64,000 nt of DNA from Acidobacteriota bacterium (GTDB lineage: Bacteria > Acidobacteriota > Terriglobia > Bryobacterales > Bryobacteraceae): the NCBI GenBank assembly GCA_014584705.1, contig JACTMJ010000002.1:74914-138913 (forward strand). Reading direction: 5' to 3'. The translations under genes and the position numbers were made by a program. The notes below the pieces were generated by a model. The model searched no databases. It was not told the DNA's origin and saw only the letters and a list, made by a program, of their open reading frames with translations. Shown here piece by piece: positions 1 to 64,000 of this stretch (within the stretch, counting starts at the first letter, position 1; the number at the start of each line of letters is the position of its first letter).

Positions 1-1
1 C

Positions 2-637
2 TGCCTGTATTTCGCCAAGGACTTCGCGCGGATGCGGCGGCAGCAGGCTGAGCATCGCTGGGAACAGTTCGAGGTGAGCATCGTTGCCGGGAAGACGATG
101 GTGATCCTGGGATACGGGGAGATCGGGCGCGCCTGTGCAAAGCGGGCCGCCGCGATGGGGATGAAAGTGCTGGGAATCCGGCGGAGACCGGAACTCTCCT
201 ACGGCGACCAATACGTCGAGCGAGTGGTGGCATTTGATGATCGCGCGGCGTGGATCCCGGAGGCGGATTATCTGGTGCTGGCGGCACCCAGCACGCCGGA
301 GACCAGGGGGCTGGTGGGGGTAGAGGAGATTGCCTCCATGAAGCCAGACTCCGTACTGATCAATGTCGGGCGCGGGCCGGTGGTGGAGGAAGCGGCGTTG
401 GTATTGGCGCTGCGGGAGAAACGGATTCTCGGGGCGGCGCTCGACGTGTTCGACGAAGAGCCGCTCCCGGCCGGACATGCATTTTACGATCTCGATAACG
501 TACTCCTTTCGCCGCACTGCGCCGACATGACGCCGGAGTGGCTGGAGGATTCGATGCGCTTTTTCATCGGGAACTACGGGCGCTTCCGCGCGGGAGCGGT
601 GCTGGAGAACGTCGTGAACAAAGAATTGGGGTATTGA
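2..637 (+). CDS. D-isomer-specific 2-hydroxyacid dehydrogenase family protein (5' end outside window)
   Basis: Reading frame is open to the window edge. Has the NAD-binding GxGxxG motif (VILGYGEIGRACAKRA) and family C-terminal motifs NVGRGPVVEE and LLSPHCAD. Confidence 0.85.
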   Translation, partial: CLYFAKDFARMRRQQAEHRWEQFEVSIVAGKTMVILGYGEIGRACAKRAAAMGMKVLGIRRRPELSYGDQYVERVVAFDDRAAWIPEADYLVLAAPSTPETRGLVGVEEIASMKPDSVLINVGRGPVVEEAALVLALREKRILGAALDVFDEEPLPAGHAFYDLDNVLLSPHCADMTPEWLEDSMRFFIGNYGRFRAGAVLENVVNKELGY

Positions 638-638
638 G

Positions 639-1961
639 ATGCGGAACGTTTCATATTCGATTCGCCGGGCGCTGCTTGTCGCGCTGCTGATTTCATTTGG
701 AGCCTTCGCCACGGCGCAGGAGGCACCCTACGTCCCCTCCAAGGAGAACCTGGCGGCCCGGCAGTGGTTCCAGGACGCCCGGTTCGGCCTCTTCATCCAT
801 TGGGGCGTTTACAGCGTGCTTGGCAAGGGCGAATGGGTGATGAATAACGACCACATGTCCAAGACCGATTACGAGATGCTGCCGCCGCGCTTCAACCCGG
901 CAAAGTACGACGCCGCTCAGTGGGTGGCCCTGGCGAAAGCCGCCGGGATGAAATACATCACCATCACGAGCAAGCACCACGACGGCTTTGCCATGTGGAA
1001 TACGAAACAAAACAGTTGGAATATCGTGGACGCCACGCCGTACGGCAAGGACGTACTGAAGGCGCTGGCGGAGGAATGCCGGAAGCAGGATATCAAGCTA
1101 TTCTTCTACCATTCGCACCTGGACTGGTATCAGAACGAGTATTTCCCGCGAGGACGGACGGGCCACTATTCCGTCCGGCCCGACTACGGAAACTTCGACA
1201 AGTACCTCGACTACATGGATGCCCAACTGACGGAACTGTTGACGGAGTACGGGCCGGTGGCGGGCATCTGGTTCGACGGCATCTGGGATAAGAAGGACGC
1301 GCCCTGGCGGCTGCGGCGCACCTACGACCTGATCCACAAGCTGCAGCCGGCGGCGCTCGTGGGCAATAACCATCACCTGAAGCCGTTCGCGGGCGAAGAC
1401 TTCCAGATGTTCGAGAAGGACCTTCCGGGACAGAATACAACCGGCTTTAGCGGCGAATCCGAGATTGGGAATCTGCCGCTGGAAACCTGCGACACCATCA
1501 ATGGGGCGTGGGGCTACAACGAGAGTGACAAGCGCTTCAAGTCAACGAAGCAGTTGATTCACTACCTGGCGCGAGCAGCCGGGCACAACGCGAATTTCCT
1601 GCTGAACGTGGGTCCGAAGCCGGACGGTACCATCCAGGACGAGTTTGTGGAGCGGCTGCGGGAAATGGGCGCGTGGCTGGGCAAGAACGGAGAAAGCATT
1701 TACGGCACACGCGGCTATGCGAGAGTGCCGCCGCGGAATTGGGGCGCGGCAACGCAGAAGGGCGATACCATCTATATTCACGTGCTGGACTGGCAGGATG
1801 AGGTGCTGGCTCTTCCAAAGCTCTCGGACGTAAAAAGCGCCCGGCTGCTGGCGGACGGCACCGCCGTGAAGGTGGATCAACTGGCCGACGCGACGCTGCT
1901 GCACCTGCCCGCCGGGAAGCGCGACCCCTACGACACCGTGGTGGCATTGAGCACAAAATAG
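639..1961 (+). CDS. alpha-L-fucosidase, GH29 family, exported
   Basis: 440-aa ORF with a signal-like N-terminus (ALLVALLISFGAFATAQE). GH29 hallmarks FGLFIHWGVYSV and ITSKHHDGFAMWNT are present. Confidence 0.9.
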   Translation: MRNVSYSIRRALLVALLISFGAFATAQEAPYVPSKENLAARQWFQDARFGLFIHWGVYSVLGKGEWVMNNDHMSKTDYEMLPPRFNPAKYDAAQWVALAKAAGMKYITITSKHHDGFAMWNTKQNSWNIVDATPYGKDVLKALAEECRKQDIKLFFYHSHLDWYQNEYFPRGRTGHYSVRPDYGNFDKYLDYMDAQLTELLTEYGPVAGIWFDGIWDKKDAPWRLRRTYDLIHKLQPAALVGNNHHLKPFAGEDFQMFEKDLPGQNTTGFSGESEIGNLPLETCDTINGAWGYNESDKRFKSTKQLIHYLARAAGHNANFLLNVGPKPDGTIQDEFVERLREMGAWLGKNGESIYGTRGYARVPPRNWGAATQKGDTIYIHVLDWQDEVLALPKLSDVKSARLLADGTAVKVDQLADATLLHLPAGKRDPYDTVVALSTK

Positions 1962-2001
1962 CGGGTGGCCCGATCCAGGCGCGCCGCAAGTGGAGCAAAG
2001 A

Positions 2002-3048
2002 ATGAACTATCCCGAGAAGATTGGCGATATCGCCGAACTCGAAGACGCACTTTCGCAACCGTCCGAACGTGATATCGCGGCAATGGCCGCGCTCGATGGC
2101 GATGTGATGCTGCTGGGCGCGGGCGGCAAGATGGGTCCGTCACTGGCGCGGTTGGTGAAAAGGGCGTCGGTAGCCGCCGGGGTGAAGCGCCGGGTGATTG
2201 CGGTGGCGCGGTTTTCCGACCAGACATTGCTCTCGCAATTCGCGGCCCACGATATTGAAACGCTACCGGCCGACCTGCTGAAAAGCGAGGATCTGGCCCG
2301 ATTGCCCGACGTTCCCAATGTCATCTACATGGCGGCGAAGAAGTTCGGCACCAGCAGCGGCGAAATGACGGAAGCCGCCGCAACGTGGGCGATGAACGCC
2401 TACCTGCCGGGCCGGGTGGCGGAGCGCTTCGCGAAGTCGCGGATCGTGAGTTTTTCCACCGGGAACGTCTATCCGTTTACCGCGGCGGCCAGCGGCGGAG
2501 CAACGGAGAACACCCCGATGGAGCCCGTGGGAGAATATGGGCTTTCCGCTCTGGCGAGAGAGCGCATCTTCACCCACTTCTCACATCAGTACGGGACGCC
2601 GATGGCGATTCTGCGGCTGAACTATGCGATCGACCTTCGCTATGGGGTGCTCACGGATCTTGGCCGGAAGGTGCTTGCCGGGGCACCCGTGGACGTGACG
2701 ATGGGAGCCGTGAACGTGATCTGGCAGCGGGACGCGAATGCGGCGTGCCTGGGTTCGTTCGCGCACTGCGCGACGCCGCCCGACGTGTTGAATTTGACGG
2801 GTCCGGAGACGCTCTCCGTGCGCTGGCTGGCGACCGAATTAGGCAACCGGCTGGGCAAGAATCCCGTGCTCACGGGCGAAGAGCAGGCGACGGCGCTATT
2901 GAGCAACGCGACACGCTGCCAGAACCGCTTCGGCTATCCGACCGTGCCGGTGGCGAAGTTGCTTGACTGGGTGGCGGACTGGCTGCTGGCGGGCGGGGAG
3001 ACCTGGGATAAACCGACGAAGTTTCAGGTACGGGATGGAAAATTCTAA
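2002..3048 (+). CDS. NAD-dependent epimerase/dehydratase (SDR) family protein
   Basis: GGAG lies 6 nt upstream of ATG 2002; a longer GTG start at 1990 is possible. Rossmann motif LLGAGGKMGPSLARLV. Family-level call only. Confidence 0.75.
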   Translation: MNYPEKIGDIAELEDALSQPSERDIAAMAALDGDVMLLGAGGKMGPSLARLVKRASVAAGVKRRVIAVARFSDQTLLSQFAAHDIETLPADLLKSEDLARLPDVPNVIYMAAKKFGTSSGEMTEAAATWAMNAYLPGRVAERFAKSRIVSFSTGNVYPFTAAASGGATENTPMEPVGEYGLSALARERIFTHFSHQYGTPMAILRLNYAIDLRYGVLTDLGRKVLAGAPVDVTMGAVNVIWQRDANAACLGSFAHCATPPDVLNLTGPETLSVRWLATELGNRLGKNPVLTGEEQATALLSNATRCQNRFGYPTVPVAKLLDWVADWLLAGGETWDKPTKFQVRDGKF

Positions 3049-4073
3049 TGGACTTGCGGAAACGACTTTTCGAGGGAGTGGCGATCCCCGCGCATCCTCT
3101 GGCATTGAACGCGCAGCGGAAGCTGGACGAGCGGCGGCAAGCCGCGTTGACGCGGTATTACGTAGACGCGGGAGCGGGCGGAGTAGCTGTGGGCGTGCAT
3201 ACGACGCAATTCGCCATACGCGAGCCCAGGTTCGGTTTGTTTGAACCGGTGCTAAAGCTGGCCGCGGTCGCGCTGGGAGACCGGCCGGTGATTCGCGTGG
3301 CGGGAATTTGCGGGAAGACCGGGCAGGCTCTGCGGGAAGCCAAATTCGCAGCCGATTGGGGCTATCATGCCGGCCTGCTGAGCCTGAGCGCCTTTCGGGA
3401 CGACTCCGTGGAAGCGATGCTGGACCATGCGAGGGCGGTGGCCGAGGTCCTGCCGGTGTTCGGGTTCTATCTCCAACCCGCCGTTGGCGGGCGTGTGTTG
3501 CCGTATGCTTTCTGGCGGAAGTTTGCGGAAATCGAGAATGTCGTGGCAATCAAGATGGCTCCGTTCAACCGCTATCAGACGCTGGATGTGATCCGGGCGG
3601 TGGCGGATGCGGGAAGGACTGATTCGATTGCGCTCTACACGGGCAACGATGATCAGATCCTGGGCGATTTGCTGACGGCGTTTCCCGCGGGTGGGCAGAC
3701 GGTGCGAATCAGCGGTGGATTGCTGGGGCACTGGTCCGTGTGGACCAGCGCGGCCGTGAAACATTTGGAACTGGCAAAGCAGATTCATGCCAACGGAGGT
3801 GGCATCTCCAAGGAAATCCTGACGCTGGCGGCGGAGATCACCGATTCCAACGCCGCGCTGTTTGATGCGGCGAATGGGTTCCATGGGTGCATCGCCGGCT
3901 TGCATGAGATTCTTCGGCGGCAGGGATTGCTCGAAGGGCGCTGGTGTCTGGATGAGCATGAAGATCTCTCGCCGGGGCAGATGGAAGAGATTGATCGTGT
4001 CTGCCGCCAGTATCCGCATTTGACGGACGACCAGTTCGTGGAAGAAAACTTGCATCGCTGGCTGAATGCATGA
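3048..4073 (+). CDS. dihydrodipicolinate synthase / class I aldolase (DapA-like) family protein
   Basis: TAATG stop/start overlap with the upstream gene. 341-aa ORF with a DapA/NAL-family-like N-terminal region (GVAIPAHPLAL...VGVHTTQF). Substrate unknown. Confidence 0.65.
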   Translation: MDLRKRLFEGVAIPAHPLALNAQRKLDERRQAALTRYYVDAGAGGVAVGVHTTQFAIREPRFGLFEPVLKLAAVALGDRPVIRVAGICGKTGQALREAKFAADWGYHAGLLSLSAFRDDSVEAMLDHARAVAEVLPVFGFYLQPAVGGRVLPYAFWRKFAEIENVVAIKMAPFNRYQTLDVIRAVADAGRTDSIALYTGNDDQILGDLLTAFPAGGQTVRISGGLLGHWSVWTSAAVKHLELAKQIHANGGGISKEILTLAAEITDSNAALFDAANGFHGCIAGLHEILRRQGLLEGRWCLDEHEDLSPGQMEEIDRVCRQYPHLTDDQFVEENLHRWLNA

Positions 4074-4148
4074 GCGCGGTACGCCGCGAGAGAACACCCA
4101 AGGCGGCCGATTGCCGCTACAAGGCGACGAATGGCGAGGGGGAGCGTG

Positions 4149-5066
4149 ATGCGGACCTTATTCCAATCGACTGCTTTCTTGTTGCTGCTGACGGGATTAA
4201 TGACAGCCCAGCGCGCGTCGCCCACCAAGAGCGAGCTGTGCATCTATGATCTGCGCGCTGGCGCCAGCCGCTGCATACTCTCCACAAGCCGGCATATCGA
4301 GGCCCCGAACTGGACGCCCGACGGGAAGTATCTGCTGGTGAACAGCGGCGGGCTGCTCTTTGAGGTTGCCCTTGCGGCGCCGGAACTGAAGCAAATCCCC
4401 ACGGGAAACGTGACGCGGCTCAATAACGACCACGGCGTCTCACCGGACGGCGAGGTTCTGGTAATCTCGGCGGGCCACATGTACAGCCTTCCCAGGTCGG
4501 GAGGCACTCCAAGGCAAATTACCGCCAGGACGCCCAGCTACTACCACGGCTGGTCACCGGATGGACGGATGCTCGCCTACTGCGCACAGCGCGAGAACAA
4601 CTTCGACATCTATGTGATTCCATTGGAAGGCGGCGACGAGGTCAGGGTGACAGCGGCAGCTTCCCATGATGACGGCCCTGATTACTCGCCGGATGGAAAG
4701 TGGATTTATTTCAACTCGGACCGGGGCGGGGAAACAAGTATCTGGCGGGTGCCTGCCGGGAAGGCGACGCCGCAGGACGCGAGTGCGGAATTGGTGGTGG
4801 GGGGAGATCGCGCGGATTGGTTTCCGCATCCCTCCCCCGACGGCAAGGGAATGGTGTACCTGAGTTATCCCGAAGGGACGAAGGGGCACCCGGCCAACCA
4901 GCCGGTGGAACTGCGCTGGATTCGCCTGGATGCAAACACCCCGGACGCACGCAGGCCCCGGATTCTGGAATCGTTAACCGGGGGCCAGGGCACGATCAAC
5001 GTCAACTCGTGGTCTCCGGATAGCCGGGCGTTTGCGTATGTGCGCTATGCGTATCCGGCCCGGTAG
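4149..5066 (+). CDS. TolB-like WD40-type beta-propeller repeat protein, exported
   Basis: GGGGGAG precedes ATG 4149 (alternative ATG at 4131). Signal peptide MRTLFQSTAFLLLLTGLMTAQ. Repeated (S/T)PDG blades: TPDGKYLLV, SPDGEVLV, SPDGRMLAY, SPDGKWIYF, SPDGKGMVY, SPDSRAFAY. Confidence 0.8.
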   Translation: MRTLFQSTAFLLLLTGLMTAQRASPTKSELCIYDLRAGASRCILSTSRHIEAPNWTPDGKYLLVNSGGLLFEVALAAPELKQIPTGNVTRLNNDHGVSPDGEVLVISAGHMYSLPRSGGTPRQITARTPSYYHGWSPDGRMLAYCAQRENNFDIYVIPLEGGDEVRVTAAASHDDGPDYSPDGKWIYFNSDRGGETSIWRVPAGKATPQDASAELVVGGDRADWFPHPSPDGKGMVYLSYPEGTKGHPANQPVELRWIRLDANTPDARRPRILESLTGGQGTINVNSWSPDSRAFAYVRYAYPAR

Positions 5067-5104
5067 GCGGGCCTCCCGGATGGATTGGCTCACCCAGGGG
5101 CGGA

Positions 5105-5581
5105 TCAGGCCACACGCCGGCCACGCTTCGCCGCGGGCTTTGGTGCATTCCTCTCGAGGTGGCCGATGAGGCGCACTTCACTCAGTGCGATGGCAAGTTC
5201 CGCGGCTACCTGTTCTTCGCTGTGCCCTTCCTTGAGCAATCGGACGGCTTCCACCCGGCGATTGATATTCAATCCGGAGGACGCGGGCTTCTGAGGCACA
5301 CAGACCGCGGCGTAGGATTCCACATCCTCAAAACGGCTTTGCAATTCCTCCACTCCGGTGCGTACCTCGGCAAGGGCGATGTCGCTCTCCGACAGCCGCC
5401 GCCTGGCGTCGCTCGCGTTCCGTTCCATTGACTCCTGGGAGACGCGGAGGAGGCATATCGATTCGGCGAGCTCCTCCAGCCGCTGGCGGGATCGCCGGAT
5501 GGAACGCCAACCCAAATGGGCGGAGGTAATCGCGATGGCTGTGGCCGCGAGGGCGAGTGCGAAACTGATTATTGAGAGCAT
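5105..5581 (-). CDS. DUF2802-like flagellar-locus protein (N-terminal TM, coiled coil, C-terminal HTH-like motif)
   Basis: AGGA-type RBS before ATG 5581. TM segment MLSIISFALALAATAIAI, then a heptad-like region. C-terminal RRVEAVRLLKEGHSEEQVAAELAIALSEVRLIGHL resembles the conserved DUF2802 tail found in flagellar/chemotaxis clusters. Confidence 0.6.
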   Translation of the reverse strand: MLSIISFALALAATAIAITSAHLGWRSIRRSRQRLEELAESICLLRVSQESMERNASDARRRLSESDIALAEVRTGVEELQSRFEDVESYAAVCVPQKPASSGLNINRRVEAVRLLKEGHSEEQVAAELAIALSEVRLIGHLERNAPKPAAKRGRRVA

Positions 5582-5611
5582 TCCATTTTCCTTTGCAACT
5601 AGTTTTGAGGG

Positions 5612-6481
5612 CTATGCGGAACCAAGGCTGACGATTTCCTGGATGCGGACACCGTAATTGCCTTCGGTAACAACGACTTCGCCCCGACCGATGACACGAT
5701 CGTTGACGATGATCTCAACCGGGTCGTGGATACTGCGGTCCAGCTCCACAATCGAACCGGTGGACAATTTGAGCACATCCTGGAGCGCGACCTTTGCTTT
5801 GCCGAAGCTGATTCGGATGGGCAGTTCGAGATCCAACACGCGGCTGAGGTCGTCATCGCCCGTAGCGCCCGCAGTTCCCGAAGCGCGAGAGGCGCCTGAA
5901 GCGATGGGCGCCCGCACAGGGTTGTTCGGTGAAGCATCCGGTGCGGATTCGGACTTCGGACCGTCTTCTTCCTCTTGGGCGTGCCGTTCGAGGATCGACA
6001 GAAGGGATTCCGATACGCCGAAGCACAGAGGAGCAAGCGTTTGATCTTCGAACTGCAACTGGTAGCAAACCTCGAAGGCGGCGGGCGAATCGGCTCCGCA
6101 CACGACGGCTTCAAGGAGGGCGATATCGGCCGCCAGAGCACGGCCGAGAAACTGGGCCACCGCGGACAGCGCGCTTTGCAACACTTCCGTATAGCTGCCG
6201 GACACGTCTTCGTCCGTGAAATCATCGAGCCCCGCCGCGCTGAGGACGCGGGCGCCAATCGCCCTGCCGATAATCTCCGGGGCGGCTGTGTAGAGTTGCG
6301 AACCGGGCTGTGTATCCAGCGGATGCGCGCGCCATTCGCACTCAACGCCGGAAGGCGGAGGCGCTTCGGCCACTTCTACTTGCGCCCCGCAAAGCATTTC
6401 GAGCGATGCAGCCAGACGCGTGCGGAACTCGGCCGCGATCGCTTGAGGGGTCAAAGAACCGGTCGTGGATCGGGTTGTCAT
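5612..6481 (-). CDS. flagellar switch protein of the FliY/FliN family (divergent N-terminal 200 aa plus C-terminal SpoA domain)
   Basis: ATGA overlap with the fliA stop. The C-terminus (ISFGKAKVALQDVLKLSTGSIVELDRSIHDPVEIIVNDRVIGRGEVVVTEGNYGVRIQEIV) is a typical FliN/SpoA domain. I saw no canonical FliM N-terminal CheY-binding motif or CheC active-site motif. Confidence 0.7.
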   Translation of the reverse strand: MTTRSTTGSLTPQAIAAEFRTRLAASLEMLCGAQVEVAEAPPPSGVECEWRAHPLDTQPGSQLYTAAPEIIGRAIGARVLSAAGLDDFTDEDVSGSYTEVLQSALSAVAQFLGRALAADIALLEAVVCGADSPAAFEVCYQLQFEDQTLAPLCFGVSESLLSILERHAQEEEDGPKSESAPDASPNNPVRAPIASGASRASGTAGATGDDDLSRVLDLELPIRISFGKAKVALQDVLKLSTGSIVELDRSIHDPVEIIVNDRVIGRGEVVVTEGNYGVRIQEIVSLGSA

Positions 6482-7239
6482 AGGCCACGCTCCATGGGCC
6501 AGCTGCGCCGCATCGAGGTTCTGAGACGAAGGATCGCCTGGGTCTTCAATTGCGAGATCCTCGATTCGTGCAGGTGGACGATCCGGGCAATCTCACGCAG
6601 AGTGAGTTCTTCCTGAAAATAGAAATCCAGGATGGCGCTTTCGATCGGCGGCAATCGCCGGATGGCTTCCGCGAGCAGACGCTCAAGCTCGCGCCGCTCG
6701 TAGAGTTGATTGGGCAGTTCCGCGTCTTCGTCGGCGAGATAGGAGATCAGCTCGCGCCCATCTTCTTCGTTCGCCGCATATTCCAGACTCCCGAGCGTGA
6801 GGCCCTGGGTGTCGACGAGGTACTGATGATACACGTCCAGGGTTACTCCCATTTCCTCGGCGATCTGCTCGTCGTTGGGCGTCGCTTGCAATTCCTGTTC
6901 CACCCGGGCAATGGCGGATTCGATCTGTTTGGCGAGGCGGCGGCGCTGGCGAGGCGCCCAGTCGAGATCCCGCAGACTGTCGAGGATCGCGCCGCGGATC
7001 TTGTACTCGGCGTAGGTCTTGAGCTTGACATTGTGCGTGGGATCGAAACAGTCGATCGCGGAGATCAAGCCCAGAACTCCGGCCGATACCAGGTCGTCGA
7101 GGCTGATACTGTCGGGAAGGCGTTCGAAGATTTTGCGCGCGATCAGCCGCACCTGGGGCATATGCTCCAGGATGAGCGCTTCCCTGGTGACGCTTTCGCT
7201 TGGCGGGCTTGAATGGGGACGGGCGACAGCGGATCTCAC
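6478..7239 (-). CDS. fliA: RNA polymerase sigma-28 factor FliA
   Basis: AAGGAG followed by 7 nt then GTG at 7239; the longest ORF starts with TTG at 7257. Sigma-70 regions 2-4 are recognisable (KTYAEYKIRGAILD, LTLREIARIVHLHESRISQLKTQAILRLR). Sits in the flagellar operon. Confidence 0.93.
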   Translation of the reverse strand: MRSAVARPHSSPPSESVTREALILEHMPQVRLIARKIFERLPDSISLDDLVSAGVLGLISAIDCFDPTHNVKLKTYAEYKIRGAILDSLRDLDWAPRQRRRLAKQIESAIARVEQELQATPNDEQIAEEMGVTLDVYHQYLVDTQGLTLGSLEYAANEEDGRELISYLADEDAELPNQLYERRELERLLAEAIRRLPPIESAILDFYFQEELTLREIARIVHLHESRISQLKTQAILRLRTSMRRSWPMERGL

Positions 7240-7265
7240 GCGGCAACTCCTTGACAATTTCGAGA

Positions 7266-7295
7266 CCGTACGGATTTTCCGAAGGCCGTACGGAT
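7266..7295 (-). promoter_or_regulatory. two copies of CCGTACGGAT (palindromic core CCGTACGG) spaced 20 nt, in the flhF-fliA gap
   Basis: Copies at 7266-7275 and 7286-7295. The cores could also pair as an 8-bp stem with a 12-nt loop just upstream of the fliA RBS. Confidence 0.5.
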
Positions 7296-7329
7296 GCCGT
7301 TATGCGTTCCCGGACTCGGGAGCCGGGCT

Positions 7330-8934
7330 TCAGGCGGCGAAGTTCATGGCCAGCGCTTGTGCGGGCAGAATGCGCTCGCAGATTCGTTCGCGACTCGCCA
7401 GTTCCAGGTCGTCGGGAATCCGCTGCCCGGTGGCAAAGTACGCGAGCGGCTTCCGGCGCCGCCAGGATTCGCTCACCAACTGGCCGATGGAAGTGGTTTC
7501 GTCCAGCTTGGTGTAGACAAGGCTCTGATAGTCGAAAGCCTCGTAGAGATCCGCCAGGCGTTCGAAGTCGGCCGCCTTCATCGACGCCGGCGCCACCATG
7601 TGCGTGATCGTATGATCGAGACTGCGCAAAAACGAGGCCAGATCCTCCGCCGCATCAAAATCCCGCCACCCGAGCCCGGGCGTATCGACAAGAATGATCT
7701 CCTTCGAGGAGTACTCGCGGATCGCTTTCTCAAGAGCGGGCACGGTGGAGAGCGTGTCGAAGCCGACTCCGAGGACCGCCGCGTAGGCGCGGAGCTGTTC
7801 CGAAGCGCCCACCCGGAAGTTGTCCATGGAAATGATTTGCAGCGGGAAACGGCTGATCTCGCTGTAGCGCACCGCCAGTTTCACGAGCGTCGTGGTCTTG
7901 CCCGCGCCCGGAGGTCCCACCAGGGAAATGACAAGCGGGGTCGTGCGTTTGCGGCGCAACCCGGGTTCGGGCATCAGTTCGATGTGCGAAGCGATGGCAT
8001 CCTGGAGCGCGGAGACCAGATGAGCGGCCCCCTCACGCGCTTGCTGCTTCGGCGTCGCCGCGCTCCGTTTGCGCGAGGACCGGGCCGGCCGGTTGCGATC
8101 CGCGCCGTTCCCCCGCCCTCCCGTCTTCTGTTCCGCGACGCCGGAACCGAGCGTTCCGCTCATGGAGGAAAGGATGCGCTCGATCAGCTCCGGATGGAAA
8201 TCCTGTTCAAGCAGCAGATCGTATAGATAGCGCAGATCGTCGCTCGGGAGTTCCTGGCGGTAGTTGGCCGAGCTTACCCGGCGAACCGAGCCCGCCAGCT
8301 GCAGCATCTCTTTGCGAATCGAGAGCATTTGCTCGCGAAGTTTTTCGAACGATTCCATGGCGGAAGCGTCCTTTGCGGCTGCCGGAGGGATAGAGGCCGC
8401 GACGCACCCGTTTCCCATCGGTTGCACCTCGCCCGCTCCGGCGACGGAAGATTCCCGGCCCGCTTCTCCCGGGTTCTCCGCGGCGGGACGCCGCTGGTCC
8501 CCGAATGACGGCGGCGCACTTGTCACGTCATTCTCATCCGCCGCGAGAAAAGAATCTTCCAACCCCCGTGAAGAATGCGGAGCGTGCGGGACGCCTTCCG
8601 AAACGGAGTTCTCCTTCGCAGGGGAGCGCAGCTTGGAGGCCGCGCTCTCCTCGGGACGAGCTTCGGGATTCCGGTGTACCCGGCGCGCGAGATCGTATGG
8701 ATGAGCGGAGGCGGCTTCCGGCGGGCCGGCGGCGGCGGAATCTCGCGCCACGGCGGCTTCCCCTGCATTGGAAGAGTAGGCAAAACTCACGGCGAACTGG
8801 TCCGCTTGCCCTTTCTTCTGGTTCTCTATCCGCTTGGAGTTGAGCAGCATGGCATCGGCTCCAAGCTCGCGGCGGGCCTGTCGAATAGCATCCTGGACGC
8901 TCGCTGCATGAAAAGTTTTTGTGTTCATTCGCAT
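7330..8934 (-). CDS. flhF: flagellar biosynthesis GTPase FlhF (SRP-type), with long low-complexity insertions
   Basis: N-terminal B-domain TFHAASVQDAIRQARRELGADAMLL. G1 motif GPPGAGKTTT, G3 DTPG, G4 TKLD. Located between flhA and fliA. Confidence 0.9.
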   Translation of the reverse strand: MRMNTKTFHAASVQDAIRQARRELGADAMLLNSKRIENQKKGQADQFAVSFAYSSNAGEAAVARDSAAAGPPEAASAHPYDLARRVHRNPEARPEESAASKLRSPAKENSVSEGVPHAPHSSRGLEDSFLAADENDVTSAPPSFGDQRRPAAENPGEAGRESSVAGAGEVQPMGNGCVAASIPPAAAKDASAMESFEKLREQMLSIRKEMLQLAGSVRRVSSANYRQELPSDDLRYLYDLLLEQDFHPELIERILSSMSGTLGSGVAEQKTGGRGNGADRNRPARSSRKRSAATPKQQAREGAAHLVSALQDAIASHIELMPEPGLRRKRTTPLVISLVGPPGAGKTTTLVKLAVRYSEISRFPLQIISMDNFRVGASEQLRAYAAVLGVGFDTLSTVPALEKAIREYSSKEIILVDTPGLGWRDFDAAEDLASFLRSLDHTITHMVAPASMKAADFERLADLYEAFDYQSLVYTKLDETTSIGQLVSESWRRRKPLAYFATGQRIPDDLELASRERICERILPAQALAMNFAA

Positions 8935-9050
8935 CTAATTCCGTCGACCCCCTGTCATCAGTCGCTTGCGATCCATCGGGCGCATCCTTCTTCGCCCATC
9001 GATTCCGGAATGGCCGGAGACTCCTTCGCCGGGTTGCCCGCGCCAATCGC

Positions 9051-9208
9051 ACCGCGCATCCCCTCGCGCCGCGCATCCCCTCGCACCGCGTAACCTTTCG
9101 CACTGGATATCCCCGCGCCGTTTATCCCCCGCGCCGGTTATCCCCGCATCACACGCATAAGCTTCGTCCGTCTCCCCCTCGTATGCCTCCGCCTTGTATG
9201 CCTCCGCC
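9051..9208. repeat. three families of short tandem direct repeats in the flhA-flhF intergenic region
   Basis: Family A: [a/g]ccgcgcatcccctcgc x2 (9051-9084). Family B: [gt][at]tatcccc(c)gc[g/a][c/t]c x3 (9106-9152). Family C: t[ct]gtatgcctccgcc x2 (9179-9208). Confidence 0.85.
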
Positions 9209-9219
9209 CCGGCTTCGGC

Positions 9220-11298
9220 TCATTGAATCGTCCCGAGTGAAACCAGCCGAACTCCGCTGGGGATCTCGTTGTGCGAGAGGACCGCGAGATTCGGGAACGA
9301 GGCCTCGACGATTTGCCGGACAAAAGGACGAACCCCGGCGGAGACGAGCACCGCGGCCGCGCCTTCCCGAGACTCCAGGGAGCGCCGGAACGCTTCGAGT
9401 ACCTTGTTGATCGAATCCATATCCAGGTTCAGTTGGCTCACCAGCTCTCCGTGTTCCACATGCTCCTCGATGGGACGCTCGAGCGAAGGAATCATGAAGT
9501 AGATCGGCAGATCGTTCTGGGAGTTTAGGTAAGGCTGCACCAAAATCCGGCGAATCGACTGGCGAACGAATTCGGTGAGCAGAATGACGTTGCGGGAGTT
9601 CTGCGCACCTTCGCTAAGCGCTTCGAGGATGGAAGCGCCATCGCGAATCGACACCTTCTCTCGCAGCAGGTTCTGGATGACGCGCTGGACGCTCGAAAGC
9701 GGCAGCAGTTTGGGAACCAGATCCTCGACCGCCTTGGGGTGATCTTCCGCCACCCGGTCGAGATAGCGCTTGGCGTCCTGCCGAGAGAACAGCTCGTGCG
9801 CGTGACGCCGGGCAATCTCCGCGAGATGCGTGCCAAGAACGCTGAGCCCGTCCGCCACCGAATAGCCCTTCTTGCGCGCCTCGGCCTTCGCTTCGCTGGG
9901 AATCCAGACGGCCGGCAACCCGAACGCGGGATCTTTCACGGCTCTCCCCTCGATCTCCGGGCAGTCCGCCTGCGACTTGATGGCAAGGTCGCAGCCGGCC
10001 GGAAGCTCCCCGCGGGCGATCTCCGCTCCCTTGAGATACACGACATACTCGCGCGCCTTGAGGCTCAGATTGTCGGTGACCCGCACAGGCGGCAGCACGT
10101 AGCCCAGATCTCCGGCGAGTTGCTTGCGAATCGCCGAGATACGGCGCAGAAGCGGCGAACCGGCGCCGCCTTCCACGTGGCGCACGAGACCAAGCCCGAT
10201 CTCGACCGCCAGGGGATCGAGCTTCAGCAGGCTTTCCACGCGGTCCTTGGCCGGCGCTTTGGCGACCACGGGCGGCTCCGCGAGTTGTTTCTCGGATTCC
10301 TTTTGCAGCCTCCAGCCCGCGTAGCCCACGGCGCCGCCGAGGAGAAGGAAGGGGATCTTGGGGAGACCCGGCAGAATCGCGAGCCCGCCCAAGGCGAGCG
10401 AGGCCAGCATGAGGGGCTGCGCATTGCCAAAGACCTGTTTTCGAAACTCCAGACCCAGGCTCTTCTCCGACGCCGCCCGCGTCACGATGAGGCCCCCGGA
10501 GATGGAGATCATCAGCGCGGGAATGACCGTGACCAGACCGTCTCCGATGGTGAGCACGGTATAAGTTTGAATCGCCCGTGCGAACGGCATATCGTGCTGA
10601 AAAATGCCAATCAGCAGCCCGGCAACGATATTGATGCCGGTAATGAGAATGCTCGCAATGGCATCGCGCTGGGTGAAGCGGGAAGCGCCATCCATGGCGC
10701 CGTAAAACTCCGCTTCGGCGGCCAGAAGCTTGCGGCGGGTTTTGGCCTCGGCTTCATCGATGAGCCCGGCGTTGAGATCGCTGTCGATCGACATCTGCTT
10801 GCCGGGAAGAGCGTCAAGGGTGAAGCGCGCGGTGACTTCGGAGATGCGCACGGCGCCATGATTGATGACCACGTACTGGATGGCGATCAGCACCAGAAAG
10901 ATCACCGTGCCGATGACGTAGTTCCCGCCAACCACGAACTGCCCGAAGGCCTCGATAACATGGCCGGCGGCGGACGTGCCCACATTCCCTTCGAGCAGGA
11001 TCAGGCGCGAGGAAGAGATATTCAGAGCCAGGCGGAACAACGTTAGCAGCAGGAGGGTCGTGGGGAAGACGCTGAACTCCACCGGGCGGAGAATATACAT
11101 CGAAACCAGCAGGACGATCACCGACAGGGTGATGTTGCACACGATGAACAGGTCGAGAACGAGGCCCGGAAGGGGCGTGATCATGGCGACCACGATCACC
11201 AGCACGGCGATGGGAACGCCCATTTCGGCGATCACGCGCGGAGGCGGAACAAACGGCGATTTCGCCTTTGACGCGGGGGCGGCTGGCTGCGCGCTCAA
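9220..11298 (-). CDS. flhA: flagellar type III export protein FlhA
   Basis: 692 aa. GGAGA followed by 5 nt then TTG start. Conserved FHIPEP-type region and FlhA cytoplasmic domain. Confidence 0.97.
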   Translation of the reverse strand: MSAQPAAPASKAKSPFVPPPRVIAEMGVPIAVLVIVVAMITPLPGLVLDLFIVCNITLSVIVLLVSMYILRPVEFSVFPTTLLLLTLFRLALNISSSRLILLEGNVGTSAAGHVIEAFGQFVVGGNYVIGTVIFLVLIAIQYVVINHGAVRISEVTARFTLDALPGKQMSIDSDLNAGLIDEAEAKTRRKLLAAEAEFYGAMDGASRFTQRDAIASILITGINIVAGLLIGIFQHDMPFARAIQTYTVLTIGDGLVTVIPALMISISGGLIVTRAASEKSLGLEFRKQVFGNAQPLMLASLALGGLAILPGLPKIPFLLLGGAVGYAGWRLQKESEKQLAEPPVVAKAPAKDRVESLLKLDPLAVEIGLGLVRHVEGGAGSPLLRRISAIRKQLAGDLGYVLPPVRVTDNLSLKAREYVVYLKGAEIARGELPAGCDLAIKSQADCPEIEGRAVKDPAFGLPAVWIPSEAKAEARKKGYSVADGLSVLGTHLAEIARRHAHELFSRQDAKRYLDRVAEDHPKAVEDLVPKLLPLSSVQRVIQNLLREKVSIRDGASILEALSEGAQNSRNVILLTEFVRQSIRRILVQPYLNSQNDLPIYFMIPSLERPIEEHVEHGELVSQLNLDMDSINKVLEAFRRSLESREGAAAVLVSAGVRPFVRQIVEASFPNLAVLSHNEIPSGVRLVSLGTIQ

Positions 11299-11450
11299 TG
11301 GAGTCTCCTTCCTTCAGCGACCCTCCATTGAGGATCGCCCGGCTCTACGCCCCGCGGGAGCCGGCCTGGCCATGCACTTTGCATCCAGGCGGAATGATCG
11401 GCCGAACGGCTTCGCGCCATTAGGCATCCCGCGAGATTCTCGTCCCGGCG

Positions 11451-12509
11451 TCAATAGCCGGGCCGCTGCCGCTGCAGCACATATGCCAGCACTTCGGCCA
11501 CGGCGCGGTAGAGTTCCGGGGGAATCTCCTGCCCCACTTTGGCGGCGCGGAAGAGGGCCTGGGCAAGCGGCTTGTTCTCCACAACCGCCACGCCGTTCCG
11601 CTCGGCGATCTCGCGAATGCGGAGGGCAAGGAAGTCGAGTCCGCTGGCGACCACCCGCGGCGCGGCCATGGTCCCGTGGTCGTAACGAATCGCGACCGCG
11701 TAGTGGGTGGGATTGACGATCACGGCGGTAGCCGCGGGCACCTCCCGAAGCATGTTCTTCCGCAGCATCTCCCGTTGCAGACGCCGCACGCGGGCGCGGA
11801 TCAGCGGATGGCCCTCGACCTCCTTCATCTCGTCGCGAATTTCCTGGCGGCTCATACGAAGATCCCGGCGATACTTCATTTGGGTGCGGGCGAAGTCAAT
11901 CACGCCCAGCAGCAGAAACAACCCGGACGCGCGCCAGAGGAGGCTCTCAATGGAAGCTCCCGTGATCTCGATGCCGTGGCGCAGCGAGGTGAGAGGAAGC
12001 ATCAGATAGACGCTAATCTCCTCCCTGGCGATGCGATAGACAATCCAGCAGAACAGGGGCAACAGAAACAAAGCCTTGAGGAATTCGGGGCCGTTCTGGG
12101 AGAACATCTGCTGCGCCTTCCTGAAGGGATCCAGTCGCTTGGGATCAAGGTGCAACCGTTTGGCGCTGAGTCCGAATCGCGTCTGAAGCAATTGAAGGAG
12201 CAGGGTAAGCAGGACAATGCCGAGTACGGCCGCCGCCATGCTCCCGCCGAAACGCATGGCGAGATAGATCGCAATGTTGTGGAGCTGCTCCACGCTCAGC
12301 CGGTCGCTGAACGCTTCCGCGACAAAGTAGCGCAGCACGTCGACGAGAGCGTGAACCGCGGCGGGCGTCTGGGTGACGATCAGCGCGAGAAAGGCGACGA
12401 ACTGAAGGCTGCCAAGGAATTCGCGCGAGACGGCAAACTGGCCTTCCTCGCGGGCTTTGTCAATGCGCCGCTGAGTCGGTTTCTCGGTCTTCTGGCTGCG
12501 GTCCGACAT
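11451..12509 (-). CDS. flhB: flagellar type III export protein FlhB
   Basis: 352 aa. N-terminus SDRSQKTEKPTQRRIDKAREEGQ and the NPTH autocleavage motif (VIVNPTHYAVAI). Confidence 0.95.
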   Translation of the reverse strand: MSDRSQKTEKPTQRRIDKAREEGQFAVSREFLGSLQFVAFLALIVTQTPAAVHALVDVLRYFVAEAFSDRLSVEQLHNIAIYLAMRFGGSMAAAVLGIVLLTLLLQLLQTRFGLSAKRLHLDPKRLDPFRKAQQMFSQNGPEFLKALFLLPLFCWIVYRIAREEISVYLMLPLTSLRHGIEITGASIESLLWRASGLFLLLGVIDFARTQMKYRRDLRMSRQEIRDEMKEVEGHPLIRARVRRLQREMLRKNMLREVPAATAVIVNPTHYAVAIRYDHGTMAAPRVVASGLDFLALRIREIAERNGVAVVENKPLAQALFRAAKVGQEIPPELYRAVAEVLAYVLQRQRPGY

Positions 12510-12512
12510 GGA

Positions 12513-13328
12513 TTAACCCCCGCCGGGAAGGCTTCCGCGGGCCGCCACCCCAGCCGCCAACTGCAGGGAGTTTTCGAGGAATGCCAGAACCTGATCGCCA
12601 AAGATTTCATACAGACGGACGTAGGTGGCGGACATCATACCCAGGACGAACAGTGAGAGCAGGAGCTTGGCTGGAAAGATCATGCTGAGCAGCTGCAACT
12701 GGGATTGGACGCGGCCGAGCAGGGCGAGCGAAAGATCGATCAGCAAGAGCAGGGCGATCAGTGGCATCGACAGCCGGGCGGCAATCTCAAACATAGCCCC
12801 GCCCAAATGCACCAATTGGTTGGCGGCGGCGAGATCGGGGAGATAACTGCCGGGAGGAACACGGCGGATGCTTTCCCCCATCAGGTAGAGCACCTCGCGA
12901 TGCAAACCCGTGGCGAAAAACAGCAGCGACGCGATCAACTGCGCCAGGATCTGCAGAAGCCCGGCGTCGGCCTGCGTGGAAGGGTCGATGATCGATGCAT
13001 AGCCGAAGCCGGCCTGCAAGGCAAGAAACTGCGCGCCCAGGACAAACGCTTCGATCAGGAAATGGACGGCCAATCCCCAGAGCAGACCGAAGCACACCTC
13101 CGAAAGACACCAGAGGAGCATCCGTCCGGTGTTCGCATCGCCCGGCGGGAGGCCGGGCGCGCCGGCGAGCAGCGGCACGCTGAGCGCGAGAGCCACAAGC
13201 GGACGAACGCTTTCCGGGAGCGCCCGCAAACCGGGAACCGGCAGAAAGATGAGCAGGCCGGACATACGGCTGAGCACCAGCAGGAAGCTGAGGATGCGCG
13301 TTTCGGAGATGGCCACGTCAACGGGCAT
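12513..13328 (-). CDS. fliR: flagellar export apparatus protein FliR
   Basis: Polytopic membrane protein located between fliQ and flhB. Start taken at ATG 13328; the longest ORF reaches 13421 but would overlap most of fliQ. Confidence 0.9.
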   Translation of the reverse strand: MPVDVAISETRILSFLLVLSRMSGLLIFLPVPGLRALPESVRPLVALALSVPLLAGAPGLPPGDANTGRMLLWCLSEVCFGLLWGLAVHFLIEAFVLGAQFLALQAGFGYASIIDPSTQADAGLLQILAQLIASLLFFATGLHREVLYLMGESIRRVPPGSYLPDLAAANQLVHLGGAMFEIAARLSMPLIALLLLIDLSLALLGRVQSQLQLLSMIFPAKLLLSLFVLGMMSATYVRLYEIFGDQVLAFLENSLQLAAGVAARGSLPGGG

Positions 13329-13587
13329 ATTTTTCCAGGTTGCCGAGGATTGAAATGCAGTAGGTGAGCAAGCGTTCGAGCGTCCAGGGAAGGAAGACGA
13401 CGATCGTTGCAAAGAAGGCAAGCAGTCTCGGAATGGTATTGAACGCGCTATCCTGCATCGAGGTCAGAACCTGGACGAGACTGACGATCGCGCCGACGAC
13501 GAAACAGAGAGACAGGATGGGCAGGCCCACCCAGAAGGCAGTCCAAAGACACTGCCGGATGATCTCGGAAACAGCGTCGGGGGTCAT
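13318..13587 (-). CDS. fliQ: flagellar export apparatus protein FliQ
   Basis: 89 aa with two TM helices. ATGA overlap with fliP. Confidence 0.93.
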   Translation of the reverse strand: MTPDAVSEIIRQCLWTAFWVGLPILSLCFVVGAIVSLVQVLTSMQDSAFNTIPRLLAFFATIVVFLPWTLERLLTYCISILGNLEKYAR

Positions 13588-14378
13588 CCAACGCCTCCAA
13601 GAAAGCTCTTCATCAGCGAACCGACCATGAGATTCCAGCCATCGGCGAGAACGAAGAGCAGGATCTTGAACGGCGCGGAAACCATCACCGGAGGCAACTG
13701 CACCATGCCGATCGAGAGGGTGATGGATGCCACGAGAAGATCAATCACCAGGAAGGGGAGGAACAGGACCGCGCCAATCTGGAACGAGGTCTGCAACTCC
13801 GAGAGCACATAGGCCGGGGCGGTTACCAGGAAGGGCAGCTCGGCCGCGTTTCGCGGGGAGGGAGCGCCCGACATCTCCAGAAAAAGCTGAAGATCCTTCT
13901 CCCGCGTGTACTTGAGGTGGAAGGTTTTGAGAGGCTGGGCAAGGGCGTCGCCCGCCTGTGCCAGGCTGAGTTCCCCTCTCTGGTAGGGCTGGTACGCTTT
14001 CTCGAAGATCTCCTGCCCGACGGGCCGCATAATCAACAGCGTGAGAAACAGGGACATCCCGATCAAGACCTGGTTGGAGGGCGTCGTCTGCGTGCCGAGC
14101 GCCTGGCGCAGAAAGTGAAACACGACCACCAGGCGAAGAAACGGCGTGAGGCACATGACCATCGCCGGGAGCAGGACGAGCGCGGTGAGAAGCACCACGA
14201 TCTGCAAGGGGATATTGACGTCTCCGTTCGCCCCGGGCGTGAAGCGCACTCCGGGGATGGGAGAGGGAATGGTTTGCGCGTGAGCGCACGCGCTCAAGAC
14301 AAGGACGCTAACGGCGGCGCGGGCGGCGGTAATCGCGGTGAGGGCCGCGGCGCGAACGGAGGCGAAACGGGCCGTCAT
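13584..14378 (-). CDS. fliP: flagellar export apparatus protein FliP
   Basis: Start at ATG 14378 gives a signal peptide plus the conserved FliP core (LPAMVMCLTPFLRLVVVFHFLRQALGTQTTPSNQVL). The 381-aa longest ORF is an upstream run-on. Confidence 0.95.
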   Translation of the reverse strand: MTARFASVRAAALTAITAARAAVSVLVLSACAHAQTIPSPIPGVRFTPGANGDVNIPLQIVVLLTALVLLPAMVMCLTPFLRLVVVFHFLRQALGTQTTPSNQVLIGMSLFLTLLIMRPVGQEIFEKAYQPYQRGELSLAQAGDALAQPLKTFHLKYTREKDLQLFLEMSGAPSPRNAAELPFLVTAPAYVLSELQTSFQIGAVLFLPFLVIDLLVASITLSIGMVQLPPVMVSAPFKILLFVLADGWNLMVGSLMKSFLGGVG

Positions 14379-14998
14379 CGGGATGCTCCGCGAAGAGAAG
14401 CCCCCGCGATACCGCGCGGCGGAAGTTCCGACGGAAGACCTCGGCCCGCGCGTCGGGAAGCGCCCCACGGACGCAGCCCGGCCCTCGCGCGCCGGGCCCG
14501 GCGGGGACGCGCGCTTGCACCAGTTGCATCCGCACCGGCATGCCCGGCTTGGAGAGAAGAAAGGTTGCGAGCGGAAAGCGTCTGAGGCGCGGCTCCGGCC
14601 TGTGCCAGCACATGATATTCCCAATCCCCGGCGCACAGGACAAGAAACTGCAGTTGCGGCCCGAGGGTTTTTCGGGCGCGAATCTCGATTCGTTCCGGAC
14701 CGGGTGCGCGCTTCCCGAAGAACTTCCACCAGGGGGTCGCGCGTGGAGGCTCATCCGGGCCGCCGCTTCCAGGCTGGGAAGGTGCTGGCGACGGCGCTCG
14801 GCCGGGCCGCCCGGGGATATCCGCGAAGAACGGAGACCAGCCCTCCCGGAATCGAGACCGCGAGACAGGCGCGGATGCACCCCGCACGCAGCATCGAAAC
14901 AGCCAGGCGGCGAAGCATACGGCAAGCGGCCATATCCAGACCGGCACCGCGAACCCCGTTGAGGACACCGGCAAAGCCGGCCATGCCAAAGCATGCAT
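14375..14998 (-). CDS. fliO: FliO-like flagellar export protein
   Basis: Stop overlaps the fliP ATG. GGGAGGG lies 7 nt before ATG 14998. Single TM (VWIWPLAVCFAAWLF) followed by IEIRARKTLGPQLQFLVLCAGDWEYHVLA, resembling the FliO core. The Arg/Ala-rich C-terminal ~70 aa are atypical. Confidence 0.6.
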   Translation of the reverse strand: MHALAWPALPVSSTGFAVPVWIWPLAVCFAAWLFRCCVRGASAPVSRSRFREGWSPFFADIPGRPGRAPSPAPSQPGSGGPDEPPRATPWWKFFGKRAPGPERIEIRARKTLGPQLQFLVLCAGDWEYHVLAQAGAAPQTLSARNLSSLQAGHAGADATGASARPRRARRARAGLRPWGASRRAGRGLPSELPPRGIAGASLRGASR

Positions 14999-15224
14999 CC
15001 AAAGACCCTCCCATCCGGGTAACGTTCATGGCGAACGAGACCGGACAATCCGATGGAATGGATCCGCTGGACAGAATATGCGGACGCCGGCGCGTGATAC
15101 CCGCTCCCCGGCAGCACCGGGGGAATCACCCCGCCGAGAACGGCCCGGGGCGCGGAACGCTCGACGGCGCTCGCACCCGATGCGGGTTCCGCTGGATCTA
15201 GGGGTGCGATCAGACCGGGAACGG

Positions 15225-15497
15225 CTAGCCGTTCTCGAAATCCGTAATCCGCACGCCCAGCTTGTCTTCGAGGACGACGATCTCGCCAAACCCGATCAGG
15301 ATGCCGTTCATCCAGACGTCGACGTTCTCGCCGGCCGCCCGCGACAAGGCGATCACGCTGCCCGGCTCGAAGCCGAGAATCTCGCGGATTGAGATGGTCC
15401 GCCGGTCCAGTTCCACTTCCATTTCCATGGGTACATCGGCGAAAGCGGCGAGCTCCTTTAGATCGGCCGGCGGGATTGGTTCCGCGGTGTGGGTCAT
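15225..15497 (-). CDS. fliN: flagellar motor switch protein FliN (minimal, 90 aa)
   Basis: AAGGAG followed by 6 nt then ATG 15497; a GTG at 15515 is possible. SpoA domain VELDRRTISIREILGFEPGSVIALSRAAGENVDVWMNGILIGFGEIVVLEDKLGVRI. Confidence 0.9.
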   Translation of the reverse strand: MTHTAEPIPPADLKELAAFADVPMEMEVELDRRTISIREILGFEPGSVIALSRAAGENVDVWMNGILIGFGEIVVLEDKLGVRITDFENG

Positions 15498-15605
15498 CGA
15501 GATCTCCTTTGCCACGCGGCGGGAGGGAGCGGAAGCGCCGCGCCCCTCCGGGATCGTCCGGAAAGAAGCGCGGCACGGCGCACCGGCCGCGGGGAATCCG
15601 AGCGG

Positions 15606-16895
15606 TTATCGCTTCAGGTTGATGGTTTCCGCGCTCAGTTCGTCCGCGGTCGTGATCACTCTGGCGTTGGCCTGGTAGCCGCGCTGATACACGATGAGAT
15701 TCGTGAACTCGCGGGCCATATCGGCCGTGGATCCCTCGACGGCGCCCCCGACAATCGTGCCCCGGCCCCCGCTGCCCGCCACGCCAATGGTGGGCTCGGC
15801 TGTCGCGGAACTCACCCGGTAATTGTTATTGCCGACCGCGATGAGCGTATCGGGATTGCCGATTCCGGCCATGGCCAGCTTCCCGATGACGCCCTCGGTG
15901 CCGTCGGAATACTGGGCCACCAGAACGCCTCCATCACCCACCGCCACCCGCGAAAGCTGCGCGGCCCCACGACCGTCCTGGACAAGTCCAGCCACAGCGG
16001 TGGGCTGTGCGAACTGCGTAACGAGAGGCGCCTTAGTGGGAGAAAAGAAATTAATCTTGATCGCATCCGCACCGACAAACGGGTTTGCACCCGAGGCCAC
16101 CGGCGTGATCTCAATGTCGATCGTCGGTATGGGATCGGGCAGCGTGGGCGAGACGCTCGTGCCATCGATCGTCGCCAGGGTGCCATCGGAGTTGAAGGTA
16201 ATGGGGATGGTGGCGGGCGGCGCCGGCTGCGTAACCACGCCAACGGAGGGGTCCAGTTGCTCGACCGAGACGTCCCAGGCATTCGCCGCCGTCTTCTGAT
16301 ATTGCAGCGTGACGATGGTTTCGTTGCCGAGCGAATCGTAGACCCGCAGCGGCACCTTCAGGAGCGAGGTCGAATCATTGAGCGCCGAGGCGTCGAGATT
16401 CATCGTCAGGTACAGATTCCCGGTCGCGGAGGCGGGCCGCAGGCCGCCTTCCGGAACGATGATGTCCCGGATCGCGCCCGTGGTGAGCAGATTGCCGTCC
16501 GTATCCGCCACCCAACCCTGCACCTTCTCTCCGGTGGCGGTCAGCAGCGAACCGTCCGCCGCTTTCTTGAAGTTCCCCGCGCGGGTGTAGAGGGTGCCGC
16601 CATTGGCATCCTTCACCACAAAGAAACCTTCGCCCTGGATGGCCGCGTCGAGCCTGCCGGAACTGGTTTGCACCGAGCCCTGGTTAAACTGCCGGGTGGT
16701 AATCGGGCGACCGATGCCCATGCCAACCTGGGTTTGTCCGCCCGCGCCCAGTGTGCGCGAGAGCAGATCGGAGAAGCTGACGTCGCTCCTCTTGAAGCCG
16801 ATCGTGTTGAGGTTCGCCAGATTGTTGCCCACAACGTCAACCGCGGTGGAGTGTCCGGCCAGCGCGGAAAGGGCCGATGAAAATGCTGTAAACAT
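15606..16895 (-). CDS. flgE: flagellar hook protein FlgE
   Basis: N-terminus MFTAFSSALSALAGHSTAVDVVGNNLANLNTIGFK and C-terminus LIVYQRGYQANARVITTADELSAETINLKR are typical axial-protein termini. Confidence 0.93.
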   Translation of the reverse strand: MFTAFSSALSALAGHSTAVDVVGNNLANLNTIGFKRSDVSFSDLLSRTLGAGGQTQVGMGIGRPITTRQFNQGSVQTSSGRLDAAIQGEGFFVVKDANGGTLYTRAGNFKKAADGSLLTATGEKVQGWVADTDGNLLTTGAIRDIIVPEGGLRPASATGNLYLTMNLDASALNDSTSLLKVPLRVYDSLGNETIVTLQYQKTAANAWDVSVEQLDPSVGVVTQPAPPATIPITFNSDGTLATIDGTSVSPTLPDPIPTIDIEITPVASGANPFVGADAIKINFFSPTKAPLVTQFAQPTAVAGLVQDGRGAAQLSRVAVGDGGVLVAQYSDGTEGVIGKLAMAGIGNPDTLIAVGNNNYRVSSATAEPTIGVAGSGGRGTIVGGAVEGSTADMAREFTNLIVYQRGYQANARVITTADELSAETINLKR

Positions 16896-16963
16896 GCTTA
16901 AATCTCTTTCTTCGAAGTATTTGCGGCGCACGCCGCGGGCAGGTTCGCGATGGCGCTCCCGCT

Positions 16964-17371
16964 CTAGGCCGCGGAGTCCGCCGTGGATTCGGCGGGTGGA
17001 TTGCTCTTGCCGATCGACTCCAGCTCCTGCCGGATGGAGATCAGTTGTTCCAGCTCGCTGAACTGAGCAAGTTGCGATAGAAACTCCGTCCCGTCGGCCG
17101 GGTTCAACGGATTCTGGTTCTTGATCTGGGCGACGAGCAGGGTCAGAAACGTCTGCTTGTTCGCCAATGCGCCCGCTCCGGAAACGGCGCTCTCGCCGGA
17201 GGCACCCTCCGCGCCGGCCGATTCCCCCGTGCTGCCGGTGTTGGTCCGATCCGCACCGGTTCGATTCGCGTTCGTCCGCTGTGCGGCGTGGACGCCCGAC
17301 CCGGTGTTCCGGGTCTCTCCGGCCGAGGAAGCCGCATCGGACATATAGCGGCTGAGTGGTTGTATCATCAT
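16964..17371 (-). CDS. flgD: flagellar hook assembly/capping protein FlgD (short form, 135 aa)
   Basis: AGGGAGGAA immediately upstream of ATG 17371. Conserved FlgD N-domain KQTFLTLLVAQIKNQNPLNPADGTEFLSQLAQFSELEQ. No Tudor/Ig-like C-terminal domain is encoded before flgE. Confidence 0.85.
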   Translation of the reverse strand: MMIQPLSRYMSDAASSAGETRNTGSGVHAAQRTNANRTGADRTNTGSTGESAGAEGASGESAVSGAGALANKQTFLTLLVAQIKNQNPLNPADGTEFLSQLAQFSELEQLISIRQELESIGKSNPPAESTADSAA

Positions 17372-17393
17372 TTCCTCCCTTGGTCTCCTGATC

Positions 17394-20048
17394 TCAACTG
17401 TTCCCGCGCCCCGAGCCCCGAACCGCACCGCGGGCGTCGTCCCGAAACGCTTCGGCGCGCCCCGCGATCGCCCCGTCGAGGGTCCCGGCAAAGGACGAAG
17501 CACCCCCGCGCGGAGACAAGATCCGCGCGGAGAAGGCCCGCCGATTCTGTTCATCACCGCCCTGTTCCGGCGACCGGCCTCCCGCGAATCCTTCGCCGCC
17601 CGATTGCCCGGGCGACCCGCCTCCCTGCCGGTGGGAAGGAGCGTCGCGCCACTCGCCGTGATCCGTCGACCTCTGGCCGGAGCTTGGACTCCCGGCATCG
17701 AAGCCCGATCGCTCGAGCCGGTGGAGCAATGATGGAATCTCCGCGCGCATCTCGCGCACGAAGCGCTCCGATTGGGATTCGATGCGCACTTCAATATCGG
17801 CTCCCGCACTTCCGGCGGCCCGGTTGCCGCGCTGCAGGAAGCGGAGCCGGACATCCTCGCCTCCGCCCGCCCCCGGCAGATCCACGCGAAGCGACCGGGC
17901 CGCGGGAAGGTCCTTGCCGGCGGCGGGGCCGGGCTGCGGCGGCAACTCAGCCAGGAGCGCTTCGGCAACCTTCGGCAACGTGCCGCCGGACGGAGATTGG
18001 CCGGTAGCGGCGCCGGTTCGGATCGAGCCGTGGGCCGTGCCCCCCGCGCCCGGGTGCCCTGCGGAACCTGCATGGTTCGGGGACGCGGCCACGAGCGATG
18101 CCGGATGAAGCTCCGGATGGGCAGCCATCCCGGCCGCGCCCGCGCGGAAGGGCTTCCGCGGCCACGGCGAGGTTTCCCCGGAATCGCCGGGAGCGCTCTC
18201 TTCCGGGTGCGATGCGGCCGCGGTACCGGACGAAGCGGCGTCAGGAATCGTCATCCGCCTTGCGGCTCCCTGACCGAACCTCACCCCTCCGGCGGATCCG
18301 CTCCCGGACCCGAACCGGGGCGCGGCGAGTACGGCCGATCCCGGAATCGGAAAGTTCGTCTCCACCCCCGCTCGCGCCGGAAGCCGGACGTTGGCGTCGT
18401 TTTCCCCGGCGGCAGGCGAGGCCTCGGATAGAGGGGCCTGCCCGGTTTGTGCAAGGGTTTTCTGTTCAAGAGTGCGGGCGGCGTCCCGCGAGCCCGGAAC
18501 GGCGTGGGTTGCGATGGCTGCCCCCGGCGCCGCCGCGTCGTTAGATTCAGCGGGAATCCCCATGGCGAGCGGTCTTGCGGTGGGCGGGAAAGCGACGGAA
18601 TCGCCGGCCCGCGCGTTCGCCCACCGGGATCCCGCGAGAACCGCCGCTCCATCCGCCGCGTCGCGCATCGCGCCGTCCATCGCGCCGTCCATTGCGCCGT
18701 CCATTGCGCCGCCCATTGCGCCATCCATCGTGTCGCCCGCCGCGCCTCCGCCGCCGAGCCCCGCGTTTTCTCCAGCGGAGGCTACAATCCGGTCAACCGT
18801 AACGCGAATCGTCGGCGGTGCGGACGAGGTCCCGGAGCCAGAGCGGCCGAGATCCTCGGCGAATGCTCCGCGCCCGAAAGCCGCGGTGGCGACATCCGAG
18901 CCCGCCAGGACCGGTTCCGGAGAACCTCCCCGGCCTGCGCGTCCCGCGATACCCGGCGTCGCCTCCGTTCCAATCCGCGTCCACGGCCCGGGAGCGCCCG
19001 GTCCGGACGCGGAACTCAGGTGCGGATCCGCGGTTTGCGGATTCATGCCGCCCCGGGGGGGCGGAACTGCCTCGCCTAGCGCCGCGATGGCTTGGCCGGG
19101 AGAACCCGCGGCGGGAATCGAATGGCCGGCGACGGCCGCGGGCGCGCCCGTCGCCGCTGAATCTCTTACCGGCGCGCCGGAAGCGACCAGCGCATCGGAG
19201 TTCTCCTGGTCGCCGGGCTCCCAAGCCCGCGGGTTTTCTTCCGTTTCCTCCACGAAACCGCCGCCGCCAGCGAACCGGATTGGCCCCTCATCGGGGTTAC
19301 CCGCGGAAGTCGCACCTCCTTGGGTTGTGCGTTCTTGTGCCGGACGAGAGGCGTCCGCCGCAGCCGCGCGGGCATCGCGAGAGGCGTCGGATGCCGGTTG
19401 CGAATCTGAATTCCGGCGAGAGGCGTCCGCCATCTCCGCCCGGGCTGGCCACAATGCGGAACGGTGCGCCGGAGCACCCGATTCGAGGCGCGCCGGTGCA
19501 TTACCGCGAACCAGCGCGCGCGCGCCGACAGAGTTCGCTCGCGGACGCGAATCGGCTAAGCCCGTGCGCTGACGCTCGTTGGCTAAGCCCGTGCGCTGAC
19601 GCTCGTCGGCTAGGCCCGTGCGCTGACGCTCGTCGGCTAGGCCCGTGCGCGAACGCTCGTCGGCTAGGCCCGTGCGCGAACGCTCGTCGGCTAGGCCCGT
19701 GCGCGAACGCGCAACGCCCTCCATCCGGTTTCCCGCGTTTTGCCGCCGGTCCTCGTTCGCCTCACCCAATCTGGAGGACGGCTCGAACCGGGAGTGGCGC
19801 ACCGGATCCTCCGTTGTCTTCCCCGGCGGAGGCAAAGGCACCCGGTCCGCAAACTGCCGGGGTGTCGCGGCCGCTACATCGATGCGAGTCTCCATCCACA
19901 TCGCCAGATAGCCGCCAAACTCGGCGACACCGCGAGCCGATTCTTCCTCCCTGGGCGCTCGTCCGGCTTGCGCGGATGCGCTTGCACGGCTGGAGGATGA
20001 GAGCGAGGCCGCGGAATTCGCGGAGGACCGAATCGATGCAGGAGTCAC
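17394..20048 (-). CDS. fliK: FliK-like flagellar hook-length control protein (884 aa, Ala/Gly/Pro/Arg-rich, internal tandem repeats)
   Basis: GGGAG followed by 7 nt then GTG 20048. Sits directly upstream of flgD-flgE. The C-terminal region (LRVDLPGAGGGEDVRLRFLQRGN...IEVRIESQSERFVREMRAEIPSLLHRLERSGFDAG) resembles the FliK Flg_hook/T3S4 domain. The rest is low complexity. Confidence 0.7.
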   Translation of the reverse strand: MTPASIRSSANSAASLSSSSRASASAQAGRAPREEESARGVAEFGGYLAMWMETRIDVAAATPRQFADRVPLPPPGKTTEDPVRHSRFEPSSRLGEANEDRRQNAGNRMEGVARSRTGLADERSRTGLADERSRTGLADERQRTGLADERQRTGLANERQRTGLADSRPRANSVGARALVRGNAPARLESGAPAHRSALWPARAEMADASRRNSDSQPASDASRDARAAAADASRPAQERTTQGGATSAGNPDEGPIRFAGGGGFVEETEENPRAWEPGDQENSDALVASGAPVRDSAATGAPAAVAGHSIPAAGSPGQAIAALGEAVPPPRGGMNPQTADPHLSSASGPGAPGPWTRIGTEATPGIAGRAGRGGSPEPVLAGSDVATAAFGRGAFAEDLGRSGSGTSSAPPTIRVTVDRIVASAGENAGLGGGGAAGDTMDGAMGGAMDGAMDGAMDGAMRDAADGAAVLAGSRWANARAGDSVAFPPTARPLAMGIPAESNDAAAPGAAIATHAVPGSRDAARTLEQKTLAQTGQAPLSEASPAAGENDANVRLPARAGVETNFPIPGSAVLAAPRFGSGSGSAGGVRFGQGAARRMTIPDAASSGTAAASHPEESAPGDSGETSPWPRKPFRAGAAGMAAHPELHPASLVAASPNHAGSAGHPGAGGTAHGSIRTGAATGQSPSGGTLPKVAEALLAELPPQPGPAAGKDLPAARSLRVDLPGAGGGEDVRLRFLQRGNRAAGSAGADIEVRIESQSERFVREMRAEIPSLLHRLERSGFDAGSPSSGQRSTDHGEWRDAPSHRQGGGSPGQSGGEGFAGGRSPEQGGDEQNRRAFSARILSPRGGASSFAGTLDGAIAGRAEAFRDDARGAVRGSGRGNS
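18669..18728 (-). repeat. five tandem 12-nt coding repeats inside the fliK-like gene (GAMD tetrapeptide)
   Basis: [c/t]gcgcc[g/a][t/c]ccat repeated five times, encoding GAMGGAMDGAMDGAMDGAM. Confidence 0.9.
19554..19715 (-). repeat. six tandem 27-nt coding repeats inside the fliK-like gene (9-aa unit RTGLADER[S/Q])
   Basis: Units start at 19554, 19581, 19608, 19635, 19662 and 19689. Neighbouring units differ by 0-3 nt. Confidence 0.95.
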
Positions 20049-20263
20049 GCGGTGCTCCCTTGCAGTTTCGATACCATTCGCGCGGACACCCCGGATCCCG
20101 CACTTTCCCGCCGCAATCGCAGCCTTCCCGTGAAGAACAGCCGACCATTTTTCGTCACTGGCAAGGTTTCATCGCGCTCCCCCCTCTGCCTCTCCCCGGC
20201 CACGAGGGGACGGAAAGAGGCGCCAGACGGGCGCCGCGCGCTCCCCGGCCCGGCTTCGCCTGT

Positions 20264-20329
20264 ATTGGCCTCTCGCGTGCATTGCCTCTCGCGTGCATTG
20301 CCTCTCGCGTGCATTGACCTCTCGCGTAC
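20264..20329. repeat. four tandem 16/17-nt repeats in the divergent fliK / flgF control region
   Basis: attggcctctcgcgtgc / attgcctctcgcgtgc / attgcctctcgcgtgc / attgacctctcgcgtac. Confidence 0.95.
20265..20281 (+). promoter_or_regulatory. possible sigma-54 (-24/-12) promoter for the flgF arm
   Basis: TTGGCCTCTCGCGTGCA. The GG and GC dinucleotides have the spacing of TGGCACG-N4-TTGCW, about 76 nt before the flgF start. It forms the first unit of a 4x tandem repeat. Several consensus mismatches. Confidence 0.3.
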
Positions 20330-20356
20330 AAGAGGACCATCGACGGAGGACGCCCC

Positions 20357-21106
20357 TTGGATCCCATCACTTCCCTGCTAGCCGGAGGAATGACTTCCCG
20401 GCTCGATTCTCTCGATCTGCTCGCCAACAACATCGCGAACGCTTCCTCGGCGGGGTACAAGGCGGACCGGGAACGCTTCAGCGCGTTTCTCTCCGCGGAC
20501 CTGGCGGAGGCGCTGGCCACGGGCGAGACGAGGAAGGCGAGCGAGATCCCGATGGTGGAGGACCGCTTTACCGAGTTTCGGCAGGGAACGTTCCTCGAAA
20601 CGGGCGTCGCCACCGATGTGGCGCTCGACGGAGAGGGATTCTTCTCTGTAGAAACTCCCCGCGGCGTCCGATATACGCGTGCGGGCCGGTTTCATCTCGA
20701 GCGCGACGGCGAATTGCGAACGCGCGAGGGATACCGTGTGCGCGTGAAGCAGACGCAGAACCCGAAGCGGCTGGCGGCGGACCCCGCGCAGCCCATCCGC
20801 ATAACGCCGCGGGGAGAAATTTTTCAGGGAGAGAACCGGCTCGGCGTGATGGACCGGGTGGGTTTCGGGCGACCCGATCTGCTCCGCAAGGAAGAGGCGG
20901 TTTATTTCCGGGCGGTGGAGGGGATGACGGAGCTGGCACGGGAGACGCCGGTGGTGAGCGGAAGCCTCGAGGCCTCGAATGTCGATGCCGCGGCGGGATC
21001 GTTCCGGCTGGTGGAAACCACGCGCCAGTTCGGCATGCTCAACCGTGCCTTCACGCTGCACGACGGTTTGCAGCGCGGTTTGATCGAACGGGTAGCCAAG
21101 TGGTAA
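20357..21106 (+). CDS. flgF: flagellar basal-body rod protein FlgF
   Basis: GGAGGA followed by 6 nt then TTG 20357. N-terminus LDLLANNIANASSAGYK. 249 aa, immediately upstream of flgG. Confidence 0.88.
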   Translation: MDPITSLLAGGMTSRLDSLDLLANNIANASSAGYKADRERFSAFLSADLAEALATGETRKASEIPMVEDRFTEFRQGTFLETGVATDVALDGEGFFSVETPRGVRYTRAGRFHLERDGELRTREGYRVRVKQTQNPKRLAADPAQPIRITPRGEIFQGENRLGVMDRVGFGRPDLLRKEEAVYFRAVEGMTELARETPVVSGSLEASNVDAAAGSFRLVETTRQFGMLNRAFTLHDGLQRGLIERVAKW

Positions 21107-21137
21107 GGGTTCCCGAGACTCGAAAGGAAATGCACAG

Positions 21138-21929
21138 ATGATCCGAGCTCTTTATAGCGCCGCCAGCGGCATGAGCGCGCAACAGACGAACGTCGACAAT
21201 ATCTCTCACAATCTTGCCAACGCGAACACGGTAGGGTTCAAGATGCGCCGGGCGCAGTTCCAGGACCTGCTCTATCAGAACGTGATTCAGCCGGGCTCGA
21301 GCGCCAACGCGCAGGCGTTCGTGCCAACGGGGTTGCAGATCGGCCTCGGAACGCGCGCCATCTCGAACGAGATCATCTTTACACAGGGCAATTTCACGCT
21401 CACCAACAACCCCTATGATCTGGTGATCGAGGGCAATGGTTTCTTCGCCGTCCGGCAGCAGAACGGGGAATTGGCCTACACGCGGGCCGGTGCGTTCCAT
21501 CTCGATCAGGATGGGCGCATGGTGACCGCCGACGGCAATCAACTGGACCCACCAATCACGCTTCCCCCGGAGGCTCTGAATGTCCGGATCGCGCCGGACG
21601 GTACCGTCACCTATTCGATCCCCGGCCAGAGCGGCAGCCAGCGCGCCGGGCAGTTTCTTCTGGCGAACTTCCAGAATCCGGCGGGCTTGAGCAGTCTGGG
21701 GAAGAATCTTCTGCTGCCGACAGATGCGAGCGGACAGCCGACGCTCTCGATCCCCGGAGGTCCGGAGGGGGCGGGCACACTGCTGCAGGGTTATGTGGAG
21801 CAATCCAACGTGAGCCTGGTGGAGGAGTTCATCAGCTTGATCACCAGCCAGCGCGCCTACGAGGCGAACGCCAAGGTGGTGAAGGCGGCCGATGAAATGT
21901 ATCAGCAACTGAACAATCTGGCACGGTAA
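21138..21929 (+). CDS. flgG: flagellar distal rod protein FlgG
   Basis: MIRALYSAASGMSAQQTNVDNISHNLANANTVGFK ... ITSQRAYEANAKVVKAADEMYQQLNNL. 263 aa. Confidence 0.95.
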   Translation: MIRALYSAASGMSAQQTNVDNISHNLANANTVGFKMRRAQFQDLLYQNVIQPGSSANAQAFVPTGLQIGLGTRAISNEIIFTQGNFTLTNNPYDLVIEGNGFFAVRQQNGELAYTRAGAFHLDQDGRMVTADGNQLDPPITLPPEALNVRIAPDGTVTYSIPGQSGSQRAGQFLLANFQNPAGLSSLGKNLLLPTDASGQPTLSIPGGPEGAGTLLQGYVEQSNVSLVEEFISLITSQRAYEANAKVVKAADEMYQQLNNLAR

Positions 21930-21933
21930 TCGA

Positions 21934-22935
21934 ATGGCAACGAAAGGCAATAGGGATGGACGAATGTGGCGCAAGGCTCGGCGCGCATGGGCGCACGGGC
22001 TAGCGGCTCTCATGGCCGGCCTGCTGGCATTGGCCGCGCCCGCGCGATCGGGCGTGGCGGAAGCGGGTTGCCTTGCGGTGAGCGGGTCGCGATTGACGGC
22101 GGCTGCCTTGGCGCGAGAGGACCCGCGCTTTCTGGCGATACCCGCCGGCACGGATTTTGGATATCTCCCGGAACCCGGCGAACGGCGTACGCTCGCCCTG
22201 CCCACGGGGGAATTGGTCTGTCTGGAACGAGCCTCGCGGCCGCTTGCGGAAAGCGAGATCGCTCTGGCGCTGGAACTGCCCGGCACGGCAATCACGGCCG
22301 CGATTCTCGATTTTCCGAGGACGGCCTTTCCGCCGGGGAAGCTGCGCTTTCCCGCCAGCGGCGTTTCTCCGCCGGCGCGCGGATCCGATTCCGTCTTGTG
22401 GCGAGGCTCCATCGAATATGAGCCTGGGCGAACGATCGCGCTATGGGCACGCGTGCGCCTCGCGCGGGAGACAAAGTGTCTGCGCGCCGCGGCCGATATT
22501 CCGAAGGGTGGAGCGCTGTTCCCATCGGGAATTGAAGCAACAACCTGCGACGCCGCGGCGATTCTCGCCGGAGCGCTGGAGCCGGAGTCCCGGGAAAGCG
22601 TCTCCGCGTCTCATGGACGTTTCGCGGCCCGTCCGATCCGCAAGGGCGAGTGGCTGACGGCGGGATTATTGATCGACGCGGCCATGGTCGTCGCCCGCCG
22701 GGAGGCGATGCTTGAATTGCGTTCGGGTGGGGTACGCCTTGTGCTACCCGTGATGCCGGAAGAGAACGGGCGGGCAGGGGATGCCGTCTGGGTTCGCAGC
22801 ATGGCGACCAGAGAACGGCTCCAAGCCCGGGTCTCCGGACCCGATACGCTCACACTGACTTTGCCGGGTCGGGAACCTCGAACCAGGGCGGCGGCGCTCT
22901 CCTCGGCGGCGCGCCCGGATTGGAGAACTCCATGA
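21934..22935 (+). CDS. flgA: flagellar P-ring assembly chaperone FlgA
   Basis: Located between flgG and flgH. C-terminal SAF/ChapFlgA-like region (GEWLTAGLLIDAAMVVARREAMLELRSGGVRLVLPVMPEENGRAGDAVWVRS). Start ambiguous: ATG 21934 or ATG 21964. Confidence 0.8.
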   Translation: MATKGNRDGRMWRKARRAWAHGLAALMAGLLALAAPARSGVAEAGCLAVSGSRLTAAALAREDPRFLAIPAGTDFGYLPEPGERRTLALPTGELVCLERASRPLAESEIALALELPGTAITAAILDFPRTAFPPGKLRFPASGVSPPARGSDSVLWRGSIEYEPGRTIALWARVRLARETKCLRAAADIPKGGALFPSGIEATTCDAAAILAGALEPESRESVSASHGRFAARPIRKGEWLTAGLLIDAAMVVARREAMLELRSGGVRLVLPVMPEENGRAGDAVWVRSMATRERLQARVSGPDTLTLTLPGREPRTRAAALSSAARPDWRTP

Positions 22936-23633
22936 TTGGCAGAATTCTCGGCGTGATCCTGTTGGCGCTGCTGGCACTCCCCTCGGTAGCGAGGGAAGGA
23001 AAGGAAAAGTCGCCGCGGAAAACGCCTCTCGACGTCTACATCGAGGAGGCTCTTGGAAGGGGCGCGGCCCTCGAAAACTCCGGCGCGACCGGGAGCCTGT
23101 TCACCTCCGCGGCGTTGATGGTGGATCTCAACCGGGATCTGCGGGCTCTGCAAGTGGACGATGTTGTGACGATTCTGGTGGTGGAGCAGGCAAGCTCGGT
23201 CACGAGCGGCACGGTTGCGACGGACCGGCAGTCCAAGGCTCGGACGGGTTTCGACACCTTGTTCGGGCCGCGGATTCCGACGAGCTTCCTGCCGAATCTG
23301 GTGGGGTTTGAAGGATCCACTTCGCTCGATGGCGAGGGTTCGACAAGCAGGCAGGTATCCGTCTCAACGACGCTCTCGGCGCGGGTAACGCACGTGCTGC
23401 CCAATGGCAATCTGGCGCTCGAAGGCGTGAAACGGATTGGCATTAATGGGGAGCAGCAGGAAGTCAAGGTGCGCGGCGTGATCCGGCCGATCGATCTCGG
23501 ACGCCAGAATACGGTACCCTCGGACCGGCTGGCGATGCTCGAAGTGACCGTGAACGGCAAGGGTGTGGTTGCCGACGCGATTCGAAAGCCGCATTTCCTG
23601 GTGAATCTTCTCACCAAGGTACTTCCCTTCTAA
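22932..23633 (+). CDS. flgH: flagellar L-ring protein FlgH
   Basis: ATGA overlap with the flgA stop and GGAGAA upstream; the longest ORF starts at TTG 22920. Conserved FlgH core (DLRALQVDDVVTILVVEQASS..., LNGEQQEVKVRGVIRPIDL). No lipobox Cys is visible in the signal peptide. Confidence 0.9.
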   Translation: MIGRILGVILLALLALPSVAREGKEKSPRKTPLDVYIEEALGRGAALENSGATGSLFTSAALMVDLNRDLRALQVDDVVTILVVEQASSVTSGTVATDRQSKARTGFDTLFGPRIPTSFLPNLVGFEGSTSLDGEGSTSRQVSVSTTLSARVTHVLPNGNLALEGVKRIGINGEQQEVKVRGVIRPIDLGRQNTVPSDRLAMLEVTVNGKGVVADAIRKPHFLVNLLTKVLPF

Positions 23634-23668
23634 GTGGCGCAGATGAGGAAACATTCGAGGAAGCGATC

Positions 23669-24850
23669 ATGATCGGGGCCAGCCATGCGGTGAGGGGCAA
23701 ACGCGGGATGAGAATCAAGCTTGTGACAAGGGCCGGCCACGCGGCGTTGCGGGCGGCGGCGCTGGCATGGTTTCTCCTTTGGGGAACCGTGCCAGCGGCC
23801 AAGGCAACGCGCATCAAGGAACTGGCGCAGATAGAGGGCATCCGGGACAACCAACTGATCGGCTACGGGCTGGTGGTGGGGCTGGCGGGCACGGGCGATG
23901 GAGTCCAGACCCAGTTCACCGTGCAGACATTGCGAAACATGCTGGACCGGATGGGGATTTCCCTACCCCCGGCCATGCTGCGTGTGACCAATACGGCCGC
24001 GGTGATGATCACAGGGACGCTTGCTCCCTTTGCGCAGCCCGGCAGCAAGCTGGACGTGACGGTTTCCGCGATGGGCGACGCCTCGAACCTGCAAGGGGGC
24101 GTGCTGCTCTTGACCCCCTTGCGCGGGGTGAACGGAGAAATCTATGCGGTGGCGCAAGGGCCGATGAGCACGGGAGGATTTGTCGCGGGGCGCCAGGCGC
24201 AGGGAAATGCGACCACGCGCAATCACCCGACCACCGCGCGGATTCCCAACGGGGCCATTGTCGAGCGGGCGGCACCCTCGGTGATGCCAGGGAAGGAAGT
24301 GCGGCTGCAGTTGCGAACGTCGGACTTTACGAACGCCGCCCGGATCGTGGAAGCGATCAATGCGAAGTTCCCGGATGCGGCATCGCCGCTAGCGGTGGCG
24401 CGGAATGCGGGATTGGTGGCGGTGCGCGCGCCCGAAGACGCCCCCGGCGGCATGGCCGGATTTATTGCGGCGCTGGAGGCGCTCGAAATCGACGCGGAGC
24501 AGCGGGCCGGGATCGTCGTGAACGAACGCACGGGGACGGTGATCGTGGGAAGCCAGGTCAAGGTGGCCCCGGTCGTGATGATGCATGGAAGCTTGAGCAT
24601 CGAGGTCCAGACCCGGTATGACGTCTCGCAGCCGGCTCCGTTTGCCAAGGGGGAAACCAAGGTGGTGCCGGAAGTGAACGTGCAGGTTCGGGAGGAAGAG
24701 GCCCGGAGCGTGTCGCTCAAAGACGGCGCGACGGTGGACGATCTGGTGCGGGCTCTGAACACCATCGGGGTGACCCCGCGCGACATCATTGCGATTCTGC
24801 AAAGCCTGAAGGCCGCGGGCGCGCTCGATGTGGACCTCCAGGTGATCTAG
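23669..24850 (+). CDS. flgI: flagellar P-ring protein FlgI
   Basis: RIKELAQIEGIRDNQLIGYGLVVGLAGTGD ... RDIIAILQSLKAAGALDVDLQVI. Confidence 0.95.
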   Translation: MIGASHAVRGKRGMRIKLVTRAGHAALRAAALAWFLLWGTVPAAKATRIKELAQIEGIRDNQLIGYGLVVGLAGTGDGVQTQFTVQTLRNMLDRMGISLPPAMLRVTNTAAVMITGTLAPFAQPGSKLDVTVSAMGDASNLQGGVLLLTPLRGVNGEIYAVAQGPMSTGGFVAGRQAQGNATTRNHPTTARIPNGAIVERAAPSVMPGKEVRLQLRTSDFTNAARIVEAINAKFPDAASPLAVARNAGLVAVRAPEDAPGGMAGFIAALEALEIDAEQRAGIVVNERTGTVIVGSQVKVAPVVMMHGSLSIEVQTRYDVSQPAPFAKGETKVVPEVNVQVREEEARSVSLKDGATVDDLVRALNTIGVTPRDIIAILQSLKAAGALDVDLQVI

Positions 24851-24963
24851 AGTGGCGGGCGCGAGACGGCGGAATGGGGACGGCCCGATTCTGGACCGGG
24901 AACGGCGAGGAATCCGCATTCTCAAGAGGGGAACCCGGTCGCGCACGCGGGAGGAAGGCAAGA

Positions 24964-25335
24964 ATGACCGATACAACGATGATGGATGCGGCTGCAAGCG
25001 TGTACCGCCAGACGCCGCTCACCGTGGAAGGGATTCGGCGGGCGGTCGGCTCCCGCGCGCAAGCGCGAGAGGTAGCGCGGCACTTCGAGGCGCTGCTGAT
25101 TCAGGAAGTGGTCAAAGCGGCGAGAAGCGCCGGGGGAGGCGGCTGGCTGGGGGAAGACGCCGGCGAAACCTCCGAGGCCACCGCTCAGATGGGAGAAGAG
25201 TTTCTGGCGACGGCCATTGCTTCCGGGGGCGGATTCGGATTGGCAGCGGCCTTTTCCCGCTCGCTCGAAGCCACGTTGTCGCCGCCTTCGAAATCGGACG
25301 ATCCCCTTCCGGACGCAACCTTAGAAAAAACCTAA
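24964..25335 (+). CDS. flgJ: FlgJ-like rod-binding protein (single domain, no muramidase)
   Basis: GGAGGAAGG followed by 5 nt then ATG 24964. Rod-binding motif ARHFEALLIQEVVKAARS ... GEEFLATAIASGGGFGLA. The ORF ends after 123 aa. Confidence 0.75.
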   Translation: MTDTTMMDAAASVYRQTPLTVEGIRRAVGSRAQAREVARHFEALLIQEVVKAARSAGGGGWLGEDAGETSEATAQMGEEFLATAIASGGGFGLAAAFSRSLEATLSPPSKSDDPLPDATLEKT

Positions 25336-25344
25336 GAAAATCCC

Positions 25345-25371
25345 TAAAGAAGTTCCGGGGACCGCCGATAC
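25345..25371 (+). promoter_or_regulatory. sigma-28 (FliA) promoter upstream of flgM
   Basis: TAAA (25345-48), a 15-nt spacer, then GCCGATAC (25364-71). Lies in the 60-nt flgJ-flgM gap, 25 nt before the flgM ATG. Confidence 0.75.
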
Positions 25372-25395
25372 GGAAAGCAGGACGGCCTTTACAGG

Positions 25396-25785
25396 ATGAA
25401 GATCCCCGAGTTCCAATCCGACCAGCTTCGGCAGCAAAGCTCCGACGCAGCGGCAACCATCGGTTCGCGCCGGGAAACGGTGCGTGATATTGGAAGCGAC
25501 GCCACCACCTATCCCCATTCCGGAGGAGCCGGGCCGCGGGACGAACGCGTGCCGGCGGTGGATGCGGTGGAGTTTTCGCCGCTATCCCTGACGATTATCG
25601 GCACCGCGAACGCCGATGCGCGAGTGAAGTCGTTAGAGAGCGTATTCCAGCGCGGAGAGTATTCCGCGAACGCCGAGAAGCTTGCCCACACTCTGGTGCA
25701 GACCTTCCTGGTAGAGCACGACAGCCTGGAAGCTCGGCCGGAAACGCCGTCTCCATCCAACTCGGGTAGCTTCCCGAAACAGTAG
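25396..25785 (+). CDS. flgM: anti-sigma-28 factor FlgM
   Basis: 129 aa, last gene of the flgF arm. C-terminus ARVKSLESVFQRGEYSANAEKLAHTLV fits the FlgM sigma-binding helices. Preceded by a sigma-28 promoter. Confidence 0.8.
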   Translation: MKIPEFQSDQLRQQSSDAAATIGSRRETVRDIGSDATTYPHSGGAGPRDERVPAVDAVEFSPLSLTIIGTANADARVKSLESVFQRGEYSANAEKLAHTLVQTFLVEHDSLEARPETPSPSNSGSFPKQ

Positions 25786-25792
25786 CCTTCCC

Positions 25793-27217
25793 CTATTGAA
25801 GACAGGCTTCCGCCGCTTGCTGCCCCGTGCGCACGCAATCGGGGATGCCGATGCCTTCATACGCATTCCCCGCCAGGTAGACGCCCGGCACCGTACGCAT
25901 GCGATCCTGGATTTCCGCGATTCTCCGTGCATGCCCCACTTCGTACTGTGCCATCGCTCGCCGCCAGCGAAAGACCCGAACCGCCTTTGGCGTCGCGGAC
26001 AACCCCGTCAGCCGTTTCAGATCGGCGAGGACGGCCTCCACCAGCGAGCCATCGTCCTTGAGACGCGCATCGCATGCAGCGGCATTCCCAACGAAGCAGC
26101 GGAGCAGCGCGCTGCCGGGGCGAACCCGATAATCGAACTTGTTTTGCACGTAAGTGGCGGCTACCATCGTCTGGCGTTCGCGGCGGGGAACCAGGAAACC
26201 GAATCCTTCGGGCGGACGGCGAAGGTCGGCCATCTCGAAGCGCAGCGCCACGGTAGCCGAACTATTGTAAGGAATCTGATTCAGCAGACCGGCCGCGACG
26301 GGTTCCAGGCTGCCCAGGAGAGCAGCGGCGGCGTAGGCCGGGGTCGCGAGGATCACGCGAGCGGCTTCGAACAAACCGGCGCTCGTCCGTATCCGGAAGC
26401 CGCCCTCCACCGGCTCCAAGACTTCCACCTGGCTTCCCAGGTGGAACTGATCCGCGCCGATCACCCCAACGAGGCGATCAACGAGAGAACCCATCCCATC
26501 CTTGAGCGCCCGGAAAATTGGCCCGGCGGGCTGGTTCCCCGCGGCCGGGGCGGCACGTTTGCGCTTCTCGGCCAGCACGCCGCGCGAGAGGCTTCCGTAC
26601 TTGCGCTCCAGTTCCACGAATCGGCCCAGCACGCTCGATGCGCTCATCCGCTCCGGGTCTCCGCCATAGACTCCGGCGAGCAACGGCTCGGCCAGATAAT
26701 CCACCGCTTCCTGGCCGTAGTGATCGTGGAAGAAATCGGCAACGGACACATCGTCGGGGCGAGGTTTTGCTGACGCGGTCCGAAACAGCTCTAGCCCCAT
26801 GCGAAGCTTCGTCGGCCAGCTCAGCAGGCGGGTGCCGACCATGGGCATCACCTTGGTGGGCACCATCATCAGCAGGCCGTCGGGCATGGGAACCAGACGC
26901 CCGTTTCGAACGATATAGGTCTTGCGCTGGTGGTCGTTTGACCCGATCAGATCGCCGGCCATGCCCAGTTCGCGGATCAGCGCGGTGGCCCATGGCTTTT
27001 GCGCGAGGTAACTATCCGGGCCGCCCTCCACCAGACATTCATCGACGTGAGCCGTTTCGAGGACGCCGCCCGCGCGCGGACGCGCATCAAACAGAACGGG
27101 CTCCCAACCGGCCTTCTTCAGGGTGTAGGCCGCACTGAGACCCGAAATGCCAGCCCCCACGATCGCCACCCGCTTCGAGGGAGAGCCACTGTTGGAGCCC
27201 GCCGTTGCCTGTGCCAT
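25793..27217 (-). CDS. hemY: protoporphyrinogen/coproporphyrinogen III oxidase (HemY/CgoX family, FAD-dependent)
   Basis: 474 aa with the dinucleotide-binding motif VAIVGAGISGLSAAYTL. HemY-family length and C-terminus. Adjacent to hemE. Confidence 0.9.
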   Translation of the reverse strand: MAQATAGSNSGSPSKRVAIVGAGISGLSAAYTLKKAGWEPVLFDARPRAGGVLETAHVDECLVEGGPDSYLAQKPWATALIRELGMAGDLIGSNDHQRKTYIVRNGRLVPMPDGLLMMVPTKVMPMVGTRLLSWPTKLRMGLELFRTASAKPRPDDVSVADFFHDHYGQEAVDYLAEPLLAGVYGGDPERMSASSVLGRFVELERKYGSLSRGVLAEKRKRAAPAAGNQPAGPIFRALKDGMGSLVDRLVGVIGADQFHLGSQVEVLEPVEGGFRIRTSAGLFEAARVILATPAYAAAALLGSLEPVAAGLLNQIPYNSSATVALRFEMADLRRPPEGFGFLVPRRERQTMVAATYVQNKFDYRVRPGSALLRCFVGNAAACDARLKDDGSLVEAVLADLKRLTGLSATPKAVRVFRWRRAMAQYEVGHARRIAEIQDRMRTVPGVYLAGNAYEGIGIPDCVRTGQQAAEACLQ

Positions 27218-27232
27218 TACCGCCGTCGCCCG

Positions 27233-28282
27233 CTAATCGCGGCCCTGAGGCTTGAACTCGCGCACCATCTGGACGACCGCCTTCACATTCTCGACGGGCG
27301 TTTCGGGAAGGATTCCATGGCCGAGATTGAAGATATGGCCGGGGCGCGAACCAGTTCGCTTCAACAACTCCGTCACTTTCTCCTTGAGTTCCGGAAGCGG
27401 AGCGAAAAGCGCGCTGGGGTCGAGATTGCCCATGATGGCGGAACGATAGCTGATATCGCTCCAGACCTGATCAATGTTCACGCGCCAATCGACGCCGATC
27501 ACGTCCCCGCCCGCGGCGTGAAGTTCCCGGAAGAATCCGGCCGCGCCGGTACCGAAGTGGATGACGGGCACCCCGGCGGAGCGGATTCGCTCAATGAGAG
27601 CGCGCGAGTACGGAGCGACGTAGCGGACGTAATCGTCCGGCCCAAGCGCCCCAACCCAGCTATCAAAGACCTGGATGCAGCGCGCGCCGGATGCCACCTG
27701 CAACACGGCAAAGGGGCCAACCACATCCACGATCTTGCCCATCAATCTTCGCCAGAGCGTTTCATTGCCATACATCAGCCGCTTCGTATTGAGGAACGTG
27801 CGTGAAGCGCCGCCCTCAATCATGTAGCTGGCGATGGTAAAGGGTGCGCCGACAAAGCCCAGCAAGGGGATCTTGTTGTCGAGCGCCGCTGTCGCCTTCC
27901 GAATCGCTTCCCCCACATAGCCGAGTTCGTCGGTATTCGAAATGGAGAGGCTGTCCACGTCGGCCATCGAGCGCACCGGATTGTCGATGACGGGGCCTTC
28001 CCCGGCGACAAACTGGAGCTTCAGGCCCATCGGCTCCACCGGCAGCAGCAAATCCGCGAAAATGATGGCCGCATCGACGTCGAGAGCGTTGATCGGCTGC
28101 AGGGTCACTTCGGCCGCGAGTTCCGGATTCTTGCATATCTCGAGGATGGTGTGATGGCGGCGAATTTCGCGGTACTGCGGCATATAGCGCCCCGCTTGCC
28201 GCATAAACCACACGGGTCGCACGTCGGTGGGACGCCGCCGGCAGGCATCCAACAATCGATTATTCACGGTAGCCAAGCGCAT
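27233..28282 (-). CDS. hemE: uroporphyrinogen decarboxylase
   Basis: PVWFMRQAGRYMPQYREI and the overall 349-aa URO-D fold signature. Confidence 0.95.
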   Translation of the reverse strand: MRLATVNNRLLDACRRRPTDVRPVWFMRQAGRYMPQYREIRRHHTILEICKNPELAAEVTLQPINALDVDAAIIFADLLLPVEPMGLKLQFVAGEGPVIDNPVRSMADVDSLSISNTDELGYVGEAIRKATAALDNKIPLLGFVGAPFTIASYMIEGGASRTFLNTKRLMYGNETLWRRLMGKIVDVVGPFAVLQVASGARCIQVFDSWVGALGPDDYVRYVAPYSRALIERIRSAGVPVIHFGTGAAGFFRELHAAGGDVIGVDWRVNIDQVWSDISYRSAIMGNLDPSALFAPLPELKEKVTELLKRTGSRPGHIFNLGHGILPETPVENVKAVVQMVREFKPQGRD

Positions 28283-29319
28283 GAAGGTTCCGCCTTATCC
28301 TCGCAATAGAACACTCGAAAATCTTTTCGTTTGTGGGCTTCCGCCCAGGCCTTACCCAGAATGAAGTAAGGCTTGGCCCAGACCTCGCTGTCAAGCGTGC
28401 TGGGCGACAGAATGGACACCGACAAGGCGCCTTGCGCGGGCATGCCCGTGCGGGGATCCATGATATGACTGTAGACTACCCCGTCCACTTTGAAAAACTT
28501 CTCGTAACTTCCGGAAGTGGACATGGACTGGTCTTTCAAATAAACGGTCTCGACGGTACGCTCCGGGTGCTTCGGATCGCGAAGGTTCACCTTCCATCCT
28601 CTTGGCTCTCCCGGCGGCGCGCCGATCGCGTAGATGCTGCTGGTCGAAGCCGAGATGAGGGCCGCGCTTACTTTGTACTGACGGATCCTGCTGACGAGAC
28701 GGTCAACCGCATAGCCTTTCCCAACGCCACCGGCATCCAATTCAACCCCCGGCTTGCGAAATGCAATCGTGCGCCGTTCTGGGTCTAAGACTATATTTTC
28801 AAAGCCCACCTTGTCCAGAGCTTCGCGAATTTCCCTCTTGGTGGGGATTTTTCCCGTGCCTTTGTAGAAGCCCCAGACCTTCATTAGCGGGCCGACCGTG
28901 ATGTCGAAGGCGCCCTCGCTTTCGCGGCTGTAACGAAGGCAGGTCGCGATGAGATCGAACAGTTCGGGCGAAACGCGCTGGGGGCTGCCGGCGGCAAGCC
29001 GGTTAAGCTGGCTGAGTTCGCTGCCGGGTTTGTAATTGGAGAGCAAATCGTCGATGCGCCGCACCTCCTCAAACGAGGCATCCAGGATGGCTTCGAGGTT
29101 TTGCGGGTCTTCTCCATAGGCGGCAATCGTGTAGGTTGTGCCCATGGCCTGAAGACTCTTCTCCACTCGCATTAGCGGGCGATGGGCCGGGGGATGCGTC
29201 GCCGCACCGTGCCTCGGCGCTTGCCGCCGGGCGCTGGCGAACACGGAATGGCCGAAAGTTGCCGCCATGACGGAAAGCGCCGACACAAGGAGGATGCGGA
29301 AGGCCCTCGGACGCATCAT
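28264..29319 (-). CDS. apbE: FAD:protein FMN transferase (ApbE family), exported
   Basis: Signal peptide. ApbE motifs AMGTTYTIAAYG, FDITVGPLMKVWGF, LDAGGVGKGYAVD, MSTSGSYEKFF. Confidence 0.9.
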   Translation of the reverse strand: MMRPRAFRILLVSALSVMAATFGHSVFASARRQAPRHGAATHPPAHRPLMRVEKSLQAMGTTYTIAAYGEDPQNLEAILDASFEEVRRIDDLLSNYKPGSELSQLNRLAAGSPQRVSPELFDLIATCLRYSRESEGAFDITVGPLMKVWGFYKGTGKIPTKREIREALDKVGFENIVLDPERRTIAFRKPGVELDAGGVGKGYAVDRLVSRIRQYKVSAALISASTSSIYAIGAPPGEPRGWKVNLRDPKHPERTVETVYLKDQSMSTSGSYEKFFKVDGVVYSHIMDPRTGMPAQGALSVSILSPSTLDSEVWAKPYFILGKAWAEAHKRKDFRVFYCEDKAEPSCAWLP

Positions 29320-29732
29320 CGCGCGCCTGCTTTGCCGGGGTCGGAGGGGTCCGCGGCGGTATCGACCTGCGCCGCCTCCAGACGACGACGCCAGTCCCGC
29401 GCCCTCTTGAGCAGCGATTCCATACGCTCGTTGGAAGCCGTGCCGGTATCAGAAACAAAGCGCAGTTCGGGCGCCTGGCGCAGCGCGAGACGGCTCGCCA
29501 ATTGACGGCGAAGATACCCGGCGGCTCTCCCGAGGGCGGTGAGCGTAGCATCCCGATGTTGGTCGTCGCCCTCGATCCGCACGAGGATGTCGGCCTTCTT
29601 GCCGTCCGGGGAAAGGTGAACGCCGGTGATGCCGAGCAGCGCTATTTTGGGGTCGGCAAGTTCATAAAGAACGAGTTCCGAGAGTTCTTCCCGGATCGCG
29701 TCCGCGACCCGTAGCTGTCTGCGTTCGTCCAT
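29316..29732 (-). CDS. rbfA: ribosome-binding factor A
   Basis: RVADAIREELSELVLYELADPKI...ITGVHLSPDGKKADILV...LRQAPELRFVSD. Positioned downstream of infB. Confidence 0.93.
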   Translation of the reverse strand: MDERRQLRVADAIREELSELVLYELADPKIALLGITGVHLSPDGKKADILVRIEGDDQHRDATLTALGRAAGYLRRQLASRLALRQAPELRFVSDTGTASNERMESLLKRARDWRRRLEAAQVDTAADPSDPGKAGAR

Positions 29733-29738
29733 GGCGGG

Positions 29739-30035
29739 TTAATCGATCCACTCCAGATTCGCGCGGATCAAGCCGCCGGTGAGATGGTCCGCCGCCATTT
29801 GCTCCACGCGAAGCATTGTATTTTCCGCTATCCGCCGGCTGCTTGCCACCGTTACTACTGCCAATTCCGCCAGTTGCCACTGGCCCTGAAAATCCGTTTC
29901 CGCAACCGAGACGTTGAAGCGGCTGCGCAGACGGTCTTTGAGACTCTTCAGCACCTGTCGCTTGTCCTTGAGAGATTGCGCGTGCTCAATGCGAATTTCG
30001 AGGATGAGCGCCGCAATGGAAACCATAGCCGCCAC
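29739..30035 (-). CDS. DUF503 (YlxP-like) protein
   Basis: 98 aa. LEIRIEHAQSLKDKRQVLKSLKDRLRSRFNVSVAE. Conserved position between infB and rbfA. Confidence 0.85.
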   Translation of the reverse strand: MAAMVSIAALILEIRIEHAQSLKDKRQVLKSLKDRLRSRFNVSVAETDFQGQWQLAELAVVTVASSRRIAENTMLRVEQMAADHLTGGLIRANLEWID

Positions 30036-30071
30036 CCGCGCGCCTCGCGCGAATTGCCGGAAAGAAGCGCT

Positions 30072-33000
30072 CTACGCGAACGCCTCCACTTGCACCCGCT
30101 CCCGGACGAAGGCCTCAATGATGTCGCCTGGCTTGACGTCGTTGTAGTTCTCGATACCGATGCCGCACTCCAAGTTCGTGCGCACTTCGCTTGCATCGTC
30201 CTTGAACCGTTTGAGCGAGCCAATCTTACCGGTGAATACAACTGTATTGTCGCGGAGCAGCCGCACCTGCGAATCTCTGGTGATGGTGCCTTCCACCACA
30301 AGGCAACCCGCGATGGTGCCCACCTTGGTGATGCGGAAGACATCCCTCACTTCGGCCCGTCCGCGGAACACTTCCTTGTAAACAGGTTCCAGCATGCCCG
30401 TCATCGCCTGCTTCACTTCGTCGGTGAGTTCGTAGATGATGGAATGCAGCCGGATATCGACATCTTCCTGCTCCGCGAGCGCGATGGCGTTCTTGTCGGG
30501 CCGGACGTTGAAGCCTACGACGATCGCGTTCGACGCCGAAGCGAGCAGCACGTCCGATTCGTTGATCGCGCCGACGCCTGAGAGGATCACGCGGAGCCGT
30601 ACCTTGTCGTTCGAAAGCTTCTCGAGGGTCTCCGCCACCACCTCGGCAGTGCCGCCCACATCCGCCTTCAGGACGATGAGCAGTTCCTTGATCTCGCCTT
30701 CGCGCAGCGTTGTGTGGAAGCGCTCCAGCGTGACCTTGCTGCTCTTGGCCATCTGAATCTCTCGGGCCTTCGATTCGCGGTAGAGCGCGATTTGCTTGGC
30801 CTTGGCCGTGTCCGTGACCACCTGAAGGGTGTCCCCGACCTCCGGCACCGATTCGAGGCCGAGAACTTCCACGGGCATGGAAGGTCCGGCCTCTTTGACC
30901 GGATTTCCCCGGTCGTCGAACATCGCGCGCACACGCCCGAACACCGGGCCGCAAATATAGTGGTCGCCGGCGCGAAGCGTTCCGTCGCGAACAATGACGG
31001 TGGCCACGGGTCCGCGGCCTTTGTCCAATTGCGCTTCGAGCACGGTTGCGAGAGCCGGTCGCGCGGGGTTCGCCTTAAGCTCGAGGATCTCCGCGGAAAG
31101 CAGAATCATTTCAAGCAGGAGGTCCAGGTTGGTGCCGGCTTTGGCGGAGACCGGAACGGTAACCGTATCGCCGCCCCAGTCTTCCGGCATCAAGCCTCGC
31201 TCCGTGAGCTGCTGCTTGATGCGGTCGAGCTGCACATTCGGCTTGTCGATCTTGTTGATCGCGACGATGATCGGCACCGAGGCGGCTTTGGCGTGATTGA
31301 TCGCTTCGTCCGTCTGCGGCATGATACCGTCGTCCGCCGCCACCACCAGGACCACAATGTCGGTCACCTTGGCGCCGCGCGCCCGCATGCGTGTGAACGC
31401 GGCGTGGCCCGGCGTATCCACGAAAACGATCTTCTTCCCGTTCTTCTCGACGTAATAGGCGCCGATATGCTGCGTAATGCCGCCCGCTTCCCGGTCGGCC
31501 ACGTTGGTGGCGCGAATGGCATCGAGAAGAGAGGTTTTCCCATGGTCCACGTGACCCATGATGGTCACTACCGGCGGACGCTCCTCGCGGTCTCCCTCCA
31601 CCTCGGTCTCGACGATATCCTGGACGCTTTCCTGCTCGTAGCTCATCTGCTTGATCGAAGCCCCGAATGCGCGGGACATCTCTTCGGCAAGTTTGGCGTC
31701 GAGCGTCTGGTTGATGGTGGCAAAGACCTTCTTATCGAGGAGCTTCTTGATCACCATGCTGGCCTTCACGCCCAGCTTCTCGGAAAGCTCCTTCACCGTA
31801 ATCCCCTCGGCGACGGTGATCTCGCGGGTGATGGGCGGCGGCGCCTCGGCTTCGCGCCGGCGCGCCGGGCGAAACGCGAGTTCTTTCTCTTCGAATTCCT
31901 GGCGGCGTCCGCGGTCGGCGGCGCGTTTTCCCGCAGCGGGCTTGCGGCCCGGCGCGGCGGGCGCCGGCGCAACGTCGGGCAAAAGCGGCGCGGAGGTGGG
32001 ATGCATCCCGCGCCCGCGCGCGGCAATGCCGGGGCCGGACATGGGCCGGCCGGGAACACGCCCCCGGTCCATCGGCTGACCGGGCCGCACGGGGCCGGCA
32101 TAGATCGGTTCTCCCGGTCTCGGGCGGGGCGCTCCGGGGCGCTGCACGGGCGTCGCCGGGTTTGGACGCATCTGCTTGAGACGCTCCACCATTTCCGGCG
32201 TGGGCGGAACGATGGGCCGCGCCACCTGCCGGCTCGCCGCCGCTGGGCGATTCGGAACCGGCGGTCGCGCCGGGCCCGGAGCGGGACGAAGAGCGCCTTC
32301 GGACATTCGCAGCCGTCGCACCGCGTCTTGTCCGGCGATGGGCTCCCCAGGCTTAAGGCCGGGAAGCGCCTGGCCGGGCGCAACCACTTTGTTCGGCGGC
32401 GTCACCGCCAGACCGGATGTCTGGGCGGGAACGGACCTCAAAATCTCTCCCGGCCGCAATTCCGGTTTCCGCGGCTCGCCGGGCCTGGCGGCAAGGGGTT
32501 CCGGGGAAGCGGGCGCCGGCATCGCCGGGGGCGCGGGGGTACGGCGATGCTCCGGGCTCAGCGGCGCAGCGGGGATTGCGGACGCCGGCGCCTTCGGCCG
32601 TTCCGCCCGGGTGACCGGCGGCGGCAACAGGTCGGCGGCCGAGGGGCGCTCCGGCGTCGTCTCTTCCGCGGGTGGCGGCGCTGGCGCGGGAACTCCCGGC
32701 AGCGGTGGCGCAGCCGATACCGTTGGCCCGGGCAGCGCGGGCGGCGCGGAGGGCGCTTCCGTCACGCTCGGAGCCTCAGCTCGCTCCTCCACGGCTGTTC
32801 GCACTTCCTTCTCGTCGTCGTGCCGGAAAGGAGAAACCTTCGCGTCCACGACCCGCGCCTTGAGAGGCGGCGGGAGCAATGAACCCGCGCCGACACTTCG
32901 CCGGCTCGATTCGTGCTCCGTGTCCGCACCGCCAAGCGGAGGCGTGATCGGCGACGACGGGCGGCGCAATGGGGGCGGCAGAGGCGGCGCGATGGGCCGG

Positions 33001-33614
33001 TCTTTCCCTTTACTGGAGATAGGAGGGGGGAGCGTGGGCACAGATTTTCGGGTTTCCGTCTTAGTTAAGGGCTGTTGACCGGACGTTGCCGCCGGGGACG
33101 AAGAGAGGGGACGCGCGTTGCCGGTAACGACTTCGTGAACTCCGCCTGTCGCTGTCGCGGGAGCGGGCTGGCTCGCGGACGGCGCCGGAGCCTTGCCTCC
33201 CGCCGTCCCGCGGGATGCCTCAGGAAGGGGAGCGGTAACCGTCGGAGGGGAAACGGTGCGCGGAGCCGTGAGAGGAGGGGATGCTTTCAGCGTCCGCTCC
33301 CGCTCCTCGGGAACGGAAACCGGCGACCCGGAAGTCGCGGACGCCACTTTCGCGGCCTGTTCCGCTTCGGGCGCACTCCCTGGCGCCGCCACTGCTTCGA
33401 GCTTGCCGGAAGGCGGTTCCGCGGCGGCGGAACCACGATCATTCGAGCCGCCCTGCCCGGAGAGACGTTCCCGCACAATTTCCGCCAGTTCCGGTTCAAT
33501 GGTGCTGGAATGCGTCTTCTTATCCTCCACACCAAGTTCCGGCAGCAAGTCGAGGATGACTCCCGGCTTTACTTCCAGCTCGCGAGCGAGCTCGTTAATC
33601 CTCATCTTCGACAT
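30072..33614 (-). CDS. infB: translation initiation factor IF-2 with a very long Pro/Ala-rich N-terminal region
   Basis: The canonical IF-2 N-terminus [15 protein letters not shown] starts at ATG 33614; the ORF is open back to TTG 33689. GTPase motifs [17 protein letters not shown] and NKID are present, with a full C-terminal domain set. Confidence 0.97.
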
Positions 33615-33765
33615 AATCGTGGCGGCTGGTCTGTCCGCTGGGGCGTCATCGTGGTGCAAGAGCGAGTCGCTCTTGCTGGATGACGTCAAACTCCCTCTCT
33701 TTGCTGATGTTAGACGCCTCGGCTAATCCCTTATCGTACCAGAATCCCCTAATTTCCAGAGAGCT

Positions 33766-35364
33766 TCATTCGGATTCCGGAATAGTTTCAGCCGATTCTG
33801 AAACAATCTCACTGGCGATTGTTTCAGCGTTCCTTGCATCATCCTGAATTTCGGTTGACGCCAACACGGGGGAGACGCTCTCCGTTTCCACATTGCCCGA
33901 CGCGGAAATATCCGCATCGGTGGCGGCACTGGAATCCGGCGCAACCTCCGGATTCGACGCCGCTTCGGCTTCCGCTTCCCCGGAGGATTCCGTCTCCTGG
34001 CCGAAATTGCTCGGGAACAGATGAGCGAGCGGATCGTGGGCTGGCGACTTTACCGGCGCGGACTCCCGGCTCTCCGGCTGAGCGGCCAGCACAGCCGCCT
34101 CAAACTGGCTGTAGTAACTCAGTACGGCGGACTGGATCATCGTCATGTACTCTTCCATCATGTCCGGAATACGGGCGAGTTGCTCCGGGGTCATCGCGCC
34201 CAGGTTCTCCACCGTGCCCACGCCATTGCGGACCAGCATATTCAGGAGCACTTCCGGCAGGCCGTGGTTGAGCAGCACAGAGACCGGATCGCCCGGCACC
34301 ACCAGGTTCGACATCTCCATTTCCACTTCCTGGCGCTTTTCTTCCTGGCTCTTGATGTCGATGCGCCAGCCCAGCAACTTCGCGGCCAGGCGAACATTCT
34401 GCCCCTTCTTGCCGATCGCAAGGGAAAGCTGCGTGTCGTCGACAATTACTTCCATGTGGCGGAGTTCCGCATCCACGATCGCCACGCGGGTGATCTTTGC
34501 CGGGCTCAGCGCGTTGGTGGCAAAGGTCTTGGGATCTTCGGAATACTCGATGATGTCGATCTTCTCCCCGCGAAGTTCGCGGATGATCGATTGCACGCGC
34601 ATGCCCTTCATGCCGACGCAGGCGCCGACGGCGTCCACGTCCCGGTCATTGCTCTGAACGGCGATTTTGGTGCGCTCCCCTGCCTCCCGCGCACAGGCCT
34701 TTACGACAACGGTGCCATCGTAGATTTCCGGCACTTCCTGCTCAAAAAGCCGGACGACAAACTCGGGATCGGCACGGGAAACAATCACGCCCGGCGTCTT
34801 GCCGGATTTCTCCACGGCCTTGATGATGACGCGGATCCGGTCGCCCATCGAAAAGCCTTCCAGCCGGGATTGCTCGCGCTTCGGCAATCTGGCCTCGCTC
34901 TTCCCGATATCCACCACCATATCCGGACCTTCGATCCGCTTCACGACGCCCGGGACCATCTCGCCGATGCGGTCGTTGAAATCCCGGAACACGGTTTCCC
35001 GCTCCGCCTCGCGGATCTTCTGCATAATCACTTGTTTGGCGGTCTGCGCGGCGATGCGTCCAAGACCGTCGGTCGCCTTGGCGATCCGAATTTCCCCGCC
35101 AATTTCGGCATTGGGGTCGAGCAGGCGCGCCTTCTCGACCGTCAACTGGTTGAGAGGGTCTTCAACGGATTCCACAACATGCTTGACAACAAAAATCTGA
35201 AGCTCGCCGGTCTTGGGGTCAAAGTCGGCGGCCATGTCTTCCTGCGTCTTAAACTGCTTGCGCGCCGCCACCAGCATGGCGTCCCGTACGGCATCGAGCA
35301 CAATCTGGCTGTCGATGCCCTTCTCCTTGCTGATCATGTCGATACTGGTAAGCAGATTTGTCAC
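33766..35364 (-). CDS. nusA: transcription termination/antitermination factor NusA with acidic C-terminal tail
   Basis: N-terminal, S1 and KH1/KH2 modules are recognisable (MISKEKGID..., RIKAVEKSG..., IDIIEYSEDP...). 532 aa. Confidence 0.97.
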   Translation of the reverse strand: MTNLLTSIDMISKEKGIDSQIVLDAVRDAMLVAARKQFKTQEDMAADFDPKTGELQIFVVKHVVESVEDPLNQLTVEKARLLDPNAEIGGEIRIAKATDGLGRIAAQTAKQVIMQKIREAERETVFRDFNDRIGEMVPGVVKRIEGPDMVVDIGKSEARLPKREQSRLEGFSMGDRIRVIIKAVEKSGKTPGVIVSRADPEFVVRLFEQEVPEIYDGTVVVKACAREAGERTKIAVQSNDRDVDAVGACVGMKGMRVQSIIRELRGEKIDIIEYSEDPKTFATNALSPAKITRVAIVDAELRHMEVIVDDTQLSLAIGKKGQNVRLAAKLLGWRIDIKSQEEKRQEVEMEMSNLVVPGDPVSVLLNHGLPEVLLNMLVRNGVGTVENLGAMTPEQLARIPDMMEEYMTMIQSAVLSYYSQFEAAVLAAQPESRESAPVKSPAHDPLAHLFPSNFGQETESSGEAEAEAASNPEVAPDSSAATDADISASGNVETESVSPVLASTEIQDDARNAETIASEIVSESAETIPESE

Positions 35365-35444
35365 GGTCTTCCGTCCTCTCCCGTTTCCCTATGATTTTCA
35401 GAGGGAACCGGCGTTAGTTGATTTTCGGGGAAAGGGCGATGGCG

Positions 35445-35912
35445 TCAGTGCCAATCGAACTTCAGATGAGCCCGCGCGATTTCATCGAGCCGCGCGGCAA
35501 TACTTAGCGTGGGCGAAACCTCTACCGTGATTTCACCAGGAAGTCCGGCGCGGAGCACGCCCTCGAAAGTTTTTCGGCCATTTCGGGCTTCCTTAAGCAC
35601 GATCTTGACTTTTTCTCCGGAGAATCGGTCAAAGTCTTTTTGTCTGAACAGCTTACGTTCCACCCCAGGGGACGAAACCTCTAACTTGTAGCTTCCCCCG
35701 GGCATGACATCTTCCACATCCAGCACGGTCCCTAACTGCTGGGAAATGAACTCACAATCGTTCAGAGTCACTCCGGACGGCTTATCGATCGTTACCCGGA
35801 GCATGCGGCTCTTGCCGCCTCCCAGCACCTCCACCTCCACCACTTCCAGACCTTCGGACTCGGCGATGCGTTCCGCGATCGTGTGGATTCTCTGTGCCAG
35901 CGAAGATTCCAT
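35445..35912 (-). CDS. rimP: ribosome maturation factor RimP
   Basis: Start at ATG 35912 (MESSLAQRIHTIAERIAESEGLEVVEVEV). Located upstream of nusA. The longest ORF, to 36002, is probably a run-on. Confidence 0.9.
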   Translation of the reverse strand: MESSLAQRIHTIAERIAESEGLEVVEVEVLGGGKSRMLRVTIDKPSGVTLNDCEFISQQLGTVLDVEDVMPGGSYKLEVSSPGVERKLFRQKDFDRFSGEKVKIVLKEARNGRKTFEGVLRAGLPGEITVEVSPTLSIAARLDEIARAHLKFDWH

Positions 35913-36228
35913 AAGCTTCCGTTGCAACAGCCAGATCTGGTTCGAAGCGCTCCTTTCACCAATAAAAAAGTGGGCCGAGGCCCACTTTCGCTTCAAGCCC
36001 ATGATAACGCAGTCTCGCGGCTATTGAAACCCTCCCGGGCCTCCTCTTTGGAGCGTATCATCGCATTGCCGCTCCGGGCGCGTGAGATTTGGGGCGCAAT
36101 TCCGCCTGTGTTCTTTGATACATTGCAGATGTCCCGCTGCACTTGCCCGCAGCGAACTTTGAACAGAACGCGTCTGATTCAGATGAGAGTGTATGCAATC
36201 GCGGGAAGGCCGCGGAAGGAGAAGCCCC

Positions 36229-37077
36229 ATGAGTTCCGTTTCCGTTGATCGACGTGGATTTCTTGGAGCCGCGGCCGCGGCTGCCAGTTTGGCTACCGTG
36301 TCGCCGTCCGCAACGGCGGCGGTTGGCGGAAAGAAGCCGCAGTTTCAGCTCTCGGTGGCGTCGTATTCGCTCCGCAAGTTTGATCGCGCCGCCACCATCA
36401 AGATGGTGAAGGATCTGGGCATCACGAATATCTGTATTAAGTTGTTCCACATGCCCTACGAATCCACTCCGGCGCAACTCGCTCAGTACCGCAAGGAGTT
36501 CGAGGACGCAGGGCTGAAGATCGTGGGCGGCGGAACCGTAACCTTGCAGAAGGAAGACGAGAACGATATTCGCAGCTATTTCGAATATGCGAAGAATGCC
36601 GGGATGCCAATGATGGTGATCGCGCCGACCGTGAAGACGCTCCCGATGATTGAGAAATTCGTAAAGGAGTACAACATCGCGGTGGCCATTCATAACCATG
36701 GCACCGAGGACAAGCACTTCCCCGGCCCGCAGGACGTTCTGCCGCATATCAAGAACATGGATCCACGGGTGGGCCTCTGCATCGATCTCGGACACACCGC
36801 CCGCACCGGCATCGACGTCGTTAAGGCGGTTCAGATGGGCGGCAAGCGGATTCTCGATATTCACATGAAGGATCTGGCGAACCTGATGCAGAAGGATTCG
36901 CAGGTCGCCGTCGGCCGCGGCGCGATGCCGGTTGCGAAGATCTTTCAGACTCTCGCCAACATTGGCTATACCCATTGCGTGGGTCTCGAGTACGAAATCC
37001 ACGCCGACGATCCCTATCCGGGCATGCTCGAATCGATTGCCTACCAGCGGGGAATTCTGGCGGCCATGAACGTTTAG
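36229..37077 (+). CDS. Tat-exported sugar phosphate isomerase/epimerase (xylose isomerase-like TIM barrel)
   Basis: GGAAGGAGAA RBS before ATG 36229. Twin-arginine signal VDRRGFLGAAAAAASLA. TIM-barrel family pattern (VAIHNHGTEDKHF, CIDLGHTARTG, HMKD). Confidence 0.8.
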   Translation: MSSVSVDRRGFLGAAAAAASLATVSPSATAAVGGKKPQFQLSVASYSLRKFDRAATIKMVKDLGITNICIKLFHMPYESTPAQLAQYRKEFEDAGLKIVGGGTVTLQKEDENDIRSYFEYAKNAGMPMMVIAPTVKTLPMIEKFVKEYNIAVAIHNHGTEDKHFPGPQDVLPHIKNMDPRVGLCIDLGHTARTGIDVVKAVQMGGKRILDIHMKDLANLMQKDSQVAVGRGAMPVAKIFQTLANIGYTHCVGLEYEIHADDPYPGMLESIAYQRGILAAMNV

Positions 37078-37165
37078 CCCGGCGGCGATTCGCGCCGGAG
37101 TCGAGCGAGGCCCCGGCGCGCCTCCGCTCTCATTGGAACTCCCGGACAGGCAGCGGGAGGCACCG

Positions 37166-38590
37166 TCAGGCCACGCTGCCGTCGTATACCTGCAATCCCC
37201 TCAGACGAATCGGCCCGATCGCGTTCTGAATGCGCAGCCGCAGGGCCACAGCGCGGACTTCGGGAAAGAGGTGAATGCGCTTGCTCCCGATCGTCGTCCC
37301 GCGGGCGATCTCCGTCCAGACCGTTGGGTGCGCCGGATCTTTCGCCACTTCGACTGCATGAGCGGCGATGGTCTGCCCGTCTCCCAGCCATTCACGCAGC
37401 AGCACCCGGTCAAACCGGAGAGGCTTCCCGAATTGCGCGACCACGTCGAGCGACCTCTCCGACGCCGGCGGCGCGAACTGGCTGTTTGCGTCAACGTCGA
37501 GCAGCACAGAAAGATCCGGAAGGGGCTGGCCGCCCGACGCCGTAGAACCGGCATGTGCGCTTCGAAGTACCGTTCCGCCTCCGAGCAGCGGCTTGCCATA
37601 GACCCGGTTCAGCAGCGCGCCGAACTCCCGAAGACGCGCAACATCCGATTCCGGCATCAAGCCGCGATTGTCGGGCGCCAACCCCAGCACCAGTTGCGCG
37701 CCACGCCCTACGGTCTTGTGGTACGTCTCCGCGAGCTCATCAAGGGACTTGAGGCTCTTCTCGTCATTCGGGTGCCAGAACCAGTGCCGCTTGCGCAGGG
37801 GCGTGTCGGCCTCCACCGGGCGGTAGCGCAGGTAGCCCAGGCGGTCAACGACGTTCCAATTCTCCTCGGAGGCATAGCCATCCTCGTTGCCCACCCAGCG
37901 AACGTCGCCGTATTGCAGGAAGCCCGTATCGGCGAAAATGTTGGCGTTGGGCTGGTAGGTGCGAATGGTTTTTACGTATCGATCGAAATCGTAGACGTGA
38001 CCCTCGCTGCCCGCGCCATCCAGCCAGATCTCCACGAGTTCACCGTAGCGTGTGCAAAGCTCGCGCATCTGATTGTCGTAATAGGCGTCGTACTTAGCGC
38101 TCTCCTTGTAGGCGGGCTCATGCCGGTCCCACGGCGAGAGATAGATCCCGAACTTGAGCCCGTGCCGGCGGCAGGCGTGCTCCACCTCCTTCACGAGGTC
38201 TCCCTTCCCTCCGCGCCAGGGGCTGCTCTTGACACTGTAGTCGGTATAGCGCGAAGGCCACAGGCAGAAGCCGTCGTGGTGCTTCGCCACCATTACGAGA
38301 TAGCGCGCCCCGCCCGCCTTCGCGGCCAGCACCCACTGCTCCGCGTCAAGCTGCTTTGGATCGAAGACGGAAGGCTCCGCCGTGCCGTCACCCCACTCGC
38401 GATCCTGAAAGCTATTGGGGCCGAAATGGATCAACACGCCGATCTCGAGGTCCTGCCACGCAATCTGTTGCGGCTTCGGCTTGGTATCCACAAAGCTTTG
38501 GCCGGCAAGTGCGGAAACGAGCGCCGGCGCAAGCGGAACGGATCGCAGCAGGGATCGGCGGGAGAGCAGCCAATGCGGATGCGGTTTCAT
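37166..38590 (-). CDS. alpha-L-fucosidase, GH29 family, with C-terminal discoidin-like module
   Basis: Tat-like signal SRRSLLRSV. GH29 motifs GVLIHFGPNSF and VMVAKHHDGFCLWPS. About 120-aa C-terminal beta-sandwich-like extension. Confidence 0.88.
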   Translation of the reverse strand: MKPHPHWLLSRRSLLRSVPLAPALVSALAGQSFVDTKPKPQQIAWQDLEIGVLIHFGPNSFQDREWGDGTAEPSVFDPKQLDAEQWVLAAKAGGARYLVMVAKHHDGFCLWPSRYTDYSVKSSPWRGGKGDLVKEVEHACRRHGLKFGIYLSPWDRHEPAYKESAKYDAYYDNQMRELCTRYGELVEIWLDGAGSEGHVYDFDRYVKTIRTYQPNANIFADTGFLQYGDVRWVGNEDGYASEENWNVVDRLGYLRYRPVEADTPLRKRHWFWHPNDEKSLKSLDELAETYHKTVGRGAQLVLGLAPDNRGLMPESDVARLREFGALLNRVYGKPLLGGGTVLRSAHAGSTASGGQPLPDLSVLLDVDANSQFAPPASERSLDVVAQFGKPLRFDRVLLREWLGDGQTIAAHAVEVAKDPAHPTVWTEIARGTTIGSKRIHLFPEVRAVALRLRIQNAIGPIRLRGLQVYDGSVA

Positions 38591-38773
38591 GGCGCTGGCA
38601 TCGTATCACGAACGGGCGGCGCGCATCGTGGCGCAACCGTTCAGCCGAGGAGAACATGCCGCGGAATCGTGTTCCTCTTCCCCTGGACGTCCGCGTTCAT
38701 TCCCATTTCTTATCGAATAATCCGAATTGCATCCCGAAACTGCCTGGGAGATACTTTTACCGGTGCGGTCGCT

Positions 38774-39985
38774 ATGACGAATACAACTTTTCCCCACGAT
38801 GAAACCTCCGCAGGGAAGATCCTGCAGGCGCTCGATTCCTTCGAGATTGAAGTGCCTTCCTGGGGCTTCGCGAATACGGGAACGCGCTTCGGGAAGTTCA
38901 TTCAGGCTTCGGCAGCCACCTCCACCGAAGAGAAGCTGAGCGATGCGGGCCGCGTGCATGCCGTCACGGGCTGCTGCCCCAGTGTGGCCGTCCACGTGCT
39001 TTGGGATTTTCCGGATGGTATCGCCGGCGTCGAAGCAGTCCGGCTTGCGGCGGCGAGGCATGGCGTCCGCATCGGGTCAATCAACCCAAACGTGTTCCAG
39101 GATCAGATTTACAAGCACGGCTCCCTGGGGAATCCCGACCCCCATGTCCGCACCAAGGCGGAGGAGCACATCGCGGATTGCATTGAGATCGCGCGCCGGA
39201 CGGGAAGCCGCGACATCTCGCTGTGGTTCGCCGATGGCTCCAGCTTCCCGGGCACAGCCAACATTCGCGGGCGCAAGAAACACTTCGCCGAGGCACTCCA
39301 CCGTCTGCACGAGCAGATGGACCCCTCCCAGCGCATGCTGGTCGAATACAAGCCGTTCGAGCCCGCGTTCTATCACACCGACATTGCGGACTGGGGCATG
39401 GCCTACATCCTCGCCAAACAGGCCGGGGAGCGCGCCAAGGTGCTGGTCGATACAGGGCATCACTATCAGGCGCAGAATATCGAGCAGATTGTCGCCTGGC
39501 TACTCAGTGAGAACGCCCTGGGCGGCTTCCACTTCAATGACCGCCGATACGGCGACGACGATCTGACGCTTGGTTCGATTGACCCCTATCAGGTCTTCCG
39601 CATCTTTGCCGAGATTCTCTATTTCGAGTGGGAACACGGCGAGCGTGCCGACATCGCCTACATGGTGGACCAGAGCCACAACCTCAAGAACAAAGTGGAA
39701 GAGATGATCCAGACCGCGACCACCGCGCAGGAACTCTACGCGAAGGCGGCCCTCATTGACTTCGGCCGACTGGCGACGCTGCAAAGCCGTTCGGCGCTGG
39801 TGGATGCGGAAGAGGTCTATCGCGACGCATTCTCGACCGACGTACGCCCGCTGCTGCGGGAGTGGCGCATGGCACGGGGCCTCCCGGAACATCCACTGCG
39901 GGCATACCGCGAAAGCGGGTACACCGAAGCGCAGGAGAAGGCGCGCGGCGAGAAGAATCGAGCGCGGACCGCCAGCTACGCCTGA
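38774..39985 (+). CDS. L-rhamnose isomerase-type sugar isomerase (RhaI family, TIM barrel)
   Basis: Start at ATG 38774, in frame within the 950-aa longest ORF. FEIEVPSWGFANTGTRFGKF, SINPNVFQD, VEYKPFEP and VDTGHH are typical of the actinobacterial/Pseudomonas stutzeri-type L-RhI family. Confidence 0.8.
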   Translation: MTNTTFPHDETSAGKILQALDSFEIEVPSWGFANTGTRFGKFIQASAATSTEEKLSDAGRVHAVTGCCPSVAVHVLWDFPDGIAGVEAVRLAAARHGVRIGSINPNVFQDQIYKHGSLGNPDPHVRTKAEEHIADCIEIARRTGSRDISLWFADGSSFPGTANIRGRKKHFAEALHRLHEQMDPSQRMLVEYKPFEPAFYHTDIADWGMAYILAKQAGERAKVLVDTGHHYQAQNIEQIVAWLLSENALGGFHFNDRRYGDDDLTLGSIDPYQVFRIFAEILYFEWEHGERADIAYMVDQSHNLKNKVEEMIQTATTAQELYAKAALIDFGRLATLQSRSALVDAEEVYRDAFSTDVRPLLREWRMARGLPEHPLRAYRESGYTEAQEKARGEKNRARTASYA

Positions 39986-40006
39986 GCCTTTCACATCCCG
40001 ATCAAG

Positions 40007-41335
40007 TTGGAATCCACCAGAATCGTGCGCCAATTCATTGAACGATACTTCGACTTCGAAGCGCTGGGCACCAATCTGCGAACGGAGGTGCTGGCCGGGT
40101 TCACCACGTTCCTGACGATGGCGTACATCATCTTTGTGAACCCGTCCATCCTCAGCCAGACGGGGATGCCCGCCGCGGCGGTGACCGCGGCCACCTGCCT
40201 CTCGGCTGCGTTCGGAAGCCTTGCAATGGGAATCGTTGCGCGCTATCCCATCGCGCTCGCCCCCGGAATGGGATTGAATGCATATTTCACCTATGTGGTT
40301 TGCCTGGAGATGGGCATTCCATGGCAAGCGGCGTTGGGCGCAGTGTTTCTCTCCGGCGTCGCCTTTCTGCTTCTGACGATGGCGGGTGTACGTCAACTCG
40401 TGATCGCCGCCATCCCGGCGGAACTCTATGCGTCGGTCGCCGCCGGGATCGGGCTGTTCATCGCCTTCATTGGCCTGCACAATGCGGGCATCATCGTCGC
40501 TGACCCCGCAACCCTGGTTGCCCTTGGAAATCTCCGCAACCCGTCCACCGCACTGGCGATTGCGGGACTGCTTCTGATCGCCATCCTGATGGCCTTTCGG
40601 ATTCGGGCCGCCATGCTGATCGGCGTGCTGGCGACGGCCGCGGCCGGAGCGATTTTCGGTCTCGTCCCCTGGCAGCCACAGCCTTACCGCTTCTCCGAGA
40701 TCACCGCTACTGCCTTCCAGTTCGACATCGCCGGCGCGCTGTCCCTGGGCTTTCTGGAAGTCATGTTCGTGTTCCTCTTCGTGGATCTCTTCGACAACAT
40801 CGGCACGCTTGTAGCCGTGGGAAAACAGGCGAAATTGTTCGACCGGGAAGGGCATATTCCACGAATCCAGCGGATTCTGTATGCCGACGCCACCGCCACG
40901 CTCGTGGGCTCGGCGGCGGGCACATCGACGGTGGTGAGCTACATCGAGAGCGCCGCCGGGGTGGCCGTGGGAGGCCGCACGGGGTTCACCGCCGTTGTCG
41001 TCGGATTGCTCTTTCTGGCGGCAATGTTCATCGCCCCCGTCTTCGGCGTTGTACCGGTAGCAGCGACGGCTCCCGCTCTCATCGTCGTCGGTTCCCTGAT
41101 GATGACCGCCGCTTCGGAGATCGAGTGGCACAAACCCGCAATCGCGATTCCGGCCTTCCTCACGCTGATTACGATTCCGCTCACCTTCAGCATCGCCAAC
41201 GGATTGGCGTTCGGCTTCACGGCCTATGCGATCATCCAGGTATTCCTGCCCGAACGCAGGCGGGTAAACTGGTTGGTTTATGTCCTTGCGGCGCTCTTCA
41301 TCGCTCGATTCGTATACCTTGCGCGCGGGCACTAG
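40007..41335 (+). CDS. NCS2/AzgA-family purine (adenine/guanine/hypoxanthine) permease
   Basis: FDFEALGTNLRTEVLAGFTTFLTMAYIIFVNPSIL is the family-typical N-terminus. About 12 TM segments. Confidence 0.9.
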   Translation: MESTRIVRQFIERYFDFEALGTNLRTEVLAGFTTFLTMAYIIFVNPSILSQTGMPAAAVTAATCLSAAFGSLAMGIVARYPIALAPGMGLNAYFTYVVCLEMGIPWQAALGAVFLSGVAFLLLTMAGVRQLVIAAIPAELYASVAAGIGLFIAFIGLHNAGIIVADPATLVALGNLRNPSTALAIAGLLLIAILMAFRIRAAMLIGVLATAAAGAIFGLVPWQPQPYRFSEITATAFQFDIAGALSLGFLEVMFVFLFVDLFDNIGTLVAVGKQAKLFDREGHIPRIQRILYADATATLVGSAAGTSTVVSYIESAAGVAVGGRTGFTAVVVGLLFLAAMFIAPVFGVVPVAATAPALIVVGSLMMTAASEIEWHKPAIAIPAFLTLITIPLTFSIANGLAFGFTAYAIIQVFLPERRRVNWLVYVLAALFIARFVYLARGH

Positions 41336-41345
41336 TCGAACTTTG

Positions 41346-42260
41346 ATGCGCAGTCTTGGGAATTTCAGCCTGGCGTTCATCGCGGTGCTGGCGCTGACGG
41401 TGGCTTGCAGCGGCACGCAACCGTCGTCTTCCGCGGATGCGCGCTCATCAACGTCCGTGGACATCCTCGTGCAAGGCGCGGAGTTGAGCGAACTGGGGCC
41501 GCTTCTGGCAGCGCTCGAAGAGCAGCGCGAAGTGCGCATTGGCACCTGGTACTTCTGGGTGGGTACGATCGCTGGCAAGTCCGCCGTTGTATCCCTGACG
41601 GAGGTGGGGCCGATGAATGCAAGCGCGGCGACGGCGCTCGCAATCGACCACTGGAAACCGCGCGTAATCGTGAACCAGGGCACGAGCGGCGCGCACGACC
41701 CCCGTCTTAAAGTCCGCGATATTGTCCTCGGCGTGAAGAACGTCGAATTCAATGCGTACAAGACCACACCCGGCAAAACGGGCGAGGGAATCTCACTCGA
41801 CCGTGTGACGCCCACCACAACCAAAATGCGGATTGGCAATGTGGAGAACCGGGTGAGCTTCACCTACTTCCCCAGCCATCCGCAACTCGTGGCTCAGGCG
41901 TTGCGCGTGCCCTACAAGCGGGGCCGGGTGCTTCCCGGAATCGTGGGGAGCGGACACCAGTGGAACCGCGAAATGGACCGGATTGAATGGTTGCGGAAAA
42001 CCTACGGAAGCGATGTGGAAGACATGGAAAGCACCTACGTGGCGGCCGTTGCCTACGCCTTCCGGATTCCCTTCCTATCCGTTCGCATCGTTTCTGACTC
42101 TGAGTTCTATAGCCCGCGGTTCATCCGGGAAACGGGCGGCGAATGCGCGGAGTTCGTCCTTGATTTCATTCGCGCCGCGGATTTCAGCAGCCTCACACCC
42201 GTTACTCACGACGCTTTGCCGGATGCCACTCTGCCGGCGACGCTTCCAGTGGCGCCGTAG
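41346..42260 (+). CDS. lipoprotein of the PNP/UDP phosphorylase superfamily (MTA/SAH-nucleosidase-like)
   Basis: Lipobox LALTVAC-SG. Nucleosidase-type motifs VIVNQGTSGAHD and DMESTYVAAVAYAFRIPFLSVRIVSDSE. Confidence 0.75.
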   Translation: MRSLGNFSLAFIAVLALTVACSGTQPSSSADARSSTSVDILVQGAELSELGPLLAALEEQREVRIGTWYFWVGTIAGKSAVVSLTEVGPMNASAATALAIDHWKPRVIVNQGTSGAHDPRLKVRDIVLGVKNVEFNAYKTTPGKTGEGISLDRVTPTTTKMRIGNVENRVSFTYFPSHPQLVAQALRVPYKRGRVLPGIVGSGHQWNREMDRIEWLRKTYGSDVEDMESTYVAAVAYAFRIPFLSVRIVSDSEFYSPRFIRETGGECAEFVLDFIRAADFSSLTPVTHDALPDATLPATLPVAP

Positions 42261-43342
42261 GCGGCGGGTTCTCCCTCAAACCCCACATACTGCACTTCCT
42301 CTTCCAGAAGAATTCCGAAGCGGGCGAACACCGCCTTCTTGAGGCGGGCGATCATGCGGCACAGTTCCTCCGCCGTGGCGCCTCCGGCATTGTAAATGAG
42401 GTTGGCATGGTACGGCGCAATGTGGATTCGGCCCTCCCAGGAATCCTTGGCGCCCACTTGTTCCAGGAACCACGCGGACGGAATCTTCCCTTCCCGAACG
42501 ACCTTGTCGGGAACCTCGGCACGCACCGCGGCAGGCAATTCCGCTTCATGGAGGTTCTTAAAGATGCTGCCCGCGCACTTCAGCGTCGGCGGAAATTTCT
42601 CGTTCCGGATGGCAAGAATTTCGTCCGCCGTCTTTCGCAACCCGGGGCCATCGCCTTCGGAAAACTCCATACGGGCGCGCAGCACAATCCAGTTCCGGTT
42701 CCGTTTGAATACGCTTTCGCGGTAGCGAAACTCGCAGCCTTCCCCGCTCACGTTGCGAATGGTAAAGCCATCAAAGAAGCGCACCGCGCGAACCACTTCG
42801 GAAATCGAGTGTCCGTACGCCCCCGCGTTGCCGTACACGGCGCCGCCCACCGCGCCCGGAATCCCCATCAAGGTTTGAATGCCCTGGAGGTCTTGGTCCA
42901 CGGTGTATCGCACCAAGTCCATCAGTTCGACGCCGGCATCGCACTCCACCATGAGACCCTCGCGGCAGATGGAAGAGGCGGTGTATCGCAACACCGTTCC
43001 CCGAAAACCCGCATCGGAAACCACCAGATTCGTACCGGAGCCGATCACCACATGGGGCCTCCCCTGCTCCCGAAGCAAGGCCAGCGCCGCCGTGAAAGCG
43101 GTCTCATCCGCGGTTTCAATCAGAAGGTCAGCGGGACCGCCGATGCCGAAGCGCGTATATTCGGAAAGGGACGCATCGGGCCTCACGGTGAGGCCCTGAA
43201 TATCCGTGAGCGCGAGTCTGGACGACGTTGCCACGCTCTCATTATAGGGGCGATGGATTGCATCCCCGCGGTATCGGTGCACATCCGAATCTTCGAAAGG
43301 AGCGCGGTTGATGGGGTTCCCGGGATTCTCCAATGCGGGCAT
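42206..43342 (-). CDS. murB: UDP-N-acetylenolpyruvoylglucosamine reductase MurB (start uncertain)
   Basis: FAD-binding domain EYTRFGIGGPADLL...VIGSGTNLVVSD and C-terminal MurB domain KCAGSIFKN. ATG 43342 overlaps the divergent neighbour, so the true start may lie further downstream (for example GTG 43234). Confidence 0.85.
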   Translation of the reverse strand: MPALENPGNPINRAPFEDSDVHRYRGDAIHRPYNESVATSSRLALTDIQGLTVRPDASLSEYTRFGIGGPADLLIETADETAFTAALALLREQGRPHVVIGSGTNLVVSDAGFRGTVLRYTASSICREGLMVECDAGVELMDLVRYTVDQDLQGIQTLMGIPGAVGGAVYGNAGAYGHSISEVVRAVRFFDGFTIRNVSGEGCEFRYRESVFKRNRNWIVLRARMEFSEGDGPGLRKTADEILAIRNEKFPPTLKCAGSIFKNLHEAELPAAVRAEVPDKVVREGKIPSAWFLEQVGAKDSWEGRIHIAPYHANLIYNAGGATAEELCRMIARLKKAVFARFGILLEEEVQYVGFEGEPAAYGATGSVAGRVASGKAS

Positions 43343-44024
43343 CGCCTGGCTGAAGGCGCTGCCCGAGAATAACAATCGGGAGTGGTTTGAGGAGAACAAA
43401 CCCACCTATGAGACGGGAGTGAAGGCACCCATGCTCGCGCTGGTGACTTCCCTGAATGCTGCCCTTGTGGAGCGAATGCCGGAGTATTTTTTAGACCAAC
43501 CGGCGAAGGCGATTTTCCGTATCTATCGGGACATTCGGTTCAGCAAGAACAAGACGCCCTACAAGACGCATTTGGGCGCGGTCTTCAGCCGTCGCGGCAT
43601 GGGCGATAAAGCCTCCGGGCTCTACTTCCAGGTCTCCGCCGAAGGCGTGGGAATCGCCGGCGGAGCCTACATGCCGCCCAATGATTCTCTCCTCGCCATT
43701 CGCACCAGGATCGCCTCGCAGTTTGAAGAGTTTCACGCCATCCTTCAGGAGAAGAAGCTCCGGCGGGTAATGGGCGTACTCCAGGGAGATACTCTCTCTC
43801 GTCCCCCGAAAGGATTCCCGGCCGATCATCCAGGAATCGAGTTGCTCAAGAAGAAGCAGTTCTACTTCTGGAAGGAACTTCCTCCCGAACTGCTCTCTTC
43901 GAAGAAGCTGGAATCGGAGATTCTCAGCCACTTTCTGGTGATGCGGTCCGCGATGCTGTTTCTCGACGACGCGGTGCTCGCCAAACGCCGCACCGCCTCC
44001 AAACGCATGGATTTTCTGAGTTAG
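43311..44024 (+). CDS. DUF2461 (TIGR02453) family protein
   Basis: AAGGAG followed by 8 nt then ATG 43311. FSNAGIAWLKALPENNNREWFEENKPTYE and FRIYRDIRFSKNKTPYKTH are family hallmarks. Confidence 0.85.
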   Translation: MGFPGFSNAGIAWLKALPENNNREWFEENKPTYETGVKAPMLALVTSLNAALVERMPEYFLDQPAKAIFRIYRDIRFSKNKTPYKTHLGAVFSRRGMGDKASGLYFQVSAEGVGIAGGAYMPPNDSLLAIRTRIASQFEEFHAILQEKKLRRVMGVLQGDTLSRPPKGFPADHPGIELLKKKQFYFWKELPPELLSSKKLESEILSHFLVMRSAMLFLDDAVLAKRRTASKRMDFLS

Positions 44025-44153
44025 CGCGGTTCGGCGAGCGGCTGCGACTTGCAGCGCTGGGTTCGCCGTGCCGTCCGCAATCAACGCGTTCCGACGGATT
44101 CCGCCGCAACGGCGAGAACTTCCCGCCGGGGATTCGTTATAGTTTGAATCAGC

Positions 44154-44651
44154 ATGGCATACGTCGCTTTATATCAATCCGCGCATCCGAATTCGGAGGA
44201 AGAAGCGCGTGAGATTTTGGACACTCTGCGGGAGGGCGGTATCGGCACCGTGCGCATCCGGCAGGAGGATGAGCCGGGGGGTGGGGTGCGCTCGTTCCTG
44301 GTAGAGGTGGATTCCTCGGAGATCTACGACGCGCAAGCACTGCTCGAGAAGAAGGGGATCAATGTCGAGGGCCTTGACGCCGGATCCAATGTCGATTTTC
44401 GCGTCGTCTTCTTTTCCGATAAGCATGACTCCGAACCGGAAGCGCTCTCCGTCCAAACGCTTCTCGAAGCGAACGGCATCACGGCCTTTCTCGACGAAAG
44501 TTCTCCGCTGCCGAACTTCCCGCACAAGGTCCTGGTGGCGAGCGCGGACGCCGCGCGAGCGCGCGAAGTGATCGAATCTGCGAGAGCTACCGGACCCATC
44601 GACGCGGAAATTGGGGCCGCGAAGAGCGGCGCTGGAGACGACGCCGCTTGA
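44154..44651 (+). CDS. hypothetical protein (possibly two DUF2007-like modules)
   Basis: 165-aa ORF in an otherwise empty gap. Two similar segments end in ..AQALLEKKGI and ..VQTLLEANGITAF. Weak family guess only. Confidence 0.4.
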   Translation: MAYVALYQSAHPNSEEEAREILDTLREGGIGTVRIRQEDEPGGGVRSFLVEVDSSEIYDAQALLEKKGINVEGLDAGSNVDFRVVFFSDKHDSEPEALSVQTLLEANGITAFLDESSPLPNFPHKVLVASADAARAREVIESARATGPIDAEIGAAKSGAGDDAA

Positions 44652-44673
44652 AGAAGTTCGGCGGTGAGAGAGG

Positions 44674-47256
44674 CTAACGCGCTCCCCCATACAGCCAGCG
44701 GCGGCCGTCGCTGCGCAAGGTGATCGCTCCGTCGCGATCCGTTCGAAACAGGGCGATGCCGCGTGCGCGAAGGCGCGCCACCACCGTCGGGTTCGGGTGG
44801 CCGTAAGAGTTCAGCCAGCCCGCGGAAACCAGGGCCAGCGAGGGGGAAAGCGCATCCAGAAACGCGGCGCTGGTCGAAGTGCGGCTTCCGTGATGCGCCA
44901 CCTTCAGAATATCGGCGCGCGGAAGTTCTCCTCGCTCGATCATCTCCTGCTCGTTCATTTCATGGATGTCGCCCGTGAACAGAACAGACGTGTCCCCGAA
45001 CCGTGCATGAAGCACCAGCGAATCCTCATTGGAGCGCCTGTCATTCTGTTCACTGGCCGTTTGGTAGGAACCGGGGTGCAGAGTTCGCCAGCGGACTCCG
45101 CCCGATTCCCACGTATCCTCCGCGCGGCGTGTGATGCACTCCACGCCCGCCGCGCGCGCCACCGCCAATACACGGTCCAGGAGAGGATGGTCGGCATTCT
45201 GCCTGGCCAGCACGAGCGTCTTTGGCCGGAAGATGCGCAGGATGGCGGGCGCGCCGCCTGCATGGTCAAAGTCCAGGTGGCTGAGAATCAGCGTGTCAAT
45301 CCGCTGGATGCCGCGTTTCCAAAGATACGGAGCAACAATGTCTTCACCGGTGTCGAGCCTCGTGCTGGCCGAGTAACCGCCAAGCCCGCCTGTGTCAATG
45401 AGGGCCGTGGAGCCATCCGGGGCAACCAGGAGCGATGCATCCCCCTGCCCGACGTCCAGCATGGTGAGTTCCATTTCTCCCCTCGTGAGCTCCGGGACAA
45501 AAGGGTGGATCAGGATAAGGGCGATGGTCAGGGCCGCCGCCCCCGCAAGAACGGCGGTCAGGGCTCGGCGATGCAGCGCTCGCGGCGACGCGTTGGCGAT
45601 TACAGCCTCTCGGCGCTCCCGAGCGGAGAGCCACCGTGCTTTGGGCTCCCAGACAACGATGGCGATGACGACGGCCGCGGTCGCGAGCATCAGCAGAAAT
45701 GGCGGAACGTCCGGAATTCGCAAGTCCGGCGTGTTCGCGGCAATGGCGGCAATCAATTGATTCGTGAGTTCGATCAGATTCGAGAGCAGATGCTGGACTC
45801 CTGGAATCGGCAGTGCAAGATCCAAGAAGGCCAGCGGCACGACGAGAGCGAGGATCGGACTCAGGAGAAGATTCGCAATGGGGGCGATCAGCGGCGCGCG
45901 ATGGAAGTCCTGGACCAGGAGCGGCGTGAGCACCACCTGCACAACAAGGGAGAAAAGCAGCAGCGTGCCACAAATTCCGGCCCCGCGAACGAGGAGCGCC
46001 AGGACTCGCTGGGACGCCCCTTCCGGCAGCCGGGTTGCGAGGTGCAAAGCCCGCGCGAGCAGGCGCAGTTCCACACGCGCTTCGGCCACCTCGGCGGGCA
46101 ATCGGAGATCGGAACCGGTATCCGGGAGGTTCCCGGCGACGGCGGGCCAGGCCCCGAAGAGAGCTTGCTGCAAGGGAATCGCGATGCCGGTAATCGCCAG
46201 CACGGCGAGGAACGAAAGCTGAAAACTCGCGTCGAGAAGTTGCCCGGGGTCCCACGCCAGAAACAGCAGCGCGACAAGCGCCAAAAGATTCAGCGGTCGC
46301 GAGCGTCGGAATGCGAGCGAGGCAACCAGATAGAGCGTCACCGCGCAAGCCGCGCGTAGCGCCGGCACTTCATACCCGGCCACCAGGGCATAGGCCCAGC
46401 AGAGAAGCGCCGTCAGCAGAAAGCGCAGCCATCGCGGAAGCGAGATCAGCCGAAAGAAGAGCAGAAACGTAGCGGCGAGAATTGCTACGTGTTGCCCCGA
46501 GATCACCAGCACGTGATACACGCCGGCAAGACGATAGTCTTCGAGCGTCTCTTCGGGGATCATCGAGTCCTCGCCCAGCAGGACGGCGGAGAGCCATGCT
46601 CTCACTTCCGGCCGAGCCTGATAGCGGAGATCCAGGCGATCCAGGAGAGATTCCCTCACGCGGTGCAGCATCGCCAGAGCAGTTGGACCGCAATTGCCAG
46701 GGTCCGCGCGGAGGCGGTTGGCCCCGGTGGCTGAAATCAACCAGAACACACCCTTCCGCGCAAGAAACCGCTCATAGTCGAAGCCGCCGGGGTTCCGGAA
46801 GTTTCGTGGAGGACGAATGCGACCCTCGATGCGGACCGGCTGCCCGTACCGCAGGTCCGGCAATGTCTCCCCTGCACGCGGGTAAACGCCTGCCTGGATC
46901 CGTGCGCCGTCCGGCGTTCGCAGCAAGAACTGCACGCGCTCCGGTGTACGGGTGATGACGGAATCCACGCAGCCCTCAGCGACAACCCTCTCCCCCGGCT
47001 GCACGTTCACGGGGGGCGGGAAAGGAAGCGGGTGCAGACTCAGCCAGAACCCTCCCAGGAAGAACCCGGGCGCCACGACCGCCCACTCGGATCGCACCCG
47101 GTTCCGGCAACCGACGCCCGCCCAGACCAGCAGGGGGAGGAGGATCGCCGCCGGCCAGTAGGAAGCCGGCTCCCCCGGTAGAGAAATCTCGAACGCCATC
47201 CCCGCAAGCACCGCGAGGAGCGGCAGAAGGAAAGGATTGCGCTGAAATGCCGACAC
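44674..47256 (-). CDS. comEC: ComEC/Rec2 DNA internalisation channel protein with metallo-beta-lactamase domain
   Basis: 860 aa with an N-terminal OB/DUF4131-like region and a polytopic competence domain. The C-terminal MBL domain has MLDVGQGDASLL, HLDFDHAGG and KVAHHGS. Confidence 0.9.
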   Translation of the reverse strand: MSAFQRNPFLLPLLAVLAGMAFEISLPGEPASYWPAAILLPLLVWAGVGCRNRVRSEWAVVAPGFFLGGFWLSLHPLPFPPPVNVQPGERVVAEGCVDSVITRTPERVQFLLRTPDGARIQAGVYPRAGETLPDLRYGQPVRIEGRIRPPRNFRNPGGFDYERFLARKGVFWLISATGANRLRADPGNCGPTALAMLHRVRESLLDRLDLRYQARPEVRAWLSAVLLGEDSMIPEETLEDYRLAGVYHVLVISGQHVAILAATFLLFFRLISLPRWLRFLLTALLCWAYALVAGYEVPALRAACAVTLYLVASLAFRRSRPLNLLALVALLFLAWDPGQLLDASFQLSFLAVLAITGIAIPLQQALFGAWPAVAGNLPDTGSDLRLPAEVAEARVELRLLARALHLATRLPEGASQRVLALLVRGAGICGTLLLFSLVVQVVLTPLLVQDFHRAPLIAPIANLLLSPILALVVPLAFLDLALPIPGVQHLLSNLIELTNQLIAAIAANTPDLRIPDVPPFLLMLATAAVVIAIVVWEPKARWLSARERREAVIANASPRALHRRALTAVLAGAAALTIALILIHPFVPELTRGEMELTMLDVGQGDASLLVAPDGSTALIDTGGLGGYSASTRLDTGEDIVAPYLWKRGIQRIDTLILSHLDFDHAGGAPAILRIFRPKTLVLARQNADHPLLDRVLAVARAAGVECITRRAEDTWESGGVRWRTLHPGSYQTASEQNDRRSNEDSLVLHARFGDTSVLFTGDIHEMNEQEMIERGELPRADILKVAHHGSRTSTSAAFLDALSPSLALVSAGWLNSYGHPNPTVVARLRARGIALFRTDRDGAITLRSDGRRWLYGGAR

Positions 47257-47602
47257 TTCTTTGATTTAGTGGAGACGCCGACCAAAAATTCTCACTTAAA
47301 CCGCTTCCGCCGCGGGTGCTTCCGTTGCTGAAGTGCTTCCTTACAGTGGGCATGAACTTGTGAACTTGACTGCAATCATCGCCGCGATGCCGGCGCGCCA
47401 TGCTCGTAAGGATTTTCGGAGGGCGAAGCGGAACAGGGAGGGCCGCGGAGAACTCTAACACGCAGATGGGAGATTTCACAGCGGCGGACAGTGATGCATG
47501 GATTTCCATGAGGCGAGAGCGAACCGCAGTCGCGGCTGTGGTCGGGAGCTGATTGTGATGGTCACGGCGGTCTCAGATTGCTGGAAAGGATCTGCGCAAT
47601 GT

Positions 47603-47630
47603 GGAACTTCCAGGGACTTCACGGACGTAA
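47603..47630 (+). promoter_or_regulatory. possible ECF (sigma-E-like) promoter upstream of htrA
   Basis: GGAACTT, a 16-nt spacer, then CGTAA. Lies about 145 nt upstream of the htrA ATG. Confidence 0.35.
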
Positions 47631-47776
47631 AATCAGGTAGAACCGAATTCGAATCTGCACGTCTATTGGTTTAGATCGCAAGCACAACCGAGTATGGATC
47701 CCTGTCGCTTTCCCCACTTTGCGTCAAAGCAGCAACCCGCTCGGCGACACGCAAGACCCTGTTTTTTGGAGGAGAT

Positions 47777-49303
47777 ATGAAGATTCAGATAAAGCGCTAC
47801 ATGCCGGGAGTTCTCCTTTGCGCAGCGCTGGCAGTTGGTTCCTCGCTCATTATTCATGCCATTGCCACACCCGAAGCGGGAGCGAATCGAGTGGATAGCG
47901 CCGTTCAGGCGAGCGGCCAGAACTCGGCTCCACCCAGTTTCACCTTTGCGCCGATGCTAAAGCAGGCACGCAAATCCGTGGTGAACGTGCTGGTGGAGAA
48001 AGTGGACCGCGTGCCCACCCGCAGTATGGAGCGTTTCCCGTTTCCCTTCTTCGACCCCTTTGGCCAGGGGGAAGGCCGGCAGCAGGATCCGAATGACGAC
48101 GGAACCCGCCGCAGCCGGGGCGCCGGTTCCGGAGTGGTGGTGAGCGCGGACGGCTACATCCTCACGAACAATCACGTGGTGGAAGATTCCGACGAAGTGA
48201 CGGTCACCTTTTCCAACGGCCGCACCGAAAAGGCGAAAGTCGTCGGTACGGACCCGCCCACCGACCTTGCCGTGCTGAAGGTGGAACCCAAGGGACTCGA
48301 TCTGGAACCCATCCAGTTCGCCAACTCGGATTCCGTCGAGGTGGGAGACCTGGCTTTCGCCATCGGGAATCCCCTCGGCATCGGCCAGACGGTGACCATG
48401 GGGATCGTGAGCGCGACGGGGCGCACCATGGGAATCATCCGTACCGGTGAGAACAGCGGCACTCCCCAGGCTGGGTATGAGGATTTCATTCAGACGGACG
48501 CCGCGATCAACCGGGGCAATTCCGGAGGCGCTCTGATCACCGTGGACGGGCGCTTGATGGGCATCAATTCCGCGATCATTTCGCAGAGCGGCGGCAACGA
48601 GGGGATCGGCTTTGCAATCCCGATGAATATCGCCCGCTTCGTGATGGACCAGTTGATTTCGAACGGCAAGGTGCAGCGAGCGATGATCGGCGCGCTGCTA
48701 ACCGAAGTGGATTCCACGATGGCCAAGGCGCTCGGAATGGACCGGCCTTACGGAGCCATGGTCAATGAGGTGGTGCAAGGAAAGCCCGCGGCGGCCGCCG
48801 GGATGAAAGCGGGAGACGTTATCACGAAGATCAACGGGACGGAGATGCGCGACAGCATGCAGACCCGGAACATGATCTCCATGATGAAGCCCGGCACGAA
48901 AGTGGACATCACCGTGAATCGCAACGGGAAAGCGGTAACGCTACCGGTGACGCTCACGGGACTCGATCAGCAGTTCTCCTCGGAGTCCGTCGAGAGCTCG
49001 TCCCAAAGCGGTCTTGACGGGGTGAGTGTGTCCGAGATCCCCGAAGACATGCGCTCTCAGTTGAGGTTGGATGCCGACGTCAAAGGCGTGGTGGTCACCC
49101 GCGTATCGCCTTCGAGCAAGGCAGCCGCGGGAGGTATTCGCCCGCGCGACGTGATTGTCGCCATTGACCGGCAACCCGTGACGAGCGTCGGCGATTTCGA
49201 GCGGCTTATGAAGGGTGCACAGAAGGATGCTATCTTCGTGCAGGTAAAGCGCTACGTGCAAGGACGAGGCTGGAGCAATTTCTTCTTCGGTGTCGAACGG
49301 TAA
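47777..49303 (+). CDS. periplasmic serine endoprotease, HtrA/DegP/DegQ family (two PDZ domains)
   Basis: GGAGGAG RBS and a signal peptide. Catalytic motifs TNNHVV, DLAVLKV and GNSGGAL. Two PDZ-like segments. Confidence 0.95.
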   Translation: MKIQIKRYMPGVLLCAALAVGSSLIIHAIATPEAGANRVDSAVQASGQNSAPPSFTFAPMLKQARKSVVNVLVEKVDRVPTRSMERFPFPFFDPFGQGEGRQQDPNDDGTRRSRGAGSGVVVSADGYILTNNHVVEDSDEVTVTFSNGRTEKAKVVGTDPPTDLAVLKVEPKGLDLEPIQFANSDSVEVGDLAFAIGNPLGIGQTVTMGIVSATGRTMGIIRTGENSGTPQAGYEDFIQTDAAINRGNSGGALITVDGRLMGINSAIISQSGGNEGIGFAIPMNIARFVMDQLISNGKVQRAMIGALLTEVDSTMAKALGMDRPYGAMVNEVVQGKPAAAAGMKAGDVITKINGTEMRDSMQTRNMISMMKPGTKVDITVNRNGKAVTLPVTLTGLDQQFSSESVESSSQSGLDGVSVSEIPEDMRSQLRLDADVKGVVVTRVSPSSKAAAGGIRPRDVIVAIDRQPVTSVGDFERLMKGAQKDAIFVQVKRYVQGRGWSNFFFGVER

Positions 49304-49335
49304 CCCGTTTCATTTCGCCCCCTGATCCTCCCTTT

Positions 49336-49364
49336 GGGCCGCCCCGCACGGGCGGCCCTTTTTA
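49336..49364 (+). terminator. rho-independent terminator after htrA
   Basis: GGGCCGCCC-cgcac-GGGCGGCCC (9-bp perfect GC stem) followed by TTTTTA, 33 nt after the htrA stop. Confidence 0.8.
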
Positions 49365-49425
49365 TGTTCCCGCCACCCCGCGCTATACTCCGTGTTTGGG
49401 ATGAAAATCCCTCCATGGAGTCGAA

Positions 49426-51114
49426 ATGTCCGAAAAACAGCAGTTACGCAGCTATACCATCACCCAGGGAAGAGACCGCGCCCCGGCCCGGAGTTACCTG
49501 AAAGGCATCGGGTTTACCGACGAGGATCTCCGGAAGCCCATCATCGGAATCGCCAATACCTGGATTGGCACGATGCCGTGTAACTACAATCTGCGCGAAC
49601 TGGCCGTCTATGTGGCCCAGGGTGTGCGGGCGGCCGGCGGAACGCCCATGGAGTTCAACACCATCGCCATCAGCGACGGGATCACCATGGGTACCGAGGG
49701 AATGAAGACCTCGTTGATCAGCCGCGAAGTGATCGCCGATTCCATTGAGTTGGTCGGTCGCGGCCACATGTTTGACGGTGTGATCGCGCTCGTGGCTTGC
49801 GATAAGACCATCCCCGGAGCGGCGCTCGGCCTCATCCGTTTGAACGTCCCCGGCGTACTTCTCTACGGGGGTTCCATTCTTCCCGGCAAGTACAAGGGAA
49901 TCGACGTCACCATTCAGGATGTGTTTGAAGCAGTGGGCGCGCACGCGGCGGGGAAGATCAGCGATCAGGAGTTGCTTGACCTGGAGAATTGCGCCTCTCC
50001 TGGCGCGGGCGCCTGCGGCGGCCAATACACCGCGAACACGATGGCCACGGTGATGGAGATCATCGGCCTCTCTCCGCTTGGCACCGCCGCGGTCCCGCAA
50101 GTGGATCCGCGCAAGAACGACGTTTCCCGGTATTGCGGCGAGGTCATCGTCGACGCCGTGAAGCGGGATCTGAAGCCGCGCGATATTCTCACCAAGACGG
50201 CGTTCCGCAACGCAATTGCCTCCGTGGCCGCCAGCGGCGGATCCACCAACGCGGTGCTGCACCTTCTCGCCATGGCCAGGGAAGCGCACGTAGATCTGAA
50301 GATCGATGAGTTTAACGAGATCAACGACCGCACTCCGCTGCTCTGCGACCTCAAGCCCGCGGGCCATTTTGTCGCTCCGGACGTAGACAAAGCCGGCGGC
50401 ATTCCGGTGATTGCAAAACGTCTCGTCGATGGCGGTTACGCGGACGGTTCGGCGATCACCATCACCGGAAAGACACTCGGTGAAGAGGCGGCCAAGGCAG
50501 TGGAAACGGGCGGCCAGACGGTGATTCACGCGCTCGACAACCCGATTAAGAAATCTGGCGGCCTGGTGATCCTGAAGGGCAACCTTGCACCAGATGGCTC
50601 CGTGATCAAGGTGACCGGAATCAACAAGACCGTCCATCGCGGCCCGGCGCGGGTATTCGGGCGCGAAGAGGCCGCGATGCAGGCGGTAACGGCGGGCCAG
50701 ATCAAGGCCGACGACGTGGTGGTGATCCGCTATGAGGGCCCCGTGGGCGGGCCTGGGATGCGCGAAATGCTCGGCGTCACGAGCGCGATTGCGGGAGCCG
50801 GCCTTGGCGAATCCGTCGCCATGGTCACCGACGGCCGATTCAGCGGCGCTACGCGCGGCTTTATGATTGGCCATGTGGCGCCCGAAGCAGCCAAAGGCGG
50901 GCCGATTGCCCTCGTTTACGACGGGGACATCATCGAACTCGACCTGGTGAAAAAGACCATTACGCTGGAAGTGCCGGAAGCCGAGTTGGAACGGCGGCGC
51001 GCCGAGTGGAAGAAGCCGAAACCGCACTACACCGAAGGCGTCTTCGCCAAGTATTGCGCTCTGGTATCTTCCGCCGCGGAAGGCGCGATTACCTTCGCGC
51101 CGAACCTGGATTAG
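49426..51114 (+). CDS. ilvD: dihydroxy-acid dehydratase
   Basis: [52 protein letters not shown]. 562 aa. Confidence 0.97.
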
Positions 51115-51180
51115 CCGGGTTCGGTTCTCTTCAGCCCCGTGCTGGAAGATGGATTGAACATTCGAATTGGACAGGCATGT

Positions 51181-51231
51181 GGGGGCACTCCTGATTCCGG
51201 TATACACGGAAGCAGGAGTGCCCCCTCTCTT
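51181..51231 (+). terminator. long perfect hairpin downstream of ilvD (terminator-like)
   Basis: gggggcactcctg-a-ttccg-gtataca-cggaa-g-caggagtgccccc (13 + 5 bp) followed by tctcttt. Starts 67 nt after the ilvD stop. Confidence 0.5.
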
Positions 51232-51643
51232 TGCAGAATACTCCGCGTATTTGAATCGCCTTCCCAGTACACCCACCCGGTACCTACCCTCGGATAATAT
51301 GCCGCCGTGCCTTCCCGGCCGCCAGAGGGGTTCTCACAGCATCCTCCCCTCCACAAACGTAAGTCCAATATCTTCTTTAGGCCACGCCGCTCGGGGCGCG
51401 CTCCTTCTCCAGGATTCGACGCAAATGCGGGCCGCCGTTCCCTCGCGACCTCACGCCCAGCAGGAATTGACATTCGCGGAAACGAGCGCGGTGCCGCACT
51501 GATTTCCCGAAAAGTCCTAATAGTTCGTACTATCTGTTATCTACCTCTCATTTTACTCGAAATACTAGTTTACCCGGTTACATTCATGTAACACTTCAGT
51601 CAATTCATGACGTTTTCATCATGGAGTATTTGGAGGTATTTCG

Positions 51644-52513
51644 ATGAAGAGATGGGTGACGTTTTGTGGACTTATTACAATTGGACTCATGCTTACGCAG
51701 GCATCTCAAGCTGAGACCATCGTCTACCCCAATGTGCCCGGTGGCGAGACATATACGAATGCATCCGGGATCAATCAAGGGCAGGCTGTCGGCGCGACCG
51801 GCTGGTATTACAACAATGTGAGAAGCTCCGGGTCAGTGGGAATCAACGCCCAGCATCCGAATGACTCTACGGGTTCCGTCTGGTTCAACGGCCCTTCCGG
51901 GTCCGCAAAAGCCGACATTGAGTATCTGGCGAACGGTGTCAGTGTGTTCGGAAACTACGCCGCCACCGGCTCTCTCGGCCTCCTTTCGGATCTCTCTTCA
52001 ATGAGCTATTCGTGGTACCGCGACGGCGCAAGCACCACGACGGCGAACCTGCACCCCGTGCTTCGTGTGATCGTGGATGCCGACGGGAACCTCGGGACGA
52101 TCGGCGACCGCGGCGGCTTGGTTTTTGAAGGCGCTTACAATGGGAACCTCCCAGCGACAACCGACGCTTGGGTTTCCAACACCATCAGCATGAATACCTT
52201 TCTTTGGAATTTCGGTTTGGGAATTGGATTTGCCGCGGATATCGACGGCACATCGTACGGCTACGATTCAACACTTGCGGATTGGCAGGCCTACTTCCCC
52301 AATGCGGTGATCCTGGGATTCAGTTCAGGAATCGGCAGCGGCTGGAGCGGTACGTTCACTGGCGCCGTGGATAAGATCTCCTGGACGATTGGCGACACCA
52401 CCACGGCCACCAACTTCGAGGTTCAGGCCGTGCCGGAGCCTTCCTCGGTTCTGCTAACCATGGCGGGCGCCGCTTTGCTGTTCCTCCGCCGGCGCATGAA
52501 GACACAAAGTTAA
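51644..52513 (+). CDS. PEP-CTERM sorting-domain secreted protein
   Basis: Signal peptide. C-terminus VPEPSSVLLTMAGAALLFLRRRMK matches PEP motif, TM helix and basic tail. The gene and its upstream region are visibly less GC-rich than the surroundings. Confidence 0.85.
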   Translation: MKRWVTFCGLITIGLMLTQASQAETIVYPNVPGGETYTNASGINQGQAVGATGWYYNNVRSSGSVGINAQHPNDSTGSVWFNGPSGSAKADIEYLANGVSVFGNYAATGSLGLLSDLSSMSYSWYRDGASTTTANLHPVLRVIVDADGNLGTIGDRGGLVFEGAYNGNLPATTDAWVSNTISMNTFLWNFGLGIGFAADIDGTSYGYDSTLADWQAYFPNAVILGFSSGIGSGWSGTFTGAVDKISWTIGDTTTATNFEVQAVPEPSSVLLTMAGAALLFLRRRMKTQS

Positions 52514-52536
52514 TCGGGCAATGCGCGAGTTCCATG

Positions 52537-52580
52537 CGAAGCCCGGCAGGGGACCCCTTAAGGTTCCTTGCCGGGCTTCG
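52537..52580 (+). terminator. hairpin after the PEP-CTERM gene
   Basis: cgaagcccggca ... tgccgggcttcg gives a 12-bp perfect stem, extendable by 2 bp after one mismatch. No clear T-tract follows. Confidence 0.4.
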
Positions 52581-52660
52581 TCGCATCGTTCGATCTCGCG
52601 TCCGGGTTGATGGCTGCGCGCGAACGAAGAAAGTTCGCTTGCAAGTGGCGTTATCCTGAA

Positions 52661-53329
52661 ATGGACAAGGGCCTTATGGATGAACGCGATTTTTTCTTGG
52701 AAGCCCGCGCCCAGAAGCCGGCCACGCTCAATTGCCCGTTTTGCCGGAGCGTAAACGAGTACGCTCTCGCCTGGATGGTTCGCAAGAAGCGCACCAACAT
52801 CAACGTGGCGCAATTGGATGAACGCGACCGCGCCAAGTTCGAGAAAGCCCAGAGCTACATGGTGCTGCTCGACGACCACGCCACCTGCCTTGAACCGGGA
52901 TGCCGACGTCGCTTCGAAGTTTCCGGCGTAAAGACCATGGCCTTCGTCACTCCGGAGCAACTCGAAGAGATTGATTTCGGAAGCCAGAGCCGGCGCGACG
53001 GCGGACAGCGCCAGGGCGCGCGTGGCGGCCGTCCGCGGACGGATGGGGGCAATCGCGGGCACGGTGGCGGCCCAAGCAACCGCGACAACATCGGCAACCG
53101 GAGCAATTACGGCAATCGCGATGCGCAGTCCGGTCGCGGACCGCGGCAGTTTGGCCAGGGGAGCGGACAGCAGGGCGGCAAGTCCTCAGGCAACCGTGGG
53201 AAGCAGCCGAACCGGGGCGGCAACGCACCGGCTCCCTTTTCCCCATCGCAATGGAGCGAGCAGCAGGGCTCGCGCAGCCCTCGCGGCAAACGCTCTGACC
53301 CCACGGGGCCGGGTGGCGGCTGGCGCTAG
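52661..53329 (+). CDS. hypothetical protein: Cys4 zinc-ribbon-like N-domain plus ~120-aa Arg/Gly/Asn/Gln-rich tail
   Basis: CPFC ... CLEPGC pairs lie in the first 100 aa. The tail is RG/RGG-rich (GGQRQGARGGRPRTDGGNRGHGGG...). Start taken after the 52537-52580 hairpin; there is no strong RBS. Confidence 0.5.
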   Translation: MDKGLMDERDFFLEARAQKPATLNCPFCRSVNEYALAWMVRKKRTNINVAQLDERDRAKFEKAQSYMVLLDDHATCLEPGCRRRFEVSGVKTMAFVTPEQLEEIDFGSQSRRDGGQRQGARGGRPRTDGGNRGHGGGPSNRDNIGNRSNYGNRDAQSGRGPRQFGQGSGQQGGKSSGNRGKQPNRGGNAPAPFSPSQWSEQQGSRSPRGKRSDPTGPGGGWR

Positions 53330-53841
53330 ACTCCTCCGCGTTTCTCTTCCGGCGTCTTCCACCCCTGAGCCACGACCAATGCCTCCCCCTCGCGAACCAG
53401 GTGAGGGGTACGCATTTCCAATTCCGCGACGAAAGCCGCCTTCTCGCGCGGGCTGATGAGCACACGCTGCGTACGCCCGTAGCGGATCAGAAGGCGATCA
53501 AAGCTCCAGGCGGGCGCGCTGGCGAGGCTGCGCGACGGCTCCACCCTGGTGATCGACAATAGAGGAATCCGGATTCGCAGCAAGCCGCTCCGAACCACCA
53601 GTTTGTCCGATTCGAACGAGTATTCACACGGGTAGGCGATCGCCCACATCGCCGCCAGGACGCCCAACGGCAGCGCCACCAGGCCGAGATCGATGGGCTG
53701 AGAAGAACCCACCGCGGAACCAAGCAGCCAAGCCGGCACACCCAGGGCGAGGAGAAGGTATGCGGCCGCAATAACACCCAACCAGCGGTCAACGCGGGTG
53801 GGATAAAGGCCGGCGGAGTCTCGCGTCGTCCTCTGTTCCAT
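53326..53841 (-). CDS. membrane protein with bacterial PH-like domain
   Basis: Two TM helices, then YSFESDKLVVRSGLLRIRIPLLSITRVEPS...FDRLLIRY, typical of bPH/YdbS-like domains. Family-level guess. Confidence 0.45.
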   Translation of the reverse strand: MEQRTTRDSAGLYPTRVDRWLGVIAAAYLLLALGVPAWLLGSAVGSSQPIDLGLVALPLGVLAAMWAIAYPCEYSFESDKLVVRSGLLRIRIPLLSITRVEPSRSLASAPAWSFDRLLIRYGRTQRVLISPREKAAFVAELEMRTPHLVREGEALVVAQGWKTPEEKRGGV

Positions 53842-53972
53842 CGCACAAATGCCCAACCGGGGCCTCTACCTTCCAGTAAACTATAGCCACATGCACGGCG
53901 GGACATCGGCTGCGGATCGGGCGGACGGTATCCCGCGGCAAGCGGCAGATCGGGTCACGGGGGAATCGGCAG

Positions 53973-54965
53973 ATGCAAAGACGCACGTTTCTTCACGCTT
54001 CGGTGGGCGCCCTGGCGGCGTCACCGGCACTGCTGGCCGCAAGCGACATGCCCACCCGCCCTCTCGGAAAGACCGGCTTGACGGTGAGCCAGTTCACTCT
54101 GGGCGGTTATCACATGCGCGTGGGAGGGCCTCGATCGGGAATTCATCTCATCCATCGCGCGATCGAACTGGGGGTAACCCATTTCGACAGTGCGCGGGGA
54201 TATCACGGCGGCGATAGCGACGCCACCTATGGGAATGCGCTGGCGGGCGGACTTCGCCGCAAGGTGCTTCTGATGTCGAAGAGCAACAAGCGAGACGCGG
54301 CGAGCGCGATGACGGAACTCGAAGACACGCTGCGGGATATGAAGACCGACTACCTGGACCTTTGGGTATGCCATGAAGTCGGCAGTATGGACGAAGTGGA
54401 CCGTATTTTCGCGCCCGGCGGCGCGGCGGAGGCATTTCGCAAAGCCAGGCAACAGGGCAAGGCGCGCCATATTGGTTTTTCGGGTCATCGCGACCCCGAG
54501 GTGCATTTGCGCATGATGCGGGAGACGGACCAATGGGAAACCGTGCAGATGCCCATCAATCTGGTGGACCCGCACTACTTGAGTTTCCTGACGACCGTGA
54601 TGCCAGGCGCGCGCAAACGCGGCATGGGCGTGCTCGCGATGAAATCGAACGCGATGGGCTCGATCAGCCAGAAAGGCATCGCGACAATCGAGGAATGCCT
54701 GCGATTCACTCTTTCCCAGGCGCCGGATTCGCTGGTTTCCGGTGTCGAAACCATCGAACAACTGGAACAGAACGTGGCCGTCGTCAAGGCCTTCCAGCCC
54801 ATGAGCAAAGCCGAGCAGGATACGTTGCTCACTCGAACAAAGAAGGGAGAGACCGGCGTCGGGGTGGAACGGTATAAGAAGCCGGTGGTGGGGGCACAAA
54901 GCATGCCCACCTATCTCGATGGCGAAGGAGGCCGGGGTGGGTCTCGCTTCGGAGCCACAGTCTGA
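53973..54965 (+). CDS. Tat-exported aldo/keto reductase
   Basis: Twin-arginine signal MQRRTFLHASVGALAASPALLAA. AKR motifs FDSARGYHGGDSD, DLWVCHEV, HIGFSGH. Confidence 0.88.
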   Translation: MQRRTFLHASVGALAASPALLAASDMPTRPLGKTGLTVSQFTLGGYHMRVGGPRSGIHLIHRAIELGVTHFDSARGYHGGDSDATYGNALAGGLRRKVLLMSKSNKRDAASAMTELEDTLRDMKTDYLDLWVCHEVGSMDEVDRIFAPGGAAEAFRKARQQGKARHIGFSGHRDPEVHLRMMRETDQWETVQMPINLVDPHYLSFLTTVMPGARKRGMGVLAMKSNAMGSISQKGIATIEECLRFTLSQAPDSLVSGVETIEQLEQNVAVVKAFQPMSKAEQDTLLTRTKKGETGVGVERYKKPVVGAQSMPTYLDGEGGRGGSRFGATV

Positions 54966-55347
54966 AGAGACGCCTCCGGCAAGCAATCCCGGCAGCGCAC
55001 CATGACGCCTTCGGTGGACGGCGGGGAAAGCAGGCTCACGATCAGCCGTCGATTTTCGACAGCCGTTTCCTGGCCGGACAGCCTGTTCGTTCTCGGCAAC
55101 CCGTTCGCGTCAGGCAGTGCATTCGTATTTGGTAATCCCTTCAGAGCAGAGCGGCCGCTTCCCGACGGGACGGTAATCGCTGAGAGCCTCGGATCCGCGG
55201 AAGTGGCTCGCGATTGCACGGCAGGCACGCCAGTCTTCGAGGGCAAGGAATTTCGAAGCGGGCGCTCGTTGGCAGCGGGCCGTGAGTTGGCAGCGGATCG
55301 GCGAATTCGCACGACGGGGACCACTTCCCCGCGACGGTACGTTCGCG

Positions 55348-55437
55348 GCCCACCCGTTCACGACCCACACGGGCGCAGCCCACACGGTCGCGGCCCACAT
55401 ATTCACTGCCCACACCGTCGTAGCCCGTCGGCGAACG
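55348..55437. repeat. six degenerate 15-nt tandem units, each starting with GCCCAC (minus strand: ending GTGGGC)
   Basis: GCCCAC-like hexamers occur at 55348, 55363, 55378, 55393, 55408 and 55423, an exact 15-nt phase, inside a region with no convincing ORF. Confidence 0.7.
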
Positions 55438-55740
55438 GACCTCGTTCGGGCGCTGGACTTCCGAAAATCTGATGGCTGAATCTCGGCGAACCCGGCTGCC
55501 GCGGGCCGACCCCGCGACAAGTGGGAGGGAGTTCCGGCTCCCGAGCCCTCCCCGCGTTCGAGACGAGGCGGCGGGAGCCGGCTTTCCAATCCCGCCTGCC
55601 TCAAGAACCCCCGGAATCGAGGCGATGCTCGACTGCAAGTACCAAGCCCTTTGGGAATGCGTTGTGCTGCCTGGACAGGATCCGCCTCGCGCGGGAATCG
55701 ACCGGAGAGCAGCCCTGGAATGCCAGAGCGCCAGCGGTGT

Positions 55741-56595
55741 CTATGCCGCTCTGGGAGCGGCGAACACAGAGACTTTTTCCAGGATCTCCTGCTTAAGCGC
55801 GTTTGGGTTGGTGTCGATACGGCGGCGAGCGGGTTGCGGCAGCATATCCACCAGGTCTTCAAACGAGTAGGTATCGGATTCAGGGGTAACGGAGAAGCCA
55901 ATCAGGTTCGTAATTCGGTTCGTGATCCGCAGCAGGTTTCCCAACTCCCGGTCGCCCGGTTCCGGAGCCTCGTGATGGGTTTGGGCAACGAAACGGACTT
56001 CCGGAGGCAGGCTCCATTCCGCGGCCAGCCATGCTCCGGCCATGCAGTGGTCGATATCGAAAATGTCGAGTTCCGCCTGGATCAGCGGCAGCCCTTCCTC
56101 GGCGGCGACGTCGAGCAAGCGCGCATACTCTTGCGGATAAGCGGTCATCATCCCCAAGCGGCCCACATCATGCAGCAATCCCGCCATGTACGCCCGTTCC
56201 GCCGGAATCCCGCAACCGCGGGCGACGTTTTCGGTGAGCACCGCGCACGCCAGGCAGTGGATCCAGCAATCGAGCAGCCGCTGATAGCGGAGCGCGGATT
56301 TGATCTGTGCGTTCAAGGCCACCATCATCACCAGAGCTTTCACCCGCTCGAGGCCAACAATCGAGATGGCGTGGGCAATGTCGCTGACCTGCTGGGAGAA
56401 GCCAAACAGCGAAGAGTTTGCCAGTCGCAGGAGTTCAAAGGAGAAAGTGGGATCAATCCGAATGACGTCGGAAAGCTGTGCATTGGAAACATTCGGATCC
56501 TGCAACAGGCCCAGCAGGCGGTTGGCCACCGGCGGAAACGGCGGCAGTTGCCGCAGTGCCCAAGGGTATTTCGGAATCGAATTCAACTTTTCCAT
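55741..56595 (-). CDS. stand-alone HDOD-domain protein
   Basis: LPPFPPVANRLLGLLQDPNVSNAQLSDVIRIDPTFSFELLRLANSSLFG...ISIVGLERVKALV...GLLHDVGRL is a typical HDOD domain. No other domain was recognised. Confidence 0.88.
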   Translation of the reverse strand: MEKLNSIPKYPWALRQLPPFPPVANRLLGLLQDPNVSNAQLSDVIRIDPTFSFELLRLANSSLFGFSQQVSDIAHAISIVGLERVKALVMMVALNAQIKSALRYQRLLDCWIHCLACAVLTENVARGCGIPAERAYMAGLLHDVGRLGMMTAYPQEYARLLDVAAEEGLPLIQAELDIFDIDHCMAGAWLAAEWSLPPEVRFVAQTHHEAPEPGDRELGNLLRITNRITNLIGFSVTPESDTYSFEDLVDMLPQPARRRIDTNPNALKQEILEKVSVFAAPRAA

Positions 56596-56715
56596 AGCTT
56601 CTTTCCTGTCCGCTGCCCGCTCGTTTTCCCGTCAGTGCGTCCCGCTCGTTCTTCCCGCCTCTTCGTCGCTGGTTCGCATGGTGCATGGCCGCGCGATACC
56701 ATCGCCTCATTGGTT

Positions 56716-56742
56716 TTATCGGCTCCTCCGGCGAAAGGTTTA
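56716..56742 (-). promoter_or_regulatory. sigma-28 (FliA) promoter upstream of the HDOD gene
   Basis: The minus strand reads TAAA-cctttcgccggagga-GCCGATAA, an exact consensus with a 15-nt spacer. The -10 element ends about 120 nt upstream of ATG 56595. Confidence 0.75.
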
Positions 56743-56960
56743 TGAAGTTTCCCGAAATTCTCGAAGACTTTTCTTTCCGGGGGTATGGACGTAATGCGGT
56801 GTCGGCCCCTCCCGCATCGGAGACCGGGCGACGGCGCTTCCACTCGTGAGAACATAGGGGTTTGAGGAAAGGCGCTCGCTAGATTCTTGTCATCATTTTC
56901 GCCACTTCCCGTGAGAGCGACGCCGTTTCCCGATTCCCCGATGTCAGGAGCAACACGTCC

Positions 56961-58370
56961 ATGAGCGACCAGAAGCTGAGCAGTGAACAAGAGTTTCGCA
57001 TCGAAAAGGACTCGATGGGAGAGGTGCGCGTGCCCGCCGCGGCGCTCTACGCCGCCCAAACCCAGCGCGCGCTGGAGAATTTCCCCGTGAGCGGCATCCC
57101 CTTCCCCCGCCCGTTCATCCGCGCGCTGGGGTTGGTGAAAGGAACGGCCGCGGAGGTAAACCGCTCCCTGGGCCTCCTCGATCCGGCCGTAGCGAGCGCC
57201 GTCGCCGCCGCCGCCGCCGAGGTGGAGGCCGGGGAACACGACTCCCAGTTCCCGCTGGACATCTTCCAGACTGGCTCCGGCACGTCCACGAACATGAACA
57301 CCAATGAGGTGATTGCGACGCTGGCCACGCGGAAGCTAGGCAGCAAGGTCCATCCCAACGATCACGTGAATTGCAGCCAGAGCTCCAACGACGTGATCCC
57401 CACGGCCATGCACGTCAGCGCTCTGACGGAGACGGCGGAGAAGCTCATCCCGGCCCTGGAGCACATCGCGGGTGTGATTGACCGAAAGGCGGCCGAAGTG
57501 GACCACGTCGTTACCACCGGGCGCACCCATCTGATGGACGCCATGCCAATCCGCCTTAGCCAGGAACTGGGCGGCTGGAGCGGGCAAGTCAAGGACTGCA
57601 TCGCACGCCTGAAGGCCACTTACCCCCGCATCGGAGCGCTCGCGCTGGGCGGAACCGCGATCGGAACGGGGATCAACGCGCACCCCGAGTTCGGCGGGAA
57701 GGTAGCCGAGGCCCTCGCCGCCAAGACCGGGTTGCCCTTCGTAACCAGTTCCAACTACTTCGTGAGCCTTTCGAGCCTGGACGCGGTCGCGGAGCTTAGC
57801 GGCCAGTTGAAGACATACGCGGTTGCGCTGATGAAGATTGCGAACGACCTCCGCTGGATGAACAGCGGGCCCGTCCACGGCATCGCGGAAATCGCGCTGC
57901 CTTCGTTGCAGCCGGGCTCCAGCATCATGCCGGCGAAGGTGAATCCGGTGGTGCCGGAATCCGCCGCAATGGTCTGCGCGCAGGTCATCGGCAATGACGC
58001 AACCATCACGATCGCGGCGCAGAGCGGCAACTTTCAGCTCAATGTGATGCTGCCCGTGGCCGCCTACAACCTGCTGCAGAGCATCCACATTCTGGCTACC
58101 GCCAGCCGGATGCTCGCGGACAAGGCCATCGCCGGCTTCACCGTGAATGAAGCCAAAATTGCTTCGCTCGTGGAGATGAACCCCATCCTTGTGACTGCCC
58201 TCAATCCGATCATCGGCTATGAGAAAGGTGCGGCCGTGGCGAAGCTGGCTGCCAAGGAAGGCCGGAGGGTGAAGGATGTGGCTGCCGAGCAGACGGACCT
58301 CTCGCCGGAACATCTCGCGGAAATTCTCGACCCCCGCAAGCTGACCGAAGGCGGCGTGGCGGACGCCTGA
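56961..58370 (+). CDS. fumC: class II fumarate hydratase
   Basis: FRIEKDSMGEVRVPAAALYAAQTQRA, and GSSIMPAKVNP, a variant of the GSSxMPxKxN signature. 469 aa. Confidence 0.97.
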   Translation: MSDQKLSSEQEFRIEKDSMGEVRVPAAALYAAQTQRALENFPVSGIPFPRPFIRALGLVKGTAAEVNRSLGLLDPAVASAVAAAAAEVEAGEHDSQFPLDIFQTGSGTSTNMNTNEVIATLATRKLGSKVHPNDHVNCSQSSNDVIPTAMHVSALTETAEKLIPALEHIAGVIDRKAAEVDHVVTTGRTHLMDAMPIRLSQELGGWSGQVKDCIARLKATYPRIGALALGGTAIGTGINAHPEFGGKVAEALAAKTGLPFVTSSNYFVSLSSLDAVAELSGQLKTYAVALMKIANDLRWMNSGPVHGIAEIALPSLQPGSSIMPAKVNPVVPESAAMVCAQVIGNDATITIAAQSGNFQLNVMLPVAAYNLLQSIHILATASRMLADKAIAGFTVNEAKIASLVEMNPILVTALNPIIGYEKGAAVAKLAAKEGRRVKDVAAEQTDLSPEHLAEILDPRKLTEGGVADA

Positions 58371-58409
58371 GCGCGGCAACCTCGCAACAATTCCGACCTG
58401 CATTTGGAA

Positions 58410-58434
58410 AGCGGCCCCGGCCTCGCGGGCCGCT
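58410..58434. terminator. hairpin between convergent fumC and the Roadblock gene
   Basis: agcggccc-cggcctcgc-gggccgct (8-bp stem). The flanks are weakly T-rich on both strands. Confidence 0.45.
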
Positions 58435-58490
58435 CTTCCGTCTTTGGGAAGCAAGCGCGCCGCGCCGGCCGACTGCGATTTCCGTCGGGT

Positions 58491-59051
58491 CTAGCCCTCG
58501 CGCGCGAACTCCTGCACGGAACTGTGTTTTTCCGCGTCGCGGTAGAGCGGATCGTCGTCATCGGCGGGCGATGTGCTATAGCTTTCGAGCGAAGCCAACG
58601 CTTGCAGGGTGCGCCGCATGCTGCCCTGATCCTCTTCGTCGCGGGTGTCTTCCCGCTCTTCGAGCGCGCGAGCCTGCTCTGGATCGAGTATCCCCAGAAT
58701 TTCGTCCGCATACTTGCGGGAATAGTACATCACCATCCCGATGCTGCACCCCTCGTAGGCAACGGCGGCCAGTACCGCGCGGTTCCCCACCGCTACCACG
58801 CTCACCCAGCCCTCGAAGCCCTTGAAGCAGACTTCCTGCAATGCACCGCAGCCGCCTACTTCGGCCACCCGCCGTCCAATGCCCAGGGAAGATGCGCTCA
58901 GCGCGGCCAGGGCCTCCGCCTGATCGTTAAGATTCCGGTGCGTCACCGCTACGCCGTCCGCCGTAGCCAGCAAACAGCCACGAATGCCGCGTGTGGAGGA
59001 AGCGAGCTCCTCCAATGGGATTTCGATTTGTCGCAGGGTTTGCTGGTCCAT
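58491..59051 (-). CDS. Roadblock/LC7 (MglB-like) domain protein with acidic C-terminal extension
   Basis: GIRGCLLATADGVAVTH...SLGIGRRVAEV...GWVSVVAVGNRAVLAAVA matches the Roadblock/LC7 fold pattern. Lies 15 nt downstream of the GTPase gene. Confidence 0.8.
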   Translation of the reverse strand: MDQQTLRQIEIPLEELASSTRGIRGCLLATADGVAVTHRNLNDQAEALAALSASSLGIGRRVAEVGGCGALQEVCFKGFEGWVSVVAVGNRAVLAAVAYEGCSIGMVMYYSRKYADEILGILDPEQARALEEREDTRDEEDQGSMRRTLQALASLESYSTSPADDDDPLYRDAEKHSSVQEFAREG

Positions 59052-59066
59052 GGCAGAATTGTACTC

Positions 59067-59621
59067 CTAAACGAGGCTAAATGATCCTTCAGATCTCAAA
59101 GAGTTCGATTTCGGTGCCACGTACTCAAAGAGGATCCGCAGCGTTTCAAGAGCGCTCTCCCGGCTCCTTGCATCCACATTTACAACACAATCCGGAGGAA
59201 CCCCAAGATAAATCCCTACTTCTTCAGGCGGCCATTCTTCACTGAGATCGGTGCGCGTAAGTCCTATGACGGTTGGTACGTCGATGAATTTCTGGAGGAA
59301 CTTCAAGGTCTTCTTTGCTTCGACAAAGCAGGCCGGGCGGTCTGCCGCCACCAGCAGAACGAGGGCGTGCGCGCCATTGCATGTGACCTCCCAGAGGAAA
59401 TCGAAGCGCTCCTGGCCGGGCACACCGAAAAGCAGAATCCGGACATCGTCCACGTCCATCGTCCCGAAATCGATGCCGACCGTGGTTCCCACCTTCCCGA
59501 TGTCTTCGCTGGCGAGAACATCGGTGTCCACAAATGGCGTATCGGACAGTGTGCGAACAAATGTGGATTTTCCGGAGCCAACCGGCCCTGCAACGAGGAT
59601 TTTCGCGACGTATTCCTGCAT
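59067..59621 (-). CDS. small Ras-like GTPase of the MglA/CvnD (COG2229) type
   Basis: GGGGAG followed by 5 nt then ATG 59621. P-loop GPVGSGKST. G3 is FGVPGQERF, with no Asp as in MglA/CvnD. The G4-like motif is TRTD instead of NKxD. Confidence 0.8.
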   Translation of the reverse strand: MQEYVAKILVAGPVGSGKSTFVRTLSDTPFVDTDVLASEDIGKVGTTVGIDFGTMDVDDVRILLFGVPGQERFDFLWEVTCNGAHALVLLVAADRPACFVEAKKTLKFLQKFIDVPTVIGLTRTDLSEEWPPEEVGIYLGVPPDCVVNVDARSRESALETLRILFEYVAPKSNSLRSEGSFSLV

Positions 59622-59810
59622 TCCGACTCCCCTGAACTCGTTAGCCCGCGTCCGCCTACGAACACTTCGCATCGGATACAACGCCGTGATCACGATGGGG
59701 CTTGCGACAATTCCACTTTCCCCGAGATTGCCGGGGAAAGGTAGGCGAAGATAAAAGAAAGCCATTCCAGCACAACACCAAACCGGTAGGCCTTTGGTTT
59801 ATCCCGGCGG

Positions 59811-59839
59811 TGTAAGTGATTATACAAGAATCACTTACA
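59811..59839. repeat. 11-bp perfect inverted repeat with a 7-nt spacer in an AT-rich gap
   Basis: tgtaagtgatt-atacaag-aatcacttaca, followed by the 8-bp palindrome tagtacta (59845-52). Lies about 190 nt upstream of the GTPase ATG. Confidence 0.9.
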
Positions 59840-59974
59840 TAAGCTAGTACTATATGGTTAATTTTGACAATCCTGACCGGGTTTAGGCCGGGAAAGCGGT
59901 TCGTCCGCTGCCGAAATGGCTGAAATTGGGGCGGAGACGGGGAATCGGATGAGCAAGCACCGCCGGCTGAGCGC

Positions 59975-60988
59975 CTACGTGAGGCAGACCACGCTCGGGA
60001 GCGCGCCGGACGCCCGTTTATCGAGGGCATCCCTCTCCGCATCCACCATGATCCTGACGAGATCCCGGAACGAAGTACGGGGCTCCCATCCAAGCAGTCG
60101 GCGCGCTTTGGAGGCATCCGCTTGCAGCGCGTCCACTTCCGACGGGCGAAAATATCGCGGATCAATGACGACATAGTCGCGCCAGTCCAGGTTCACGAGT
60201 GCGAAGCACTCTTCCACAAATTCCTGAACCGAGTGGGTCTCACCGGTGCCAATCACAAAGTCGCCCGGCTCAGATTGCTGCGCCATCAGCCACATTGCTT
60301 CCACGTATTCCGGCGCGTATCCCCAGTCACGCTTTGCGTCGAGGTTCCCGAGGAAGAGTTTTTCCTGCAAACCCCGCGCGATGTGTGCCGCGGCCCGTGC
60401 AATCTTGCGGGTAACGAAGGTTTCCCCGCGCCGGGGAGATTCGTGATTGAAAAGAATCCCGCTTGAAGCGTGCATCCCGTAACCTTCGCGGTAGTTCACC
60501 GTGATGGAGTGTGCGAAGAGCTTCGCGCATGCGTAAGGGCTGCGCGGGTGGAACACCGCCCGCTCATCCTGGGGCGGAGAGGTCGCGCCGAACATCTCGC
60601 TCGAACTTGCCTGGTAGTAGCGGGCCTTCACCCCCGTGCCGCGCATCGCTTCCAGAAGCCGAAGGGCGCCCGTCGCCGTGATATCGGCTGTGTACTCGGG
60701 GATGTCAAAACTCACTCGAACGTGGCTCTGCGCCGCCAGGTTGTAAACCTCATCGGGGCGAATGTCGTAGAGCAATTTCCAAAGACTGCTGGCGTCGCTC
60801 AAGTCCGCGAAGTGCAGGTAGAAATTCGGCTTCTCGTGGGGATCTTCGTAGATCGGGTCCACCCGTTCCGTATTGAAGCTGGACGAGCGCCGCTTGATGC
60901 CATGCACTTCGTAACCCTTCGCCAGCAGGAACTCGGCGAGATAGCTGCCGTCCTGCCCGGTAACCCCCGTAATTAGCGCTCGACGCAT
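59975..60988 (-). CDS. gmd: GDP-mannose 4,6-dehydratase
   Basis: [41 protein letters not shown]..., YACAKL, and the full 337-aa Gmd pattern. Confidence 0.96.
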
Positions 60989-61069
60989 CGGCCCGGCTCC
61001 CCCTTTGAGCGTGCGTGCCGGGGCAAACCGTTGGGAACGTAGCCCTGCGAACGCCCGCTCTGTACGGGT

Positions 61070-61096
61070 ATATCGGCGTTGGAACGCAGATCTTTA
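61070..61096 (-). promoter_or_regulatory. sigma-28 (FliA) promoter upstream of gmd
   Basis: The minus strand reads TAAA-gatctgcgttccaac-GCCGATAT (15-nt spacer). Lies in the 125-nt gap between the upstream gene stop (61114) and the gmd ATG (60988). Confidence 0.7.
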
Positions 61097-61113
61097 GGAG
61101 CTTCTAAGCCGCT

Positions 61114-61800
61114 TTAAGGCGTGGGCGTGCGATCCGCCCTTCCGCGCCGGAGATCCGGCAGGAACTCATTCACGGCATTCCCGCCCATCCTGCCAAGGAA
61201 TCCGTAGAGCACCCGCAGGAGAGCGTCCCCCGCGGAAGACTGGCTTCCCACCCGCCATGCGTTCTGCATGAAGTTGCTTGATGGAATGGCAATGAAGCGC
61301 GAATAGGCAGGCATCCGTTCCCCACGCGCATTGGTGGCCGTGACGCTGGAGAGCAAGACGTGCCCGATGCGCCCCTTGAGGTCGCCGCGAAGCGTGCCGC
61401 CCTTGCGATAATAGCGGGGATCTTCCCCCCAGATCCCGCCGAGGCCGGCTTCCATTCCGTTGCTAATGGCAAGGCCCGAAATAGCCAAACCATAGCGTTT
61501 CCCGAATCCGCCCCAGGTTTCCGGATACTCGTGCGGGGATCGCCAGGCAGTAGACCACGCGGCACTAAAGACCGAACTGCTTACGGCTGCCGTGCCGGTA
61601 CCGCGCAGATACCATTGCAGGCGGTCTTTGCCGGTAGCGGGAACATAATCGCGAACGGAGGTCGGCAACGGTATGACGGCGGGCGCTGCGGCGTCCGCAT
61701 TCGCCTCCTGGCCGGTGGCAGGAGTCTCAGCCGCCGCGAATTGGGGTATGATCGCAAGCAGACAACTGAGCACCAACCCCAGAACTCGGTCTCTGAGCAT
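61114..61800 (-). CDS. hypothetical exported protein
   Basis: GGGAGG followed by 7 nt then ATG 61800. Signal peptide MLRDRVLGLVLSCLLAIIPQFAAAE. No family recognised. Confidence 0.5.
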   Translation of the reverse strand: MLRDRVLGLVLSCLLAIIPQFAAAETPATGQEANADAAAPAVIPLPTSVRDYVPATGKDRLQWYLRGTGTAAVSSSVFSAAWSTAWRSPHEYPETWGGFGKRYGLAISGLAISNGMEAGLGGIWGEDPRYYRKGGTLRGDLKGRIGHVLLSSVTATNARGERMPAYSRFIAIPSSNFMQNAWRVGSQSSAGDALLRVLYGFLGRMGGNAVNEFLPDLRRGRADRTPTP

Positions 61801-61986
61801 CGAACCACCTCCCGATTTCAGCCAGCTTTCTGGATCCGGAACGCACCGCGCCCCACCGCGGGTGCAGCCCGCCGAAACATCCATGTGTTCTTCGGGTCAC
61901 GCCCTTACAGAATAGCCTTGTTTTCGCCGATATCCGCCGTTCCAACTCCGATCTGACGGCAACGCGATGAAATACTATAAGGAGGT

Positions 61987-63210
61987 ATGGGCATTTTCTC
62001 GGGACGCAAGACACCCCAGTTCCGGCTGGAACAGGTAATGGATCTGGAAAAGGCGTATGTCTTGCAAAATTATGGCCGCTACCCGCTGCTGCTCTTGCGG
62101 GGCGAAGGCCCCTACGTCTGGGACGACCGCGGCCGGCAGTATCTCGATTTCATCGCGGGCATCGGCGTCAATGGCTTCGGCCATGCGCATCCTCGCATTG
62201 TGAAAGTGATTCAGGAGCAGGCGGCGCTGATGATCCACTGCTCAAACCTGTACTACAACCCCTACCAGGGCATCCTCGCCAAACGCCTGGCGAGCATTAG
62301 CGGCCTGCAGCGCACCTTTTTCGCCAATACGGGCACAGAGGCGATGGAAGGCGCCATCAAGATGATCCGCTCCCATGGCCGCGCCATTTCGCCCGCCAAG
62401 CACGAAATCGTCTCGCTCGAAAACTCCTTCCACGGAAGATCCACCGGAGCGCTGGCGCTCACCGGCCAGCCGAAGTACCGGAAAGATTTTGAGCCACTGC
62501 TGCCCGGAGTGAAGTACGTCCCCAAGCAGGATATCGCCGCGCTCGAGGCCGCCGTCAACGAGAACACGGCGGGCATCGTACTCGAAGTGGTTCAGGGCGA
62601 GGGAGGGATCTATCTGATCGACGAGGCTTTCCTGCGCAAAGCGCGCTCCCTGGCGGACAAGTTCAACGCCCTGCTCGCATTCGACGAGATCCAATGCGGC
62701 GTGGGGCGTGTGGGCAAGTATTTCGCTTACCAGATGTACGACCCCGCCGTGATGCCCGACATCATGGTGACCGCGAAGCCCATCGGAGCGGGGCTGCCCC
62801 TCGGCGTGATCTGCTCGAATGAGAAGGCATCGGTCACGATTGGCGCCGGGATGCACGGAACCACCTTTGGCGGCGGACCCCTCGCCTGCCGCGTGGGAAT
62901 CGAGTCTCTCGATCTTCTCGAGGAATTGCTGCCTTCCATCCGCGAGGTGGGTGCCTACTTCAAAGAACAACTCCGCAAGCTGGCGTCCCGCCACAGAATG
63001 GTCAAGGAAGTGCGGGGCACGGGCCTGATGCTGGGCATGGAGCTTGATCGCCCTGGGAAAGACCTCGTCACCGACGCGATGAATGAGGGCCTGCTGATCA
63101 ACTGCACCAACAACACCGTGCTGCGCTTCCTGCCGCCCTTCGTCATCCGCAAGAAGGATGTGGACCGGGCGGTAAAGGTGCTCGACAAGGTGCTGAAGCG
63201 CGCCGCGTAG
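61987..63210 (+). CDS. argD: acetylornithine/class-III aminotransferase
   Basis: YVLQNYGRYPLLLLRGEGPYVWDDRGRQYLDF, FDEIQCGVGRVGK, TFGGGPLA. The alternative start ATG 62038 gives the more typical N-terminus. Confidence 0.9.
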   Translation: MGIFSGRKTPQFRLEQVMDLEKAYVLQNYGRYPLLLLRGEGPYVWDDRGRQYLDFIAGIGVNGFGHAHPRIVKVIQEQAALMIHCSNLYYNPYQGILAKRLASISGLQRTFFANTGTEAMEGAIKMIRSHGRAISPAKHEIVSLENSFHGRSTGALALTGQPKYRKDFEPLLPGVKYVPKQDIAALEAAVNENTAGIVLEVVQGEGGIYLIDEAFLRKARSLADKFNALLAFDEIQCGVGRVGKYFAYQMYDPAVMPDIMVTAKPIGAGLPLGVICSNEKASVTIGAGMHGTTFGGGPLACRVGIESLDLLEELLPSIREVGAYFKEQLRKLASRHRMVKEVRGTGLMLGMELDRPGKDLVTDAMNEGLLINCTNNTVLRFLPPFVIRKKDVDRAVKVLDKVLKRAA

Positions 63211-63231
63211 GCTCTCCCCTCTCGCTGCGTT

Positions 63232-64000
63232 TTATTGCTCCGGCAGGTGGAGAACCGCTTCCGCCACCGCGGGGCCTTGGTCGCTTGCGCTTTCCGCCAG
63301 CGGAGCCGTGCCCCCCACTTTCGCGAGAATCGCCCAGGAATGCTGGTAGCCCAGGGTCGCGATGGCGCTGCTGCCGAGTTTGTTTTGGATCCAGTTCTTG
63401 AGCGAGGGCTGCATGTGCAGCGTGGCTTCATCGGCCACCGCCATGCCGACAATGACGCCCGCGCGCAGCGTATTGAGCCGGACTTCCATTCGGGTGCTCT
63501 CCTCTTTGCTTTCCCACAAGTCGTAGCGCTCGATGGGAAGAAAGATGCCGGTGCGCGGGTCGATCACCTGCAAGTACAGGCCCCGCGCGGCCTTGGGACC
63601 CGTAGGCGGCAACAGTTCGCCGTTCCAGTGAATCGCGGCGGAAGCTCCTGCGGGGAATCCTCTTGATTCGAGCTTCACCGCCATCGCCCCCACCTGCGGC
63701 ATTACGCGCAGTTCTAGAGCCAGCGTGGCGAGGTCCCCCGGCGTGGGCAGAGCGTAGAGATAGATGGGGCGTGCCTCCGTGCTTTCCGTGGAGGAGTCGG
63801 CCTTGAGCTGCAAGGTCGCCGGCTTGCCGGCATCCACCTTCCCGATGATCGCGCTCACGCCCTTGGGGAGCCCCTCCACACTGAACTCGATGCGGCCGCA
63901 GAAGCCGTTCAGCCCGCGCGTATCGATGCGCAAGGGCGCGCTCAGGCCGCCCGGCTGTAGGAGAATGCGCGGTCGTTCGGCCACCAGGGAAACGGTGGGG
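63232..64000 (-). CDS. protein with C-terminal ILEI/FAM3-like domain (5' end outside window)
   Basis: Frame is open to the window edge. RGLYLQVIDPRTGIFLPIERYDLWES...GVIVGMAVADEATLHMQPSLKNWIQNKLGSSAIATLGYQHSWAILAKVG follows the ILEI-domain pattern. Confidence 0.6.
   Translation of the reverse strand, partial: PTVSLVAERPRILLQPGGLSAPLRIDTRGLNGFCGRIEFSVEGLPKGVSAIIGKVDAGKPATLQLKADSSTESTEARPIYLYALPTPGDLATLALELRVMPQVGAMAVKLESRGFPAGASAAIHWNGELLPPTGPKAARGLYLQVIDPRTGIFLPIERYDLWESKEESTRMEVRLNTLRAGVIVGMAVADEATLHMQPSLKNWIQNKLGSSAIATLGYQHSWAILAKVGGTAPLAESASDQGPAVAEAVLHLPEQ

Follow-up and report, generated by a model that had tools for sequence, protein, structure and literature searches.

A sigma-28 (FliA)-type promoter predicted upstream of an orphan gmd gene in a Bryobacterales clade of the Acidobacteriota

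A stretch of 64,000 nucleotides from a soil-dwelling member of the Bryobacteraceae (phylum Acidobacteriota; contig JACTMJ010000002.1), here called the window, carries gmd, the gene for GDP-mannose 4,6-dehydratase. The sequence at 61098..61070 on the minus strand, just upstream of gmd, quite probably is a working FliA (sigma-28) promoter for this gene. As read from the DNA, the site appears to have every property of a FliA promoter: the −10 element; the −35 element and its spacing; a cognate FliA; an intergenic position with the proper orientation; and the same motif before a late gene. The promoter reading is well supported by computation, because site statistics, the presence of fliA in the window, conservation among relatives, and a lineage in which the promoter accompanies gmd specifically all point to it. 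Activation of a 6-deoxy-sugar pathway probably coincides with that of the late flagellar genes.

The principal features at and upstream of gmd are as follows.

61070..61098, minus strand: predicted sigma-28 (FliA)-type promoter, called from direct sequence reading, exact consensus matches, conservation and fliC-like geometry.
61062, minus strand: predicted transcription start, 8 nt past the last −10 base, placed by analogy to Pseudomonas aeruginosa fliC.
60989..61061, minus strand: predicted gmd 5' UTR of about 73 nt; its ribosome-binding site, GGGGGAG, precedes the ATG by 8 nt.
59975..60988, minus strand: gmd, encoding a GDP-mannose 4,6-dehydratase of 337 aa (Pfam PF16363 GDP_Man_Dehyd, 4.5e-134).
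61114..61800, minus strand: secreted hypothetical protein, 228 aa long if it begins at M29, the start that gene callers choose in relatives (the ORF extends to 61884).

On the minus strand, the site reads ctCCTAAAGatctgcgttccaacGCCGATATacccg. The extended −35 element CCTAAAG occupies 61098..61092, with the core TAAA at 61096..61093, and the −10 element GCCGATAT occupies 61077..61070. The interval between them is N14 when counted from CCTAAAG, or a 15-nt spacer (gatctgcgttccaac, 61092..61078) when counted from the core TAAA. The site was first noticed in an earlier survey of the sequence, which described TAAA, a 15-nt spacer and GCCGATAT at 61096..61070 of the minus strand; all of these coordinates are correct on re-reading. 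That survey also gave the gap upstream of gmd as 125 nt, a length that follows from the ORF ends: between the end of the upstream ORF at 61114 and the gmd start codon at 60988 lies 60989..61113. The site lies inside this gap and is oriented toward gmd, and the end of its −10 element is 82 nt from the ATG.

The same bipartite motif is known from well-studied sigma-28 promoters. The Bacillus subtilis SigD consensus is TAAA-N15-GCCGATAT, and the gmd site matches the proteobacterial −10 consensus, GCCGATAA, at 7/8 bases. In the sigma-28 open complex formed at the P. aeruginosa fliC promoter, TCTAAAG spans −36 to −30 and GCCGATAA spans −15 to −8 (PMC12784957). A gmd transcript starting near 61062, as originally predicted, would agree with this geometry.

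The pattern is rare in the window. The exact string TAAA-N15-GCCGATA occurs three times in the 64 kb, against 0.02 occurrences expected from dinucleotide-preserving shuffles; none of 100 shuffles of the window yielded three. Searching instead for TAAA-N15-GCCGATAA with at most one mismatch retrieves the identical three sites (0.05 expected). All three exact sites are intergenic, and each points to the next gene: gmd, a FlgM-like gene and a gene for an HDOD-domain protein.

25345..25371, plus strand: second sigma-28 site, CCTAAAG-N14-GCCGATAC, 25 nt before the FlgM-like ORF.
25396..25785, plus strand: FlgM-like ORF of 129 aa, which closes the flgF-G-A-H-I-J cluster.
56716..56742, minus strand: third sigma-28 site, TAAA-N15-GCCGATAA, a perfect match, 120 nt before the HDOD gene.
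55741..56595, minus strand: HDOD-domain gene, downstream of the third site.

The flgM gene is a classic sigma-28 target. FlgM is the only match of the 129-aa ORF in Pfam and NCBIfam, both matches being sub-threshold (PF04316, E 0.011; TIGR03824, E 0.009) and mapping to one C-terminal stretch. With this FlgM assignment below the curated cut-offs, the motif also appears to precede a late flagellar gene of the same genome. The FlgM-like and gmd sites share an identical extended −35 element, CCTAAAG, and the N14 spacing.

The sigma factor expected to read these sites is encoded in the window.

6478..7257, minus strand: fliA, encoding the sigma-28 factor, the last regulator gene of the flgE..flhA-flhF-fliA cluster.

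The fliA product exceeds the cut-offs of both relevant profiles (TIGR02479 FliA_WhiG, 226.3 bits, cut-off 189.6; PRK06986 FliA, 210.8, cut-off 201) and matches Escherichia coli FliA (6pmi_F) at 8e-44. Conserved segments include the sigma-4.2 helix, ESR[IV]SQL, and DWxPRxxRR, whose arginines recognize the extended −10 element. Flagellar genes lie in two groups: flgE, fliN, fliP, fliR, flhB, flhA and flhF on the minus strand (7330..16931); and flgF, flgG, flgA, flgH and flgI, with a gene for a FlgJ-like rod-binding protein, on the plus strand (20357..25335). No flagellin gene is present in the window. The distance from fliA to the gmd promoter is 54 kb, and the flagellar gene nearest to gmd is 34 kb away.

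The enzyme itself is assigned with confidence, and the original identification of gmd is borne out by both Pfam GDP_Man_Dehyd and the NCBIfam equivalog TIGR01472 ("gmd"; 508.5 bits, cut-off 415). The protein matches Arabidopsis MUR1 (PDB 1n7g) at 6e-138 and E. coli Gmd (PDB 1db3) at 2.7e-125; the segments SSEMFG, YACAK (YxxxK) and NHESPRRG align with MUR1, leaving the catalytic motifs intact. No fcl, rmd, per or other epimerase/reductase gene, and no glycosyltransferase gene, is found to go with gmd in the window or in about 9 kb past its end, which extends the earlier remark that no partner enzyme lies beside gmd.

By its Gmd homologues, the window belongs to the Bryobacterales. The nearest named Gmd proteins come from Bryobacterales metagenome-assembled genomes (MAGs), at 91-93% identity. 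The syntenic order of the locus is: ILEI-domain protein; class-III aminotransferase (opposite strand); hypothetical secreted protein; gmd; small GTPase; Roadblock; fumarase (opposite strand); and HDOD. For footprinting, the 200 nt upstream of gmd were aligned from 12 loci in syntenic Bryobacterales, which represent 7 distinct sequences and whose Gmd proteins are 83-94% identical. GCCGATA is invariant in the 7 distinct relatives, against a mean column identity of 64% for the aligned upstream region. Invariant columns number 17/149 in the gap, and 7 of them form the contiguous GCCGATA block (column-permutation p ~1e-5). Four bases just past the −10 element, within ACCCG, are likewise invariant. 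The −35 element in relatives reads TAAA, TAAT, TCAA or TAAC (CTAA[A/T]G-like), and the spacer measures 15-16 nt throughout, with a sequence that is free to change. A bipartite promoter predicts this pattern; an RNA element or a palindromic operator does not.

The same specificity is seen beyond the gmd gap. At those relatives' loci for which both upstream regions are available, matches with at most one mismatch occur solely before gmd and before the HDOD gene; the HDOD site is conserved at six loci (L161, L162, L164, L169, L170 and L181). A one-mismatch site before the aminotransferase gene (TACA-N16-GCCGATAT, 61906..61933), taken as a negative control, has no counterpart in any relative. Absence of the motif from relatives had been named at the outset as an outcome that would count against the promoter; instead, the motif is kept in all syntenic relatives. 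With fliA in the window, two further consensus sites and this conservation, the original proposal of a FliA-type promoter before gmd receives strong computational support.

The arrangement of gmd plus promoter is confined to one clade, in which Gmd is at least 83% identical. More distant Bryobacterales gmd loci (Gmd 77-83% identical) were searched and the sigma-28 motif was not found, so the link between promoter and gmd is clade-specific. Exact TAAA-N15-GCCGATA also is absent from 160 unrelated gmd loci, taken from collections of genomes and metagenomes (identity no higher than 76%). The single one-mismatch match among distant gmd loci, in an Ignavibacteriales MAG, is about what chance would give over 153 loci and 3 spacer lengths.

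Downstream of gmd on the same strand are the genes for a small GTPase and a Roadblock protein, as reported originally, and before them a second conserved non-coding region.

59622..59800, minus strand: conserved non-coding leader of about 180 nt before the GTPase/Roadblock pair, identified from alignments of relatives.
59067..59621, minus strand: MglA-like small GTPase, downstream of gmd.
58491..59051, minus strand: Roadblock/LC7 MglB-like protein, downstream of the GTPase.

The gap from gmd to the GTPase gene is 353 nt, and contains an invariant ATAGTACT, a palindrome and the conserved block of about 180 nt. This leader is better conserved than the gmd promoter gap, and is found solely at the syntenic site. 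The possibility that it encodes an N-terminal extension of the GTPase was rejected, as three relatives (L164, L166 and L170) have an interrupted frame there. Judged by its sequence, the leader is a separate feature, one that would mark the GTPase/Roadblock pair as under its own control.

These observations bear on the question of which gene the promoter serves. A real sigma-28 promoter might have as its relevant cargo the MglA-like GTPase/Roadblock pair, a possible polarity or motility switch, with gmd merely the first gene to be transcribed. The common strand, the lack of a clear conserved terminator after gmd, and the synteny of the pair in most relatives would all fit such an arrangement, but the 353-nt gap has the conserved elements of its own just described. 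More telling is a lineage represented by two loci (L171 and L172; Gmd 84% identical), which keeps the hypothetical gene, the sigma-28 motif and gmd, and has no GTPase gene there; the next gene is convergent, begins 31 nt past the gmd stop and is unrelated to the fumarase gene of the window. Because this lineage retains promoter and gmd without the pair, the promoter travels with gmd, and gmd is its target. That the pair is the true cargo is, accordingly, judged unlikely, and the promoter reading does not require read-through into it.

Explanations that dispense with a sigma-28 promoter fare worse. The conserved GCCGATA and TAA blocks might be the operator of some other regulator, or an RNA element in the 3' or 5' UTR of transcripts that originate upstream of the hypothetical gene. 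In favour of this, no terminator separates that gene from gmd, and conservation continues past the −10 element into ACCCG; yet it is a promoter whose signature consists of two consensus halves at a fixed spacing around a free spacer, the identical motif stands before the FlgM-like and HDOD genes, and the UTR has neither a significant fold nor an Rfam match. An operator or UTR element is considered highly improbable. The notion of a functionless chance match draws on the shortness of the motif and on its last −10 base, which is T where the proteobacterial consensus has A; T at this position is, however, what the B. subtilis SigD form of the consensus, GCCGATAT, has. Three exact sites in place of the 0.02 expected per window, the invariance of GCCGATA in relatives (p ~1e-5) and the lack of conservation of the chance-like one-mismatch site nearby leave this explanation scarcely credible, and the conservation effectively refutes it.

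A working FliA promoter at 61098..61070 suggests the following course of events. FliA encoded at 6478..7257 would be the sigma factor that reads the gmd promoter; FliA-RNA polymerase would start near 61062 and transcribe gmd. In this Bryobacterales clade, gmd would be a late, class-III-type member of the flagellar regulon, and FlgM inhibition would be lifted simultaneously from it and from the FlgM-like and HDOD genes. Presumably, the supply of GDP-4-keto-6-deoxymannose rises while filaments are being built. That gmd depends on FliA in vivo, where its transcription begins and where the sugar goes are points that we infer rather than show; in E. coli, not every FliA binding site is productive.

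Control by sigma-28 may supplement other transcription of gmd and not take its place. The upstream hypothetical gene is outside the sigma-28 transcription unit. Since no intrinsic terminator was found to part the two genes, transcripts begun at another promoter could run on into gmd as well; a search for sigma-70-type promoters within 58000..62500 found none. Folding of the gmd 5' UTR gave no significant RNA structure (z-score +1.12), and no Rfam family matched around gmd, its 5' UTR or the GTPase leader.

Class 3 FliA promoters, such as those of P. aeruginosa fliC and of E. coli and Salmonella fliC and flgM, have (C/T)CTAAAG at −35 and GCCGATA(A/T) at −10, with the same spacing as here. Here likewise, a cognate FliA is encoded nearby and a FlgM-like gene has the same promoter. 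The difference lies in the gene served, which encodes a nucleotide-sugar dehydratase rather than a filament, motor or chemotaxis protein, and in the host, an acidobacterium.

Sugar-nucleotide genes coupled to flagellar regulons are known from Campylobacter, Helicobacter and Pseudomonas (review PMC8987622). The pseudaminic acid genes of Campylobacter and Helicobacter and the glycosylation islands of Pseudomonas share with the present locus the logic of coupling sugar-nucleotide supply to flagellar assembly. Those sets, however, follow UDP-, CMP- or dTDP-sugar routes, and lie, along with glycosyltransferases dedicated to them (Maf, Fgt), beside flagellin genes; here there is a lone GDP-mannose dehydratase gene, 34 kb from the flagellar genes and without a transferase nearby, and glycosylation is putative.

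Other gmd genes are organized differently. The gmd gene of the E. coli colanic-acid (wca) cluster is Rcs-activated, is expressed inversely to flagella, and is accompanied by fcl and glycosyltransferase genes. The acidobacterial enzyme is of the same family, whereas its gene is an orphan that apparently is expressed along with the late flagellar genes, which reverses the sign of regulation. Within the same taxonomic order, the ordinary gmd-fcl pairs of other Bryobacterales (Gmd 77-83% identical) also contrast with the gene described here: gmd is followed by a gene for a GDP-fucose-synthase-like epimerase or a glycosyltransferase, and lacks the sigma-28 motif.

GDP-4-keto-6-deoxymannose gives rise to fucose, D-rhamnose, 6-deoxytalose, perosamine and colitose-type sugars. 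Most likely, it goes into a glycan that cells make while motile, the first candidate being glycosylation of flagellin or of some other part of the flagellum, and the second a motile-phase variant of lipopolysaccharide or exopolysaccharide. Glycosylation of flagellin or of a sheath is plausible, and goes beyond anything in the sequence itself: the hallmark of flagellin glycosylation, namely sugar genes and a dedicated glycosyltransferase gene beside flagellin or flagellar genes, is absent within about 10 kb of gmd. A more specific proposal is that the orphan Gmd is a true late flagellar product, feeding a GDP-6-deoxyhexose (D-rhamnose, fucose or perosamine-type) to flagellin or an extracellular flagellar part, with the transferase and modifying enzymes scattered in the genome and under the same FliA regulon. 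This version is tentative and rather unlikely; if true, it would define a GDP-sugar-based route of flagellar glycosylation, and would offer a first glimpse of flagellar gene regulation in the Acidobacteriota.

The Acidobacteriota are an abundant soil phylum. Full-text searches found no study of flagellar gene control or of the FliA regulon in this phylum and no report of FliA-dependent gmd, and yielded nothing relevant on flagellin glycosylation with gmd or GDP-fucose. The window provides a conserved three-promoter sample of what would be an acidobacterial FliA regulon: a FlgM-like protein, an HDOD signalling protein and Gmd. The FliA consensus in this acidobacterium appears to be the canonical one. 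Understanding of sigma-28 promoters and of Gmd is unchanged; the analysis offers a solid, testable regulon prediction in an understudied phylum and no new mechanism. As a regulon member, gmd would point to a motile-phase 6-deoxyhexose glycan, and gives a testable lead for flagellar or surface glycosylation.

Other genes in the window were considered for a part in the pathway. The upstream hypothetical protein, which has no Pfam or NCBIfam match, was rejected as a partner tied to gmd: it belongs to a widespread unnamed family, members of which are located elsewhere at 50% identity. The neighbouring aminotransferase was rejected as a sugar enzyme, being of class III and not of the DegT sugar type. 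An epimerase gene at 1990..3048 adjoins an alpha-L-fucosidase gene, and its product looks catabolic.

A non-coding block of about 180 nt lies directly upstream of the gene for the MglA-like small GTPase, and five Bryobacterales relatives carry its counterpart:

window 59622..59800, minus strand, non-coding leader block 5' of the MglA-like GTPase
L161 4061-4243; L164 5199-5382; L166 5198-5385; L169 5177-5380; L170 5195-5382, the leader in relatives
window 59815..59890, minus strand, AT-rich island between gmd and the leader

The leader is more strongly conserved than the flanking coding DNA. Two invariant stretches, ATG[G/C]CTTTCTT.TATCTTCGCCTACC and AAAGTGGAATTGTCGC, stand one on each side of a hairpin, whose stem varies with partly compensatory substitutions. 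Covariation support is weak: 93% of cells are paired, versus about 50% with the partners slid (six sequences). In the predicted fold, a UCUUC stretch would pair with the ribosome-binding site. Three relatives have a disrupted reading frame here, so the block does not encode protein. The leader has no Rfam match, and its covariance model finds matches at this syntenic site only. The block is a candidate for a new cis-regulatory leader RNA.

The adjacent AT-rich island contains an invariant ATAGTACT, which in the window has the palindromic core TAGTACTA. A perfect 9-bp inverted repeat, GTAAGTGAT-N9-ATCACTTAC, overlaps TGTATAAT, a sequence resembling an extended −10 element. Compensating changes maintain the palindrome in L164 (GAAGTGATTG...CAATCACTTC); it is not kept in L166 and L169. 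The island may comprise a separate promoter for the GTPase operon, together with an operator.

Two further upstream regions contain conserved elements:

window 56716..56742, minus strand, sigma-28 site TAAA-N15-GCCGATAA, upstream of the HDOD-domain gene
window 55741..56595, minus strand, HDOD-domain protein gene
within window 61935..61986, plus strand, conserved element GCGATGAAATACTAT(A/T), just 5' of the aminotransferase start
window 61987..63210, plus strand, class-III aminotransferase gene

The site before the HDOD gene matches the sigma-28 consensus perfectly and is kept in all relatives whose locus extends far enough; the HDOD-domain protein is likely a signalling member of the FliA regulon. 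On the same (minus) strand, 3' of this gene, lies a 165-aa ORF (55141..55638) without family matches. The element before the aminotransferase is kept in all relatives, and the remainder of that divergent gap is not conserved; the element may bind a regulator or form part of a promoter or ribosome-binding site.

Among 153 unrelated gmd loci, the sole near-consensus sigma-28 match is CAAA-N16-GCCGATAA in an Ignavibacteriales MAG (L012, approximately 5873..5900), 128 nt 5' of a distant gmd (66% identical). One such match is about what chance would provide.

Several ORFs among the flagellar genes lack assignments:

window 17394..20048, minus strand, 884-aa ORF in a 71% G+C stretch
window 20045..20314, minus strand, 89-aa ORF
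window 5105..6345, minus strand, two ORFs (248 aa and 158 aa) downstream of fliA

Neither the 884-aa nor the 89-aa ORF has a Pfam match; lying between the flgE and flgF clusters, they are by position candidates for a FliK- or FlgD-like role in hook-length control or as a hook cap. The flhF-fliA interval of the window contains no flhG (MinD-like) gene. Neither ORF downstream of fliA has a confident family; the 158-aa ORF gives a faint DUF2802 match (E 0.06).

The window also encodes an alpha-L-fucosidase and its neighbours:

window 32..4073, plus strand, alpha-L-fucosidase cluster
window 639..1961, plus strand, alpha-L-fucosidase

The fucosidase has as neighbours a 2-hydroxyacid dehydrogenase, an NAD-dependent epimerase-family protein, and a DHDPS-family protein. 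The cluster looks like a fucose-scavenging or catabolic one. It shares the window with gmd, a gene able to start GDP-fucose synthesis.
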